Shown piece by piece: positions 1 through 64,000 of a stretch of DNA of 64,000 nucleotides. The number at the start of each line of letters is the position of its first letter. Within the stretch, counting starts at the first letter, position 1. This stretch comes from an uncultured Acidobacteriaceae bacterium (GTDB taxonomy: Bacteria > Acidobacteriota > Terriglobia > Terriglobales > Acidobacteriaceae): the NCBI GenBank assembly GCA_963701835.1, contig CAVPBL010000017.1, forward strand, positions 97,116 through 161,115. The letters run 5' to 3'. The notes beneath the pieces were generated by a model, which saw only the letters and a list, made by a program, of their open reading frames with translations, did not search any database and had not been told where the DNA came from. The position numbers and the translations under genes were made by a program.

Positions 1-2006
1 CGATCCGGCCAAGCCGGCGCTGGCCAAGGCACGCCTCGGTGCGGCCGACCTACACGGCGCGCGGCGGAACCATCCGCTACATGGCGCCGGAGCAGTTTGT
101 CACCGGGCAGTCGAGCGTGCAGTCGGACGTGTGGGCGCTGGGCGTGATTCTGTATGAGCTGGCGAGCGGACGGCATCCATTCGCGCGGCCCGACGCCGAG
201 GATTTTCAGGCGATTCGCGCCATCCAGTTTCTGGAGCCGCCGGATTTGAGCGCGATTGTGCCCGAGATTTCTCCGGAGCTGAAAAGCGTGATTGCGGCGT
301 GCCTCGAAAAGAATCCGGGCGCGCGCACAGCCTCGGCGGCCGAGGTGCGCGAGGGGCTGAAGACCATCATGAAGGCGCTGCGCATCGAGACGGGAATCAT
401 TCCCGGCGACGCGGCGGCCAATCTGCCGGCGACGGGCGCAGAGGCGGAGAAGCGCGCAACGGGTCTGCTTTCGATGCTGGCGGAGCGGTTTCGCGAGTCG
501 GCGGGCGAGCAGAAGGCGCAGAACTCGCTGGTGGTGCTGCCCTTTGCCAACCTGGGCGCGACAGAGGCGGCGCCGCTCTACGGATATGCGCTGGCGGATG
601 CGATCGCGGCGCGGCTGGCGCGGATTCCCTCGCTGGTGGTGCGGCCATCGAGCGCGCTGATGCGCCTTGCCCATCGCTGCAGATGGATCCGCTGGCGGTG
701 GGACAAAAGCTGCTGGTTAAGTTTGTGCTCGCCGGAAGCTTTGTGCGCTCCGAGAGCGGATTCGACCTGAACTGGCAACTGCTCGATGTGGCGTCGCAGA
801 GCGTGCGCTCGGGCGGATCGATTCGCGTGGCGTCACTGGATTTGATTGCGGTGCAGACGGAGATTTCGAACGAGGTGTTCGCCACGCTGCAAGGAGTGGG
901 GGCGGCGGAAAGGATCGAATGCAGCGCGGCCTGGGCAGAGTTTCGACACGCAGCGCGGGGCGGCGCGCGATGGATCGCTGCCGGGCCCGGTGAGCGAGAA
1001 GTATCTGCAGGCGCGGGCGCTGCTGAGCTCATTCATGGTGCGCACAGGCTCTCGCGCCGATCTGGATCGCGCGCACGCGCTGTTCACCAGCGTGACGGCG
1101 GCCGACGCGAAGTTTGCCGCGGGATGGAGCGGGCTGGGCATTGCCGAGCTGCAGTACGCGCGCCACGGCTTCGGCGGGCAGATTCACGTGATGCGCGCGC
1201 GGCGCGCGTTCGACGAGGCGCTCAAGCTCGATCCGGCTTCGACCGAGGCCAATCTCTACCGCATCTACATGCTGCTGTCGCGCGGCGAAAAGGAGTCGGC
1301 GCGGCACGGAATTGCGGGCCTGCTGGCCGGCGCCGCGAACGACTGGAATGTGCACATGGTGGCCGGCCTGGCGCTGCGCGGCGACGGCATGTACGACGAG
1401 GCGCTGAGCGAATTCAGCCGCGCGCTCAAGCTGAATCCGGCGAACGCGGCGATTCTCTACAACCATCGCGCCCGCGTGTACCACTACCAGAACCAGATTG
1501 AGCTGGCCGGCGACGAGCTGGAAAAAGGCCTGGCGCTGGAGCCGCGCCATCCGCTGCTGCGCACCTCGGCGGGCTACCAGCAGATGCGCCTGGGCAACCT
1601 GGACGCGGCCATCGAGATTCTGGAGGGCGTGATCGCCGACGATCCCTCGCTGCGCATCGCCGTGCCCACGCTGGCCATCTGCTATGTGCAGGCGGGCGCG
1701 CGGGAGCGGGGCGCAGCGCTGCTGAAGGACGACACGCTGGCCGCGGCCGAGGCCGACAGCGAGATGGCCTACCGGCTGGCCACTTACTTTGCCGTCGATG
1801 GCGACTCCAGCGAGGCGCTGCACTGGCTGCGCCGCGCCATCTATCTCGGCAACGAGAACTATCCGTGGTTCCAGAAGAATCCCGCGTGGAACAACCTGCG
1901 CACGAATGCGGACTTCGAGCGGATTCTCGAGGATTTGAAGAAAGGCTTCCGCAAAAACCAGAAGACGTGGAAGCGATTGCTGGAGGAAGTGCCGGCGGGA
2001 GAGTGA
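1..2006 (+). CDS. Ser/Thr protein kinase with TolB-like/TPR C-terminus (5'-partial, frameshifted)
   Basis: Kinase motifs GTIRYMAPEQ and SDVWALGVILYE, then 'SLVVLPFANLG' module and TPR helices (ALKLNPANA); pieces in ORFs 39..770, 299..1501 and 846..2006. Confidence 0.85.
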
Positions 2007-2138
2007 TGGTTCGGCTTTCGACAACGAACTATGAACTTGAAGCAGAGTTGTTTGTTGGGTTCAAGCCACCTGCAAATGTGGGTTTCAGGTCTCTGTTCTT
2101 CAAGAATGGAGAGACCGCCATCTCGACCTTGACTGCTT

Positions 2139-2441
2139 CTAGCCCTCGATTTCTTCCAACAATGGAAGAAGATCCCGTTTGCCATGCACGACGCGCTCGA
2201 TGCGGACCGCATTCTGGCGGATGCGGAAGAGAATGACGTAATTGCCCACTGTGGCTAAGCGCGCTTCCGCGCCAAGTTCGGGCCGCAGACGGTAGAATCC
2301 TGCCGGTTGCTTGGCAATTTCCTTCATCCGCGCGCGAAGCAAACGAATCACTCGCGCTGCGTGGCGGGGACTGTCCTGCGCAATATACTCCGCGATCTCT
2401 TCAAGGTCGCCCGGCACACAGGGCGATAGCCGGAGGCGCAT
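2139..2441 (-). CDS. parE: ParE/RelE family toxin
   Basis: DLEEIAEYIAQDSP..A and GNYVILFRI...VRIERVVHGKRDL motifs; overlaps the antitoxin stop. Confidence 0.85.
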   Translation of the reverse strand: MRLRLSPCVPGDLEEIAEYIAQDSPRHAARVIRLLRARMKEIAKQPAGFYRLRPELGAEARLATVGNYVILFRIRQNAVRIERVVHGKRDLLPLLEEIEG

Positions 2442-2722
2442 TACCGGCCCGTTGCCTTGGCCAAGCCGTCATATTTGCGTTCCAGGCGGTCGAAGACCGG
2501 GTCTGGATCAAGGCCTTCGGAATCGTCCGCGACCGCCTCCTGCCATAGCTTGCGGAGATTCGACAGGCTCTGTTCTCGCAGGTTGCGCTTGTGCGTCCAG
2601 TCGCGGAGGGCGTCGCGCACGACCTCGCTGTTGGAGGAATACTCCCCGGCATCCACGGCACGGCGGACGAGTGCCGCCATCTCTGCGGGGAGCGCGATGC
2701 TCAGCTTTTCGATGGTAGGCAT
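2441..2722 (-). CDS. parD: ParD-like ribbon-helix-helix antitoxin
   Basis: KLSIALP...VDAGEYSSNSEVVRDALR motif; directly upstream of ParE. Confidence 0.85.
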   Translation of the reverse strand: MPTIEKLSIALPAEMAALVRRAVDAGEYSSNSEVVRDALRDWTHKRNLREQSLSNLRKLWQEAVADDSEGLDPDPVFDRLERKYDGLAKATGR

Positions 2723-2735
2723 AAGGCGTACCCCA

Positions 2736-2752
2736 GTAGTAATGAATACTAC
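2736..2752. promoter_or_regulatory. Probable ParD operator palindrome
   Basis: GTAGTA-N5-TACTAC just upstream of the antitoxin start. Confidence 0.6.
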
Positions 2753-2851
2753 CACATTCTCACCGAGCCATCCTGACCATGGCTCGCAGCGAAATGGTGC
2801 TACATCCGGGCGGTGCGGCCCAAGTTGCTGAAGATTCGCGGAGTTCTGGAA

Positions 2852-4575
2852 TCAGGGAATGCGTTCGTAGGGCTGGTACACCGGCTCCCACACATACGCG
2901 CGGAGTTCTTCCGCGAAGCCCGCTTCGTCGACGGCATCGGCTACTCCGTCGGCCATCGCTTGCCGGCCCACGGCCTCAGCCACCACCAGGCTCACTTTGC
3001 GGGAGTCGGCGATGGGCGGCAGCAGCGGAGCGCTTTTGTCCGCGCGCGCCGGCGAAAGCGAGGCCAGCGCTTTGGCGGCGGCCATAATCATGCCGTCGGT
3101 GACGCGCCGGGCGCGGGAGACGAGGATGCCGAGCGCCAGGCCGGGAAAGATGTAGGAGTTGTTGATCTGCGCGATGCGGACGAGTTTGCCGTTGACTTCG
3201 ACCGGCGCAAAGGGGCTGCCCGTGCCCACCAGCGCGCGGCCGTCGGTCCAGCGCAGCAGGTCGGCGGGCGTGGCTTCGGATTGCGAAGTGGGATTCGACA
3301 GCGGGAAGATGACCGGGCGCGGAGTGTGGCGCGCCATCTCGCGCACAATCTCCTCGGTAAATGCGCCGGGCTGCGCGCTGACGCCGGCCAGCACCGTGAT
3401 GCCGGCGTTGCGCACCACATCGAGCAGCGAGATGGCGCCGGTTCGAGCTTGGCGCCGAAAGCTTCCATCCCGCAACGTCCTCGCGCTTGCGCGCCAGCGG
3501 CTGCTGCTCGGGACGAATCCCTTTGCCGCCTTCGACGAGCAGGCCGTAGCGATTGAAGGCGTAGATGCGCTTGCGCGCCTGCTCTTCGCTCAGGCCCTCT
3601 TCCTTCATGGCGGCGATGAGGAGATCGACGATGCCGATGCCGGCCGATCCGGAGCCGAACATGGCGATGGTCTGCTCGCGGAGCGGGATGCCGGTGGCGT
3701 TGACGGCGGCCAGCAGCGTGGCGGTGGTCACGGCCGCGGTTCCCTGAATGTCGTCGTTGAAGGTGCAGAGCCGGTCGCGATAGCGCTCCAGCAGGCGCGC
3801 CGCGTTGGCGCCGGCGAAATCCTCCCACTGCAAAAGGATGTGCGGCCAGCGGCGCTCGACGGCAGTCACAAAGGCCTCGACAAAATCGTCGTACTCCTGG
3901 CCGCGAATGCGCTTGTGCTGCCAGCCGATGTAAATGGGATCGTTGAGCAGCGCTTCGTTGTCGGTGCCCACGTCGAGCAGCATGGGCAGGCAATGCTCCG
4001 GCGGAATGCCGCCCAGCGCCGTGTAGAGCGCCATCTTGCCGATGGGAATGCCCATGCCGCCCGCGCCCTGATCGCCCAGGCCGAGGATGCGCTCGCCGTC
4101 GCTGACCACAATGCAGCGCACGTCGTCGTAGCGCGGGTTGGCGAGGATCTGCTCGATGCGGTCCTTGTTGGGATAGCTGAGGAAGAGGCCGCGCGGCTTG
4201 CGCCAGATCTCGGAGAAGCGCTGGCATCCCTCGCCCACTGCCGGCGTGTAGACGATGGGCAGCAACTCCTCGATGTGGTGGGCGATGAGCGAGTAGAACA
4301 GCGTCTCGTCGTTGTCCTGCAGGTCGCGCATATTGCGTGTACTTGCCGAATGCAGTGGGCCGGCTGTCGAGCACGCGCTTGCGGCGCTCGCGCTGGTCTT
4401 CGAGGGTTCCGATGTGCGGCGGCAGCAGGCCGTGCAGAGCGAAAGCATCGCGCTCCGCTTCAGTAAAGGCCGTGCCTTTGTTGAGGCGGGGATTCATGAG
4501 CAGATCGAGCCCGGAAAGGCTGGTGCGAATGACAGGGATGTCAGGGTCGCTCGGCGAGGGGGATTCTGCGCTCAA
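2852..4575 (-). CDS. maeA: NAD-dependent malic enzyme (frameshifted)
   Basis: [56 protein letters not shown] and [10 protein letters not shown] motifs across three frames. Confidence 0.9.
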
Positions 4576-4663
4576 AACAATCGTCTCCTTGATATAGGTT
4601 TTGTTTTTTGCGGTGCTTCCCATAATAGCGAAGCCGTGACTCCGCCGCGAACATGCAAGCCGC

Positions 4664-5086
4664 TCAGGCCTGCCATGGATCGAAGATAGGAACTCCGGTG
4701 CGCGCGAAGTGAGACACGTTGCGCGTAACAAGGGTCATACCATGCACCAACGCCGTTGCCGCGATGAGCGCGTCGCGATCGTCCCGCGGGTCGGGCACGT
4801 GCAACGACGCGCCTCGTCGTGCAATCTTGAGGTCGACCGGCAATATTCGTCCCTCAAATTCGGGAAGCACTTGATCTTCCAGCCATGCGCGCAGCATCGC
4901 TCCCTGCCGCGGATCTCTGCGCTCCATGAGCAGAACTCCCTTTTCCAGCTCCAGAACAGTAATGACTGAGAGATATGCGAATTCTGAGACCAAACTCTCC
5001 GACCATGCCGTTACGCCAGGATCCGCTGTGCCGGCTCCGATCTTGCGCTGCTCCGAGACAACGTTTGTATCGAGAAGATACATCAC
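4664..5086 (-). CDS. vapC: VapC PIN-domain toxin
   Basis: YLLDTNVVSE, SVITVLELEKG, DALIAATALVHGMTLVTRN. Confidence 0.92.
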   Translation of the reverse strand: MMYLLDTNVVSEQRKIGAGTADPGVTAWSESLVSEFAYLSVITVLELEKGVLLMERRDPRQGAMLRAWLEDQVLPEFEGRILPVDLKIARRGASLHVPDPRDDRDALIAATALVHGMTLVTRNVSHFARTGVPIFDPWQA

Positions 5087-5343
5087 GAAAAGTCGGCCGG
5101 ACGAAACATCTTGCTGCTTAATCGCGGCGGCTCAAAGTCAACCTGGCCGGCATTGGGCATCGCCAATGCTTCCGCCAAACTCTTCTTCTTCTTGCCGGAA
5201 ATCTCCCGGTACTTTTCGATCGTCAACAGTACGTGTGCAGGCCGTCCTCGATCGGTGATAAAGACCGGTCCCTTCTTCGCGGCGCGCTTCGCGCGGCCTG
5301 TGTCCTGGTTGAATTCGCGGCTGGAAAGGGTCGTGATCGTCAC
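5083..5343 (-). CDS. Phd/YefM family antitoxin
   Basis: TTLSSREFNQDTGRAKRAA..GPVFITDRGRPAHVLL; GTG start after GGAGG; overlaps vapC. Confidence 0.9.
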   Translation of the reverse strand: MTITTLSSREFNQDTGRAKRAAKKGPVFITDRGRPAHVLLTIEKYREISGKKKKSLAEALAMPNAGQVDFEPPRLSSKMFRPADFS

Positions 5344-5354
5344 AGTGCGCCTCC

Positions 5355-5374
5355 ATGTAGCAACGTTACTACAT
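5355..5374. promoter_or_regulatory. Antitoxin operator palindrome
   Basis: ATGTAG-C-AACGTT-A-CTACAT directly upstream of the antitoxin RBS. Confidence 0.65.
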
Positions 5375-5394
5375 TGTAGCACGATCCCGGCTAT

Positions 5395-6534
5395 TCAAAG
5401 GTCAAGTACACGATCTCGGGGCGTGTGCCGACGCGCATGGGAGGGCCCCAGCGTTCCGGCAGCCGGTGGATGTGTAGACCTGGAGCGCGCCAAAGCGATG
5501 CAGACCGTTGGTGAAGGGGCCAAAGATGCTGCGCGTGATCCAAGTGAAAGGAAAGAACTGCCCGCCGTGGGTGTGGCCGGAGAGCTGCAGGCTGAAGCCG
5601 GCCTGCTCCACAATGGGCAGGCGCGTGGGCGCGTGGTTGAGCAGGATGCCGGGCCGGGAGCGGTCGAGCCGCGGACTGTTGGCGCGCATGTTATCGAGCG
5701 CCGCCTTCATGCGCAGCGGCGAGGCTGAGTCGTGATAGAGCACGCCGGCAATCTGCAGTCCGTCGACCATGACCAGCTCGTTGGCGAGAACGCGGATGCC
5801 GGCGCGAGCGATGGCCTCGATGTAATGCGTCGCGTCGAGTAAATTCTTCGTGATTGCCGGTGGAGAAGTAGATGCCGAAGGGCGGAGTGAGCGCCTGGAA
5901 CGGCGCGACCAGGCGGTCGAGATCGCCTTTGGTGCCGTCGAAAAGGTCGCCGGGAAGAAAGACGATATCGGGCTCGAGACGCGCGGCCAGGGCAACCAGG
6001 CGGCGGCAGAAACGGACGCCGTTGATGGGCCCGAGGTGCAGATCGCTGAGCAGGACAGCGCGGCGGCCGCGCCAGGACGCGGGCAGATTGGGAAGTTGGA
6101 CGGCGATGCGGCGGATGCGGATCACGCGGGCGTTGAAGAGGCCGTAGATGCCGGTGAGCGCGGCTACGCGAGTAGAGAGCGGCGGCGAGAAGCGGGCGGA
6201 TCCGCCGGGATTCGCCGCCAGGTGGGAGAAGGCGGAGCACAAACCACGCGCAGCCAGACGAGACAGCGACGCCCAGAAGAAGAAGTTGAGAAAGCCGAGC
6301 CAGACGGCCGCGATCCAATAAAAGAGCCCGGACGGCAAAATTCGAAAACCGGAAGGAAAGCAGCGAGGCGACGACGAAGCTGAAGGCCAGAACGAACATC
6401 GCGATGCGCAGATCGGCCACCGCAGCGGGAGCGAGACCGGGCCAGAAGGCGATGCAGGTGGAATAGACGAACCAATGGGCAAGGAAAAGGATGACCTGGA
6501 TGACGAGGATGGCAACGACAGGCCAGGCTTTCAA
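5395..6534 (-). CDS. Membrane-anchored metallophosphoesterase (YkuE/YaeI-like, frameshifted)
   Basis: SDLHLG, GDLFDG, GNHE, NHAP and LSGHTHGGQ motifs; N-terminal TM helices. Confidence 0.85.
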
Positions 6535-6626
6535 ATCCGGATCTCCTTCTAATCCATCATTGCATGAGCGGCGGCGGGGATTTTCGGAGCAGGCGGACCT
6601 GCGGACGCGCGTGAAACAATCTTTTC

Positions 6627-7947
6627 ATGACCGGCAACGGCGGCAACGCGCTGGGAATTTACATTTCCATTCCCTTTTGCCGGTCGAAGTGCACCTATTG
6701 CAACTTTGCCTCGGGCGTGTATCCGGCCGGCGACCATGAGCGCTATGTGGAGCGGCTGATCGAGGACCTGGCCGGCGCGAGGGCGTGGGCCGCGAAGCTT
6801 GGAGCGGAGCTGCCGCGGCGCGTGGACACGGTCTATCTGGGCGGGGGAACGCCGACGCTGCTGGCTCCGGAGTTGCTGGCGCGGTTATTCGCCGCGATGC
6901 GCGCGGAGTTCGATCGTCGATGCGGACGCGGAAATCACCATGGAGTGCGCGCCGGGGCAAATGGCGGACGCGACGCTGGAGGCGATGGCGGCCGCGGGCG
7001 TGAACCGCGTGAGCCTGGGCGTGCAGTCGTTTGTGGATAGCGAGGCGCACGCGAGCGGGCGGCTGCACAACAGGGCGAAGGTTGAGGCGGATTTGCGGCG
7101 GCTGCGCGCGGCCGGGATCACGAACCTGAACGTGGATCTGATCGCGGGGCTGGCCGGGCAGACGCTTGCCTCGTGGGAAGATCGCTGGACGGCGCTGGTG
7201 GACTCGGGCGTTCCTCACGCCAGCGTGTACATGCTGGAGGTGGACGAGGATTCGCGGCTGGGGCGCGAGGTGCTGGCGGGCGGGTCGCGCTATCACGCCG
7301 GACTGGTGCCGGGCGACGATGCGATCGCGCGGATGTATGAGCGGGCGATCGAGCGGCTGGAGGAGGCGGGGCTGCGCCAGTACGAGATCTCGAATTTCGC
7401 GCGGCCTGGACTTCGAGTCGCGGCACAACTTGCGCTACTGGCAGCGGCGGCCGTATCTGGGCGTGGGGTTGGATGCGTCGTCGATGCTGCGGGCGGCGGG
7501 CTCTGGGTCAGAGCGTGAATTCGCAGGCCGCGGAAAGACTCCTGCAAGGCAGAGCTTTGTATCAGGGCACGACTTCAGTCGTGCCGATGGCGAAGTGCAA
7601 TGTGTGAGGGCTTTAGCCCTTGCGGCAGACTTGGTTCTTCGCTCATCGACGACCGACGATCTCAATGCATATCTCAGCTCTCCCGCGGCGCCGGAAATCA
7701 CGTGGCTCGCGCCTGCTCGCCAGCACGAGGAAGCGTGGTTTCTGGGGCTGCGGATGAATGCAGGCGTGGACGTGGCCGCGCTGCGAGCAGAATTCGGCCG
7801 CGAGATGGTCGAGCCGGCGATGCAAACAGTGGAGCGGCTGGTGAACGAGGGCTGCTGACCTTCGACGGCGAACGCGTTCGGCTTACCGCACGCGGCAGGC
7901 TCATTTCAAACGATGTGTTTCAGGAGTTCTGGAGCCGTACGCGATAG
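6627..7947 (+). CDS. hemW: Radical SAM heme chaperone HemW (frameshifted, with in-frame repeat insertion)
   Basis: YISIPFCRSKCTYCNF (CxxxCxxC), YLGGGTPT, NRVSLGVQSF, YEISNFA, HNLRYW. Confidence 0.9.
7524..7625. repeat. Palindromic REP/MITE-type element inside hemW
   Basis: TTTGTATCAGGGCACGACTTCAGTCGTGCCGA...AGGGCTTTAGCCC, near-identical to the copy at 57362-57424. Confidence 0.8.
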
Positions 7948-7983
7948 AGACTCGTGAGAAGCTTGCGGCTGATGCAGTGTGAT

Positions 7984-8304
7984 TCAGGCGGCCTTAGCTG
8001 CCCTGCGCGCTGGTTGGACCTTGAGCATGGCCCGCATGCCCAGGCGATCGCAATAACGCAGCAGCTTTTCGATGCTAACCTGGGCGATGCGGCCTCGCAG
8101 CAGATTACTGACTGCCGGTTGATGCTCGTCGAGAACGCTGACCAATTGGTGCTGCGTGTAGTTCTGCCGCTCGATTTCATCGCGGATGGCATCAAGCAGA
8201 TCGGCCTTGATTTTAAGCGCCGTCGCATCGGCATGCGTAAAGCCGAGATCGTCCAGCACGTCGCCCCGAGTCACATGGGTAACTGCACCAACCTTCTTAG
8301 CCAT
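7984..8304 (-). CDS. higA: HigA-like XRE/HTH antitoxin
   Basis: GDVLDDLGF..A..LKIKADL, HTH QPAVSNLLRGRI; downstream of the toxin. Confidence 0.8.
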   Translation of the reverse strand: MAKKVGAVTHVTRGDVLDDLGFTHADATALKIKADLLDAIRDEIERQNYTQHQLVSVLDEHQPAVSNLLRGRIAQVSIEKLLRYCDRLGMRAMLKVQPARRAAKAA

Positions 8305-8662
8305 GACCTTTTTTCTCCGAAATTCTCGCCTGCGACAGCACCAACCTCAGCCTTGATTTCGCAATCTCCAGGTCGCGCCGGCCGGTCTTGCGGCTCTTCT
8401 TCTCAAATGCGTGCAACACATACAGCTCATCGCCGATCCGCGTCAGGTAGATCACTCTGTACCAGGTTTTTTCATCGGCGGCTTTCAGTTCCCAAACGCC
8501 GTTTCCAATTGACTCCATCCGCCGTGCATCGCAGTCCGGAAGCAGTCCCTTTTGTAATCTGCGCAGGGAGTACCCCAGTGTGCCCTTAATCTCTCGAGGA
8601 AAGGAACTCAGAACCTCTTTTGCATTCCCGGTCCAGTAGATCTCTGCGTAGTCCCGCACCAT
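8297..8662 (-). CDS. higB: RelE/HigB-family (gp49-like) toxin
   Basis: IGNGVWELK..DEKTWYRVIY...LYVLHAFEKKSRKT...DLEIAKSR. Confidence 0.85.
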   Translation of the reverse strand: MVRDYAEIYWTGNAKEVLSSFPREIKGTLGYSLRRLQKGLLPDCDARRMESIGNGVWELKAADEKTWYRVIYLTRIGDELYVLHAFEKKSRKTGRRDLEIAKSRLRLVLSQARISEKKGHG

Positions 8663-8681
8663 CGAAATATATCATATTTCG
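8663..8681 (-). promoter_or_regulatory. higBA promoter/operator (probably leaderless)
   Basis: Palindrome CGAAATAT-ATC-ATATTTCG containing -10 TATGAT 8 nt before the ATG. Confidence 0.6.
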
Positions 8682-8707
8682 TATAAGGGAGATGCGCGGA
8701 TTTGCCG

Positions 8708-9704
8708 CTACCACGCCAGCAACTCGTCGCCCGAGGTCGCGGAGAGAAACGTAACCGGCGACGGGCGTGGACTCGCGGCGGGCATCCGAAACACTGGATG
8801 GACTCGGGTCCGGCAGCCTTGGCCCATTCCAGCGCTTTCTCGGCCTCGCGCAGGACCACCACCGGCGAGCGGCCGCGGCTGTTGGCGATGCCAAAGCAGG
8901 CGGAGAGGCGGATGGCTTCGCCCGCCACGCGGAAGGGCACGGAAAAAACATCGACGCGCAGGCGCTCGGCCAGGATCATGGCGCTGGCGGGGCTGCAGGC
9001 AGGCAGCGCGATCAGGAACTCGTCCATGCCAGGCCGCCCCAGCAGGTCGTAGCTGCGCAACAGAGCACGCGGTGCGGCTGGCCACCTGGCAAAGCAGTCT
9101 CATCGCAGGCGTCCACGCCAAGGCGCGAGTTCCAGTGGCCGAAGTCGTCGATATCGAAGAGCACCAGGCACAAGGAGCTGTTCATGCGCTGCACGCGGTC
9201 GGTCTCGCGAAAGAGCATGGCGAGCAGAGTTTCGCGATTGTAGACGCCGGTGAGGCGGTCGAATTGAGCGTTGCGAATGGCGGCCTCGCGCAGGGTTTCG
9301 AGCTCGCGCGCCATGCGCTGATTGCGCAGCACCAGGTCGAGCCGAAGCTGCCAGTAGGCGGATTCCGCGGAGCGCAGGATCAGGTCGTCGATGGCGCCCT
9401 CGGCGAGGCGGTCGATCCATTCCTCGGTCACAGTGTCGGCAATCAGAACAATGGGGAAGCGCGGGCCGTCGGCCTGGGCGCGGCGCAGCGGCCAGCAACT
9501 GGCCGATCGGCATGCCGGGCAGGCTTGCAGTCGAGCAACGACCAGGCCGGGCGGATTCGCGCCGGCGATGGAGGCCAGCGCCGCCTCGGCGGAGAGAACA
9601 ACTTCGACGCGCGCGCCGGCGGCCTGAAGCAGCGGCTCGATGGCGCCAAGAAGAGCCGGATCGGGCGAAGCAAGCAGAAAAGCGGGCGAGCGTGACGAAG
9701 GCAT
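8708..9704 (-). CDS. REC-GGDEF protein with degenerate GMDEF motif (frameshifted)
   Basis: DRLTGVYNR, LVLFDIDDF, RSYDLLGRPGMDEF. Confidence 0.8.
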
Positions 9705-9890
9705 CCGGGCAAATCTCCTGCTTGGATGCATCGGCACACATTAGAAAAAATTTAGAAACCGGCCGAAGAATTGTTGAGGCCGCCCAATGACCTTTGGGCG
9801 GAGTCGTGACACCAAAGGTACCGTGTCCGCACCGGGACAAAAACACAATCCGCCTGCGGCAACATCGACTCCGCCATCAGCGATTGTCCG

Positions 9891-10771
9891 CTAATCCACG
9901 AAGTCCACTTGCGGAGCGATGGGGATGATGCCGCGCTCGTGGCCCATCGCGAGCAGCTTGCGGATGGCTTCGCGGCCGTCGGGGCCGTAGTCGAGCGTGC
10001 GCTCGTTCACATACATGCTCACAAAGTGGCTGGCCATCGCTGGTGTCCAGGTCGCGCGCGAACTGCATGGCGTATTCGAGGGCCTGCTCGCGGTGCTCCA
10101 GGGCGTAGCGGATGCTAGTCGCGCAGCGCCTTGGAGATGACCTTGTGCGTTTTGGCGCCGAGCGAGCGGCGGATGGCGTTGCCGCCCAGCGGCAGCACAA
10201 GCCCGGTGGTTTCGCGCCACCAGACGCCGAGATCGATGACCTTGAAGAGACCGCTGGTGGAGTAGGTGAGCTGGCCCTCGTGGATGATGAGGCCGGCATC
10301 GTATTTGCCGGCCAGAATCTCGGGAATGATGCGGTCGAAGGGAACGGTGACGGTCTCGATGTCCGGATTGAAGATTTTGAGCGCGAGATAGGCCGTGGTC
10401 AGCGTGCCGGGAACGGCGACGCGGATGCGGCCGAGGTCTTCTGGCGTCAAGCTTGCGGCTGGAGACGACCATGGGGCCGTAGCCCTCGCCCACGCTGCCG
10501 CCGCAACCCATGAGCGTGTAGTTCTGCTGCAGGTAGGGATAGGCGTGAAAGCTGATGGCGGTGACATCGTAGAAGGCCTCTTCGCGGGCGCGGCGGTTGA
10601 GCGTCTCAATGTCGCAGAGCGTGTGGTTGAAGCGGTAGCCGGGCACGCGAATCTTGTTGCGTCGCCAGGCCATAAAACATGAAGGCATCGTCGGAATCGG
10701 GGCTATGGGCGATGGAGATTTCCACCGGGGACTGCGCGATCTGGCTGACGATCCGGGGTCTGAGTGCTCAC
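9891..10771 (-). CDS. mqnD: 1,4-dihydroxy-6-naphthoate synthase (futalosine pathway, frameshifted)
   Basis: [60 protein letters not shown]. Confidence 0.88.
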
Positions 10772-10900
10772 GACGGGGGAGATCCTTTCGGCAACAAATG
10801 ACTGACGATACTTCACTGATGCGGCAATAGCGTTCAGTGGATGACCGGCACTTGCGGCTCATCTTGACGCGGCGTTGCCGGCCGATCAATACATACGCTT

Positions 10901-11063
10901 TCAGGGATTCACTTCCAGGTCGGACTCCTCGGCTGGTTCGACGGCCGCGGACGGTTCGCTCCCTGGGTTTCGTGCGCTGCAGCCAGATGTGACGAGCCAC
11001 ACCCGCGGCCGCAAACAGCAGCGCCCCGAGCGAAACGAGAAGGACAATCAAGAGCCAGCGCAT
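10901..11063 (-). CDS. Small single-pass membrane protein
   Basis: MRWLLIVLLVSLGALLFAAAGVARHIW hydrophobic start; the 3' end needs a frameshift. Confidence 0.4.
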
Positions 11064-11142
11064 GGGACAAACTCCCACAAGGATACCAGAGCGCCCGCGC
11101 GCGACCTAGATGGCTCACGCCGCGGTACCTTAAGGCCCGCTT

Positions 11143-11495
11143 TCACGCCACCGATTCCTCTGGCGCGCGCAAGCACGCGTGCAGCCAGGCGAGGTAGGGA
11201 TGGCTGCCGGCCTCGACCGCAAGCACCAGAAACTCGGGGGTTTGGTAGCTGTGAAGTTCATGCAGCCGCGCTTCGAGAGCGGGCAGTTGATCGGAGGCTG
11301 TTTTGAGCAGACAGCAGAGTTTCGGCCGACGACTCGATCTGGTCCCTGCCAGCGGTAGATGGAGTGAACAGGGGGAAGGAGCGTGGCGCAGGCGGCCAAC
11401 CGCTCCTCGACGAGCGTGCGGCCCAGGCGAGTGGCTGCCTCGGGGCTGACGACGGTGGTCATGACGATGCGGGCGGACGACGTGGTTTCGAGCAT
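11143..11495 (-). CDS. cutA: Divalent-cation tolerance protein CutA (frameshifted)
   Basis: LVEERLAACA, SIYRWQG, LHSYQTPEFL, YLAWL. Confidence 0.88.
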
Positions 11496-11667
11496 AGGCC
11501 CCTCCGGGATGAAAACGATGCTGCAAACACTGTAAGCCCAAATCGGTCCGCCGTGCGGCTGTTTCGCCAAGTTGTTTTTGATGAGCGCAATGCTGCCTTG
11601 CCGATCCGGGCCCGGTGTTGCAGTATGGACTTTGCGGCCCGCGAAGCTGCCGCGCGTGGAGAAGACG

Positions 11668-13132
11668 ATGACGACAGCGATCAAATTTGGCACCTCGGGA
11701 TGGCGGGCCATTGTTGCCGACGAGTTTACCGTGGCCAATATCCGGCTGGCGGTGGCGGGAATTGCCGCATATGTGAAGACACTGCCCGGCGCCGCACCGG
11801 GTGCTGGTGGGCCGCGATCCGCGCTTTCTGGGCGAGAGCTTTGTGGCCGAAGCGGCGCGCGTGCTGGCCGCGGCGGGCGTCACGCCGATCGTGATTCCCG
11901 AGGCCGCGCCCACACCGGCCATCGCGCTACGCGGTGCGCACGCTCAAGACTTCAGGATCCATCAACTTCACCGCCTCGCACAATCCGCCCGAGTACAACG
12001 GCATCAAGTACTCCACGCCCGACGGCGCGCCGGCTCTGCCCGAAGTCACGAAACAGATTGAAGCGGCGATCGAGAAGATTGCCAGCGGCGGAGGCGGCAA
12101 TTCCCGAGCCCCTTCGCAGGAGAACTTTGAGACCGCGGACGTGAAGCCGGCCTTCCTGAAGCGGCTCGCCGAGCTGGTGGATCTGAAAGCCATCGCCAAG
12201 TCGGGCATCAAGGTGGTCTACGATCCGTTCTGGGGCGCGGGGCGCGGCTATCCCTCCGATCTGCTGCGCGAGGCCGGCGTGACGGTGGAGACGGTGCACG
12301 ACTATCGCGACGTGCTCTTCGGCGGCCACGCGCCGGAGCCGTCCGACGAACTGCTGGGCGACGCCAGGAAAAAAATGAAAGAGATCGGCGCCTCGCTGGT
12401 GATCGCCACCGACGGCGATGCGGACCGCTTCGGCATCGTGGATGGCGACGGAACGTTTATCCAGCCGAACTACGTCATCGCGCTGCTCTTCGACTATCTG
12501 GTTGAGACGCGCGGCTGGCGGAACGGCGTGGCCAAGAGCGTGGCCACCACCAACCTGATCAACGCGCTGGCCGATTACCACAAAGTTCCGCTCTACGAGA
12601 CGCCGGTGGGATTCAAGTACATCGGCGCGCTCATCGATCGAGGACAAGATCGCCATCGGCGGCGAGGAGTCGGCGGGGCTCACCATCCGCGGCCACGTGC
12701 CGGAGAAGGATGGCATCATCGCCGGACTGCTCGTGGCGGAGATGGTGGCCACGCGCGGCGCCAGCCTGGGCGCGCAATTGAAGGCGCTTTTTGCCAAGGT
12801 TGGTTCCTTTTATCCCGTTCGCGAGAACTTCCACTTGACCGCGGAGCAGAAAGCCGCGTTCACTGAGAAGATTGAAGGCCGATCCGAAGGAGCTGAGCGG
12901 GCGCAAGGTTGTGCAGGTGGTCAGGACCGACGGGCTCAAGCTGATTCTGGAGGATGGCTCGTGGGTTTGCTACCGGCTGTCCGGGACGGAGCCGGTGGTG
13001 CGGGCCTATACCGAAGCGCGCAACGAGCGGGACATGGAAGCGCTGCGGTCGGCGGCCGAAAAGTTTGTGCTGTGGGCTCAGGTTGAGCCGGTCTCCAGAC
13101 CGGCTGTCGGCGAGTCTCAGACCTGCTCTTGA
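11668..13132 (+). CDS. Phosphoglucomutase/phosphomannomutase family (frameshifted)
   Basis: IKFGTSGWR, TASHNPPEYNGIK, DGDADR, GGEESAG, RLSGTEP. Confidence 0.9.
13087..13126. repeat. REP-like palindrome
   Basis: GCCGGTCTCCAGACCGGCTGT; the same family occurs at 50068-50156. Confidence 0.6.
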
Positions 13133-13166
13133 TGCTCGTGAGCAACGAAGCTTGGATTGAGGTTCG

Positions 13167-13569
13167 ATGCCGGAAGAGAACGTGCAAGCTGAGATGGATG
13201 CGGCCAGGAACGAAGCCGGCTTCGTTGCGCGAGCGGGCGATTGCCTGGGCGCAGCGGCTGTGGCGGCCGGCGGGAACCGTGATCGCCGTGGTGCTGGCGC
13301 TGCTGGTTACGTGGCATGTGATCTACGGCAAGCATGGTTTGTCCGTGTGGCAGCAGAAACGCGCCGAGGACCGCGCCCTGCAGCAGGAGATCAAGGATCT
13401 GCAGCAGGAGAACGCGCAGATGCGCCAGCAGATCGAGCGCCTGAAGTCGGATCCCGACGCGATTGAGCGCGAGGCGCGCGAAAAGCTGCACTACGCCAAG
13501 CCCGGCGAGGTGATTTATACGCTGCCGGATCAGCCGCACGGGCAGCAGCAGAAGCAGCCAGGCAAATAG
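13167..13569 (+). CDS. ftsB: Septum formation initiator FtsB/DivIC
   Basis: TM helix, GKHGL, coiled coil, DPDAIEREAREKLHYAKPGEVIY; start uncertain. Confidence 0.85.
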
Positions 13570-13570
13570 G

Positions 13571-13605
13571 CTTTCAGCTTTCAGTTCTCAGCTCTCAGCT
13601 TTCAG
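13571..13605. repeat. Heptamer tandem repeat (CTTTCAG) x5
   Basis: CTTTCAG CTTTCAG TTCTCAG CTCTCAG CTTTCAG. Confidence 0.85.
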
Positions 13606-13871
13606 TCGTTTAGGCCTTTCACCGCTTCGCCTTTGTGCAAACATCGAAGCGTGCAAGCCCCTACACCTCTTCTTCCCACTCCCTGTTCCCTGTTCCCTGG
13701 CACTTCCGTCAAGTCTCCTGCCCGATTTACGCGCTGCAAGCTGCTGAAAACACACTGCAGAAGGAATTTTTTGCGGGGCGCGTCTTCGCCGGGCCGCTCC
13801 AGATCGTCCGATCGCACTTCAAACGGGGTTCGGCTTCGATGCGGCCCAGGAGTCTGACGGCGGAGATTGTT

Positions 13872-15397
13872 TCAAAAGTCGATGTGCGTGCGCACCGTCG
13901 TCACGTACACCGGGCCGCGATCGGTGTTGTAGCCGGGATGGGCAATTTGCGTTCCGCCGATCATGCCGTAGAGTCCGCGCCAAAGATGGGCATTGTAATA
14001 CCACTCCAGAATGTCCTCGCGCCCGTAGGTCAAATTGCCGTCGCCCAGCAGGAAGCCCAGCCCGCCGTAGTGAAGATAATTCTGGTGGTCGCGCTTGATG
14101 GCATTCGAGACAAACGCGACGCCCACCTTGTCGTTGGCTCGATGCCAGCTATGGCCGGCATAATCGCCGCCGAACAGAATCGTCTGGCCAACCTCGGTGT
14201 AAGCGAACGACTCGTGCTGGTCCTCGTTCCAGCCGAAGCGCCCAAAGAGCCGCAGGCTGCCGGTCACTTCCTGCTCGGTGTTCAGTCCGAAGCCGTACTT
14301 CACCGCGCCGAATTTCTCGGTCTTCGTGATGTCGGGCGCCGATACTTTGCCATTCAAGATACTGGTCCACCGACTCGCGGTAGTCGCCCATGTGCGCGTG
14401 ATTCACATAGCTCAGCACGCGCACCGCGCCCTCGCGCTTCGGATCGAGCCAGCGGGCGAAGAGGCCCTTGCGCAATTCGAACTCCCAGTTCTGCCCGTTG
14501 GCGCGGCTGAAGGCCCAGTCGAGGTCGATGCCGTTGGCGACGACGGGCATGGCGGCGATGGCGTACCGCGCCGACCAGATCCGGTCGTCGTACTCCAGAA
14601 TTCCCGCCACGGTGTAGCCGCGCGTATCGGCCGCGTAATCCCACGCGCCGTTGTTGTCGATCGTCCAGTTGGTGAACTGCAGATGGCTGTCGGAGCCAAC
14701 TGAGTTGACGTCGAATGTGTCGGGAAGAGTCATCTTGCCAATGCGAATCTCAAACCGGCGCACCGGCACTTTCGTCGCCAGCGCCAGAGGCCCGCGATCC
14801 TGGTCGGTCATCTCGTTGGTCAAGCCGAAAATCTGATGAATCTCGTCCGCGCGAAAGATATGGCTTGATGCTCAAGCTGGGGTTGCGCACCACGTCCAGG
14901 TTGGTCTCGCCGGCCAGCCCCAGCGACTGCGAGATGCCGCGCCCGCCGGCATTCTCAACGTCGACGATCAGGTCAGTGTTGTAGCGGGTGTTCGGGAACA
15001 ACTGATAGCCGAGATAAAGCGTCGTGACCTCGGACGCCTTGGTTTCAAAGTCGTCGATCAGGCTGTTCGGCCCCTCATAAGGCGAGCGAAAATGCCCGTG
15101 CATCTGGAAGATGCTGTTGGCCTGGCCGGAGACCCAATAGCGCGCGTTCTCCGGGTGAGGCGCGATGGTAAGGAGGGGTCCGCCTCCACTTTCTCTCCCT
15201 GCGGGATTGGCAGGTTGAGTTGCGTTCGTCGTACCAGTCGTTCCACCCGTCAGCGGCAATACCAAAAGCGCATGCGGCACGAGTGCGGACGGTAAATTGT
15301 TTTGTGTTTGCGCTCGGGCGATCACCGCCGTCAGTAGAAAGGCGCAAGTCATCCAGCCGAGCGTTCGTGAAATCAAATTGGGGCAGCAAAAGGACAT
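13872..15397 (-). CDS. Carbohydrate-selective porin, OprB family (frameshifted)
   Basis: Signal peptide; NNGAWDYAADTRGYT; YLHYGGLGFLLGDG; HPGYNTDRGPV; C-terminal F. Confidence 0.8.
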
Positions 15398-15782
15398 CGA
15401 ATGAAACGCCGGGAATCACACCTCGGCAGGGCCAATACTATCGAATTCGCCATGGATCTGATCGATTGAGTCCATGCGAATCTTAGGCAACGTCATCCTT
15501 CCGCTCGAGATGTCCGTTTGCACTCGCGTCAAATGCACTAGCGGCCGGACTCCCTCTCATCGTATCGGGCCATTGGCGCCTGGATTGTGAACACTGATTG
15601 AATGACCGGCCGCCGACCAATTCTCATCCTCGAATACTTTGCTGCACTCGCGCCGCAAATCCGCGAGGAGTCTCCACCTGCTAAAATGAAGTCTGCCGCA
15701 CAGTGCGGCGCATTGCTCTCGAATCCCCCAAACCGGCCCGCCGGCCTGAGCGGCCGGACTCACGCCAAGGAAAAGTGCACCA

Positions 15783-17612
15783 GTGAGCCAGACGATACGC
15801 AATATCGCCATCATTGCCCATGTGGACCACGGAAAGACGACGCTGGTGGACGGAATGCTGCGTCAGGCCGGCACCTTCCGCGCCAATGAGCAAGTGGCCG
15901 AGCGGGTGATGGACTCGAATGAATTGGAGCGCGAGCGCGGAATCACCATTCTCGCCAAAAACACGGCGATCAACTTCGGCGTCGGAAAGATCAATATTGT
16001 CGACACGCCCGGACATGCCGACTTTGGCGGCGAGGTGGAACGCGCGTTGAAGATGGTGGACGGCGTGATGCTGCTTGTTGACGCGGCTGAGGGGCCGCTG
16101 CCGCAGACGCGCTACGTGCTTTCAAAAGCGCTTGAGGCCAAACTGCCGCCGATCGTAGTAATCAACAAGGTTGACCGGCCCGATGCGCGCCCGCAGGAAG
16201 TGCTGAACGAAATCTACGATCTGTTCATCGACCTCGACGCGGACGAATCGCAATTGGATTTCCCGGTTTTGTACGCCGTCGCCAAGGCCGGCACTGCGAC
16301 CACCGATCCAACAAAGCCTGGCGTGGATTTGCAGCCGCTGTTCCGGGCCATCGTGGATACGATTCCCGAAGCCACAGGCGATCCCGGTGGCGCGTTGCAA
16401 ATTCTGGTTGCGAACCTCGATTACTCCGATTACCTCGGCCGCATTGCCATCTGCCGCGTCATTCAGGGCACCTTGCACGCCGGCGACGAAGTCAACATTT
16501 CGCGGCGCGATGGCTCGCTCTACAAGACGCGCATTACCAAACTGTTCACCTTTTCGGGTCTCAAGCGCACCGAGATCGAAGAAACCACGATGGGCGACAT
16601 TGTGGCCGTAGCCGGCGTGGAGGACATCACCATCGGCGAGACGATTACCAGCGTAGAGAATCCTGCGCCGCTGCCGCTGATTATCATCGACGAGCCGACA
16701 ATTGCGATTCAGCTCAACGTGAACACCTCGCCGTTTGCCGGCCGCGAAGGCCAATACGTTACCAGCCGCAATCTGCGCGAGCGCCTGGAAAAAGAGCTGC
16801 TGGCCAATGTATCGATCCGCGTGGAAGAGACAGGATCGCCCGACAGCTTAAAGGTGCTGGGCCGAGGAGAGTTGCAGCTCGCGATCCTGATTGAGATGAT
16901 GCGGCGTGAGGGCTACGAGTTGATGGCAGGCCGGCCGGAGATCGTGACCAAAATCGTGGACGGCGTGCGCATGGAGCCCGTCGAACACCTCACGATCGAC
17001 GTTCCCGAACGATTCACCGGTGTGGTGATTGAAAAGCTTGGCCCCCGCAAAGGCGAGATGACCAAAATGCACAATCATGGCTCGGGACGCGTGCGGCTGG
17101 AGTTTCGCGTGCCCAGCCGCGGACTCATTGGCCTGCGCAGCGAAATGCTGACCGAGACGCGCGGAACCATCGTGATGAATTCTCTTTTCGATGGATACAT
17201 TCCCTACCAGGGCGAAATTCCGCAGCGGCCCACCGGCGCGCTGGTCGCCGACCGCCAGGGACTGACGACGACGTACGCGTTGAACGGCTTGCAGGAGCGC
17301 GGGATTCTCTTTGTGGGGCCGGGCGTAGAGGTGTACGAAGGCATGGTCGTCGGCGAGCACTCGCGCGACAAAGACCTCGACGTGAACGTAGTGCGCGAAA
17401 AGAAGATGACCAACATGCGTGCCTCGACCGCCGACGAAGCCATTCGCCTGGTCCCGTACACGACGCTCAACCTGGAACAGGCCATCGAATTCATCGCCGA
17501 CGATGAGTTTGTCGAAGTCACGCCCAAGTCACTGCGCCTGCGCAAGAAGATTCTGCAGGCGAACAAGCGGCCGAAGCGCTGGGAAAAGGCGGAGCAAGCC
17601 GCAACCCTCTAA
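15783..17612 (+). CDS. typA: Translational GTPase TypA/BipA
   Basis: [53 protein letters not shown]; intact 609 aa. Confidence 0.98.
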
Positions 17613-17633
17613 CCGCTACTCATGATCTTAGAA

Positions 17634-17702
17634 CTGTCATCCTGAGCGGAGTTTGGCGGGCTTTCTGCGCCGAACGGAGTCGAAGGATTTGCGGCTGCTT
17701 TT
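17634..17702. repeat. REP-like extragenic palindrome
   Basis: TGTCATCCTGAGCGGAG...GAGTCGAAGGA...GCTGCTTTT hairpin element after typA. Confidence 0.6.
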
Positions 17703-17725
17703 CGAAATCGGAGACGGTTGCACCA

Positions 17726-18289
17726 ATGGGAGACTTACTCAAAACCGGCCGCCTCCTCTTGCGCCGCTGGCGCGACTCCGACCGCATACCCTTCCAAGCC
17801 ATGAACGCCGATCCGCGCGTAATGGAGTTCATGCCCGCTCTCCTCACGCCCACGGAATCCGACGCGCTCGTCGACCGCGCTCAGGCCCACTTCGACCGCC
17901 ACGGCTTCGGACCGTTCGCCGCCGAGATACTCGATAACCATTCCTTCATCGGCTTTATCGGGCTGTCGATTCCGAATTTCGATTCGCCATTCATGCCAGC
18001 GGTTGAGGTCGGTTGGCGGCTCGCGTTTGAGTACTGGGGTCGAGGATTGGCGAGTGAGGGTGCTCGCGCCGCCGTCCATTATGCGTTCGGCGAATTTGGC
18101 CTCGACAACATCGTTTCATTCACAGTTCCCGCAAATCTGCGCTCTCGGCGAGTAATGGAGAAGATCGGCATGACGCACGATCCTCGCGACGATTTCGATC
18201 ACCCATGCTTGCCCGAAGACCATCCCTTGCGCCGTCATGTGCTCTACCGGCTCCCGCTGCACCAAGGGAATGTAGCGCTGGTCTTCTGA
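17726..18289 (+). CDS. GNAT (RimJ/RimL-type) N-acetyltransferase
   Basis: TGRLLLRRW, VEVGWRL, WGRGLASEGA, NLRSRRVMEKIGM. Confidence 0.92.
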   Translation: MGDLLKTGRLLLRRWRDSDRIPFQAMNADPRVMEFMPALLTPTESDALVDRAQAHFDRHGFGPFAAEILDNHSFIGFIGLSIPNFDSPFMPAVEVGWRLAFEYWGRGLASEGARAAVHYAFGEFGLDNIVSFTVPANLRSRRVMEKIGMTHDPRDDFDHPCLPEDHPLRRHVLYRLPLHQGNVALVF

Positions 18290-18408
18290 CCGCCTGCAGT
18301 GCGGGCCTCCAGACCCAGACTGTTCTTTCTCGGGGAATTAGTTATTTCGACCCGGCAGGCAATTGCATGGACAACGCCATAGGATAGCGGCGTGATATCT
18401 TTTCCTCT

Positions 18409-18759
18409 ATGTGGGGTACAGGTCTATTTACCTACACTGAGTTTCTCATCCGTACGCTGATCAAGTTCCTGCGAAGGATCGGCACAAGCGACTGGCCGGT
18501 CTTCAACGCGATTGTCGTTTCAGCGAAACGAGATGATTCTTTCATGGGATGTAAACTTATTATCATTCACTACAAATATCGCGACGCGGACGGCCGATTC
18601 GAAGGAACTCACAGGCAACCTTTTGTATTCGACAACTACGCTGATGCACATCTGCGCCGCTATCCCGGTGGAACCGAATTTCCTGTGCTCGTAAGCCCCA
18701 AATATCCCTCCTACTCGATCCCTGCTGAAGGAAGAATCATATTTACTCGGGTAAAGTAG
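18409..18759 (+). CDS. Hypothetical protein (DUF3592-like)
   Basis: SDWP...A.VV, Y.Y...DGRFEG, YP.G....V.VSP..P..S pattern. Confidence 0.55.
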   Translation: MWGTGLFTYTEFLIRTLIKFLRRIGTSDWPVFNAIVVSAKRDDSFMGCKLIIIHYKYRDADGRFEGTHRQPFVFDNYADAHLRRYPGGTEFPVLVSPKYPSYSIPAEGRIIFTRVK

Positions 18760-19234
18760 CGTCCAGCACTTCCTGGGCGCGCGCGGCGCGCCACGAGGCG
18801 AGCCGTTCATAGAGAGCCGCGTCGGTCAGCGCCAGAATCTCGGCCGCGAAGAGCGCGGCGTTGGCTGCTCCGGGCTTGCCGATGGCCAGCGTTGCCACGG
18901 GGACGCCCTTGGGCATCTGCACCATCGAGAGCAGCGAGTCCAGTCCGTTGAGCGGTGTGGCCGCAATGGGCACAGCCAGCACGGGAAGGAGCGTCTTGGC
19001 CGCGATCACGCCGGCCAGATGAGCTGCGCCGCCCGCTCCGGCGATCAATACCCGCAATCCCCGCCCCCGCGCCGCCACAACGTATTCGAAGAGTTGATCC
19101 GGAGTGCGATGCGCGCTCAACACCCGCGCCTCATAAGGAATTTCGAGCGCGCGCAGAATCTCAACCGCAGCCGAGAGCACCTCGTAATCGCTCTTGCTGC
19201 CCATCACAACGCCCACCAGCGGTTGCTCGCTCAT
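18743..19234 (-). CDS. purE: N5-carboxyaminoimidazole ribonucleotide mutase
   Basis: [41 protein letters not shown]; -10 TATAAT 6 nt before the ATG. Confidence 0.97.
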
Positions 19235-19343
19235 GAGCCGATTATACGAGGGCTGGGAAAGGGATTGCGGCGGAACTTTTGAAGGACCCACTGTCTTGAA
19301 GGGCGCCGGCCACGATCTACGAAAGGAACTCAAGCCTCCACGC

Positions 19344-19571
19344 TCAGTGCCGATGCCACGCCTCGACAGCCACTTCGATCACGGCAAACAAAACGCTGAT
19401 CGCGGCGAGAAAGCCTTTGGCGCGCTGCCAGTTCTGTTCATGGCGGTCCATGCGCCGCTCCAGGTCAGCCAGGCGGCCGCCATTGCCATCGCCCATAAGG
19501 CCAGCCATTTGCGACTTGAGCACACTCAGATCGCTCAGCACCTGGGCTTCGAATTCATTCATCATGCGCAT
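19344..19571 (-). CDS. Small coiled-coil + C-terminal TM protein (XhlA/holin-like), last gene of the virion module
   Basis: GDGNGGRLADLERRMDRHE followed by hydrophobic FLAAISVLFAVIEVAV; RBS GGAG. Confidence 0.55.
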   Translation of the reverse strand: MRMMNEFEAQVLSDLSVLKSQMAGLMGDGNGGRLADLERRMDRHEQNWQRAKGFLAAISVLFAVIEVAVEAWHRH

Positions 19572-19615
19572 CCGCCAAACTCCAATTGGCAAATCGTCAC
19601 GAGAGCTGCTTCCAC

Positions 19616-21931
19616 TCACGCGCTCAGCGGCAGGTTGATAAATAGCGCCGTAGAGAACTCAGAATAATTCGGCGGCGTGGAGCCGTCGTACATCCGGATG
19701 TAGAATCGGTCGCTCGCCGAGAAGCGCGAGAAGGTCAGGTTTGGCTGCGCTCCGCGGATCACCAAAGTCGGATCCTCACCGGGCATGAAGACAAAATCGC
19801 GCAGCCGTATCTCGAATCCGCCACCACTGGGTGGAGTCACGCCGGTATTTACCGTGACTGTGCTTCCGTTCAGCGTTGTGACCGTAAGTCCGGTTAGGTT
19901 GGCAAGCACGGTTGGAGCGACGGGCGCAGGCAACCAGGCGTTCGCCGGCACCGTGGCGCTGGTCTTGATGGCTAAGTCATCGGCCCAGTCGTTGGCAAAT
20001 GCGATCTCGTACTTTACTAAGTCAGGGTAACTGGCGCTATATGTCGCCTTGACCCCGCGCACCACGACCTCGGCATTCAGATTCGTTGAAGGCGCATTGA
20101 GGAGCAGTGCGTCTCCCGGCCAGACGTCGACGGCAAAGCTTGCCCGATTGCCTTTGTATGTTCCACTCCATAGCGCGCTCACGCTGGCCGCTGCTTGCTC
20201 CATCACCAGGGCAGCATTGCGGCAATCGGCGGAGCTACGTGCTGGAGGATTGGTGACTGAGCCGATCCACGCGGCCACCGCGGGCGAGCCAGCTTGCGCG
20301 AGCGCCCGCTGGCTGGCGGCGTTGACTACGCGGCCTACGGCCCGGCCAATCGTGCGGTAACTCACTGCGATTTGCTCGCCCGCAACAGGAGTGTAGCCGA
20401 TGTAGAAGGTAACGGTCCCGGTCCGCTCGAGCTGACACTCGGCAGCTTCGGCGGATGTGCCGACTCTCCGTGTGTACGAGCCGCCATTCGGTGGCGTACT
20501 TACAACCCACCCTGACCCTAGGTTCGTTAAGTTCACGGCGCGCATGGTTCCAATCAGATTGATGCTGCTCGCCGGCACTACCATGCAAATTCCGGGTAAG
20601 TAGGTGACGGCGCCATCGTACAGCGTGACCGGCGTTGCGGCGACGCCGTTGACAAACTCCTGAATCTCCATCTGGATTCTTCCCGGGGCGATAAGCCATT
20701 CACCGCCTGCGGCGATGAGGCCGTCATCTCCAAAGGAGTAATAGACGGATCGAGCGCGCTGGCATTCCGGGCAATGCACGCGGACGCGAAGGGTATATTG
20801 GTTTGCGGAGTTCAACGCGAAGGTCGTTCCTGCCGGTGTGCCCTGCACGATTGGTTGCAGAGTTACAGCCCCTGTTCCCTGTTGCGCGGTGACCTGAAAA
20901 CCCGCGGTACAGTCGGACGCGGTTTCGAGGTCGGTAAAGAACCCGGCCACGATACCGGTGCTACCCGGGGAAAGCGTCACGCCGACAGATTCAAGCAGCA
21001 ACGTTCCGCCCATTTCGATTGGATCGAGCCATGTAAGGAGGGTTTGGCCATCGATCCCGGTGCCGCCGTTCATCGCCACGCCGCGCGGACCCAGCGTTAA
21101 GTAGCCGCCTCCGCGGGACACGCCCCAAAGCGCCTGATTGATTTGCGGCCCGTTGAAGAGCTCGCTAATGATGGCGGACTTTGCATTGGCAGGGAAATAA
21201 GGGTCCGCGGCCAGGTTGAACTGGGTTGTCATTCCGTCGCCCAGAAAATACTCCGTAACATAGGCCACCGGCTCGTTCTCGCCGCAGACGGTCACGTCGT
21301 TGGCCAGCGCACGCTTCACGCTGGACGTTAAAGCGAGGCTGGCGAGATTCAAGCTGCCATCCGCTTCGTCGAGTGGATGCACGGTTGCCTGCACGGTCGA
21401 AAGGCTGACCGCGCCACTGACAGCGCGATACGCCGCCCGCGCCATGCCCGCCACCTGTCCAGCGCTCTTGCTCCAATTCGCGCCCACCTCCGGGGTGAAG
21501 TTTCGCACCGGAGTGTTCAGTGAAAGCCCCTGCGTAGAGAGCGGTGTCGATCCGGCATGAACCACAAGCGAGGCGAGCAACGCCCCGGCGTTCCCTCCGG
21601 CAATGCCGGCGCTGCGAGGCATGAGCATCTGGTCGAGCAATAACTCATCGCTCACGGCTTGAATCGCCGTACGATAACGTGGGCCTTCGAGACCTAAGCC
21701 TGCGTATTCAGGTAGCGGACTTACTGCGATATAACCCGTGAAGTAAGTGGTGCCGTCGTCGCCCGTCACTCTGAGAGTTTGGAATCGAGCGGGCACCGGA
21801 AGGCGGCCACTGACAGGCAAGCTTAGCCATAACTCACAGATGGAGGGTTCGTTGATCTTGCGCGTAATTGTCAACGGACGCACGGCGTCGATCCCAGCCG
21901 TGTAATCCTGTCCTTGAATCAAGATCTTCAT
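19616..21931 (-). CDS. Putative tail hub/tip protein (771 aa)
   Basis: Position after the tube gene; N-terminus (ILIQGQDYT..LTITRKINEPS...TYFTGYI) resembles phage hub domains; beta-rich with FN3-like C-terminus (inference). Confidence 0.55.
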   Translation of the reverse strand: MKILIQGQDYTAGIDAVRPLTITRKINEPSICELWLSLPVSGRLPVPARFQTLRVTGDDGTTYFTGYIAVSPLPEYAGLGLEGPRYRTAIQAVSDELLLDQMLMPRSAGIAGGNAGALLASLVVHAGSTPLSTQGLSLNTPVRNFTPEVGANWSKSAGQVAGMARAAYRAVSGAVSLSTVQATVHPLDEADGSLNLASLALTSSVKRALANDVTVCGENEPVAYVTEYFLGDGMTTQFNLAADPYFPANAKSAIISELFNGPQINQALWGVSRGGGYLTLGPRGVAMNGGTGIDGQTLLTWLDPIEMGGTLLLESVGVTLSPGSTGIVAGFFTDLETASDCTAGFQVTAQQGTGAVTLQPIVQGTPAGTTFALNSANQYTLRVRVHCPECQRARSVYYSFGDDGLIAAGGEWLIAPGRIQMEIQEFVNGVAATPVTLYDGAVTYLPGICMVVPASSINLIGTMRAVNLTNLGSGWVVSTPPNGGSYTRRVGTSAEAAECQLERTGTVTFYIGYTPVAGEQIAVSYRTIGRAVGRVVNAASQRALAQAGSPAVAAWIGSVTNPPARSSADCRNAALVMEQAAASVSALWSGTYKGNRASFAVDVWPGDALLLNAPSTNLNAEVVVRGVKATYSASYPDLVKYEIAFANDWADDLAIKTSATVPANAWLPAPVAPTVLANLTGLTVTTLNGSTVTVNTGVTPPSGGGFEIRLRDFVFMPGEDPTLVIRGAQPNLTFSRFSASDRFYIRMYDGSTPPNYSEFSTALFINLPLSA

Positions 21932-21972
21932 TGCAACCCTCTAACCCGTTAAGTTGAATCCTTCCTCGCGAG

Positions 21973-22947
21973 CTATACGAGTGCGTTGGCTGCTGGGCGG
22001 AAACTCCGGTAACATAAGATCCGCTCGCCATCCAACGGGTCGGTGACAGGCAGAGCCAAAAACTGTCCCTTGAGCAGCAGACGCGACTGCCCGTTCTGAT
22101 TCTTCCCATTGAGCGGCGTGATTGCTTCTTCTGCTCCGGTCATGGTCTGCAACCTCGGATAGTGGAAGAAGATTCTCTCGCCCTGGCTGCCCTGCATCAC
22201 GAAGAGCGCCGACCACTCCTGATAGAAGCTGCCGCCCTCACGGTCCACAAATCCCGTGACTGCCTGCAGCTTGGCGCCCGCTGCCGGAGCGCCACCAAGC
22301 AACGGCTCAGCGAGAGTCAGCCCGGTTTCGCCTGCTTGCGTTACCAGCGCAACATTGAAGGTGACGCGGCGGATGTAATCGACATCCGTGAGCGCCTGGC
22401 GCACATATGCGCCTGCGACGGGTGCACCCACAAAACCAGTCTGCCCTGTGTAGTCCACATCCACAGCGATCATCGAGCCGGCCGTGAACATTGCCGCATC
22501 CGCCGGGGCTAACAGAATAGATGTGCTCGCGGAACCGCTTTGCGGAGTGACTGCAGGAATTGCTTGCGCGCCATCCGGCGCCGAAGCGGCGCCAACAGCC
22601 GGTGCGAGTAAGTTCATATGCTGCGAGCCCGTCGCCAGAGCCATCGTCAATTTAGTCCAGCTTAGAAACTGGAAACTGACTCGCGCCTGGACAGTTTCCC
22701 GCACCTGCTCGAGTGGCGCTGCCGGAATGCCCGTCAACAGCGCAGCCGACTTACTCGCGGGCTTGCGGACAAACTCCTGAATCCATCCCAGGCTGATCCA
22801 GGGTGCTGGTGGAGCGTCGAGGTTGAACTGGCCTTGTTGCGTGGGATCAAAGAGGACTGGCGTCTGCGAGGCGCGATTCACCGGCGCAAAATATGCCCGC
22901 ACTCGCCGTATCACCGGCGCCGGACCGGAAAACGAATTTGCGGCCAT
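21973..22947 (-). CDS. Putative tail tube protein (324 aa)
   Basis: Position; WISLGWI, ARVSFQF and IFFHYPRLQ strands typical of siphovirus tube folds (inference). Confidence 0.5.
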   Translation of the reverse strand: MAANSFSGPAPVIRRVRAYFAPVNRASQTPVLFDPTQQGQFNLDAPPAPWISLGWIQEFVRKPASKSAALLTGIPAAPLEQVRETVQARVSFQFLSWTKLTMALATGSQHMNLLAPAVGAASAPDGAQAIPAVTPQSGSASTSILLAPADAAMFTAGSMIAVDVDYTGQTGFVGAPVAGAYVRQALTDVDYIRRVTFNVALVTQAGETGLTLAEPLLGGAPAAGAKLQAVTGFVDREGGSFYQEWSALFVMQGSQGERIFFHYPRLQTMTGAEEAITPLNGKNQNGQSRLLLKGQFLALPVTDPLDGERILCYRSFRPAANALV

Positions 22948-23433
22948 TTACTCCCCCTGCTCCTGGTAGCTATAGACCATGACACTCGCGCTGCGGCTCA
23001 GTTGGTCGCGCTGGATAACAACGGACGAAAACGCGGGTTCATCCCAAAAGACATGCGTCAGCATTGCGGCTGGCGGCGTGGCTGCGTAATTCAGCTTGGG
23101 CGTGTAGAAAGGCTGAAGCATCGCCATCAGTTCCTCATCCATCTCGCTCAAGGCGCGGCCGCGGTCCAATCCACCGAAGCTTTGCGTCCCGCAGGTCTGG
23201 TAGACGACTTCGCACTGCTCGGCCACCATGGCGGAAGCGAGATCGATATCGGCGGCCATACTCAGCCAGCGCAGAACAAACACGTCGCTGGGAAACTGGC
23301 TGAAGGGCGCTTCCGCTTCCTCCACCAGAATTCCCGGCCGCACCGCGCCGCGCAGTAAGATCGTCCGTTCCGGATTGACCACTGTCAGGCGCATACGCAG
23401 CGCCATATAAAACGAATCTTTCGCGTTCTGCAT
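22948..23433 (-). CDS. Putative tail terminator/completion protein
   Basis: 161 aa between head closure and tube, in canonical neck gene order. Confidence 0.5.
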   Translation of the reverse strand: MQNAKDSFYMALRMRLTVVNPERTILLRGAVRPGILVEEAEAPFSQFPSDVFVLRWLSMAADIDLASAMVAEQCEVVYQTCGTQSFGGLDRGRALSEMDEELMAMLQPFYTPKLNYAATPPAAMLTHVFWDEPAFSSVVIQRDQLSRSASVMVYSYQEQGE

Positions 23434-23622
23434 AAGAAGACAGGCAACAGGGATCGGGGATCGGGGATTAGAACAACCGTTCCCCGATCACTCTTCCCTG
23501 CTTCCCAACTCGCCTTTCCGGATCATTGTTCGTCTACGATCGAATGCCGTCCGCACGAAAGCAGATGACTGGCCATCGATCTTGATCCTCGTTCCATGTT
23601 CCCTACTCCCTATTCCCTGCCC

Positions 23623-24058
23623 TTACACCGCTTGCTGCCGCGCCTCGCGCAGGAGCAGCCGGTAGAGATATACCTGGCCGAAGGCTTCGTTGGAAGCGAT
23701 CGACTCAATCAGATAGTCTTGCGCGGCCACGGTGACCGCTAATGTCATGGCAAAAAGAGACTGCGCCGAAGGGAGGTCAAGCGCGTTCAACTGCTGCTCG
23801 ACGCTCGTGGCCGATACCAGCAACTCCCACGTTCGACTCTCCGCCTTCCTTCCAGCTCGGCCGCAGCTTTCGCATCAGGACCGGGCTCAGTGGCACATCG
23901 GCAAAGGTGGTTGCTACCAACCCCACCTCCGACATGCTGGGTTCCGTATTTGTGCCGGTCACGCGCAGAAGGGCCGTGGCTCCTGCCACACTGCGCAGCA
24001 GCGCATCGGCCAGCATCCGTGGCGCTCCCATCGGGTTGCGCGGCGCCGTATCGCTCAT
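23623..24058 (-). CDS. Putative head-closure (stopper) protein (one frameshift near 23830)
   Basis: ORFs 23777..24058 and 23623..23823 join; C-terminal YLIESI....YLYRLLLR beta pattern. Confidence 0.5.
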
Positions 24059-24061
24059 CGC

Positions 24062-24685
24062 TCACCCCAACCTGTTCGCCACGTACGGATTCAGCCAAGC
24101 CTGCACCGTTTCGTCGATCAGCGAACTTGAGAAATACTTCATTTGCATTGTGTCGATCCTGCTCATGCTCGTGTTCAGCGCCGGCGTCGCCTGCGCATTG
24201 CGCACAATCTGCGCGCACGCTGACTTCACATCGTCGCCGATGGTTGCCGAGCCCGCCGTGTAAGTCACCTTCACTTCGTTGTAAGGCAGTCCCAGGACGT
24301 TCCAGGGCAGCGTCAGCTCCCCGGTACTCGCGTCGTAGTCCACAAGGCTGGGATCGATCGTCGTCCATTGCCCGGGCAATGCAAATGCCCACGCAATTTC
24401 AAAGAGCGGTTCGTGCGGGAGCTCTCCACGTCTGGGCCTTGCGTACCGTCCTTCGATGCCCGCGATCGGCGTCGTCGCCGGGGCCAGCGGCGCCAGCGGA
24501 AGATAGCTTAGCCGCACCGTCTGCGACCCGGCAGTTACGCGCAGGCGCTCGGTGTACTGAATGACGTTCAGGTCAGGCCGCCTGCAGTAACTGTTGATCA
24601 AAGCCGTCGCGGCCGTAATCCAGTCCGCCGTAGTCCCTGCCGGCAATCCAAAGTTCGGGTAATCCGCTGGCTCGAGATATGCCAT
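24062..24685 (-). CDS. Head-tail adaptor (HK97 gp6 / SPP1 gp15-like)
   Basis: AATALINSYCRR, VKVTYTAG...DDVKSACAQIV, V..WLNPY; follows the capsid gene. Confidence 0.75.
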   Translation of the reverse strand: MAYLEPADYPNFGLPAGTTADWITAATALINSYCRRPDLNVIQYTERLRVTAGSQTVRLSYLPLAPLAPATTPIAGIEGRYARPRRGELPHEPLFEIAWAFALPGQWTTIDPSLVDYDASTGELTLPWNVLGLPYNEVKVTYTAGSATIGDDVKSACAQIVRNAQATPALNTSMSRIDTMQMKYFSSSLIDETVQAWLNPYVANRLG

Positions 24686-24698
24686 CGCGTTTCCTTTC

Positions 24699-24827
24699 GC
24701 AGTTGTCAGTTATCAGTGATCAGTTATCGGTTATCAGTCAATTAGCTGCGTCCAAGAGCTTCCGCGATTTCCTGTTCGGAAGCTCGAATCGCAAACTGAC
24801 AACTGACCACTGACCACTGACAACTGT
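24699..24827. repeat. Inverted pair of heptamer arrays (CAGTTAT-like x5 ... ACTGACM x4)
   Basis: cagttgtcagttatcagtgatcagttatcggttatcag and aactgacaactgaccactgaccactgacaactg are mutually complementary. Confidence 0.85.
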
Positions 24828-24832
24828 CTTTC

Positions 24833-25801
24833 TTACCGGTCCACCAGCACCTGATAGTGGGCGAAGTTCGCGCCCTTCACCACCGGAGCGCCGAACTTGA
24901 CTGCCACATACTGGTGGGTCAACGAGTTCGGTAAGCCGAGCTGGAAGACGCGCGGCGTGGGATCGCCCAGCCAGTGGTACTCGATCAGATCCTCGGTGAC
25001 GATGTAGGCCGGAAGCACGGCATTGCCCGTTCCCGGCGTACCGGTATAGCCAAGGCTCCAATCGGGGATCAGGGGCAGGTCGCCGGCCTGCGTCGAAATC
25101 ATCTTCACGCGGAATCCGCCGGTGATCTGGTCGGTGTTTAGCACCACGTTGTACTCGGACTTCATCTCCTGGTCGATCAGGTCCAGCAGAACCGGGTTGG
25201 CATAGATCGCTGTGGGCCGCACATAGTAGCCGGTGTTGGCCACCATCTGCGCCACCGTGGTCTTGATCGTGTCCACGATCTTCATCGCGGCGGTCACGGT
25301 TACCGAGTTGCCGCCAGCCGCGATCTGCGCAGCACAACCCATGTACTGCGTAGTGGTCGGAGCGCTCAGGCTGGTGTCGTTGCCGTTCCACAAGGCCACA
25401 TCGTGCGCCACCATCACGCCGCTCACCGTGTCCACAAGGTCCTTGGCCTGCAGATATGCAAACTGCTTCTGCTGGTCACCCAGCTCGATGTCGAAAAGGT
25501 TGTAGTTAATCTGCGCCACGATCGCCTTCAGCGGCACGCTCAGCTCGATCCTCGTCGGGCTTACCACCGTGGGATTGATGCTGCGCGGATTTACAAAGCC
25601 GGCAGTGCCCGGATTGGGGATCGCCGTCTCCTCAAAGAACCGCGATGGATGGCCGGTCGCGGGAACCTGCTTGATGCGCTGCCCAAAGGAGCTCGAGCGC
25701 CGGCAGATGTCGAAAATCTCGGTCTGATACAACGGAACTTCGATGGCTCCCGGCCCGATGAAATCCGCTGCCGCGTGAATGTCTGCAAAGGTTGCGTTCA
25801 T
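24833..25801 (-). CDS. Major capsid protein (HK97 fold, SU10-MCP-like)
   Basis: 322 aa after portal/protease/scaffold; ALWNGND, PTAIYANP, ISTQAGDLPLIPD pattern. Confidence 0.75.
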   Translation of the reverse strand: MNATFADIHAAADFIGPGAIEVPLYQTEIFDICRRSSSFGQRIKQVPATGHPSRFFEETAIPNPGTAGFVNPRSINPTVVSPTRIELSVPLKAIVAQINYNLFDIELGDQQKQFAYLQAKDLVDTVSGVMVAHDVALWNGNDTSLSAPTTTQYMGCAAQIAAGGNSVTVTAAMKIVDTIKTTVAQMVANTGYYVRPTAIYANPVLLDLIDQEMKSEYNVVLNTDQITGGFRVKMISTQAGDLPLIPDWSLGYTGTPGTGNAVLPAYIVTEDLIEYHWLGDPTPRVFQLGLPNSLTHQYVAVKFGAPVVKGANFAHYQVLVDR

Positions 25802-25831
25802 AGGCTCTTTCCGCCCCCTCCATGGGGCCTT

Positions 25832-25948
25832 TTCTCAGGTTTCAGGTTTCAGGTTTCAGGTTTCAGGGGTAAGGTGTCAGGACTCAGTGGTCATTGTTTA
25901 GGAAAGGATCGGCATTTCTGATCCCTGACCCCTGAAACCTGATCCCTG
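25832..25948. repeat. Inverted pair of heptamer arrays (TTTCAGG x5 ... CCTGAxx x4)
   Basis: tctcaggtttcaggtttcaggtttcaggtttcagg and ctgatccctgacccctgaaacctgatccctg. Confidence 0.85.
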
Positions 25949-25951
25949 CTT

Positions 25952-26350
25952 CTACGCGATCGCGCCGGCGCGCAGCAGTTGAGTCTTCACCGCGATGCGC
26001 TGTTCCAGGCTCAGCCCGGACAACGCCGCATCCAGGGCGCGCACATCCACCGGTCCCTCGCCGATGCCGTGCTTGGCCAGCATCTCGGCAGTGGCGGCGG
26101 GCATGGTGCGGCGCAGCGGGTTGAGTGCGCTTTGCGACGACGCCGCTTTTACTTCGGCCAACTCGCGCTCCACGGCGGCCAGCTTCTCCGCCAGCTCGGT
26201 TTCGCGGCGGCTCTGTTCCACCGTCGCCGAAATCCTCTCCACCTCTCCGGAGAGCTCGCCCTGGCGTTCTTCCAGCCAGCTCAGCGTCTTCTCCAACAAG
26301 GCGGTTGCGGCCTCCAGCCGCTCAACAATGCCTTTCTCTTCTTGTTCCAT
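25952..26350 (-). CDS. Capsid scaffold protein (coiled coil)
   Basis: E/L/A-rich helical 132 aa immediately upstream of the capsid gene; RBS AGGA. Confidence 0.65.
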   Translation of the reverse strand: MEQEEKGIVERLEAATALLEKTLSWLEERQGELSGEVERISATVEQSRRETELAEKLAAVERELAEVKAASSQSALNPLRRTMPAATAEMLAKHGIGEGPVDVRALDAALSGLSLEQRIAVKTQLLRAGAIA

Positions 26351-26404
26351 GTTTTTCCTTTCCTGCTTCCATGAATTCCGCACTAACATCCGGTTCACCC
26401 AGTG

Positions 26405-26432
26405 ACAAAAACGGCTCCGCGAACGGAGCCTC
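26405..26432 (-). terminator. Intrinsic terminator between protease and scaffold
   Basis: GGCTCCG-TTCG-CGGAGCC-GTTTTTG on the minus strand. Confidence 0.8.
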
Positions 26433-26542
26433 TTCGATTACTTTCTTACTCGCTGATTGACTAACTCGCCTACTTACTCATTTACCACCCGGCTTACTCC
26501 ATTGGCTGACTCCGCCAACTCCGCTAACTCCGCTGCCTTCCG

Positions 26543-27043
26543 CTAACTCGCCATGCGGAAGCTTGTTGCCCGGTAGGCCGCTTTGTCTCTCAGCAGAATC
26601 GCCGCCCCCGTAAACATGACCCGGGTCAGCTTCCACACCTCGGCCCGCATATCTTCCACGCGTGCATCGGCCAGCTCGTAACTCATGCCCAGCGCCTGCG
26701 GCGCGTGCGCCGCAATCGCCGCGGCCACTTCGGGAAAGTCGCGCGCGTAAAGGTATCCGCGCACCACCAGGCGCGGCCCGATTACGTCGGCCTCGGTCAG
26801 CAGGCCGATCTTGCGCCGCGCGTCGTGGCCGTCCCAGCCCGGCCTGTAATCCACGGCCATGCCCAGCAACGAGGGCAGCGCCTTTTCCGCCGCTTCACGC
26901 GTCAGCATCACACGGTGCCCGCGCGCTCCGGCCGGCGCTTTATCGCTGGCCGCATTCACCAACGTCAAAACTCCCTCAAAGGGCACCCGGTTGGGATGCT
27001 TGTCCACGTGAGGGATCTTTACCGCCATCGCTTCCAATCGCAT
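26543..27043 (-). CDS. Putative prohead (maturation) protease
   Basis: Between portal and scaffold; HD..RKIG, L.VRGYL and GMSYE (His/Ser) pattern of phage prohead proteases. Confidence 0.65.
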   Translation of the reverse strand: MRLEAMAVKIPHVDKHPNRVPFEGVLTLVNAASDKAPAGARGHRVMLTREAAEKALPSLLGMAVDYRPGWDGHDARRKIGLLTEADVIGPRLVVRGYLYARDFPEVAAAIAAHAPQALGMSYELADARVEDMRAEVWKLTRVMFTGAAILLRDKAAYRATSFRMAS

Positions 27044-27089
27044 GCTCGCTCCGCTCCGCCAGGGACTCAGTCCCCAGTCCCTGTGACCC

Positions 27090-28373
27090 TTAGTCCCTGC
27101 TCTCTGCTTCGCCCGCCAGCAACACTGCTCTGTTCTCAGCCAGCGGCCCCAATCCGCGCATCGCCCGAACTTCTTCGACCGTCAGCACGCCCGCCTGAAG
27201 CAACTGCACCTGCACCTGCAACTCCGTCTGCTCGTCGCGCGCGGTCAGCTCGTTGAACACAAACTCAAACTCCCTCCATCCGATGCACTTGGCGAAGAGG
27301 TCGCGCGTGATGTGGCCGGCCAGCAGCACAGCCAGCGGCGAGATCGCTCCGCGGAAGGCCTCGTCGGCCATCTCCGAGGCCGTCGAGCGATTCACATCGC
27401 TCTCCAGCCCCATCAGCAACGGAGGCAACCCGAAGGCATTGGCCACCATTCGGATCAGGAACTCCTGCCAGGCCAGGCGCAGGTCTGCGTCCGTTCCCTG
27501 GGCAAAGCGCAGCACCTCCGGCTTCTGCTCGGTCGAAAGCAGCGGCACGCGCCCCGTGCCTTCGATCTCGTCCTGCCACCAGCGGATCAACCGGTCGTGC
27601 TGCGCCGGCGTAGCTTCGTTCAGCCACAGCGCGTACTGCGCCACCGTGTTGGCCGCCAGCTTACCCGCAAAACGGTGCGCGCTCAGGAACTGGTTCACCG
27701 TCTCGAAGGCCACCTCCAGCGGCCCCAGCCCGAAGGGGGTAAAGCTGCGCGGATTCATCCGCACGTACATCAACTGGCGGTCGAGCAGCTCCACCGCGCC
27801 CGACTCCAGTTGCCCCGGCACGGCCTGCGCGTAGCGCGGCGTATCCTCCTGCCCGTCCCACTTGGCGTTGATGCGGATCGAAGCCCCATCCACCGGCCAC
27901 AGCACGGCCGGCCGCTCCGGGTCTCCGGTCGCCTCCATCTCCATGGCCCCGAAGCCGCCGGTCAGCGCATCCTCGATCACCTGCTCGATCAAGGAGCGGA
28001 AACTGTCGGCCGGATTCGGCTCCTCCAGCACGCGGCGCAATGCCCGCATCTTGGCCGCCGCAAAGGCCGCATCTTCCGGCCTTACCCCGCGGCGCACCCG
28101 CACCTGCCAGTCCATGGCCGCAATGCGGTCCTTGATGACATTGATTGCCCGCCGTACCACCGGCGTCTCTGCAAACCCGCGCAGGTTCATGGGCGTGGGC
28201 TTGGGCAGGTGCCGCCCCGGAAACTCGACCGGACTCAGGATCGCGGGCAAAGCCAGCGTCTTGCGCTCCGTCTCCGCCTCAAGCTCGATCTGCCCGCACT
28301 TCCCGCCCTGGTCTGCCTGCCTGCCGTGGCGGGCCTGCCGCCACATCTCCCGCAACTGCTCGCCTACCTTCAC
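27090..28373 (-). CDS. Phage portal protein (HK97-family-like)
   Basis: PVVRRAINVIKDRIA, LEEPNP, LWPVDG, FGLGPLE, VANAFGLPP..MG..DVNRST, GVLTVEEVR..GL.PL; GTG after AAGGAAGG. Confidence 0.92.
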   Translation of the reverse strand: MKVGEQLREMWRQARHGRQADQGGKCGQIELEAETERKTLALPAILSPVEFPGRHLPKPTPMNLRGFAETPVVRRAINVIKDRIAAMDWQVRVRRGVRPEDAAFAAAKMRALRRVLEEPNPADSFRSLIEQVIEDALTGGFGAMEMEATGDPERPAVLWPVDGASIRINAKWDGQEDTPRYAQAVPGQLESGAVELLDRQLMYVRMNPRSFTPFGLGPLEVAFETVNQFLSAHRFAGKLAANTVAQYALWLNEATPAQHDRLIRWWQDEIEGTGRVPLLSTEQKPEVLRFAQGTDADLRLAWQEFLIRMVANAFGLPPLLMGLESDVNRSTASEMADEAFRGAISPLAVLLAGHITRDLFAKCIGWREFEFVFNELTARDEQTELQVQVQLLQAGVLTVEEVRAMRGLGPLAENRAVLLAGEAESRD

Positions 28374-28389
28374 GCGCACCTTCCTTGCA

Positions 28390-28425
28390 AACAAAAAGGC
28401 ATGACCCGTGGGCCATGCCTTTTTG
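28390..28425 (-). terminator. Intrinsic terminator immediately upstream of the portal RBS
   Basis: AAAAAGGCATGGCCC-ACG-GGTCATGCC-TTTTTGTTT, then GCAAGGAAGG RBS. Confidence 0.85.
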
Positions 28426-28514
28426 AGCGGTCAGTATTCCGTGGTCAGTTGCCAGTCATGAGCTGCTCGCTCAACAAACTGCTTCGAACCACCTGAATTC
28501 CATCAACAAGATCG

Positions 28515-28570
28515 ATCTTACCGCGAAACAGGGAAATTAACTGCAAACTTCGGCAAGAATATTTTTGCCG
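28515..28570 (-). promoter_or_regulatory. Putative promoter of the virion operon: -10 TAAGAT plus upstream 20-bp palindrome
   Basis: TAAGAT at 28520-28515 without a good -35; CGGCAA-a-AATATT-c-TTGCCG at 28551-28570. Confidence 0.5.
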
Positions 28571-28658
28571 CAGTCCCTTTGTCCTACTGTGCTGAAACAA
28601 ATGATCTTAGGCCTGGGAATTCCTCTTTTCCCCTCTCCCCAATCGCGGTTCCCCCTCT

Positions 28659-29492
28659 TTACACGCGCAGTTCCCGCCGCGCTGTCTCCGCCACGCGGCC
28701 CATGTCCGAGGTGGTCAGCACCCGGATTTGGTGCTCCTCCATCGCCTCCACGCCGAAGCGGTACAACTCCAGCCGCTCCGGCTCTTCCTCCGTGGCCCTC
28801 AAGCGCGCCGCCGGCTCGACCACGGCGGTCAGCTCCAGTTCGGCCTTCTCTACCCGCTCCACGCCCGCTCTCAGCGCGGTGGCCGAAAAGGCCAGAACCT
28901 TGGCCATCTCCAGCCCTGGATCCAGGCTCACCGCATGAAACATCCGCACCAGTCCGTTGGGCCGGTATCCCATGTCGATGCGCAACGGATCTCCGGGCCG
29001 CGTGTACTCCGAGGCGGCGATCCGCTTGCGCAGCAGATCCCACACGCCGGCATGCTCGAATTCGCTGCGCATGCGGGCTTGGATGGCCGCCCGGCCGCTT
29101 AGCCTTGGGCTCCGTTCCCGCGGCGGAGGCTCGACATAGAGCCGCATCAGCTCCTCCATTCCCGCGGGCATGCTCTCGGCAAGGTAGGCCTTGGGCTCCG
29201 TCATCTGCACGGTCAGCGAGAGCGACTCCTCGAGAAGCTGCATCAGCCTGCCCCCGGGCTCCTGCTCCAGCCGCCGCCGCAGTTCGCTTTCCATCCCTTC
29301 CAGCAGCGCCGTATCGGCATCGGGATCCAGGCAGCGCACCCGCCGCCAGTCGCGGGTGAACCGCACCTCCCCGTGCGGGTTCCCCTGCTCGCGCAGAATC
29401 ACCCCGATGTGCACATACTCGTTCCGCACCGCGTCCGGCACATACCGGAGCAGTCGAAACTCGCACGCGCGCCGCTGGTGTTGGCTGTTCAT
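28659..29492 (-). CDS. DUF3037 domain-containing protein
   Basis: FRLLRYVPDAVRNEYVHIGVIL N-terminal signature; downstream of a HipA-like kinase. Confidence 0.85.
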   Translation of the reverse strand: MNSQHQRRACEFRLLRYVPDAVRNEYVHIGVILREQGNPHGEVRFTRDWRRVRCLDPDADTALLEGMESELRRRLEQEPGGRLMQLLEESLSLTVQMTEPKAYLAESMPAGMEELMRLYVEPPPRERSPRLSGRAAIQARMRSEFEHAGVWDLLRKRIAASEYTRPGDPLRIDMGYRPNGLVRMFHAVSLDPGLEMAKVLAFSATALRAGVERVEKAELELTAVVEPAARLRATEEEPERLELYRFGVEAMEEHQIRVLTTSDMGRVAETARRELRV

Positions 29493-29531
29493 ATTCTTTC
29501 GTAGTTCGTGATTCCTGGTCAGGACAAGTCT

Positions 29532-29640
29532 GAGTGCGAGTGTGAGTGTGAGTTTGAGTGTGGGTGTGAGTGTGGGTGCGAGTGTGAGTGTGGGTGTGAG
29601 CGATCAGCGCACACAGTCCACTCACACTCACACTCACACT
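29532..29640. repeat. Hexamer microsatellite (GAGTGT-like x11) with inverted (ACTCAC) x3 arm
   Basis: Direct reading of the sequence; 18-nt spacer between the arms. Confidence 0.9.
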
Positions 29641-29687
29641 GTTCCCTTGTCCCTACTTCCCACTCCGTAGTCCCCACTCCCTGCCCT

Positions 29688-30554
29688 TCAATTCACCCTC
29701 ATCGTATCCCCCCATCGCGCCGCCCTCCAAGCCGCTTCCTCCCCTTCCTTTCCCTTCTCGCCCCATTTGGGAAACGGCCTCCGGTCCGAGTTCCCAAACG
29801 CCTCAATCAACTCTCGGACCCGGCTGCGCCGCGCCAGGAGCTTCTCCACCAGCGCTTCCATTTCGCCCAGGTCCCCGCCGTACCACTCCGGCGGAACCTC
29901 GTTGGCTGCCGCCCAAACAGACTCCGCCGGCATCGTCTCCACACGCGTCAACCACGGCTCGAACGCCTCCCATCCCGTGATCTGCCGGTACACGTCATTG
30001 CGGTAGTACACCCCGCGCAGCGGCGCATCCTCGAAGCGCCACTCCCCGGCATGAAAGCAGTAGCCGAAGTCGATGAAGACGGCCTTGTACCGCTGCTCCC
30101 GCTGGCGGCGCGTAAAGACCGCCTGCCGTCCATTGGCATTGGCCGTCCACTTGTCCACGGCCAGGATCCCCGCAAACTCGCTCAGGTTCTTCACCTCGGC
30201 CAATTGCTCTTCGGCCAGGTAGTCCACGACCTGGCCCGGCATCATGCCGCCCGCGAAGCGCGACCCAAACTGCAGTCCCGCCCGGCAACGCACGCGCGTC
30301 CGCCCCAGGTCGATCTCCAGTTCCGGCGTATTCTCAACCAGCCAGCTCGAAACCTCCACCACCTCGGTCTCCGGCACGGTCAGCCCCGCCGCCGCCGCCA
30401 GGCGCGAGGCCAGAAACTCATTGGCCAGCACACGGGTGTGCTGCGGGTTGTTCTGGAACTTGACTACGTAGATGTGGCCGTCCGCGCCCAGCATCAACTG
30501 GCCCTGCGCGCCGCCCCGCATGCGCCGGATCTGCTGCACCGCCAGAACCGCCAC
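29688..30554 (-). CDS. HipA-like kinase (HipA_2 family)
   Basis: RMRGGAQ glycine loop, YVVKF, LANE, DKWTANANGRQ, FIDFGYCF. Confidence 0.85.
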   Translation of the reverse strand: MAVLAVQQIRRMRGGAQGQLMLGADGHIYVVKFQNNPQHTRVLANEFLASRLAAAAGLTVPETEVVEVSSWLVENTPELEIDLGRTRVRCRAGLQFGSRFAGGMMPGQVVDYLAEEQLAEVKNLSEFAGILAVDKWTANANGRQAVFTRRQREQRYKAVFIDFGYCFHAGEWRFEDAPLRGVYYRNDVYRQITGWEAFEPWLTRVETMPAESVWAAANEVPPEWYGGDLGEMEALVEKLLARRSRVRELIEAFGNSDRRPFPKWGEKGKEGEEAAWRAARWGDTMRVN

Positions 30555-30613
30555 TCCATCACCTGTCCCTGACTCCGACTGTCCCCGGTTCTTTCCCCGA
30601 TTCTAAAGCAGCC

Positions 30614-30779
30614 TTCAGCTCTCAGCCGGCAGCTTTTGGTTTTTGCCTTCCAGCTTCTAGCCGATCTGCGCGCAGGAAAATAATCGGGGATCTGGGACGT
30701 CGCCGTCGCTGCAGCACAACTTTGCGCGGCGCGGCTAGCGGCGGCAAGCTAGCAGCTAGAGGCTAGCAGCTAGTAGCTT
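30614..30779. repeat. Inverted heptamer arrays (CAGCTxx ... GCTAGxx)
   Basis: tcagctctcagc...cagcttctagc and gctagcagctagaggctagcagctagtagct. Confidence 0.65.
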
Positions 30780-31878
30780 GCTTTCCCCATCCGCTTCGCC
30801 TCTTCCTCGCCGTCCAGCACGCGAAACACGCCTTCCGCCAGCGCCTGCAACTCGTCCTCGCCCGGATACACCGCGACCGGCGCAATCCACTCCACGGTTC
30901 CGCGCAGCCGCTCCACCAACCGCTCCGAGTGCGCCATCCCGCCGGTAAGCAGCATCGCGTCCACCTTCCCTTCCAGCACCGCGGCCATCGCTCCGGCCTC
31001 CTTGCCGATCTGGTAGACCATGGCCTCGAACACCGCCGCTGCCTGCCGGATCGCCCGCATCGATCCGCCGCTCCACTTCCATCAGGTCGCGCGTCCCAAG
31101 ATACGCGAACAGCCCCCCGTCGCCAAAGACATGGCGATCGAGCTCCTTCTGCGTCATGGTGCCGCTAAAGCACAGCTTGATCAGCTCGCGCACCGGCAGC
31201 GATCCGGTGCGATCCGGGCCGAACGGCCCCTCTTCGATCGAGTTGCTGTCGATCATTCGCCCGCCGCGGTGCGCCGAGACCGTGACCCCGCTGCCCATGT
31301 GAGCCACGATCAGCCGCAAATCCGCATAACGCCCGCCCCTGCCCGCGCGCGTAGCGCCGCGCCACCGCCTTGGTGTTCAGTGCGTGGCCGATAAACGACC
31401 GGCGGACCAGCGGCGAGCCGGAGAGCCGCGCGCACGCCTGCCACTCGTCCACCGTCACCGGATCCACGATGTACGCGTTCACCTCGGCGGCACTGGCAAA
31501 GCGCAGCGCCAGCACCGCTCCCAGGTTCGACGCATGTTCGCCGCGCCGCGCACGGCGCAATTCCTCCACCATCGTGTCCTCCACGAGATAAGTGCCGCAT
31601 TCCATCGGCGGCAGCAGACCGCCGCGGCCGGCAACCGCGGCCCAGCGCTCCTCGCCCTTCCCGCTTTGGCTGTATCCCGCCTCCGCGAGCGCTGCCGCGA
31701 TCAGTCCCGCCCGGTACTCCAGCCGGTCCAGCATGGGCCGCCCGCGAAACCGCGCCACCTCGTCGTCGCCGTGGTGAATGTTCCGCGCCATCTCCTCGCC
31801 CGCGCGCGTGTAGACGCCGAATTTCGTCGATGTCGTTCCTGGATTAAGGACAAGAACCCGGCCCTGCTCGCCGCTCAA
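30770..31878 (-). CDS. buk: Butyrate kinase (frameshifted)
   Basis: [55 protein letters not shown]. Confidence 0.92.
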
Positions 31879-32138
31879 GCTTCACCTCTCTGGCGACCTT
31901 GAGTTTACCTTGCCGTCCCACTCGCGCGCAGGCCAAGCCGCTGACTCCAAAGGGAACCTTTCCAGCCAACCGCCTTCCCGCTAAGGCCGAATGAATCTCG
32001 GGCCGCGGACCGGAATCCGTGCTACACTTGGTGTAATCGTAGAATTCGATCTGAAGTTCTTGCCTGTTCCGCGTTATCGCCTACTCGCAACACTCCACAT
32101 TGCGTTCGGCGGTAAATCAGTATTAAGAGGAGCAACAC

Positions 32139-32339
32139 ATGGAACAAGGCACAGTCAAGTGGTTCAACGACGCAAAGGGATTTGGATTTTTGAGCCGTGA
32201 AAACGGCGAGGACGTCTTCGTCCATCACACGGCCATCAAGTCGACCGGTTTCCGTTCGCTGCAGGAAGGCCAGAAGGTCCAGTTCGACGTGACCAAGGGC
32301 CCCAAGGGCTGGCAGGCCGAGAACGTCCAGGTTGTCTAA
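32139..32339 (+). CDS. cspA: Cold-shock protein
   Basis: [23 protein letters not shown]; long 5' UTR after extended -10 TGcTACACT (about 32020). Confidence 0.97.
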
Positions 32340-32385
32340 GGGCTAACCCCGGGCAACCGGTTCGCAACCGAACCTTGGAACCAAT

Positions 32386-32421
32386 AAGAAGAGGGGCGGC
32401 AAAACTGCCGTCCCTCTTCTT
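32386..32421. terminator. Bidirectional intrinsic terminator
   Basis: AAGAAGAGGGGCGGC-aaaact-GCCGTCCCTCTTCTT between convergent genes. Confidence 0.8.
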
Positions 32422-32513
32422 GCGTTTGGCGGAGGATCTGCTGCCTCCCGATGGGTTCGAAAGCTGTCCTGTGCCTCATCGAAAACCTGAAATGGGAACT
32501 GAAAGCTGTCCGA

Positions 32514-32729
32514 TTATGCGGCGGGCTTCAGGATCTCTGGCGCAATGGCCGGATGCAGGCCTGCTCTGGGTGTATCGTGGGTGCCCAGGTACTGCAGAAC
32601 ATTGTTGATGGAATCTTCAAAGCGCGAGCCGGTCTTGTGGGTGGCTTTTACACCCTTTGAGACCAGTTGACAGACTTCAAAGCGGTTGATTCCTCGCGCC
32701 AGCGCGCGGTGGATCTGATCGGAACGCAT
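32514..32729 (-). CDS. Small RNA polymerase omega (RpoZ)-like protein
   Basis: MRSDQIHRAL...NRFEVCQLVSKGVK resembles the omega N-R-F/Y-x-L..A-x-K/R helix; RBS GGAG. Confidence 0.5.
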   Translation of the reverse strand: MRSDQIHRALARGINRFEVCQLVSKGVKATHKTGSRFEDSINNVLQYLGTHDTPRAGLHPAIAPEILKPAA

Positions 32730-32990
32730 GACGAACTCCGGCAAACAGGGTGATTGTTGCGTGGAGGTGCGAAGCTCGTCAGGAGCGGTCGGACAGCCGA
32801 AGCCGAGCAGGCCAGGCAGATGAAATGTCTGCTTTCATTGTACGCTACGAAGACCTCTGCCGCGGGTATTCACTCTAAAGCGGCGAAACCGCACGACTCG
32901 CTTTCGCCGGCCCCGATCTCCCTGTTACCATGGACTTCGCAAACCCGCAGGCCGGGACTCACTGAACACATTCGATGGAAAGAGGTTGAC

Positions 32991-33179
32991 GTGGCCGACA
33001 CCACAAACATCGAAGACAAGGCAGAACGCAAGAAGCTGAAGCGCGCGGCGCGCAAGAAAGCGGCCCCCAAGGCCAAGCGGACCACCCCGCGCGGCTCGCT
33101 GAAAAGAAAAGTGAAGAAGATGGCCCGCGGCCAGCGAAGCGGTAAAAGCAGCCATCAGCCTCGAGCTGCTAGCGTCTAG
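32991..33179 (+). CDS. Small Lys/Arg-rich hypothetical protein
   Basis: GTG after AGAGG; ERKKLKRAARKKAAPKAKR; host-like codon use. Confidence 0.55.
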   Translation: MADTTNIEDKAERKKLKRAARKKAAPKAKRTTPRGSLKRKVKKMARGQRSGKSSHQPRAASV

Positions 33180-33256
33180 CTTCACCAAGCTGCGGGCCAG
33201 ATTCCTGCGCTCAGCACAAGAAGAGCTAGAAGCTAGCGGCTAGACGCTGGAAGCTG
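33150..33256. repeat. Inverted heptamer arrays (xxCTAGC ... GCTAGxx)
   Basis: agctgctagcgtctagc and gctagaagctagcggctagacgctggaagc. Confidence 0.7.
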
Positions 33257-33277
33257 CTCTTGCAAGGAGGCCTTCCC

Positions 33278-34890
33278 TGCCCAGCCAACTGCTCGCCCGC
33301 AAGTCGATCGACAAGCTCATCAGCGACTCGGAAGAACCCGAGCACGCGCTGAAGAAGAGCCTCGGGCCGTGGTCGCTCACCGCGCTGGGCATCGGCGCGG
33401 TCATCGGCTCGGGCATCTTCACCGTCATCGGCACGGCCATGGCCGGGCCAGCATTTCGATCGTCCCACCATCGCCGAGCACGCCGCTCATCCACTACCTC
33501 ATCCTCCACACCGCGATTGCCGGCCGCCCCGGCGCCGGACCCGCCCTGGCGCTCTCCCTCGTGCTGGTCGCCATCGTCTGCGCCTTCACCGGTCTCTGCT
33601 ACGCCGAAATGGCCTCCATGATCCCCATCGCCGGCTCGGCCTACACCTACACCTACGCCACTCTCGGCGAACTCGTCGCCTGGATCATCGGCTGGGACCT
33701 GATCCTCGAATACGCCTTCAGCAACATGAGCGTGAGCGTCGGCTTCGCCGCGCACATCGTCGACCTGCTCGACTGGTTCGGCATTCATCCGCCGCTCATG
33801 TGGATCTCGCCCGCCTATCTGCCCACCGGCCTGCAGGACCTGGCCGGCAACAACCTCTACAATCCCGGCTGGCACTTCGGCTTCAACATTCCCGCCTTCC
33901 TCATCGTGATGATCCTCACGGTCATCCTGGTGCGCGGCATCCGCGAGTCGGCGCGCGCCAACAACATCATGGTGCTGGTGAAGATGGCCGCCATCCTGGT
34001 CTTCATCTTCGCCGCCGCCAGCTTCATCAAGCCGCACAACTGGCATCCCTTCATGCCCAACGGCTGGACGGGCGTGCTCACCGGCGGCTCCATCATCTTC
34101 TTCACCTACATCGGCTTCGACTCCGTCTCCACCGCGGCCGAAGAGTGCCACAATCCGCAGCGCGACCTGCCCATCGGCATCCTGGCCACGCTCGTCGCCT
34201 GCACGCTGCTCTACGGCGGCGTGGCCATCGTGCTCAGCGGCATCGTGCCCTGGCAGATCGGTCATGGGCGACGCGGCGCCGGTGGTCAACGCGCTCAAGC
34301 GGCTCACTATCGCTGCAGCGGCAGCAGCGAGTTGCACTGGGTGCGACTCTTCGTGCTGCATCGGCGCGCTCATGGGCATGATCTCGTCGATCCTCGTCTT
34401 CCAGCTCGGCCAGGCCCGCATCTGGTTCGCCATGTCGCGCGACGGCCTGCTGCCCCCCATCTTCAGCCGCATCCATGCGCAGTTCCGCACCCCGGCCTTC
34501 GCCACCTGGGTGGCCGGATTCGTCGTCGGCATCCCCGCCGGACTGCTCGACATCGGCACCGTCGCCAACCTCTCCAACATCGGCACGCTGTTCGCCTTCG
34601 TCCTCGTCTCCGCCGCCGTCATCATCCTGCGCTACCGCGAACCCGACCGCCACCGCGGCTTCCGCGCTCCGCTCGGTCCGGTGTTTCCCGTGCTCAGCAT
34701 CGTCTTCTGCATCGTTCTCATGATGGGCCTTGAAGTCATGACCTGGATGGCCTTCTTCGCCTGGCTCGTCATCGGCCTTGCTCATCTACTTCCTCTACAG
34801 CCGCCACCGCTCCGAGTTCGCCAAGTCCGCTCAAGCTGTCGCTCCTGCAGTGCCAGCCGGCTATCGGCGGCTTCCTCACGCATTCAGTGA
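33278..34890 (+). CDS. APC-family amino acid permease (frameshifted)
   Basis: LTALGIGAVIGSGIF, CYAEMASMIPIAGSAYTY, IGWDLILEY, YIGFDSVST, AMSRDGLLP, NIGTLFAF. Confidence 0.92.
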
Positions 34891-34977
34891 CGCTCCGACC
34901 CCGACTCCGGAAACTGGCCATAGCTCGCCGTCGCACTCGCTGCTCCAGCCATCGAACTATTCTGAACTGAGGTCCTC

Positions 34978-35701
34978 ATGAAAACCTGGCAAAAAGCTGC
35001 CCTCACAACCCTCATCACGCTCGCCATCGGCGGCATCTACCTCTTCTCTGTCTTTGAGCACCGCCGCAATCCCGGCGTTCTCCCCAAACCACTCCGCGAG
35101 CAAAACCTCACGCCCGACGACGTCGCCATCGTGCGCATGAAGTTCATGACCTCCTTTGACGATGCGCTCAAATTGCAGGGCACAAGCGTGTGGATGAAGA
35201 ACGGCTACACCATGCCCTACTTCCCGTATGAAGGCGGCCGCATCGTCTTCGCCAATCGCACCGGCGTCATTCCCGTCGGCGCAGCGCCTCGACATCAAGA
35301 AAGTCATCAAGGCCGTCCCGCCCGCGCAGGTAGACGACGGCATCTCGCACGGCAGCCGCCAGGTCTTCGCCGTCTTCGCATTGCCCGGCAGCCCAAGCCT
35401 CTACGCCACGGTCATCGGCGTCATGGATGGCAGCGAGGAAGAATACTTCTCCGACGTCCTCTTCTATTACGACGATCCCCACACCATCTACGACAACTGG
35501 CCCAGGAATGTGTGGTCCGCCATTGACGCGCACCAGGTCATCCCCGGCATGAGCGAACTTGAAACCCGTATGTCCATCGGCCAGAACCAGCACACCGACA
35601 GCTCCAGCGAAGGCAACCGCACGGTAACCTACGATCAGGCCGGCAAACAGTGGACCATCACCTTCGTCAACAACCGGGCGACAACGGTTAAGGGCCAGTA
35701 G
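34978..35701 (+). CDS. Hypothetical membrane-anchored protein (frameshifted)
   Basis: N-terminal TM; AIDAHQVIPGMSELETRMSIG SmpA-like tail; ORFs 34978..35526 and 35228..35701. Confidence 0.6.
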
Positions 35702-35740
35702 CTCGGCCGGGAGCCTGCCGGGAGAATCGATGACCGCCGC

Positions 35741-36760
35741 ATGAACGCGCATTGACCAGCTTCATTCGCCGCCTTCCCAAGGCCGAGCTGCACCTGCACC
35801 TCGAGGGCACCATTCTGCCCTGCGACGCTGGTCGAGCTCAGCGCTCGCCACGATACGCGCCCCCTCACCCTCGCCGAAGCTGAAGCGCTCTACCGGTTCA
35901 CTGACTTTACTGAATTCATCGAATCCTTCAAGGCCGTCACCCGGCGCCTGAAGGACCCCGAGGACTACGAGCTCGTCGCCTGGCGCATGATGCAGCATCT
36001 GGCGGCGCAGGGAGTCGTCCACGCCGAGGTCTTTATCTCCGTCGGCGTCATCTATATGTGGCGGAACTTCGATCCGCGCTGCTTCGAGCCCATCTTCGCC
36101 GCCCTCGAGCACGCTCGCGAGCGGGCCCTCCGCGAACTCGGCCTCTCGCTTTACTGGATCTTCGACGCCGTCCGTCACTTCACCGTCGAGGAGGCCGACC
36201 GCGTCTTCCGCAAGGCAGCCGAGATGCGCGTTCAGTACCCCTCAATCATCGGCATCGGCCTTGGCGGAGACGAGCGCCGCTCCGGCTCCGAGCCCTTCCG
36301 CCAGCTCTACGCCCGGGCCCGCGCCGCCGGCCTCCGCCTCACCAACCACGCCGGCGAAACCACCGGCCCCGAAGCCATCTGGGAAGCTCTCGCCATCGGC
36401 TCCGAACGCATCGGCCACGCGCTCTCCGCGGTTCAGGACGAATCGCTCCTCCAGGAACTGAGAGCGCGCAGCATTCCGTTGGAGCTGAACCCCACCTCCA
36501 ACGTCCGCACCGGCGTCTGCCCGTCCTTTTCCGCTCATCCCCTGCGCCGCTATTTCGATCTCGGCCTGCTGGTTACCCTCAACTCCGACGATCCCGCCTT
36601 CTTCGGCTCCGATCTCGTCAATGAGTTCCTCCTCGCACACACCCAGCAAGGATTTACTGGCGAAGAGCTGCGCCAGCTTGCCGCCAACTCCATCAGCGCC
36701 AGCTTTCTTCCCGAAATCGAAAAGGCCGCTTGGCTGGCCCGAATCGAAACTACCGCCTGA
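35741..36760 (+). CDS. add: Adenosine deaminase
   Basis: LPKAELHLHLEG, HAGET, ERIGH, LNPTSN, NSDDP. Confidence 0.92.
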
Positions 36761-36844
36761 ATTACTTCCGTGTTTTCCGCATCTGTCCGGCCAGCGAGCG
36801 GGACATAATCTGCGCTATCATTGAACTAGAGGAGGCTGCGCTCG

Positions 36845-37081
36845 ATGTCCGTCGATTCTGGATCCGAACTGTTCGCTGAAGAGTCCCCCGTGCCGGAGAA
36901 AGTGGGATCTACCGCCCTGCGCGTGATTACGTGGTTTTCCGTGGGGATTGCGGTGGCCGCGATCGGCATCTATGTGGGCACAGCGCTGCGCAGCCGCTAC
37001 AGATTCAAGAGGCGCACTCCTTACGACTTCTACTCCAATGCCGGCTCGCAGCAGGCAAACGAGTTCGGCGTCGGTATCTAG
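36845..37081 (+). CDS. Small single-TM hypothetical protein
   Basis: RBS GAGGAGG; TM followed by RSRYRFKRRTPYDFY. Confidence 0.65.
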   Translation: MSVDSGSELFAEESPVPEKVGSTALRVITWFSVGIAVAAIGIYVGTALRSRYRFKRRTPYDFYSNAGSQQANEFGVGI

Positions 37082-37154
37082 CCCCGGTTGTCGGCGTCTC
37101 AAAACAGCGCCCTCGGGCGGCATGTTAGCGTTTGCGGTCCATCGCAAACGCCTT

Positions 37155-37368
37155 CTAGCGCCGCAGCCGCGAAATCAATTACAAAATCGCCGACAGTACA
37201 ACGCTGATCAGATCACGCCCTGCGGGATGTCGAAGAAATGTTCTTGCCTTTTAAGATATCGCCGGGCGTCCTCAGCGCGGCTGTCATGCGCGAGGCCACA
37301 GATCGCTCGCGCCGATCACTGCAAGTAGCAGTCCCAATCTCCACGATCGATTTCCCAAAATCCTGCAT
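37155..37368 (-). pseudogene. DUF2905-family small membrane protein, disrupted
   Basis: Reconstructs as MQDFGKSIV.IG.LLAVIG...PGDI..GKN.....LISVVLSAIL...ISRLRR with several indels or stops. Confidence 0.5.
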
Positions 37369-37432
37369 CGGCAGCACGCCATCTCCAATAAGACAATCCC
37401 TGTTCCCTAAGTCCCTTAGTTCCCTGCTTCAT

Positions 37433-39972
37433 TCACTTCGTCCCGATCAGCCGGATGCGCGCCGTGAAGGCCCGTCCCTGAAACTCGCTGAACGTTCCGA
37501 ACTCCGGTGAATCCACGACATTGTTCACCACCAGGGATTCCCGCTGTCCGTCGCATTCTCCATCACGCCGCGCAGTCCCCAATACTGTCCGCGAAAATGA
37601 AACTTCCATTCGAGTCCTGGGCTGAAGTTCGACAGTCGCGGGAAAGCGCTGCGCCTCCCGCCGCTCCCACCACCTGGCTGCGCCGCATTCACCGCCGTAA
37701 ACGGAAAGCCGGTATGCGGTCGAGCAGGTACACAAAGTCCCAGCGATTCTTCAGCATTTGCAATCGGAACCGGCAGCCAGCCCCAGGAGATCACCCGATT
37801 CGGCGTATCCCACGCCAGCGGCCCGCTCTGCTGCGGCCCCAGCGGCGACGGCGTCGGCAGATAATCGAGCGCCGCATTGGTGCGCGCCGACGAATGCGTG
37901 TACGACACATACACCGTGTACCCGTTCGCAAACAGCCGTCGCACGTCGAACTCTTCTGAGCTGATAGTGATCCTGCGCGCCCATTGGTCAGCAGATAGTC
38001 GCCCGCGAGCGCTCGCCGCTCCCGCTTCTGATTCGGCAAACGTGAAGACATTCGACGTGCGCTTCTCAAGAAAGTTCGCGCCGCCAAAGATCGACCAAGG
38101 CAGCTTGCGCTCCACGCCCACGCTCCAATTCAAAGCCCGCGGCTCGTGCAGCAGAGCCATCGTTGGCGGTGAATTCTGTCTCCTCGCCGGGCCCGTCGGC
38201 GTCACGTCCGCATCCGCTGCGTAATACGTGTCGTAGCGGATGCCCGCGTAGGTCTGCGCCAGATACTCCAGTTGCGTGTGCTCGTAGTAGAGCCCGATTC
38301 CCGCCGAAATCTTCGTCTGTGTCCTTGTCTCCGGGCGGCGCATACACCACCGCCAGTCGCGGCGACACGCAGCGGCCGCCGCACAATCTCGTCCCAGTCG
38401 AAGCGCAGCCCCGGCTCCACAAGCCATCCCTTCGCCGGCTGCCAGCGATCCTGAACGTACGCGCCGATCTCGGCGTTGTGCAACGTGAAACGCCGGCGCC
38501 GGCGCAAACGTGCTCTCTCGCCGAGGCCCTTCAGGCCAGGAGTCCCGCCCTCGCGCAGGTAGCTCACCGGCGCGCGCGTCTGCCTCTGGTCATAAGCAAT
38601 GTGGTCCAGGTCCAGTCCCGCCCTCACTTCGTGCCGGCCCAACCATTCCCGCGCCGGTAAATACAACGTCGCCGTTCCCTCCAGCCGCTGCGAGCGCCCG
38701 GTGAGGTTCTCGAAATAGCTGCCCTCCGGTAAGCTCCGGCGTGATCTGGTAGGGCGTGTTGCCATGCGGCTCATACCCGTCGCGAATGCGCACATACCCA
38801 ATTCCCAGATCGAGCAGCGCGCCGCCGGCAAAACTCTGCTGGTCCCGCAGGTACGGCATCCACGCAATCGTGTTGCGCTTTACCGTGCTCTGCTGCGGCG
38901 TCAGCGGCGAGATGCCGTCATAAGGCGAGTGATAGTTGTTGTAGAGCAGGCCCGCAGTGAGAATATTCGCCGCGGTCACATTCTCCTGCACCTTTACCAG
39001 ATTGCTCCCACGCACCAGTTCGTCGGTATTAGCGTTGGCCGGCAGCTCGGAGATGTAAATATTGTCATACTCTGTCTCCACACCGTCATACCACCACGCG
39101 CGCCCGCGCTTCAGTGGCCCCGAAAATGTGAATCGCGGAACAAACTTGTCGAAGCGGATGCCGTTCTTGCTGCGAAAGGATGGAATGAAGTTCGTCGCAT
39201 TGAAGCGGAACTTGTCATCGCCCATGCCGGTATAGAGCGCGATCACGCCGCCGGTGGCGCGGCCGAACTCCACCGGATAGCGCGTGGTCTCCGAGTTGAT
39301 CGAGCGCACTGCATCGGCGCTCACCCGCAGGCTCAGCGAACCGCCGACCGGCGAGCGGATATCGAATCCGTCCATCGTGTCCAGCGTCTCCCAGGTCTCA
39401 GAGCCGGCCACATGCACCTGCTCGGTCGCATCCGGCACTACGCCCGGGTTGAAAGGGAGCAGATTGCGGATATCGCGCGATGTCGGATAAGGAATGTTCA
39501 CGATCTCCGGTGTGTTCAGCGTGTTCTGGTCGGAGACCTGTTCAATATCGATGCCCGGCGACGACGCTGTCGACGTTCACCTGCTCGCGCACAATCTGCT
39601 CGTGGGCCAGCACCACTCTTATGCTGTTCTGGCTGGCATCGATTCCGCTCTCATCGGCTTGGTAGAACCCCGGTTTGTCCACACGAATCCGGTACGGCTT
39701 CCTGCTGCCGAAGCGCGTAGCTGCAATTCCCAGCGTAATCCGTCCATAGATTCGCCGCCTCGAGTCCCGGCTCCATTATCGCCACTTGCGCGCCGGAAAC
39801 CGCCATGACCGTTCTCATCGACCACCGTCACCGTCACGCGCGCGCCAACCGTCTTTTGCTGGCCCACCGCAAGCGCAGTGCAGCTCAGAAGAAGCAGTCC
39901 AGCCGCAACCCGCCTGGCGCCGCCAAATCGCATCCTAAGTTCAAGCCGGAACCACCTCAAAACGCTCCGCAT
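37433..39972 (-). CDS. TonB-dependent receptor-like outer membrane protein (frameshifted)
   Basis: Signal peptide, carboxypeptidase-like N-domain, plug (YPVEFGRATGGVI), YVQDRW, GLRFD beta-barrel motifs. Confidence 0.8.
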
Positions 39973-40153
39973 CGCCGCCAGTATAGTCCCGGCCGGTTCG
40001 TCACGAATCATATGTGGTAATAGACGGGCGGCTCATTCGCAGGTTTGTTCGATGAACAAAGCTTCACTTTGCCGATCTTCAGGCACGGTCAAGACCGTCC
40101 TGCCGCCTCAACTTGCTGCACAAAAAGCTACCGGCTTCGGTTCTCGCCACAAT

Positions 40154-41512
40154 TCACAAATTCGGCGGCTCGTAGACGCCAAGCCGGATCGACTCGCTCA
40201 GAATCGCTCGCGAGTGGAGCTCAGTGAAGACTCCGGCTTCTTGGGCGGAAGGGGGCTCCGGCCCTTCGGCGGACTCCGCCGTGGCGGGATGTTCGAACCC
40301 AGCCATCGCCCTGACCGCATCGCGATCGCGGCCCGCCAGCCTCAGGTAGCCGATCTCATCCGTGCAGAGCGCAAACGCAATCACCACCACCACCAAAGCC
40401 AGATACCGGTTGTCGTTGAGCAACGGCCCGCTCCGCTGCCGCAGGAATTCCTCCGCGACCGCCATCCAGGCGAAGATCAGCAGCAGCGCGCCGTAGATGG
40501 TGTAGCGCGATGATAGGCCTTGCGTCAGGCCCAACTCTGAGCGAAGGCCGGCCACGCCCACTGCCGTCAGTAGCAAGAACACTACGCAGTAGGATACGAG
40601 CGGATTCCGCCGGATGTACCCCCGCCACGCCAGCCAGCCGAATAGAAGCAATAGGATCGCACCCAGCGTCAGGCAAACCTCCACGCTGCCGAAAATTCCG
40701 GGAGTAATTGCCCCCGCGTCGCCGACAAATACGATCGCATAATCCGGGCGTATGTGCAGTAAAGTGCTAAACACTGCGCCGTTAGGTCGCGCCTGCGACG
40801 ACATCGGATTATAGTGGTACGCGTATGCGGCAACGCAAGCTCCCGAGACCGCCAGCCAGCCTGCAGTTCGGGCGAACCTACGCTGTATCGCTAAAGTCAT
40901 CAGCCCCAACGGAAGCAACACAAACCCTTCGCCTGAGGCCGCAATTGCCAGCGCATACAGAACCGCCGCTCCGCTGTATGCCTTGCGTGTGCGCCCCTGC
41001 AGGCACATGATCGCCCCCAGACAAAACACGACCACCCACAAATTCTGCAAAGAAGCCATGGCCCAATTCAGCGTCTCCCAATACTCCAATTGAAAGAGCA
41101 GCCAAGCCACCGGCACGAAATATGCCAGCCGTTTGACCAGATCCTTCTCGAACGGCAGAAACATCCGCCACAACAGCAGCGCCAGTACCAGCACTGCGCT
41201 GTCGCCCAGCACGCAAAGCTGTGCAAAGTTCACGTGACCAAGCAGGACAAACTGCGCCCAGGCCACGCCATTCCCGAAGAAGAGCTTGTACTCGTTATGC
41301 TGCTCACCAAGAAATACCCAGAACTTGGCCTCCGTACCTTTCGCCTGGACCATCTCATTCAGAAACCGCAGTACCGCATCGTAATCATCCTGTATGGGAA
41401 GGTTGACAAGGTGGCGGAACAGCGAGACGTAAAAAAGCACAGCAGGACACGCTGTGAGGATTGCAGGAATCGCTGCTCCGGCCAGGCTCTTCCTCTGCGT
41501 CTCGGCGAGCAT
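40154..41512 (-). CDS. Multi-pass membrane protein, predicted GT-C-type glycosyltransferase
   Basis: NLPIQDDYD loop, QHNEY, SSRY; about 10 TM segments; follows the GT2 gene. Confidence 0.6.
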   Translation of the reverse strand: MLAETQRKSLAGAAIPAILTACPAVLFYVSLFRHLVNLPIQDDYDAVLRFLNEMVQAKGTEAKFWVFLGEQHNEYKLFFGNGVAWAQFVLLGHVNFAQLCVLGDSAVLVLALLLWRMFLPFEKDLVKRLAYFVPVAWLLFQLEYWETLNWAMASLQNLWVVVFCLGAIMCLQGRTRKAYSGAAVLYALAIAASGEGFVLLPLGLMTLAIQRRFARTAGWLAVSGACVAAYAYHYNPMSSQARPNGAVFSTLLHIRPDYAIVFVGDAGAITPGIFGSVEVCLTLGAILLLLFGWLAWRGYIRRNPLVSYCVVFLLLTAVGVAGLRSELGLTQGLSSRYTIYGALLLIFAWMAVAEEFLRQRSGPLLNDNRYLALVVVVIAFALCTDEIGYLRLAGRDRDAVRAMAGFEHPATAESAEGPEPPSAQEAGVFTELHSRAILSESIRLGVYEPPNL

Positions 41513-41520
41513 TCACAGCC

Positions 41521-42311
41521 TCATGGGCGCCGCGCGCTTTGCGAGTAATACTGCTGAGTCAGTTTTCTGCCCGCGGCGCCGTAGCGCGGCAGGTGGACGA
41601 TTCCCAGCTTATGGGCAACAAAGCCGGCGGTGGTGGCCAGCACGCCCAGGCCGTACTTCACGCTGCGCCTGAAGTTGATGGAGGAGGCTTCCTCAAAATA
41701 CTTCGTCGGGCAGGAGATCTCGCCGATCCGGAAGCCGAACATCACGGCCTGCGCGATCATCTGGTTGTCGAAGACGAAATCGTCGGAGTTTTCGAGCAGC
41801 GGCAGCGTTTCCAGCAGCTCCCGCGAAAAGGCGCGGAATCCGGTGTGATACTCCGACAGCTTCACGCCCAGAAACAGATTTTGAAACGCCGTCAGCAGCC
41901 GGTTGGCAGACATATTTGTAGAGCGGCATTCCGCCTTTCAGCGCCCCGGCGCCCAGAATCCGCGATCCCAGCACCATGTCGTAGACGCCGCTGGCGATCA
42001 TGCCCGCCATGGCCGGAACCAGCGACGGCGTGTACTGGTAATCGGGATGCACCATCACCACGATGTCCGCGCCCGGCTGCCAGCGCCTCGCGATAGCAGG
42101 TCTGCTGGTTGCGCCCGTAGCCGTAATTCGCATCGTGAACGAACGTCTGCACGCCCAGCTTGCGCGAAAGCTCCGCCGTCTTGTCCTTGCTGGAGTCGTC
42201 AACCAGGATCTTGATGTCCACCACGTCGGACAGCTCCCGCACGGTCTTTTCCAGCGTCTTCTCGGCGTTGTACGCCGGCATCACCACCGCAATTCGTTTC
42301 CCGTTGATCAT
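41521..42311 (-). CDS. GT2 polyprenol-phosphate glycosyltransferase (Dpm1/GtrB-like, frameshifted)
   Basis: [42 protein letters not shown]. Confidence 0.9.
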
Positions 42312-42404
42312 TCGCTGAACTCCCGGCGAATCCTGGTGGCCCAACCTCGCCGGGCCTTTGTCCTTCTGGATGGAGCCGGAAACACGAGCCCTGTTCCGCC
42401 TCAC

Positions 42405-44161
42405 TCACTTCCCGATCGCTGGTTCCGTCATCGGGTACGGCGACATTCGGGCCGGAATCGCGTCCGGCTCAACCAGCCAAACCTTCCGATTCCCGTAATA
42501 ATGGATCAACTCTAAATTATCGGCAGCGTCCATCTCTCTTGCCCATACGACTTTGGAACCATCGATGTCCGCCCGGTTATAAACCCATTCGTCGAATGGA
42601 TCGTGGTTTCCGCAATAGCGGACGATCACCAGTTGCTTGCCAGGCAGCTGTTCGAGCCAGCGCTTCGATCTGCGCCCGTTCCACGCCAAAATGTTCGGGA
42701 CCCAAACCATGTGAAATTCCAGTTGCTCGGCGGCCATTCGCGGCGGCGCGATATGAAGCGGCTGCGCAAAAAGCCGCAAGCCCGCCAGCAGCACGCACAC
42801 TGTCACGGTCGAACCGCACCATCGCCAGCCCCACCGGTTTTCCCTCAGGCTTCCACAGCCGCAGGTGCCGCATGGCCTGCAATCCGATCGCATAAAAGGC
42901 CGCGGTGAACGGCGCCACATAGTGCGGCAGAAGATAGATCTCGATCACCATTCCGGCCGCCAGCACCAACACGCAAACCACCAGAAACCGGATGCGGCGG
43001 TCGAGAAACACGCGGCGCACCATGATGAGCGGAATCAATAGCGCGAAGCCGGCATAAAACAGAAATGTGAAGGCGACTTTTTCCAGCGTGTGCGGCAGAA
43101 ACCCGCTGAGCGAGTGGATCTTTGTCAAAGAAATCTCACCTCGCCCTTGTGATAGAAGCTCCGCATCTCCGCATAGCGGTAGTCCGGCTCGGGCCGCGCG
43201 TTGCTGCCACACATAATACGGAGCGATCGCGTAGGTGTTGCGATCCACCGTGTAGGGCGGAGTAAGCGGACTTCCGAAGGCGCGATAATCGTAGTAGCCC
43301 ATCCATGCGCACGGCGGCCATACCAAACGCCAGCGGCGCCGCGGCCAGGCGCGACTATCGCAGCCGCGCTCGGCCGGTTCTTCCCCTTCCACATCCAGCG
43401 GCCCAGCACCACCGCAACCGGCAGGCAAAGCAGAATGCCCTCGTATGGCCGCGTCAGCACCAGAATCGCAATGCCGATGCCGATCAGCACCGCATAGCGA
43501 ATACGCGCGGTCTTCATCAGCCGCGGCAGCGCCGCCCAGGATCAGCGCTCCGCCCAGCGCGCCCAGCGAGCCGCCGGCGTGATAGGTGTTGGTCCAATAA
43601 CTGAAAACGCCCAGGCGCAGCACCGCGATCAATCCGCCCAGCAGCGCCCAGTTCGCCGGCAGCCATGCCTGCAGCATCCAGCAGAGCGCCGCGCACATCA
43701 GCGCGCTCACGATCAGCAGTCCGATCCATGGATTTCCGAAGAGGACCTTGCTCGCGGCCAGCACCAGTCCCTGCCCGGGAAAGTACATCGACTGATAGGT
43801 CGGCTGCATGGTGATGTGGATGCTTTCGAAGTGCGTCCACATCGCGGGCGTTGGATTCGTCAGCCGGCCGTGCGCAAACGTGTCGCAGGCAAGCAGAAAG
43901 CTGAAATCGTCGGGAACAAAGGGCAGCGGAACTGGGAATAGAGGAAGAATGGCCAGCCGCAGCAGGATCACGCTGAGTCCAACGGCACGCTACCGCCAGA
44001 CCTCGTTTGCGCGCCAACCGTGCAAAGCTCTGCTCGATCCGCGCGAAAACGCCGGCGCCCAGCCGCGGCCAGGCAAACGCCGACGCAATAGCGATCGCCG
44101 TCAGGCCGCATTCAAGAATCAGCAGGGCAGGGTTCGGCTTATGGGCTGAAGGCAGTAGCAT
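42405..44161 (-). CDS. Large membrane protein, predicted GT-C glycosyltransferase (frameshifted)
   Basis: PDDFSFLLACDTFAHGRLTNP, SMYFPGQG, TRPYEG, EWVYNRADID. Confidence 0.6.
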
Positions 44162-44418
44162 ATCGGTTCGGCAAACAAGATCCCGCAGAGATCATCGCGA
44201 TTTTACGACATTCGCAGCGGAACACGTCCAAGGGATCCATCTACCCGAACCCGCTTCGTCACCTCGCTACGCCCACTCAAAACCACGGGAGAGCATGAGC
44301 CGGTGGCGGAGGGTCTTCACCGGCTCATCTCTCCCGTAGAACGGTCAAAGTTGTAAACGCGCAAATCGCGAGGAGCGCTGCGGTGGAACGGCCACCCCGG
44401 CTGCGCGTGTCCATTCGA

Positions 44419-44613
44419 CTACGTTAGCGACGAGCTGATTTCATTGAATACAGTGCTTACGGCCGTGGCAACATGCCTCACGCCGGCAATGGCTCCCAGC
44501 GCAATCAGGGTCACCAGCAACGCATATTCAACCAGATCCTGACCAGCCTCGCTGTGCCTCAGGTCCTGGAGCTTCAAGTGCACCTGGAGAATGGTCTTCC
44601 CAAAACGGTTCAT
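44419..44613 (-). CDS. flp: Flp type IVb pilin (copy 4)
   Basis: G|QDLVEYALL motif; 64 aa. Confidence 0.93.
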   Translation of the reverse strand: MNRFGKTILQVHLKLQDLRHSEAGQDLVEYALLVTLIALGAIAGVRHVATAVSTVFNEISSSLT

Positions 44614-44890
44614 CTCATCTCGCCTATCTATTCTTCCCGTTCGGTGATCTTTCCGGATGAGCCGCGGCGCGGCACGCCTGACTTGCACCAGGGCGATTCC
44701 CGTGTCTTCCACTGAACCGGTGGCGGATAAACGCGAACAGGAACCCGCGCGGTCGCGTTTTCCTGGCCGTTCAAAGCACTTCTTTTTGAGAGCAGTCAGC
44801 CCTTGCGGGGAGAGTACATCCCAGCTTATGGCCGGATGCGCATGTCCCCGCGAAGATGCAGAACCCTCTGGTCTGTTGGAAAACGTGGAA

Positions 44891-45076
44891 CTACGCCAGC
44901 GAGCTGCTGATTTGGTTGAACACGGTGGTCACGGCAGTCGCCACATGGCTGACACCGGTAATGCACACGAGGGCAATCAGCGCAACCAACAGTGCATACT
45001 CGACCAGGTCCTGGCCTTCTTCGCTATTCTTCAGGCTATGGAATTTCGCATACAGCTTCAACAGTGTGTTCTTCAT
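44891..45076 (-). CDS. flp: Flp type IVb pilin (copy 3)
   Basis: G|QDLVEYALL motif; RBS GGAGG; 61 aa. Confidence 0.95.
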   Translation of the reverse strand: MKNTLLKLYAKFHSLKNSEEGQDLVEYALLVALIALVCITGVSHVATAVTTVFNQISSSLA

Positions 45077-45347
45077 TTGTGGTTCCTCCCTATCCGTGGT
45101 TTTCCAGCCTGAGCCGGCGTACGGCGTGCCTTGTTTTCCGTTTCGCGAGCGAACGCTCGCGTCTTTCACAGTCAGAGGAACGGATGAAACCAAACAAGAA
45201 ATTACGCGGTTTGCATCTTCTTCGTCGTTCGTTGCTCTCTCTTTCAGAGCCATTAACCTTGCAGGGAGAGTACGTTCCGGATTCATGCCGGAGGCGCTTC
45301 TCTCCCGCCAGAATTCTCGGGCCCAGCATGAGTTGTGCGGCCAGCAA

Positions 45348-45533
45348 TTACGCCAGCGAGCTGCTGATCTGGTTGAACACGCTGTTCACAGCAGTGGCCA
45401 CATTGTTGACGCCGGTGATGCACACGAGTGCGATCAGGGCAACCAGCAATGCATACTCAACCAGGTCCTGACCGTCTTCGCTGTTCCTCAGGCCCTGGAA
45501 TTTCACGTAGAGCTTCAAAAGTGTATCGCGCAT
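45348..45533 (-). CDS. flp: Flp type IVb pilin (copy 2)
   Basis: G|QDLVEYALL motif; RBS GGAG; 61 aa. Confidence 0.95.
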   Translation of the reverse strand: MRDTLLKLYVKFQGLRNSEDGQDLVEYALLVALIALVCITGVNNVATAVNSVFNQISSSLA

Positions 45534-45766
45534 GTCGTATCTCCTTTGGTGATACTCCGGCCTGAGCCGGCATTGTTCACTTCCACGATCTCTTGTGATT
45601 TCGCACAGACAAGAACCAGGTGCTCGGTTTGTTCATCCCTGCCGGTTGCCTGTTGCTCTGCATTAAGAGCGGTTGACCTCGCGCAGGAGGACACGTTTCG
45701 CAAATTACGCAACAGCGCATCCCCCGCGAAGGAGCTGAGGTTCAGGGCTGTGTTGTGGCGATGAAA

Positions 45767-45952
45767 CTACGCCAGCGAGCTGCTGATCTGGTTGAACACG
45801 GTCGTGACCGCCGTGGCAACGTGTGTAACGCCGGCGATGACCGCGAGAGCAATCAGGCAAACTAGAAGGGCGTACTCGACCAGATCCTGGCCTTCTTCAC
45901 GATTCATCAGGCTCTGCAGCTTCACATAGAGCGCAAGAAACAGGTTATTCAT
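45767..45952 (-). CDS. flp: Flp type IVb pilin (copy 1)
   Basis: G|QDLVEYALL motif; RBS GGAG; 61 aa. Confidence 0.95.
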   Translation of the reverse strand: MNNLFLALYVKLQSLMNREEGQDLVEYALLVCLIALAVIAGVTHVATAVTTVFNQISSSLA

Positions 45953-46006
45953 TTAGTTCTCTCCGAGAGTTCAAAGTCCCAGCCTCAGCCGGGCAGCCAT
46001 CTACCC

Positions 46007-46022
46007 TGCACCTGGCGTGCCA
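46007..46022 (-). promoter_or_regulatory. Sigma54 (-24/-12) promoter of the flp array
   Basis: TGGCACG-CCAG-GTGCA with exact GG-N10-GC spacing, about 55 nt upstream of flp1. Confidence 0.75.
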
Positions 46023-46315
46023 TTCTCGGACAAAATGAAGTGGCTTTAGAATCAATATCTTGCGAAAATGCGCTACCCGGTAAGCTTTCGCCGGTTGTAT
46101 ACGCTTGTTTACAGCCGCTGAACCATCGACCCGTGCCGTATACATTACCTGCGGCTCGTCTTCGCACGAATTGCCTCGGATCGCCTTGGCAATCCCGGCA
46201 ATTTCACAACTGCTGTACACTCCTTGCCGCCATTGGCGGTCTCCTTCTGAGCTCAAGGAGTTTGTAGTGGCCGGGGTTAGCCCGCAGCCTCAGGAACTGC
46301 CGTAGAATAGCCTCC

Positions 46316-47498
46316 ATGGCAAGCAAGCTGGATCTTCCCTCAGCGCAGGGGCGCCGCGACTTTGCTGAAGTTGCGATTGCCGTTGTCGCGGGGCTGGCGC
46401 TTGCCCTCACCATCCTCTTCATTTTCGCCGTGCCTATTGCCGGCAAATTGGCTGCCTCATCGCGACTTTGTCTCCTACTGGGCCACCGGCCAGCAGCTTG
46501 TCCACCACGCCAACCCGTACGACCGCGAGCGGTCTCTGCGCTGGAACACTCTGCCGGCCTGGACGTGCGGGCCGTCCTCATCATGCGCAATCCGCCCTGG
46601 GCGCTGCCGCTTGCCTACCCCCTCGGTTTTCTCGGGCTGCGCGTCGCGGCCATTTTGTGGACCCTCCTCCTCCTCGCCTGCCTGTTGATCTCCGTTCGCA
46701 TGGTTCGCGAGCTGCACGGCTCTCCTCCCAATCGCATCCACTGGCTCGGGCTCGCATTCACGCCGGCCCTGATCTGCATCACCATCGGCCAGACCTCGCT
46801 TTTTGCGCTCTTGGGCCTGGTCCTGTTCCTGCGCTTCCATCGCTGCCATCCATTCTCCGCTGGAGCGGCGCTCTGGCTTTGCGCGCTCAAACCGCACCTG
46901 TTCCTGCCCTTCGCAGCTGCGCTGCTTGCCTGGATTGTCGTCTCGCGCAGCTACAGGCTGCTGGCCGGCGCAGCCACCGCTCTGGCGTTGACCAGCGCGG
47001 CTGCCTTCCTCGTGGACCCAACGGCATGGCCTGACTACATCCGCTTGATGCGCTCGCCCGCCGTCGAGAACGACTTTATTCCCTGTCTCGCCGGCGTCAT
47101 GCGCCATTGGCTCGATCCCCAGGCTATCTGGCTCCAGTACCTCCCTGCCGCGCTGTGCTGCCTCTGGGCACTCATCTACTTCTGGCGCCGCCGCAACCAG
47201 TGGGATTGGCTAACCTGCAGCAGCCCGCTGATGCTGGTTTCGCTCCTGGCCGCGCCCTACTGCTGGTTCTACGATCAGTGCCTCGCCATTCCCGCCTTGC
47301 TCGATGGCGCCTACGCGACCCGCTCACGAAACCTTCTGGCGGTTCTCGCGCTGGCGATTCTTGTCATCGATATCGAAATCTGCGCCCTCCCGATCGTATC
47401 GCCGTTCTATCTTTGGACTGCCCCTGCCTGGCTCGCGTGGTACCTTCTCGCGCGCGCGGCGAGAAGCGCCGCGCTCTCCAACTCAACAACTCATGTAG
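46316..47498 (+). CDS. GT87 (DUF2029) membrane glycosyltransferase, paralog 1 (frameshifted)
   Basis: DFVSYWATGQQL...NPYD, RNPPW, GQ, LKPHL, PY.W.YD; -10 TAGAAT 7 nt before the ATG. Confidence 0.85.
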
Positions 47499-47508
47499 AA
47501 TGCTCTCC

Positions 47509-48708
47509 ATGTCATCCAGAGTTGACCCTCCGATCGTGCAGGAGCACCACGATTTCGCCGAGGTGTCGACAGGGATTGTCATCGGGCTGGGGCTCACTTT
47601 TACTCTGATCGCCGTCTTTGCTGTCCCGCTGGCCGGCAATTTGGCCGGTACCCGCGACTTTGTCGAATACTGGGCCTCCGGCCAGCAGCTCGTTCACCGC
47701 GCCAACCCATACGACCCCGACGCGCTCTCGGCACTCGAACACTCCGCCGGCTGGAATGCACAGACCCTGGTCGTCATGCTCAATCCTCCTTGGGCACTTC
47801 CGGTGGTTTACCCTCTTGGTTTTCTCGGTCTTCGCTGCGCGGCAGTGCTCTGGAACGTCTTCCTCCTCGCCTGCGTCCTGATCTCCGTGCGCATGGTGCG
47901 CCTCATGCACGGCTCACCGCCAAATCGCATCCATTGGCTCGGAATCGCATTCACGCCCCTCATCCTGGGGCTCGCCATGGGACAGCTTTCCATCCTGGCT
48001 CTGTTCGGATTGGTTTTGTTCTTGCGTTTCCATCAACGCCGGCCCTTCCTGAGCGGAGCGGCACTCTGGCTCTGTGCCCTTAAACCGCAACTCTTTCTGC
48101 CTTTCGCGGCCGCCCTGTTTGCCTGGATCCTGGCGACGCGCAGTTATAGGGTGGTTGCTGGCGCTGCCGCGGCCCTCGCCGTGAGCACTGCCGCTGCCTT
48201 CCTCATTGACCCTCACGCATGGCCCGAATACATCCGCATCATGCATTTGCCGGGGCTCAAGGATCAATTCATCCCCTGCCTCGCCGGCGCCTTTCGCCAT
48301 TGGCTCGATCCTCAGGCGAGTTGGCTCAGCTTCCTGCCCGCCGCCGCAGCCTGTGTCTGGGCGCCGATCTACTATTGGCGGCGACGTTCGTCGTGGAGCT
48401 GGACCGCAAACGGCAGTCTGCTGATCCTCGTTTCTCTGGTAGTTGCGCCATACGGTTGGATTTACGATCAATGTTGTGCGTTGCCGTCAATCTTGCATGG
48501 TGCTTATGTCACGCGCTCTCGCAATCACCTTACCGCGCTCGCGCTGTTGATCCTTCTGGCCGACATTCAGCTTTGCGCTGTTGGATCCTTTTCACCGCTT
48601 TCGTCGCCTCTCTGGCTTTGGACAGCCCCCGCCTGGCTGGCATGGTTTCTCCTGGCGCGCTCCTCCGCCCAGGGCGCTCCCGCGCACCCGGTTGCGGCAC
48701 CCTTCTGA
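47509..48708 (+). CDS. GT87 (DUF2029) membrane glycosyltransferase, paralog 2
   Basis: DFVEYWASGQQL...NPYD, NPPW, GQ, LKPQL, PYGWIYD; -10 TAGAAT 7 nt before the ATG. Confidence 0.88.
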   Translation: MSSRVDPPIVQEHHDFAEVSTGIVIGLGLTFTLIAVFAVPLAGNLAGTRDFVEYWASGQQLVHRANPYDPDALSALEHSAGWNAQTLVVMLNPPWALPVVYPLGFLGLRCAAVLWNVFLLACVLISVRMVRLMHGSPPNRIHWLGIAFTPLILGLAMGQLSILALFGLVLFLRFHQRRPFLSGAALWLCALKPQLFLPFAAALFAWILATRSYRVVAGAAAALAVSTAAAFLIDPHAWPEYIRIMHLPGLKDQFIPCLAGAFRHWLDPQASWLSFLPAAAACVWAPIYYWRRRSSWSWTANGSLLILVSLVVAPYGWIYDQCCALPSILHGAYVTRSRNHLTALALLILLADIQLCAVGSFSPLSSPLWLWTAPAWLAWFLLARSSAQGAPAHPVAAPF

Positions 48709-48873
48709 GGCGCAGGAACACTGTTGGAGCAGGTCTTCAATCGCCGGCTCCGTGCGCCAGAATTCCACGCCCCGCAACCGCCGGTCGATCCTGTACGCCC
48801 GATATAATTGCGTTGACCGGGAATACGGCTCAGCGAAAACAAAGTTCAATTGCAAGAGAAAGGCCCACTGCCG

Positions 48874-50033
48874 ATGAAGAAGGAGAACGACATCGCTGTG
48901 CTTTTTGTCGCGATTGCATGCGCGCTGGCGGTTGTCTTCACCACCCTCTTTCTCGCGCTGATGCCGTTCAATCGCAATATCGTCACCCGGCGCGATTTCA
49001 TCGTCTACTGGGCCACCGGCCAGCAACTCGTCCATCATGGCAATCCCTACGACCCTGACGCGCTGAATCGCATCGAGCGCGACGCTGGATTCCAAGGTGG
49101 AACTTCCTACTACATGCGCAATACACCCTGGACCCTGCCGCTGGCGCTGCCATTGGGCTACCTCGGCCCCATGGCTGCGGCGCTCCCGTGGTCGCTGGTG
49201 ATGCTGGCCCTCCTCTTCGCCTCAGTCCGCACTCTTTGGAAGCTCTTTGGCGCTGCCGGAAACGGCCTCGACTGGCTCGGCTATTGCTTTCCGCCGGCGT
49301 TGTTCTGCGTCATTCTCGGCCAAACTTCCATTCTGCTGCTCTTCGGATTGGTTCTCTTTCTTCGCCTTCACAAGACTCGGCCCTTTGCGGCTGGCGCGGC
49401 GCTCTGGCTGTGTACACTCAAGCCGCACCTGTTTCTTCCCTTTGCCCTTGTCCTGCTCGTCTGGATCTTCGTCTCGCGCAGTTACCGCATCCTGGCCGGC
49501 GGTGTTGCGGCCTTCGCGGCGGGCGCAGTTGTCACTCTTTGCATCGATCCCCACGCCTGGAGTCAGTACACTCTACTACATGCGCACTTCGGTCATCACG
49601 CGCGAATTCACCCCGTGCCTCGGCGACGTTCTGCGCGATTGATCCACCCCTCCGCGGAGTGGCTCGCCTTCGTGCCCTGCCATGATGGGGTGCATCTGGG
49701 CGCTGGCTTACTTTTGGCCGCGCCGCCGCTCCTGGGATTGGTTTGAGAACGGCAGCCTGCTCGTGCTCGTCTCCATCTTCGTCGCGCCCTTCGGCTGGAT
49801 CTTCGATCAGTCCCTGGCGATTCCGGCGATCCTGTATCGCCGTCTCCAGGAATCCCTCCAGGGGCATCCTCTCGGCTCTCGCGCTGATCTATATCGCGAT
49901 CGAGATTCAGATCGTCTCACACTTCGCGCTGCACTCGGCGGCTTATCTTTGGCCCGCGCCTGCGTGGATCGTGTGGTATCTCTTTGCGCGCGCCTCTGCA
50001 CGCGAGGCCCCCGCCATCGCCGTGTCTGTCTAA
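48874..50033 (+). CDS. GT87 (DUF2029) membrane glycosyltransferase, paralog 3 (frameshifted)
   Basis: DFIVYWATGQQL...NPYD, GQ, LKPHL, PFGWIFD. Confidence 0.85.
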
Positions 50034-50061
50034 CCCGCATTTCTCACACTGCGCAAAAACC

Positions 50062-50156
50062 TGTACCGCCGGTCTCCAGGCCGGGGTCCCCAACGAGCGT
50101 GCTTTTGGCTCGTTGGGGTGGGAGACCGGCTGTGGCGGGGGTCTCCAGACCCCCGC
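50062..50156. repeat. Composite REP element with a nested second palindrome
   Basis: GCCGGTCTCCA[ggccggggtccccaacgagc...gctcgttggggtgg]GAGACCGGCTGT plus GCGGGGGTCTCCAGACCCCCGC. Confidence 0.7.
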
Positions 50157-50229
50157 ATGGCAAACGACGGCCGCAAATCTGCCCCGTTCCCCACCGTCGA
50201 GACGGCTGTAAAGAATGCAGGTTAATTGT

Positions 50230-50674
50230 CTAAGATCTGTTGTCTTCTGCGGGAGCAGGCCCTATCTCGACCGTGTCTCCTCGTTCCGTACGCGTCTCGC
50301 GAACCGTCCCGGCGGGAAGTTCCAGCACGCTGTGCGCCGTCAGGCATGCCGACACCCGCCAGGGACCTACGCTGTGCCGCACTTTCCTGATGCGGTTTTG
50401 CCGGTCCAGATAGACAAGATCGATGGGGAATCTCATGAAAAACGTGTGCACTGACTCGCAGGGAGCGATCCACAGCCCTTCGCCGGACAAAAGGCCTTCG
50501 CGCCCCAACAGTCCTTTTCTGCGCGTATGCGCTCGAGTGTGCGGCTTCAAGCCGCGTGGCCAGAACTGTGCCGCGCGTTACGTTCAGCACCTGCAACGGT
50601 CCCTGAGGGGCTGCCGCAGGACGCGGAGCAAAGAACTGCCCCACCATCTTCGCGATCCTTCGCAATGGATTCAT
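50230..50674 (-). CDS. DUF192 domain protein (frameshifted)
   Basis: RKGLLGR, GEGLWIAPCESVHTFFMRFPIDLVYLD, SVLELPAG. Confidence 0.9.
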
Positions 50675-50720
50675 CTGCGTCTCCAAGCTTCCCCATTTCA
50701 CTGCCAGGAATCCGCAGGCA

Positions 50721-52324
50721 CTATTGCTGCGGCGGCGCTCCCGTTGACCCGGTCGCGGCGCCGCCTGAATTGATCACTGCGCCCCCCGTCCCGAACCCAC
50801 CCGTCCCGCTCTCGATGACCAGCGGCTTCTCCGGCTTCATGCTCTCAATCAGCTTCTCCACCGGAATCGATTGAGGGGGTGGCGGCAGCGTGTTTTCCGC
50901 CGTCTTCTCATCCGGTTGGTGCATGGGAATATTCGAGTTGGGCGGCAGGAAATGGTACAGGATAATTGAGCGCCGGCGGTGGCGTGCCTGCCGCGAGCGG
51001 CGCCACGATCTCTGGCGTGACAATCACGATCAGTTCGGTATCGTTCTTCGTCCTCGACTCGGACTGGAACAGTTTGCCGAGGATCGGAATGTCGCCCAGA
51101 AACGGAATCTTCTGGAAAGTGTCCGTCATGCTCTTGTCCAGCAGGCCGCCGATGATGAAGCTTTGGCCATCGGACAGCTCCACCTCGGTATTCACTCTGC
51201 GCGTGGTTAGGCCCGGCACGTTGAACCCTGAGATTGACACTTCGTTGGCTATAGTCGAGGGCGCTCACCTCCGGCGCCACCTGCAGCCGGATCGTTCCCC
51301 GAGGCGTAATGGTGGGGATGAAATTGAGCCGGATGCCGTATTCCTTGAACTCGATGCTCACTGCGGCCGTGCCACCCGACGTCCCCGACACAACCGGATA
51401 GGGGAACTCCCCGCCCGCCAGGAAGCTCGCCTCCTTGCCGTTGGCTGCCATCACATTGGGTTCCGCCAACAATTGCACCACTCCCTTGGTCTCCAGAGCA
51501 TGGATATCCGCGCCGACGTTCAGGCCAGGGAAGAATGCAAAAATGCTCCCCTCCTGGGTAAAAGCCGCCGACCCGCCCGTTCCGCTGACCCCTGCCCCAC
51601 TTGACGAACTACTACTATTGCCGATAAGGGGTGGAGTGAACTGGCCGGCCGAAACGCCGCCAACAGCATCTCCCAGACCAAGATCGAACAGGTTGACGCC
51701 AAGGTCGCGGGCCAGGTTTCGATCCACGCTGGCGAACCGCACCTTGATCAGGATCTGCGGTTCCGATTTCGGCACATTCACATCCAGCAGGTTCACGACC
51801 TTCCCCGCCGTCGACGCAATTTGTATCGCCCGCGCCGAGCTGGTCAGATCGTTGACCGTCCCACGCAAAAAGATGCTGTTGTTGCTGTAGGTCACCTTTA
51901 TCGTCTGGCCAGGCAGCTCCGTCCTCAGCTCGCGCCGGATCGCGTCGAGGTTGTCACCCGATACTGCGGCAGTAGGCCGAACCGTCACATTGAAGAACTG
52001 GCGTCCGCCGTGAATGTCCCAGATGATCAGGCTCGTTTCGCCGGGAGCTTTCCCCTCGATCATGATTTCGGTGGGACTGATTGCCGTGGCTTCCGCAATG
52101 TCGCCCAGCCCGACGGCAACGCGCTGGATCGGTTGCGCGCAATCCACCAGTACCGATTTGCCCACCGTCACCGAGAGTTCGTTCGTGGAGTCCTGATACG
52201 TGGCCTCCGCTGCTGGCGGGGGCGGCGAAGCCGGTGCGCTTTGAGCCCGCACGGCCTGCCCCGGACACAGTGCCAATGACAGCGCGCCGCAAGATACGAT
52301 GGTGACCCCAGCCTTCGTTCTCAA
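50721..52324 (-). CDS. cpaC: Tad secretin-like protein RcpA/CpaC (frameshifted)
   Basis: T2SS_N-like start, BON, QILIKVRFASVDR, LAEPN, ASFLAGGEFPYP, FKEYGIRL, KIPFLGDIPILGKLF. Confidence 0.92.
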
Positions 52325-52420
52325 TGCTGTCCCTCGGGTGAAGAGAACTTTTCTTCGGTGGTTTTGCCGCCGTTTATCACGACGATCGAATAGGGTTTCG
52401 CCGCCGGCTTGGCAGCTCTC

Positions 52421-53169
52421 TTATGAGCAGCTTGCGGCGACGCTGGAGGCAGCTTCACTGGCAAAGAGATTGCGCATCGCCGTCGCCGGCACCTTCGCTA
52501 CCTGCGTGTCCAGCGGGTTGCGCAGCACCAGTTGGATCTTCAATGAATTGCTGGCCAGGCTCAACAGTCTCGGCCTGCTCGGGGTTCACCAGCAGGTTTA
52601 CTACCTGCACCTGTTGCGGCTTGCCCTCGGCATCCCTCTGAATGTCGGTGCCTGCGGAGAGAACCTGAATGTTCTGAAGGATCGTCTGTGTCATGACGCC
52701 TTCCGTCGAACCTCGCAGCGCCCGGCGGGTTGCCTGAAACCAGAACGTCCACGCGTGCGCCGGGAATCACGAATCCGGCCACACCCACCACCTCATCCAC
52801 CCTTACCGCGCAGGCTCGCATGCCCGGCGGGATCGTTGGCGCCAATCCGCCGCCGGAGCCAAGACCCGCCAGGTGGCTGTCCAGAATCGGCTCGCCCTGC
52901 GAGATCTGCGCAATCACGCCCCGGCCAATCGCGTCTTCCGGCTTCAGAATCGCGCCCTTCGGCGGCGTGCCCGTCAACGTCATCGTGGTCAGGTCGGCAG
53001 TCGTCAGCACCGCGCCCAGCGGAATGTCCTTGGCTGCCGCGACTACCCGCGTAGTTGCCACGGGCTTGGCCGACGACATTCGCACGCTCACGATGCGATA
53101 GACCATCCATGCGCAGCCGCTGGCGATCACGATTGCGACGAGGAGGATCGTCATGAGTCTTCGATTCAT
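52421..53169 (-). CDS. cpaB: Flp pilus assembly protein CpaB/RcpC (frameshifted)
   Basis: SAF domain VVAAAKDIPLG; GMRACAVRVDEVVGVAGFVIPGARVDVL; ILQNIQVLSAG. Confidence 0.93.
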
Positions 53170-53171
53170 CC

Positions 53172-53465
53172 TTACCCTGCTGGAGCCGGCTCGCGCCAAC
53201 TCCGCCTTTCTCCGCCCGCCTCACTCGCTGCGCCGGGCAAGTCCCTCTCGGCCATCTTCGGAAACTCCGCATCGCTCAGCCACGGCCGCCATCCATCCTC
53301 GTCCGTCGAATCAACGAGCCACGTTCCGCCGCCCCGGATGCGCTCCGAAAAGTTCTCCCTCTTTCCGGAAATGCCGTACACAATACGCCCCGCCAATACG
53401 TCTTCATTGAGCGTGAGCGTGCAGTGCGGTTTCAGTGTAGTCCCCGAAAGCCTCCCCAAATCCAT
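53172..53465 (-). CDS. Hypothetical protein upstream of cpaB
   Basis: ORF with GC-rich third positions abutting cpaB; no motif recognised. Confidence 0.3.
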   Translation of the reverse strand: MDLGRLSGTTLKPHCTLTLNEDVLAGRIVYGISGKRENFSERIRGGGTWLVDSTDEDGWRPWLSDAEFPKMAERDLPGAASEAGGERRSWREPAPAG

Positions 53466-53787
53466 CAGAATCGCCCTTATCTTTCGATAAGGTATCAAAA
53501 GTGCTATGGGGGAAAACACCACAATGAGCGATTCTTAAAGTGGCCACAATGGACCCCCGGAACGGAACAAAACGGCGTCATCCGGCATTCGTTGTCGGCG
53601 GCCCATTCTGCGACCGGTTCATCATGAGTTTACTCGGAGTCCGGAAGCCGCATCTGCATCTTCCGTGTTATAGGCGCGGCAGCCCGCTCGTGCCAAGGTG
53701 GGAACGAATTCACGAAAATCCCTTCCTGCGTGCGTTCGCAAAACTGTCAGCCATTCAGAATATGTCAGAGTGGGGATCGTGCCTTCG

Positions 53788-55266
53788 ATGACGTCTTCCC
53801 ACACCATCGCGCTTTTCACCGAGCAGGCTGATCTGGGCCCGCGGCCCACCTCTTTTGTGGCCTCCATCCTTTTTCACGGCTTGGCGGTTGCCGTGGCTTG
53901 GTTCAGCATCGCCTACAGGCCGCCCGTTGCCAAGGTGTCAACGGAGCACTTTGCCGTCCGCGAGCTCGATCTGTTCATGCCCGACGAACAGATGCGCCCA
54001 GCCGCGCCTCGAATCGCCTATCCCGCCGCGCATTCCGGCGTCCACGCACCCGCTTCCGAAGGCAAGCCGTCGCCCAGCGTGTCAGCCTTGCGCCAGGTCG
54101 CACAGGCCAAGCCGGGCCCGCAAACGCTCATCCAGGCCGACCTCTCTAACCCTGTCACACTCCCCGAGCAGATCCCCGTCCCTCAGGTCGTCATCTGGTC
54201 GCCGGCCTCGGTGCCGGTCAAGAAAATTGTTCCTCCATTGCCCGAGAAACCCACTTCCGCCGACGTAAAACCGTCGGTCGAACGGCCCAATGAGGAAATG
54301 ACCTTGGCCGACGTCAACATCGCATCCAGCTTCACGCCTTCGCCCAAGCCCATCGTCGTGCCAAGCACGACTTCGCCCATCGCGGTCCACATTCAGGAGC
54401 ATGTCCAGCTCCCACCGGCCTCTACCTCGCAGCCATCGGCACAGCCGACTCCAGCTGCGGTCCTCTCTCTTTCTGACTTGCGCATGAAGGAGGGCACTGC
54501 CACCCTGCCGCCAGTGAGCGAAAGTGTGCCGTCGAATGCACAGGGAGTTTTGGCGCCGGGTCAACCGCACGATCTATCAGCGCCGGGCAAGGACAGGGAC
54601 ACCGCCAAATCGGGCCAGGCCGGCTCAGGCAAAGATCCCGCGGCCAACGCAAACAATCATGACCTCGGCGCAAGTCAAGGCCCCGTGGCCAAGACCAACG
54701 ATTCTGCCTACGCCGCTTCCAACGGCAAGCCTGAAGGCTCCGAATCCGGATCGGCCAAAGGCACTGGCGACGCCGGCGCTGACGGCAATTCGTCTGCCGC
54801 CACCGAGATTTCCCGGCCCAGGGATGGCCATTTCAACGCCGTCGTAGTCGGTGCCTCGCTTGAAGATAAGTTTCCCGAGATGGCCGGCGTATGGAGTGGC
54901 AGATTGGCCTACACCGTCTATTTGAACGTCGGACTGGCCCGAAGCTGGGTTCTGCAGTACTCGCTTCCGCGCTCTGCCGACGCCTCCAATGGCGGCACCA
55001 TCGCCCGTCTTCAGGCGCCTTGGCCCTACAACATCGTGCGTCCCAATCTTGAGTCTGGCGCATTTGACGCCGATGCAGTCATGGTCCATGGCTTCGTGAA
55101 TCAATCCGGCCGCTTCGAAACCCTCACTATCGTCTTCCCGCTGGCGTTTCCCCAGGCCCAGTTTGTCCTCGCCGCCCTGCAAAAATGGCAGTTCCGGCCC
55201 GCCACGCAAGACGGCCAGTCCGCCAAAGTGGAAGTATTGCTGATTATTCCCGAGCAGTTGGAGTAA
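53788..55266 (+). CDS. Pro-rich membrane-anchored protein with TonB-C-like terminus
   Basis: SILFHG TM (S-x-x-x-H as in TonB anchors), long Pro/Ser linker, AALQKWQFRPATQDGQ. Confidence 0.65.
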   Translation: MTSSHTIALFTEQADLGPRPTSFVASILFHGLAVAVAWFSIAYRPPVAKVSTEHFAVRELDLFMPDEQMRPAAPRIAYPAAHSGVHAPASEGKPSPSVSALRQVAQAKPGPQTLIQADLSNPVTLPEQIPVPQVVIWSPASVPVKKIVPPLPEKPTSADVKPSVERPNEEMTLADVNIASSFTPSPKPIVVPSTTSPIAVHIQEHVQLPPASTSQPSAQPTPAAVLSLSDLRMKEGTATLPPVSESVPSNAQGVLAPGQPHDLSAPGKDRDTAKSGQAGSGKDPAANANNHDLGASQGPVAKTNDSAYAASNGKPEGSESGSAKGTGDAGADGNSSAATEISRPRDGHFNAVVVGASLEDKFPEMAGVWSGRLAYTVYLNVGLARSWVLQYSLPRSADASNGGTIARLQAPWPYNIVRPNLESGAFDADAVMVHGFVNQSGRFETLTIVFPLAFPQAQFVLAALQKWQFRPATQDGQSAKVEVLLIIPEQLE

Positions 55267-55309
55267 TCCGGTGAGCGCATTCGGCTCGCCTGCCGGGATC
55301 ACGCCTTTA

Positions 55310-57245
55310 TCACGGCCTCGTACCTAGCTGTTTGTACGCAGTGCCCGCTGAAATCGGCGTCACCACCGGCGTGGCCGCGCCCACAAACTCGGTCAATGGG
55401 CCGCTGGTGTTGTCGCTCGCCACCCATACGTTGCCCGATCCATCAGTTGCAATGCCGTAGGGTTCAAGCAGCCCGTCGCTTACGTAGCCATTGTCACCGG
55501 AGATCGCCGTGCCACTGGCATTGAATTCGCTGACGCTGTTGCTGTTACCGCCGTTATTTGCCGTCCAGACATTGCCTCCGCCGTCGATGGCGATCCCGTA
55601 GGGCCCACTCAAGCCGCCGCCGCTGTAGCCGCCTGCGCCAGACACGGCCTGGCCGCTCGCGGTGAACTCGCTGATGCTGCCGTCTCCGCCTCGGTTCGTC
55701 GCCCACACATTCCCGGATCCGTCAATCGCCACCCCGTAGGGAGAGCTCAGTCCCCCGCCCGAGAAAAGCGTAAATGTCGGCGGCTGTCCGGGCAGGTTGC
55801 TTGGCATGGCCTCCTCGAGACTCGAGGTGGCCGCAGCATAGTTTGCCGTCCACACGTCGCCCGAGGTGTCCGACGCAATTCCGGCCGGGCCAGCCAATGT
55901 GTCGGTTGTGAAGCCGTCGCTGGGCGAAATCGCCAATCCGAAGGATAGAGAAGAACTGAATTCGCTCATGCTATTGCCGCCAAAATTTGCGACCCACGCA
56001 TGGCCGACATTGTCGATTGCAATGCCATAGGGCTTATTCAGCCCGCCGCCGGTCCATCCAGGCGGATTGGAGATCTTCTGCCCCTGGGAATTGAATTCGC
56101 TCACGTCGTCGCCGTTGAAGTTTGCGGCCCAGGCATTCCCGTACTCGTCAACGGCAATGCTCGTCGGCTCGTTCAATCCAGCCTGGGTGTAGGGTGATCC
56201 CGTCAATGGGACCCCATTGGAATTGACCTCGGTGATCGTGCTGGAGAAGTAATTCGGCACCCACACATTGCCCGAGGCGTCTACGGCAATTCCCTCCGGG
56301 GCAAATCCTGTGCCATCCAAACCCCCTCCCGAGTAGGTGATCGCGATCGTGAAGTCGTCGGGCGCCGCGCCCAGCGTCGGCTGAAAGGCCAGATCCGGCG
56401 GCAGCAGTCCATAAAGTGTTGCCACGTTCGACCCAGGGTTGTGCGCGATGTTGATCGCCGCCGTCGCCGTCTCCACGGGCTGTGAGTTTCCGTTCTTCGC
56501 GGTGCTGAACAATGTGCTGCACGGCGTTGACGACGGCCCTGCTGAATTGACGCATGCCGCCAGAACGTCCGCCAGCGTATCGATCTCGGCCTGCGGCGCC
56601 GTCCCGTTGCCTGTCGGCGTCACCGCGAGCGCGAGGCCGCTGTTGAGCGATTCCAGGTTCGTCACCGTCGCAAATGCATTGGGAACATCCGTTGCCGTTG
56701 CCAACTGGCTGCTCGAACTCGACACGTGCGTCGCGTCTGTGGCAAAACCCGCGATCGCATATGCCGTCGCAATTGTCGAAACCTCGTTGACCACGGCAAT
56801 AAGTGGAGGACGAGAGCAACCCGCACGTTCCCAGCGCCGCCATCAGGCCCGCTGCCGAGTTTGTCCCTTGCCCCAATCCCGGATTGCCGCCAATCGAGTA
56901 GAGGTACACCTGCGAGCCGGCGCTGGGGCAGGAGTAGTCCCCCGTAATGCTGAAGGTTCCCCCCGATTGCGTTGTCACGTAGTAATTGTGGTTGGGGTCT
57001 TGCGTCGTGCCGCCGGTGGCGGCCAGAATCGAAACCGACGCATTGCCGTATCCCGTCGTGTTGGCCGCGTAAAGGTAAACGTGCGCGCCCACAATCGGCT
57101 GCTGGCCGCCGTGCACGATGCCATGCAGGGGCGCGCCAGAAAATGAACTGGTTTGGGTCTGCGTCGTGCCTGTTCCCGGCTTGCCGGAGCATCCTGACAG
57201 AACAAGAGCACAAAGTAACAACACGACCATCCAGGAATTACGCAC
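55310..57245 (-). CDS. NHL-repeat beta-propeller lipoprotein (frameshifted)
   Basis: Lipobox LSGC; repeated P.GIA.D..GNVW.AN units. Confidence 0.85.
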
Positions 57246-57337
57246 GGGGGAGCTCCCTTCGCTCGGAGATGTTGCGGCGTCGCCCGGTTTTCTCAGTCGT
57301 TGTTACCGGATTCTTCGGGTTCTGTCAAGCCAACACT

Positions 57338-57475
57338 CTAGAGCGTGTTTCAAAATCCAGTTTTGTGTCAGGGCACGACTTTAGTCGTGCCGAAAAAAGT
57401 CCGAAAAACAAAGGGCTTTAGCCCCTGAGGGATCTCGGCTCGTGCCTGCCAGGCCATTTTTGAAACAAGCTCTAG
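57338..57475. mobile_element. MITE (non-autonomous IS5-like element) with CTAG ends
   Basis: Terminal inverted repeats CTAGAGCgTGTTTCAAAA ... TTTTGAAACAaGCTCTAG; internal GGCACGACTTTAGTCGTGCC palindrome; no transposase. Confidence 0.8.
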
Positions 57476-59070
57476 TTACTGCTGTTGGGAATCAGCCGCG
57501 GTACGGTCATATTTCTTACAATGTGATGGAAGATGTCCGTCAGTTGCGTGATCGCCTGGTTCGTCGGCGCCGTCGCCTGGCAGCCGTCACCATCGTCGGA
57601 GTAGAAGTTCACCGCTTTCGAAGCCATCGCCGCCAGCGTATCGCAGCCCTGCTTTCCCGGACCCCAGGTTCCCCCGTTTGTCGTCACCGAGGCGCTGTAG
57701 GTCTTATCCGTCAGGCAGCTTCCCGCCTTCAGCGCGCCGTAGCCGATCGTGTATACATCGGTTCCTTGTTGCGCGGCATACTGCGCCGCCAGCACCGCCT
57801 GACCGCACTCGCCCAGAGCCGACGGGAAGGTAGGATCCTTGTAGTGCGACGGATTGGTCGTGCTCGTTCCCGTGCCGTTCAGCGTGCCCTCGCTGGCAAC
57901 CAGGCTGATCGGATGTGCTGTTGCACGCGCCCCCGGTGGTGTAGGCGTTCGTTGCGCACGCATTCAGGTCGCCGTCACCGAGAATGATCATCGCGTTCTG
58001 AGAGTTCGGGTTCTTCGCCTGCTCGGTTTTCAACTCCGCCTGCGCCGCATAGATCACCTGCGGATAGTAGGTCCACTCCATGCGCGTCCTGACGCCGGGG
58101 CAGTTGGGCCCCCTGCCCGCCGCTCCGCATCCCCGCCCGCCGCATTCACGACATTCGAGCTCGTATTCAAGCTCGATGCAGTGTCGAGGGTCTTGTAATC
58201 ATTCGTCTCCGCAACAATCTCGTACGTGTCGCCGGTCGGCAGAATGAAATTCGAAGTGGGCGCGGTCCCCGCCGTATACGGCGTCCTCACGTCGGGAAAA
58301 GTGTAGGCCACTGCCGTCGGGCTGCTGGCGTTGCAGGTGTAGTCATCGGAAATTGTTCCCGTCGTCACTGCCGGAAACACGAACAGGCTCACTGTGTCGA
58401 ACGGAGTGGGCGTGCCCGACGTGCAGGTCTGTCCCACCGCGCAGGGATACAAGTCGTTCAGGAGCGCCTGAATGCCCAGCTGCGCGCAGTGAAGCTGGGT
58501 CCCGCTGCATTGCACGCCGTTGTCCTGGTAGGCCATCGACGGCGTCGCATCAAGGATGATAGCGATATTCCAGGGCTTGTTTTGCCCGCCGACCATGGCT
58601 GCCTTTGCTGTCGCCGACACGCTCATCTGCCGCATGCCGATCAGCCCGCCAAACCAGAGAGGAATCTTCGCCGTCTGCGTCACCGCAAGCGAGTTGTAAC
58701 CGCCTGTGCCGCCATCAGCAGTCTCGCACGCCACGCCGAGCGTGCCGGAAACGCTGCTCAGGCAAAGATAGGTCGGCGTTGCCACCACGTTCGTCAGCAT
58801 CGGCGTCGCGTTCAATTTACCCGTTTGCGCACTGTATGTCGTTACGTAGGTTGACGCCAGGGTCGTATCGGGCATGACCTCCGCTCCCGCCAGGGCCGCC
58901 GCATTGGTCGATGCCACCAGTTGCTGGTACGCGTAATACACATGCCCGGTCTCAACCGAGGCCGCCGCAAGAGCCATCATCGTGGAACAGGTGAATACCA
59001 CGACGATCGCTGTCTGGCCATTTTGATTCTTCAGGAACCTGCGCATAAACGGAATTCCAAACCGTGTCAT
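57472..59070 (-). CDS. tadG: TadG-like pilus tip protein with vWA-like domain (frameshifted)
   Basis: Prepilin-like G|QTAIVV, QQLVASTNAAALAGA, IAIILDATPSM, MIILGDGD, VYTIGYG. Confidence 0.85.
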
Positions 59071-59544
59071 GGCTCAAATTCCTCCTTTCGCGCAGCTTTG
59101 GCGCCGCGTCTGCCTGCGTTCGGTTGTTCGATGGGCTGAACTGGAGAATTGCGTGCCTTGCGTGGACTGCCGAACGCAAGAAGACACGAAAGACACGTCG
59201 AGCTACGCGCTGTGTGCGCGTGAAGGCCTGCGCGTTCGTCGCTGAGCGATACCATCGTACGGCCTCGCGGACACTCCCGCGACCTCTTGGGGAATGGGTA
59301 ATCTGGCCCTATCTTCAATCACCAGTAGGTAACCTACCATTGCACTTCTGTGCTATAAGTAGGTAACATTGGTAATGAATCGCGCTGGGTAACCCGGGGT
59401 AGAGGGTCAGCCGTCGCCATGCTAGGCCGGATCGTGGGCGCAAAAAGTGAAGTTCGCCGGTCTCGCCGTCTGTAGCGGGGGCCTTCCCGGTCCTCCCGCT
59501 TTTCTATGAGCTTAATCTGCCGATTCCGTCGTGCAGATGGCTGC

Positions 59545-60023
59545 GATCGGCAGCGGCGCACTCAAATTGTTCGTGATGGCTACGGTAAGACGCCGTCAGA
59601 ATGTGAGGCTCTGGTTGTCGGAGCCAAAGCCTGGCAGGCCTTTGCCATCACCGGAAGCGAAATTCGCCCCGCTGGGCCGTTCTTCCTGCGAGCGTTCTCG
59701 GGCAAGGCGTGGACGCTGGGGATCTTGCCGGCGCGTCCATCGTCGTCACATGATCGCTATGGAAGATCGCATCGGGCTGTGCGTCCCTGGTTCGAGGTCG
59801 CTCGGCGCCCTTGCCGATCGTCAGACTTGGGATCCGGCGTTTGCGACGGCTGCGCCCCCAGCACCGCTGCATTCCTCGACGCCACCAGTTGGCGGTTCGC
59901 GTAGTGCACGCGGACTGTTTCCACTGAGGTCGCGGCAAGCGCGATGACCCCAACGGCGATGAGCGCCAGCAATAGGATTGATTGACCTCGCTCTTCTTTC
60001 AATAACCTGCGCAACAACTGCAA
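59545..60023 (-). pseudogene. Internally deleted tadG paralog
   Basis: N-part EERGQS..LAATSVET..NRQLVASRNAAVLGA matches the TadG N-terminus; distal part ANFASGDGKG..DNQSLT..ITNNLSAP matches the TadG C-terminus. Confidence 0.65.
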
Positions 60024-60072
60024 AGGAGAGCGACTTATAGGGGAAGCTCTTACTTTTCTTCGTTTTTTGGCC

Positions 60073-60600
60073 CTATTGAGCCAACGCCGTTGACTGTGAC
60101 GTTAAGTTGCTCGACGGGCTGAACTTCAAAATTGGAAGCCAGGTGTACGTATATTTCACCGTCACCGAGACCGGGTGATTCACCGAAGTAGACAAATACG
60201 TTGCTCCGGCGGTGCAGGAAAACGAACTGCCAGTGGTTGGGCCGTAAGTGTGTACCGTTGAGCTGGAGTCGGTAATCGCCACTGTGTACGTGAGCTTCGT
60301 CGGTGAGAGGTTTGGTAACGATCCAGTGACCGAGGAAACCACAGTTGCGCACGGATCGGTAGTATATATCGCCTCCTCTCCAACGGTTTGGGCTGCGCCC
60401 GCGGTGGCGTTGCCAATCTGTTGCAGAAAATACAAGGCCAATGAGAAGGATGCCGTCCCGGTTAGGACCATCATCAGCAACGGCAGGGTGACGGCAAACT
60501 CCACCAGCGCCGTTCCTTCTTCGCTCTTGATGCCCATCGCGCGCTGCATGCGGCGCGCAAGTGATTTTCCCAACCATCCGGTGCTGTATCGATTCTTCAT
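60073..60600 (-). CDS. tadE: TadE-like minor pilin
   Basis: EEG|TALVEFAVTLPLLMMVL. Confidence 0.9.
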   Translation of the reverse strand: MKNRYSTGWLGKSLARRMQRAMGIKSEEGTALVEFAVTLPLLMMVLTGTASFSLALYFLQQIGNATAGAAQTVGEEAIYTTDPCATVVSSVTGSLPNLSPTKLTYTVAITDSSSTVHTYGPTTGSSFSCTAGATYLSTSVNHPVSVTVKYTYTWLPILKFSPSSNLTSQSTALAQ

Positions 60601-60703
60601 CTCTCCCGCCTCCGGGTTTGGTCCCCCGATACCACGAGCCCCGGACTCCGGAACCCGTTCATCGCTGCGACCGCAGATGGTCTCACAGAACTTATTCCTC
60701 TCC

Positions 60704-61244
60704 TCATTCGGCAACTTCGCTCGCAGGTTGTGACGTCAAGGCGCTCGACGGGCTGAAATTCAAAATTGGAAGCCAGGTGTATGCATACTTCACGGTCACG
60801 TAGACGGGATAGAGCGCCGTCTCCTTCGCCGTTGTTCCGGAACTCCCGGCCGCCTTGCAGGTAGCTCCGCTTGGCGGGTTGAAGGGACCGTAGGTTATGG
60901 TGCCGTTTGCGTTGGTAATGGCGATTGTGACTGTAACTTTCGATGCATCCAGGTTCGGCAGCGCAGTGGTGACCGCCGTAGCGACGTTGGCGCAGGGATC
61001 GTCGAACGCTCCGGTCGTTGCTGCGAGAAGGTGAGTCGCGCTGGAGGCCGCATTCTGGATCTGTTGCAGAAAATACAACGCCAGTGAGAACGAAGCCGTC
61101 CCGGTCAGGACCATCATTAGCAACGGCAGGGTGACGGCAAACTCCACCAGCGCCGTTCCGTCCTCGCCTCCGCCGGCCCGAGGTGCGCTTTACGCGGCGG
61201 ACAAAAGAATTGCTCATCTTGCGTAGATTAAGTCCAATCTTCAT
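60704..61244 (-). CDS. tadE: TadE-like minor pilin (frameshifted near the 5' end)
   Basis: EDG|TALVEFAVTLPLLMMVL; paralog of 60073..60600. Confidence 0.88.
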
Positions 61245-62313
61245 CGTTCCACCTCCCGGCGCGGCCGGCCTTGCCATCTTGACTTGGCCCCACTGCCTGT
61301 CAAAGGATCTCCTTGGCGCTCACTGGCGCCCGTCACTTGCCCTCTCCAACTGGCCCAGGAAGAGTTCGAATTCCCTCTTGCCGGCCGCGTCGAGTATGGG
61401 GGCCTTCCCGTTGCGCGCGTCCTTTTCGTTCCGCCAGCATAAACTGCAGCCCTACGCCATCCGGACCCCAGCGCACGGCCCGCGATTGCACGGCAATCGA
61501 GCGCTCCGCACATTCCTCGCCGCAGTCGTTCCTCTGCAGTGTCATCAGGACCAGGGTCCCCGGATACCAGCGCTCCTCCGTCACCACATAGAGCCCCGAC
61601 GAACTGATATCGCGAATCCCGTGCGCCATCGGAGCGGCGCCGTTCCAGTAATACGCGGCCAGCCCCGGCTCCTTTACCCGCGGAGCCTTCCGCGGATCGG
61701 GCGACCACCAGCGCTCCAACCAGTTGCGCGGTTGCTGGAACTTGCTTCGCGCCCGGATATGCCAGATCCATCATTGTGGGTCTGCTGCGCGGCTGGTCTC
61801 TTTTGCCCGTCGCGGTCTTCCAGTTCCAGAAGTCCCGGCCCGCCGCTCCACAGCGGCTTCTCGCGCAGCACAGCCGCGCCTGCAATCACCGGCGTCGTTT
61901 CCTCCTCGTCGCGCATGCTCGTCAACCGCTCCAATTGCTGCTCCATCTCCTCGGCCACGCACAGCACAAGTTGATCGCCGGGCTGGGTCTGCGACGAGTA
62001 AATCGAGTGCGCCGGCAGCGCCAGCACGCTCTGTCGGCCGCGGGCTCGACGAACTCACCTGAAAAGTGGGAAAGGACTCGACCATGTCGATCACCCGGCA
62101 ATCTTCGTCCAGATAGATCAGATCCAGCGGCGCGGGCATCGCCACTGGCGGAATCCCCCGGAACGGCGTCATCCACACGCCTTCGCCCGACTTCAGCGGT
62201 CGCGCCGCCATCAGCTCCGCGGCATGGGCTGCGGAAAGATCGACCGCCTTTACCTCCAGGCCAAGAAAGCACTCCCGCGTTTGGTTATAGGCGCAATGAG
62301 TCTGCGATTCCAT
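61241..62313 (-). CDS. DUF192-like + PilZ domain fusion protein (frameshifted)
   Basis: N-terminal AYNQTRECFLG, GEGVWMTP, PLDLIYLD; C-terminal RKAPR...RDISSSG PilZ motifs. Confidence 0.75.
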
Positions 62314-62594
62314 CAGCTCCTTTCGCCTGCGGCAGACTCTGCCGCGGCTTCCTTTCTCATCGGCTTCCGGCCGCCAGTTCGAACCTTTCCACCAGTTCCA
62401 TTCGAGGACCGGCCCTTTCTCCCCGCGCTACGGTCAAGCCTGCAAAAGGGTACACCTCACCTCTTCCCCTGCCTTGGCGACCCACTGCAGGCATTTGCCG
62501 CCCGCGCGGCAAGTCGCCATGGCAACGGAACCTTCGTAACCCTTCCGTGGCGCCACCCGGTCTTTCAACACGCCACGGTGTCTTGCGCCGCCGC

Positions 62595-62690
62595 CTACTT
62601 CACCCGCGTGCGGCGGCGCTGAATCAAAATCACCAGAATGACGACCGCCAAAACCCCGGCAACAATTCTGATAATCGTGGTGCTGTCCAT
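62595..62690 (-). CDS. 31-aa single-TM microprotein
   Basis: [31 protein letters not shown] with RBS AAGGGGAG, directly after tadC. Confidence 0.6.
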
Positions 62691-62710
62691 GCAATTCTCC
62701 CCTTCTTCGC

Positions 62711-63636
62711 TCAATGTTTGGTCAGTGAGCTGAACGACTCCATCATCACAATCACGGCTGGTCCCAGTGTAACCAGAAATAGCGCAGGGAAAAATGAACA
62801 GCACCAGGGGAAACACCAGCTTGACCGAAGTCTTCGCTGCCATCTCCTCGATCATCTGCACGCGCTGCGTGCGCAGCGTGTCGGAATGAACGCGGAGCAT
62901 CTTGGCGATGCTGGTTCCAAATTGTTCCGTCTGCACCAGCATCGAAACCAGATTGCGCAGACATTCCACGCCGGTGCGCTCGGCCAGGTTCTTCCACGCC
63001 TCTGACCGCGGCGCGTCCGGCGCGCTGCTCCAGCACCACAATTCCCAGCTCGTCGCACAACTCCGGCTGTGACTTGCCTCAATTCCTGCGCGGTGCGCGC
63101 CGTCGCCTGGTCCAGGCTCAGCCCCGCTTCCATGCAAATCACCAGAAGATCCAGCACATCCGGCAAGCCCCGTGTGATCCGCTTTTGCCGCTTCTCGATC
63201 TTGTTTCCCCAGCCAGAAGTCCGGAGCCAGAAATCCACCGCCCAGCGCCATCAGATACACGAAGAACGGAGCCTAGGTTTGCCAGCCCGCTCAACCACGG
63301 CCACTGCGGCACAGCAGCAGCGGAGTCACCACCTTGCAGCCATAGAAGACCTTCACCGCGGACTCGTTGCGATAGCCCGCCCGCGTCAGGCGCTGCTACG
63401 ACGACCGAAACTTCCTTCTCGCTCTTCGGCATCAGATTCTCGAAGCGTCTCCACCAGGTTCCCGATCGAGGATCCGGCCTGCTTGATGGTCCCAATCACG
63501 CTTCTTCTGCTTGGGTCGCGGGTTGATCGACTTCGCTGATGCGCTTGCAGCATCGCTTCGCGATAGAACAGCAGAAGCCCCGCCGCTGGCGATCAGCAGG
63601 AAGACGGCCAAAAATGCTGAAAACTGCAAATCCCAT
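62711..63636 (-). CDS. tadC: Tad inner-membrane platform protein TadC (frameshifted)
   Basis: [57 protein letters not shown]. Confidence 0.9.
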
Positions 63637-63645
63637 ACGTCCCCT

Positions 63646-64000
63646 TCACACGTCGATGTCGACGATCTTCTGAATCACAAATCCGCCGATCACGATCAGC
63701 CCCGCCGCGCCCCACACATCTTGATGCCGATGTCGCGATGCCACAGAATGCTGATCATTTCCGGATCGACGAAGTAGATGCCGACGCCCAGCACGATCGG
63801 CAACAAGGTCAGAATCCAACCCGTCAGCCGTCCCTGCGCCGTGTGCACCATGATCTGGCGCTTCAGCCGGAAGCGCTCCCGGATCACATACGAGGTCTTG
63901 TCCAGCACTTCGGCCAGGTTGCCTCCGCTCTCCTTCTGAATCATGATCGCGGTGGCCGTGATCTTCAGGTCCTGCAGCGGAACCCGGTTGAGCAGGTTGT
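63646..64000 (-). CDS. tadB: TadB (5'-partial)
   Basis: IQKESGGNLAEVLD...IRERF...TAQGRL. Confidence 0.9.
   Translation of the reverse strand, partial: QPAQPGSAAGPEDHGHRDHDSEGERRQPGRSAGQDLVCDPGALPAEAPDHGAHGAGTADGLDSDLVADRAGRRHLLRRSGNDQHSVASRHRHQDVWGAAGLIVIGGFVIQKIVDIDV

Follow-up and report, generated by a model that had tools for sequence, protein, structure and literature searches.

A phage-derived head–tail element inherited within the Acidobacteriaceae, a candidate gene transfer agent-like particle

Gene content of the head–tail module

The window, a 64,000-nt stretch of a Terracidiphilus genome, carries ten minus-strand ORFs at 19344–28373 in head–neck–tail order, which confirmed the ten co-oriented genes proposed by a sequence-only reading. 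The portal protein (27090–28373) matched Pfam PF04860 (E 1.2e-53) and phrog_2662/12. The probable prohead protease (26543–27043) gave no profile match and was assigned by position and by His73, Asp74 and Ser121, which are invariant in 28 sequences and which we take to be the prohead protease motif. A coiled coil at 25952–26350 is a probable scaffolding protein, placed by position and by weak coiled-coil-type matches. The next gene (24833–25801) encodes an HK97-fold major capsid protein of 322 aa: all 50 VIA matches listed were HK97-type shells (best Z 12.0), Foldseek returned the HK97 fold from a low-confidence model (pLDDT 44), and phrog_10 was reached through distant homologues, 3 of 47 of which matched it. 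The top fold matches were encapsulins, but an encapsulin nanocompartment was rejected because portal, large terminase (TerL) and adaptor are conserved together with the capsid.

The head–tail adaptor (24062–24685) matched phrog_442 (E 3e-15), and it is followed by a probable head-closure protein (23623–24058, position only), whose gene is interrupted near 23800 by a single frameshift. This frameshift is most likely an assembly error, because 74 of 77 related loci have closure as one uninterrupted ORF (about 144 aa) and because pgm, buk, rpoB and terL are also broken in this assembly. A probable tail terminator (22948–23433) was placed by position, and the probable tail-tube/distal-tail-like protein (21973–22947) is an ESM Atlas lead (tail tube family 0.85, Phage_tail_2 0.84) with no profile match; sequence searches of solved structures in the PDB with capsid, tube and protease gave nothing significant. 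The baseplate hub (19616–21931) was modelled by AlphaFold at pLDDT 91 as a gp27/Mu gp44/T5 pb3-type hub with an inserted lectin-like sandwich; Foldseek matched it to Mu gp44, MuSo2, VgrG, the T5 tip and calreticulin-type lectins, and in BFVD it matched phage tail proteins. The last gene (19344–19568) encodes a small coiled-coil protein with a C-terminal membrane helix, XhlA/holin-like by shape and with no XhlA profile match, which is intact in 66 of 66 loci at a dN/dS of 0.078. Profile searches gave no family identification for scaffold, closure, terminator or the XhlA-like protein. Thus portal, HK97 capsid, adaptor and gp27-type hub were identified under the names first given to them, the tube is an atlas lead, and the other five names rest on position, shape or motif. 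Downstream lies purE (18743–19234, minus strand; Pfam AIRC), a flank conserved by synteny.

The ORFs had been called essentially intact, and nine of the ten are indeed open. Heptamer arrays of the host type were found as described, both inside the module (23450, 23600, 24700, 24794, 25835 and 25918) and outside it (13570, 30747 and 33224), and 7-mers make up 220 of the 247 short-period arrays in the genome. Module GC (59–66%) matches the contig (61.6%). In the window there is neither an integrase nor a gene for replication, no endolysin, no att-like repeat at the flanks and no tRNA, and an Rfam scan gave no match. The earlier list of absences therefore stood for the window; ‘no repressor’ is true of the window only, because a repressor is present elsewhere in the genome.

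The larger element and its control

The module is neither ‘minimal’ in the sense first proposed nor self-contained. It makes up the structural third of a larger element that also includes terminase, fibre and regulators, and the ten-gene block has neither terminase nor tape measure. In this genome the element is in three pieces: contig C21 has the terminase and fibre, and C14 has a sigma70-region-4 regulator together with a CI-like repressor. Most relatives carry all pieces joined in one element of 18–26 kb beside purE or the pyruvate dehydrogenase (PDH) genes. Pfam terminase families found nothing in the genome itself, and it took a tblastn search with the protein of a relative to recover its terminase. 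Its gene is frameshifted here, as are closure and housekeeping genes; the TerL ATPase and nuclease motifs are intact and invariant, and the nuclease is of the T4 gp17 type. terL is present in 46 of 47 capsid-positive vs 0 of 12 capsid-negative genomes of other genera. The nearest phage TerLs are those of Roseobacter CRP-7 and Stx2-type phages, and because these relatives include the Stx2/933W group, whose phages are headful packagers, the element probably packages by headful.

Several parts of a complete virion are absent, and these absences count against a gene transfer agent (GTA). A small terminase was not recognised, and a tape measure was found neither in the module nor in four of five complete genomes, which leaves DNA ejection without explanation; a tape-measure match in G088 was rejected as it lies 1.4 Mb away. 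Moreover, most lineages have no endolysin: just 2 of 29 regions have a GH73 enzyme beside the module, and GH73 homologues elsewhere in three of the five complete genomes were not assigned to the system. Among 53 extra ORFs of at least 150 aa in 29 regions (core clusters annotated) there was no integrase or replication family, and the element has no sheath, toxin or cargo gene and no unassigned conserved ORF. The fibre is variable (900–2200 aa) and rich in cysteines, has beta-helix or pectate-lyase domains, and carries a signal-peptide-like leader in 24 of 27 cases. Such a predicted export signal is at odds with a virion assembled in the cytoplasm, and it also speaks against a GTA. Together with the lack of a tape measure and a hub similar to injection-system hubs, such fibres would suit particles made for another job, for example PBSX-like killing or adhesion, DNA release, or the display of polysaccharide-cutting fibres on a stub-tailed shell. 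We consider this unlikely, since portal and terminase catalytic residues are under strong selection, which implies that heads are filled with DNA, and since sheath, toxin and cargo genes are missing.

Two terminator-like hairpins lie on the minus strand of the module. One, of intrinsic-terminator type with a U tract, is at 28390–28424 (fold -26 kcal/mol) and precedes the start of the portal gene by about 20 nt. Similar sites are present in 45 of the 60 loci at genus level, against 7 in shuffled sequences, and in 18 of the 28 family regions, against 4.0 in shuffled ones. The second, between protease and scaffold (26404–26430), is conserved at genus level (54 of 77 loci vs 3 shuffled) and occurs in only 4 of 29 family regions, where a hairpin before the capsid gene is commoner (18 of 29). 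On C14 the CI-like repressor is divergent and adjoins a zinc-ribbon protein and the sigma70-region-4 protein. The gene of the latter is retained in 17 of 26 capsid-negative genomes; hence it may have other jobs, which again tells against a GTA, and it was rejected as a marker of the system. A palindrome before portal and fibre in this genome is not evident in the spacers of relatives. Published proteomes of Granulicella sp. WH15 contain a trace of capsid protein, if tag GWH15_00145 is FTO74_00145.

Upstream of the portal are a HipA-like kinase of the PDC-M66A/DS-6A/HipAD type (29688–30554, minus strand; Pfam HipA_2, PADLOC PDC-M66A E 2e-9) and a DUF3037 protein (28659–29492, minus strand; Pfam PF11236, PADLOC PDC-M66B E 3e-7), likely the kinase antitoxin. 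The pair thus has the order of HipAD, DS-6 and PDC-M66 systems, an HipA-like kinase gene with an adjacent DUF3037 gene, both matched by profile. Those systems are mobile, whereas the candidate pair here is single-copy, vertically inherited and set between terminase and portal. In relatives the position of hipA between terL and portal is fixed; the kinase was recorded in 28 of 29 family regions, and adjacency of terL and hipA in 29 of 29.

Distribution, inheritance and selection

The capsid gene was found, almost always as a single copy, in 20 of 24 genomes of the genus and in 130 of 200 genomes and 89 of 116 genera of the family, and it was found in 0 of 364 genomes from other Acidobacteriota families. 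This family-wide occurrence is not patchy. The gene is missing from about a third (∼35%) of family genomes, which weighs against a GTA. The site is fixed: in 22 of 29 cases the module ends no more than 2.5 kb from purE or PDH E2, and three capsid-negative genomes (G466, G011 and G084) bear deletion scars at the same site. In 28 genomes, with G076 and G000 left out because rpoB is split there, the module tree follows RpoBC: it recovered 11 of 12 strong RpoBC splits, the two trees share 13 of 25 splits (shuffle maximum 3), and patristic distances correlate at r 0.90. Four strong module splits conflict with RpoBC, a further point against a GTA. Structural genes evolve at dN/dS 0.078–0.170, compared with 0.064 for typA and 0.112 for purE, which indicates purifying selection and not pseudogenization, and the capsid gene is intact in 80 of 80 loci. 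The element is phage-derived, and most sampled Acidobacteriaceae keep it intact and pass it on as they do their other genes. The proposal of a vertically inherited particle-forming system in place of a decaying prophage is supported by site, distribution, selection and tree alike.

Such regions are apparently listed in the literature as prophages, likely active ones, or as proviruses. The accessible part of PMC5900883 (Table 1) gives a near-universal single portal in subdivision 1 genomes, and that of PMC11924767 includes a Granulicella sp. WH15 region among its group (ii) Terriglobales proviruses; WH15 carries the capsid of the module. Cluster 153 of the former and group (ii) of the latter share hosts with the element and are probably the same element; both papers, in these parts, call them prophages or proviruses and make no domestication or GTA proposal. 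Such regions also occur as IMG/VR records. That these are ordinary active prophages, the class to which prophage predictors assign them, is nevertheless highly improbable: integrase, replication genes and att sites are absent, the site is the same across genera, and the tree tracks the host. Moreover, the capsid had no match in 50,697 phage records, and 25 of the 30 IMG/VR loci are pieces of this same host module, so that many entries catalogued in viromes as ‘acidobacterial proviruses’ are genes of the host. A dead or helper-dependent prophage, kept because the HipA–DUF3037 toxin–antitoxin hinders loss, could account for the loss from about 35% of family genomes and for the hipA homologues that persist in several capsid-negative genomes. 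However, addiction cannot keep all structural genes, capsid included, at such low dN/dS; in G088 the module is present without hipA, and in this genome the element is split over three loci. This explanation is largely refuted and very unlikely.

Candidate function and phage-borne capsid copies

The element shares with GTAs that it is encoded on the host chromosome and vertically inherited, that it has no replication and integration genes of its own, and that its virion and packaging genes are intact under purifying selection (closure and terL being frameshifted in this assembly). We therefore favour, at a probability of roughly 0.55, a repressed and likely antitermination-controlled GTA-like particle with headful packaging as a candidate label. 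The repressor would keep the activator off in most cells, and in rare cells the sigma70-region-4 protein would activate and antiterminate the operon, in the manner of GafYZ in the Caulobacter GTA. The terminase would then fill small heads with chromosome, the only DNA available, and a stub tail of about one tube ring and the hub would take up a fibre that matures outside the cytoplasm. The producer cell would die, a death in which the XhlA-like protein and the HipA–DUF3037 pair within the operon may have a part, and DNA-bearing particles would reach kin selected by the variable fibre.

RcGTA and CcGTA are likewise host-fixed head–tail clusters with accessory genes at other loci. The RcGTA tail has a Dit–hub–peptidase–megatron set, in contrast to one large hub here, and the element differs from both in lacking a tape measure, in the export-like leader of its fibre and in a HipA–DUF3037 pair within the operon. 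They belong to another phylum (Alphaproteobacteria), and profile scans showed no sign of shared descent; the module lacks the tape measure of the g1–g15 cluster, the nearest TerLs are of Roseobacter CRP-7 and Stx2-type phages, and the RcGTA capsid was a generic fold match (Z 7.6), so membership in the RcGTA family proper was rejected on these grounds. Both are gene transfer agents, whereas the element here is a candidate. PBSX and defective particles resemble it in a fixed structural module with a terminal small protein that is XhlA-like in shape; PBSX has a sheath and a tape measure, both lacking here, and tailocins are without the head, portal and terminase of the element. With no sheath match, PBSX, R-type tailocin and eCIS were rejected, as was a temperate prophage, for which integrase, att sites, patchy presence, variable sites and a host-unlike tree were all wanting. 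In the available text of PMC11150451, the Caulobacter GTA has a repressor over an activator pair (GafYZ) and an internal terminator that needs antitermination, a control that the genes here would reproduce. Immune-like genes tied to the cluster, described in the consulted part of PMC13236601, have a counterpart in the HipA–DUF3037 pair.

Few capsid homologues are phage-borne (five phage records and one short contig, two or three lineages), and these nest within the host clade, so that the closest homologues do not lie in complete prophages. Two large phages, G620 (214 kb) and G621 (89 kb), encode a terminase, portal, capsid and integrase of their own, and each has a lone host-derived capsid gene among its replication genes. 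In these copies residues 58–83, presumably the E-loop by HK97 layout (an assignment that depends on alignment and this layout, given the low-confidence capsid model), are either scrambled, at 27% identity to the consensus, or deleted, at 8%, and the remainder is at 77–78%; in 268 host-type copies the identity of this segment was never below 54%. Monophyly of host capsids was rejected (p-AU 7e-5), and dN/dS between two phage-borne copies is 0.19. Only one further loop-altered copy occurred in 80 metagenome loci, and the phage copy of L044 keeps the loop. To judge from their sequences, loop-damaged copies would act against the host system, and their capture suggests a defence role at least as well as it suggests a GTA.

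A domesticated anti-phage device, induced by infection, could divert or chop phage DNA with its terminase and heads or compete for phage parts, and abort the cell through HipA–DUF3037, with phages answering by capsid copies that poison assembly. In its favour, besides these copies, the pair matches PDC-M66, which alone gives phage defence according to the portions consulted of PMC12548924 and PMC13092281. We regard this as a serious rival, but as less likely than the GTA-like particle: the phage records are few and L044 retains the loop, the turnover of defence systems is usually rapid and the element is fixed, a variable cell-binding fibre and a hub suggest delivery to cells, and a phage would also profit from stopping a GTA from taking its DNA or from killing the host too soon. 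Capsid-forming PICIs and capsid-interference satellites also pair a small HK97 head module with capsid-level conflict with phages, but the element has no integrase or primase and has its own hub and fibre, and the altered capsid gene is on the phage and not on an island. A version of the GTA-like particle that combines these roles is tentative: an independently domesticated particle without tape measure that would both move host DNA and fight phages by diverting their DNA, with a fibre exported and joined outside the cytoplasm, and countered by captured ‘anti-GTA’ capsids without E-loop that poison assembly.

In openly readable text, literature searches found no GTA or domestication claim for the element and no GTA from Acidobacteriaceae. 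The conserved internal terminators, the embedded HipA–DUF3037 pair, the capsid trace in proteomes and the phage copies of the host capsid with altered E-loop are new here. Soils and peat are rich in Acidobacteriaceae. If the GTA-like reading is true, GTAs would have arisen independently once more, and the element would be a route by which genes move in soil. Phage-borne, loop-damaged capsids give a direct handle on why bacteria keep GTAs, for transfer, defence or both. Phages exist for cultured Granulicella or Tunturiibacter strains (PMC11924767).

Genes of the module and of the larger element

The ten co-oriented genes that the sequence-only reading had placed in head-neck-tail order were present on the minus strand of the window (19344-28373) and their ORFs are real, but they are not a 'minimal' stand-alone module, because the block belongs to a larger element. 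The closest named relatives are Terracidiphilus and other Acidobacteriaceae. Profiles named the portal (Pfam PF04860) and adaptor (phrog_442). The capsid (322 aa) has an HK97 fold, with HK97-type shells in all 50 structure-search rows (best Z 12.0, low-confidence model), and 3/47 aligned capsid homologues matched phrog_10. The hub (771 aa, pLDDT 91) has a gp27/Mu gp44-type fold with a lectin-like insert. The putative protease was identified from invariant His, Asp and Ser, the tail tube is a language-model lead, and position and shape gave the names of the scaffold, closure, terminator and XhlA-like proteins. A frameshift breaks the closure gene in the source assembly, and the gene is whole in 74/77 related loci. 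This assembly is 68% complete, and pgm, buk and rpoB are broken as well; such frameshifts in housekeeping genes mark it as indel-prone, thus apparent pseudogenes in the window are unreliable. Frameshifted window genes are phosphoglucomutase-like (11572-13132), porin-like (13872-15397), buk (30756-31878) and permease (33369-34890). As claimed, no att-like repeat was found flanking the module, and the heptamer arrays in its spacers are usual repeats of the host genome: intergenic tandem arrays (window 13570-33255) are its dominant short repeats (220/247). A CACT/GTGA hexamer-type array lies between hipA and DUF3037 (29515-29640).

Reading 40 kb in each of 29 family genomes gave the order divergent CI-like repressor (21/29 regions; HTH and weak S24 domain), zinc ribbon, sigma70-region-4 protein (22/29), one or two fibre genes, themselves variable, large terminase (29/29), HipA-like kinase with DUF3037 (28/29) and the ten genes. 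With linked regulators the element covers 18-26 kb. The synteny check proposed earlier found either purE or the gene for pyruvate dehydrogenase E2 within 2.5 kb after the module in 22/29. In the source genome the element is split: contig C14 has the regulators (~493-495 kb), C21 has the fibre and terminase (~158-167 kb), and the window has the rest. In a rearranged lineage (loci L049, L046, L062; G623) the protease-to-tube block precedes fibre and terminase, and the portal adjoins the hub. A dual-specificity phosphatase (L104:7466-7939 and homologues), which may be the counterpart of the HipA kinase, lies before the fibres in the regulatory block of 12/29 regions.

The terminase matches T4 gp17, and among its closest relatives in phages are those of the Stx2-converting group. 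Its Walker A, Walker B and acidic nuclease residues do not vary across 27 sequences. By a simple hydropathy rule, 24/27 fibre ORFs that have the conserved N-terminal domain carry a signal-peptide-like hydrophobic leader ahead of it. Fibre genes are cysteine-rich with the leader at the start, and the source-genome leader (L209:6170-6300, on C21) is frameshift-broken. No tape measure was found within the element, nor in 4/5 complete genomes searched. A GH73 endolysin lies 3' of the XhlA-like gene in only 2/29 regions, both from sister lineages, where membrane or spanin-like genes accompany it (L117:11599-13417, L123:5872-6324).

Domestication and descent

The element is almost certainly domesticated, and the vertical inheritance first proposed agrees with its distribution, tree and selection. 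The capsid gene occurs in 20/24 genus genomes versus 0/16 of another family in the same order, and in 130/200 family genomes and 89/116 genera, a tally that takes in three unpublished genomes (G042, G061, G176) on which other results do not rest. A broad capsid profile hit 30/36 family genomes versus 0/364 others of the phylum, and in other genera TerL tracked the capsid (46/47 capsid-positive, 0/12 capsid-negative genomes). Three capsid-negative genomes carry deletion scars at the same site; the scars (L261, L269, L272) comprise a repressor fused towards hipA, a hipA fragment joined to the hub end, and hipA beside PDH E2. For 28 genomes, the nine-gene tree recovered 11/12 strongly supported splits of the RpoBC host tree and shared 13/25 overall (shuffled maximum 3; patristic r 0.90), and the four strong module splits that disagreed with it were all deep ones. 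Across 80 loci, pairwise dN/dS (from non-independent pairs) was 0.078-0.170 for module genes versus 0.064 for typA and 0.112 for purE; a relic held by addiction seems improbable.

PMC5900883 lists one portal for most genomes of subdivision 1 and a 'cluster 153' whose prophages it calls likely active. PMC11924767 has a 'group (ii)' of Terriglobales proviruses to which WH15 belongs, and PMC3469429 and PMC12142844 mention phage genes or cryptic phage; all four probably describe this element. An active prophage is nevertheless the least credible reading: no integrase or replication protein was found among 53 extra ORFs of at least 150 aa in or beside the element (one was an IS transposase), and the capsid query matched none of 50,697 phage records. 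Our literature search found no paper terming the element domesticated or a gene transfer agent (GTA).

Control and expression of the operon

Some 20 nt upstream of the portal gene, 45/60 genus-level loci (shuffled 7) and 18/28 family regions (shuffled 4.0) have a hairpin with a U tract; a second hairpin preceded the scaffold in 54/77 genus loci and the capsid gene in 18/29 family regions. Together with a small pair of activators opposite a repressor, these hairpins parallel the Caulobacter GTA with its RogA, GafYZ and terminator (PMC11150451); by this parallel the element's operon would be antiterminated. The sigma70-region-4 gene was retained in 17/26 capsid-negative genomes, which counts against tight coupling to the capsid module. 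SOS induction is doubtful, because the catalytic Ser/Lys of cleavable repressors look non-conserved in the alignment.

In Granulicella sp. WH15 the capsid is FTO74_00145 (NCBI protein, 34.7 kDa). It is probably the same gene as GWH15_00145 (35 kDa), because the masses agree and this tag lies 13 past purE (GWH15_00080), fitting the rearranged order. GWH15_00145 was at trace level in 1/6 replicates (PMC7315648) and among proteins lowered in high sugar (PMC7074687, Table S6); the sheet that lists it has no other module tag. Trace capsid fits production by few cells.

Function and phage-borne capsids

GTA-like transfer is the best mechanism, at slightly better than even odds (about 0.55), making the element a candidate GTA; it would work like RcGTA/CcGTA but falls outside that family. 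The HipA-DUF3037 pair matches PDC-M66, described in PMC12548924 and PMC13092281 as a validated stand-alone defence pair, and an anti-phage device is the leading alternative, at roughly one chance in five. An immune-like system also controls Caulobacter GTA release (PMC13236601).

Of 30 IMG/VR loci, 25 were host-module fragments and five were otherwise. Terminase, portal, head protein, DNA polymerase and integrase genes of their own are present in phages G620 (214 kb) and G621 (89 kb), yet each has a copy of the module's capsid gene among replication genes, and G621 also has a copy of the module's protease gene. These phage copies fall inside the clade of host capsids, monophyly of the host sequences being rejected (p-AU 6.6e-5), and there were at least two captures. 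Residues 58-83, presumably the E-loop region by HK97 layout, are scrambled or deleted in both (27% and 8% identity to consensus; 77-78% elsewhere), and all 268 host-type capsids, hit-list proteins counted as such without genomic context, have at least 54% identity there. dN/dS between two related phage copies was 0.19. These loop-altered capsids are candidate anti-GTA proteins: a subunit that lacks the loop should poison assembly of the shell, and if this inference from few records is true, the particles matter to infecting phages. A particle with another role is a less probable reading than the anti-phage device, and the candidate GTA remains preferred.

In large phages, loop-altered host-derived capsids outside the phages' own head modules lie at L302:6001-6969, L303:6001-6969, L312:1495-2388 and L327:220-1185. 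A third phage copy retains the loop; the 19.5-kb fragment on which it lies has terminase genes of its own. In phage fragment G622 (L297:116-1718) the scaffold and capsid genes are intact and 68-82% like those of the host. They are sister to host G195 and precede the fragment's own small and large terminase genes.
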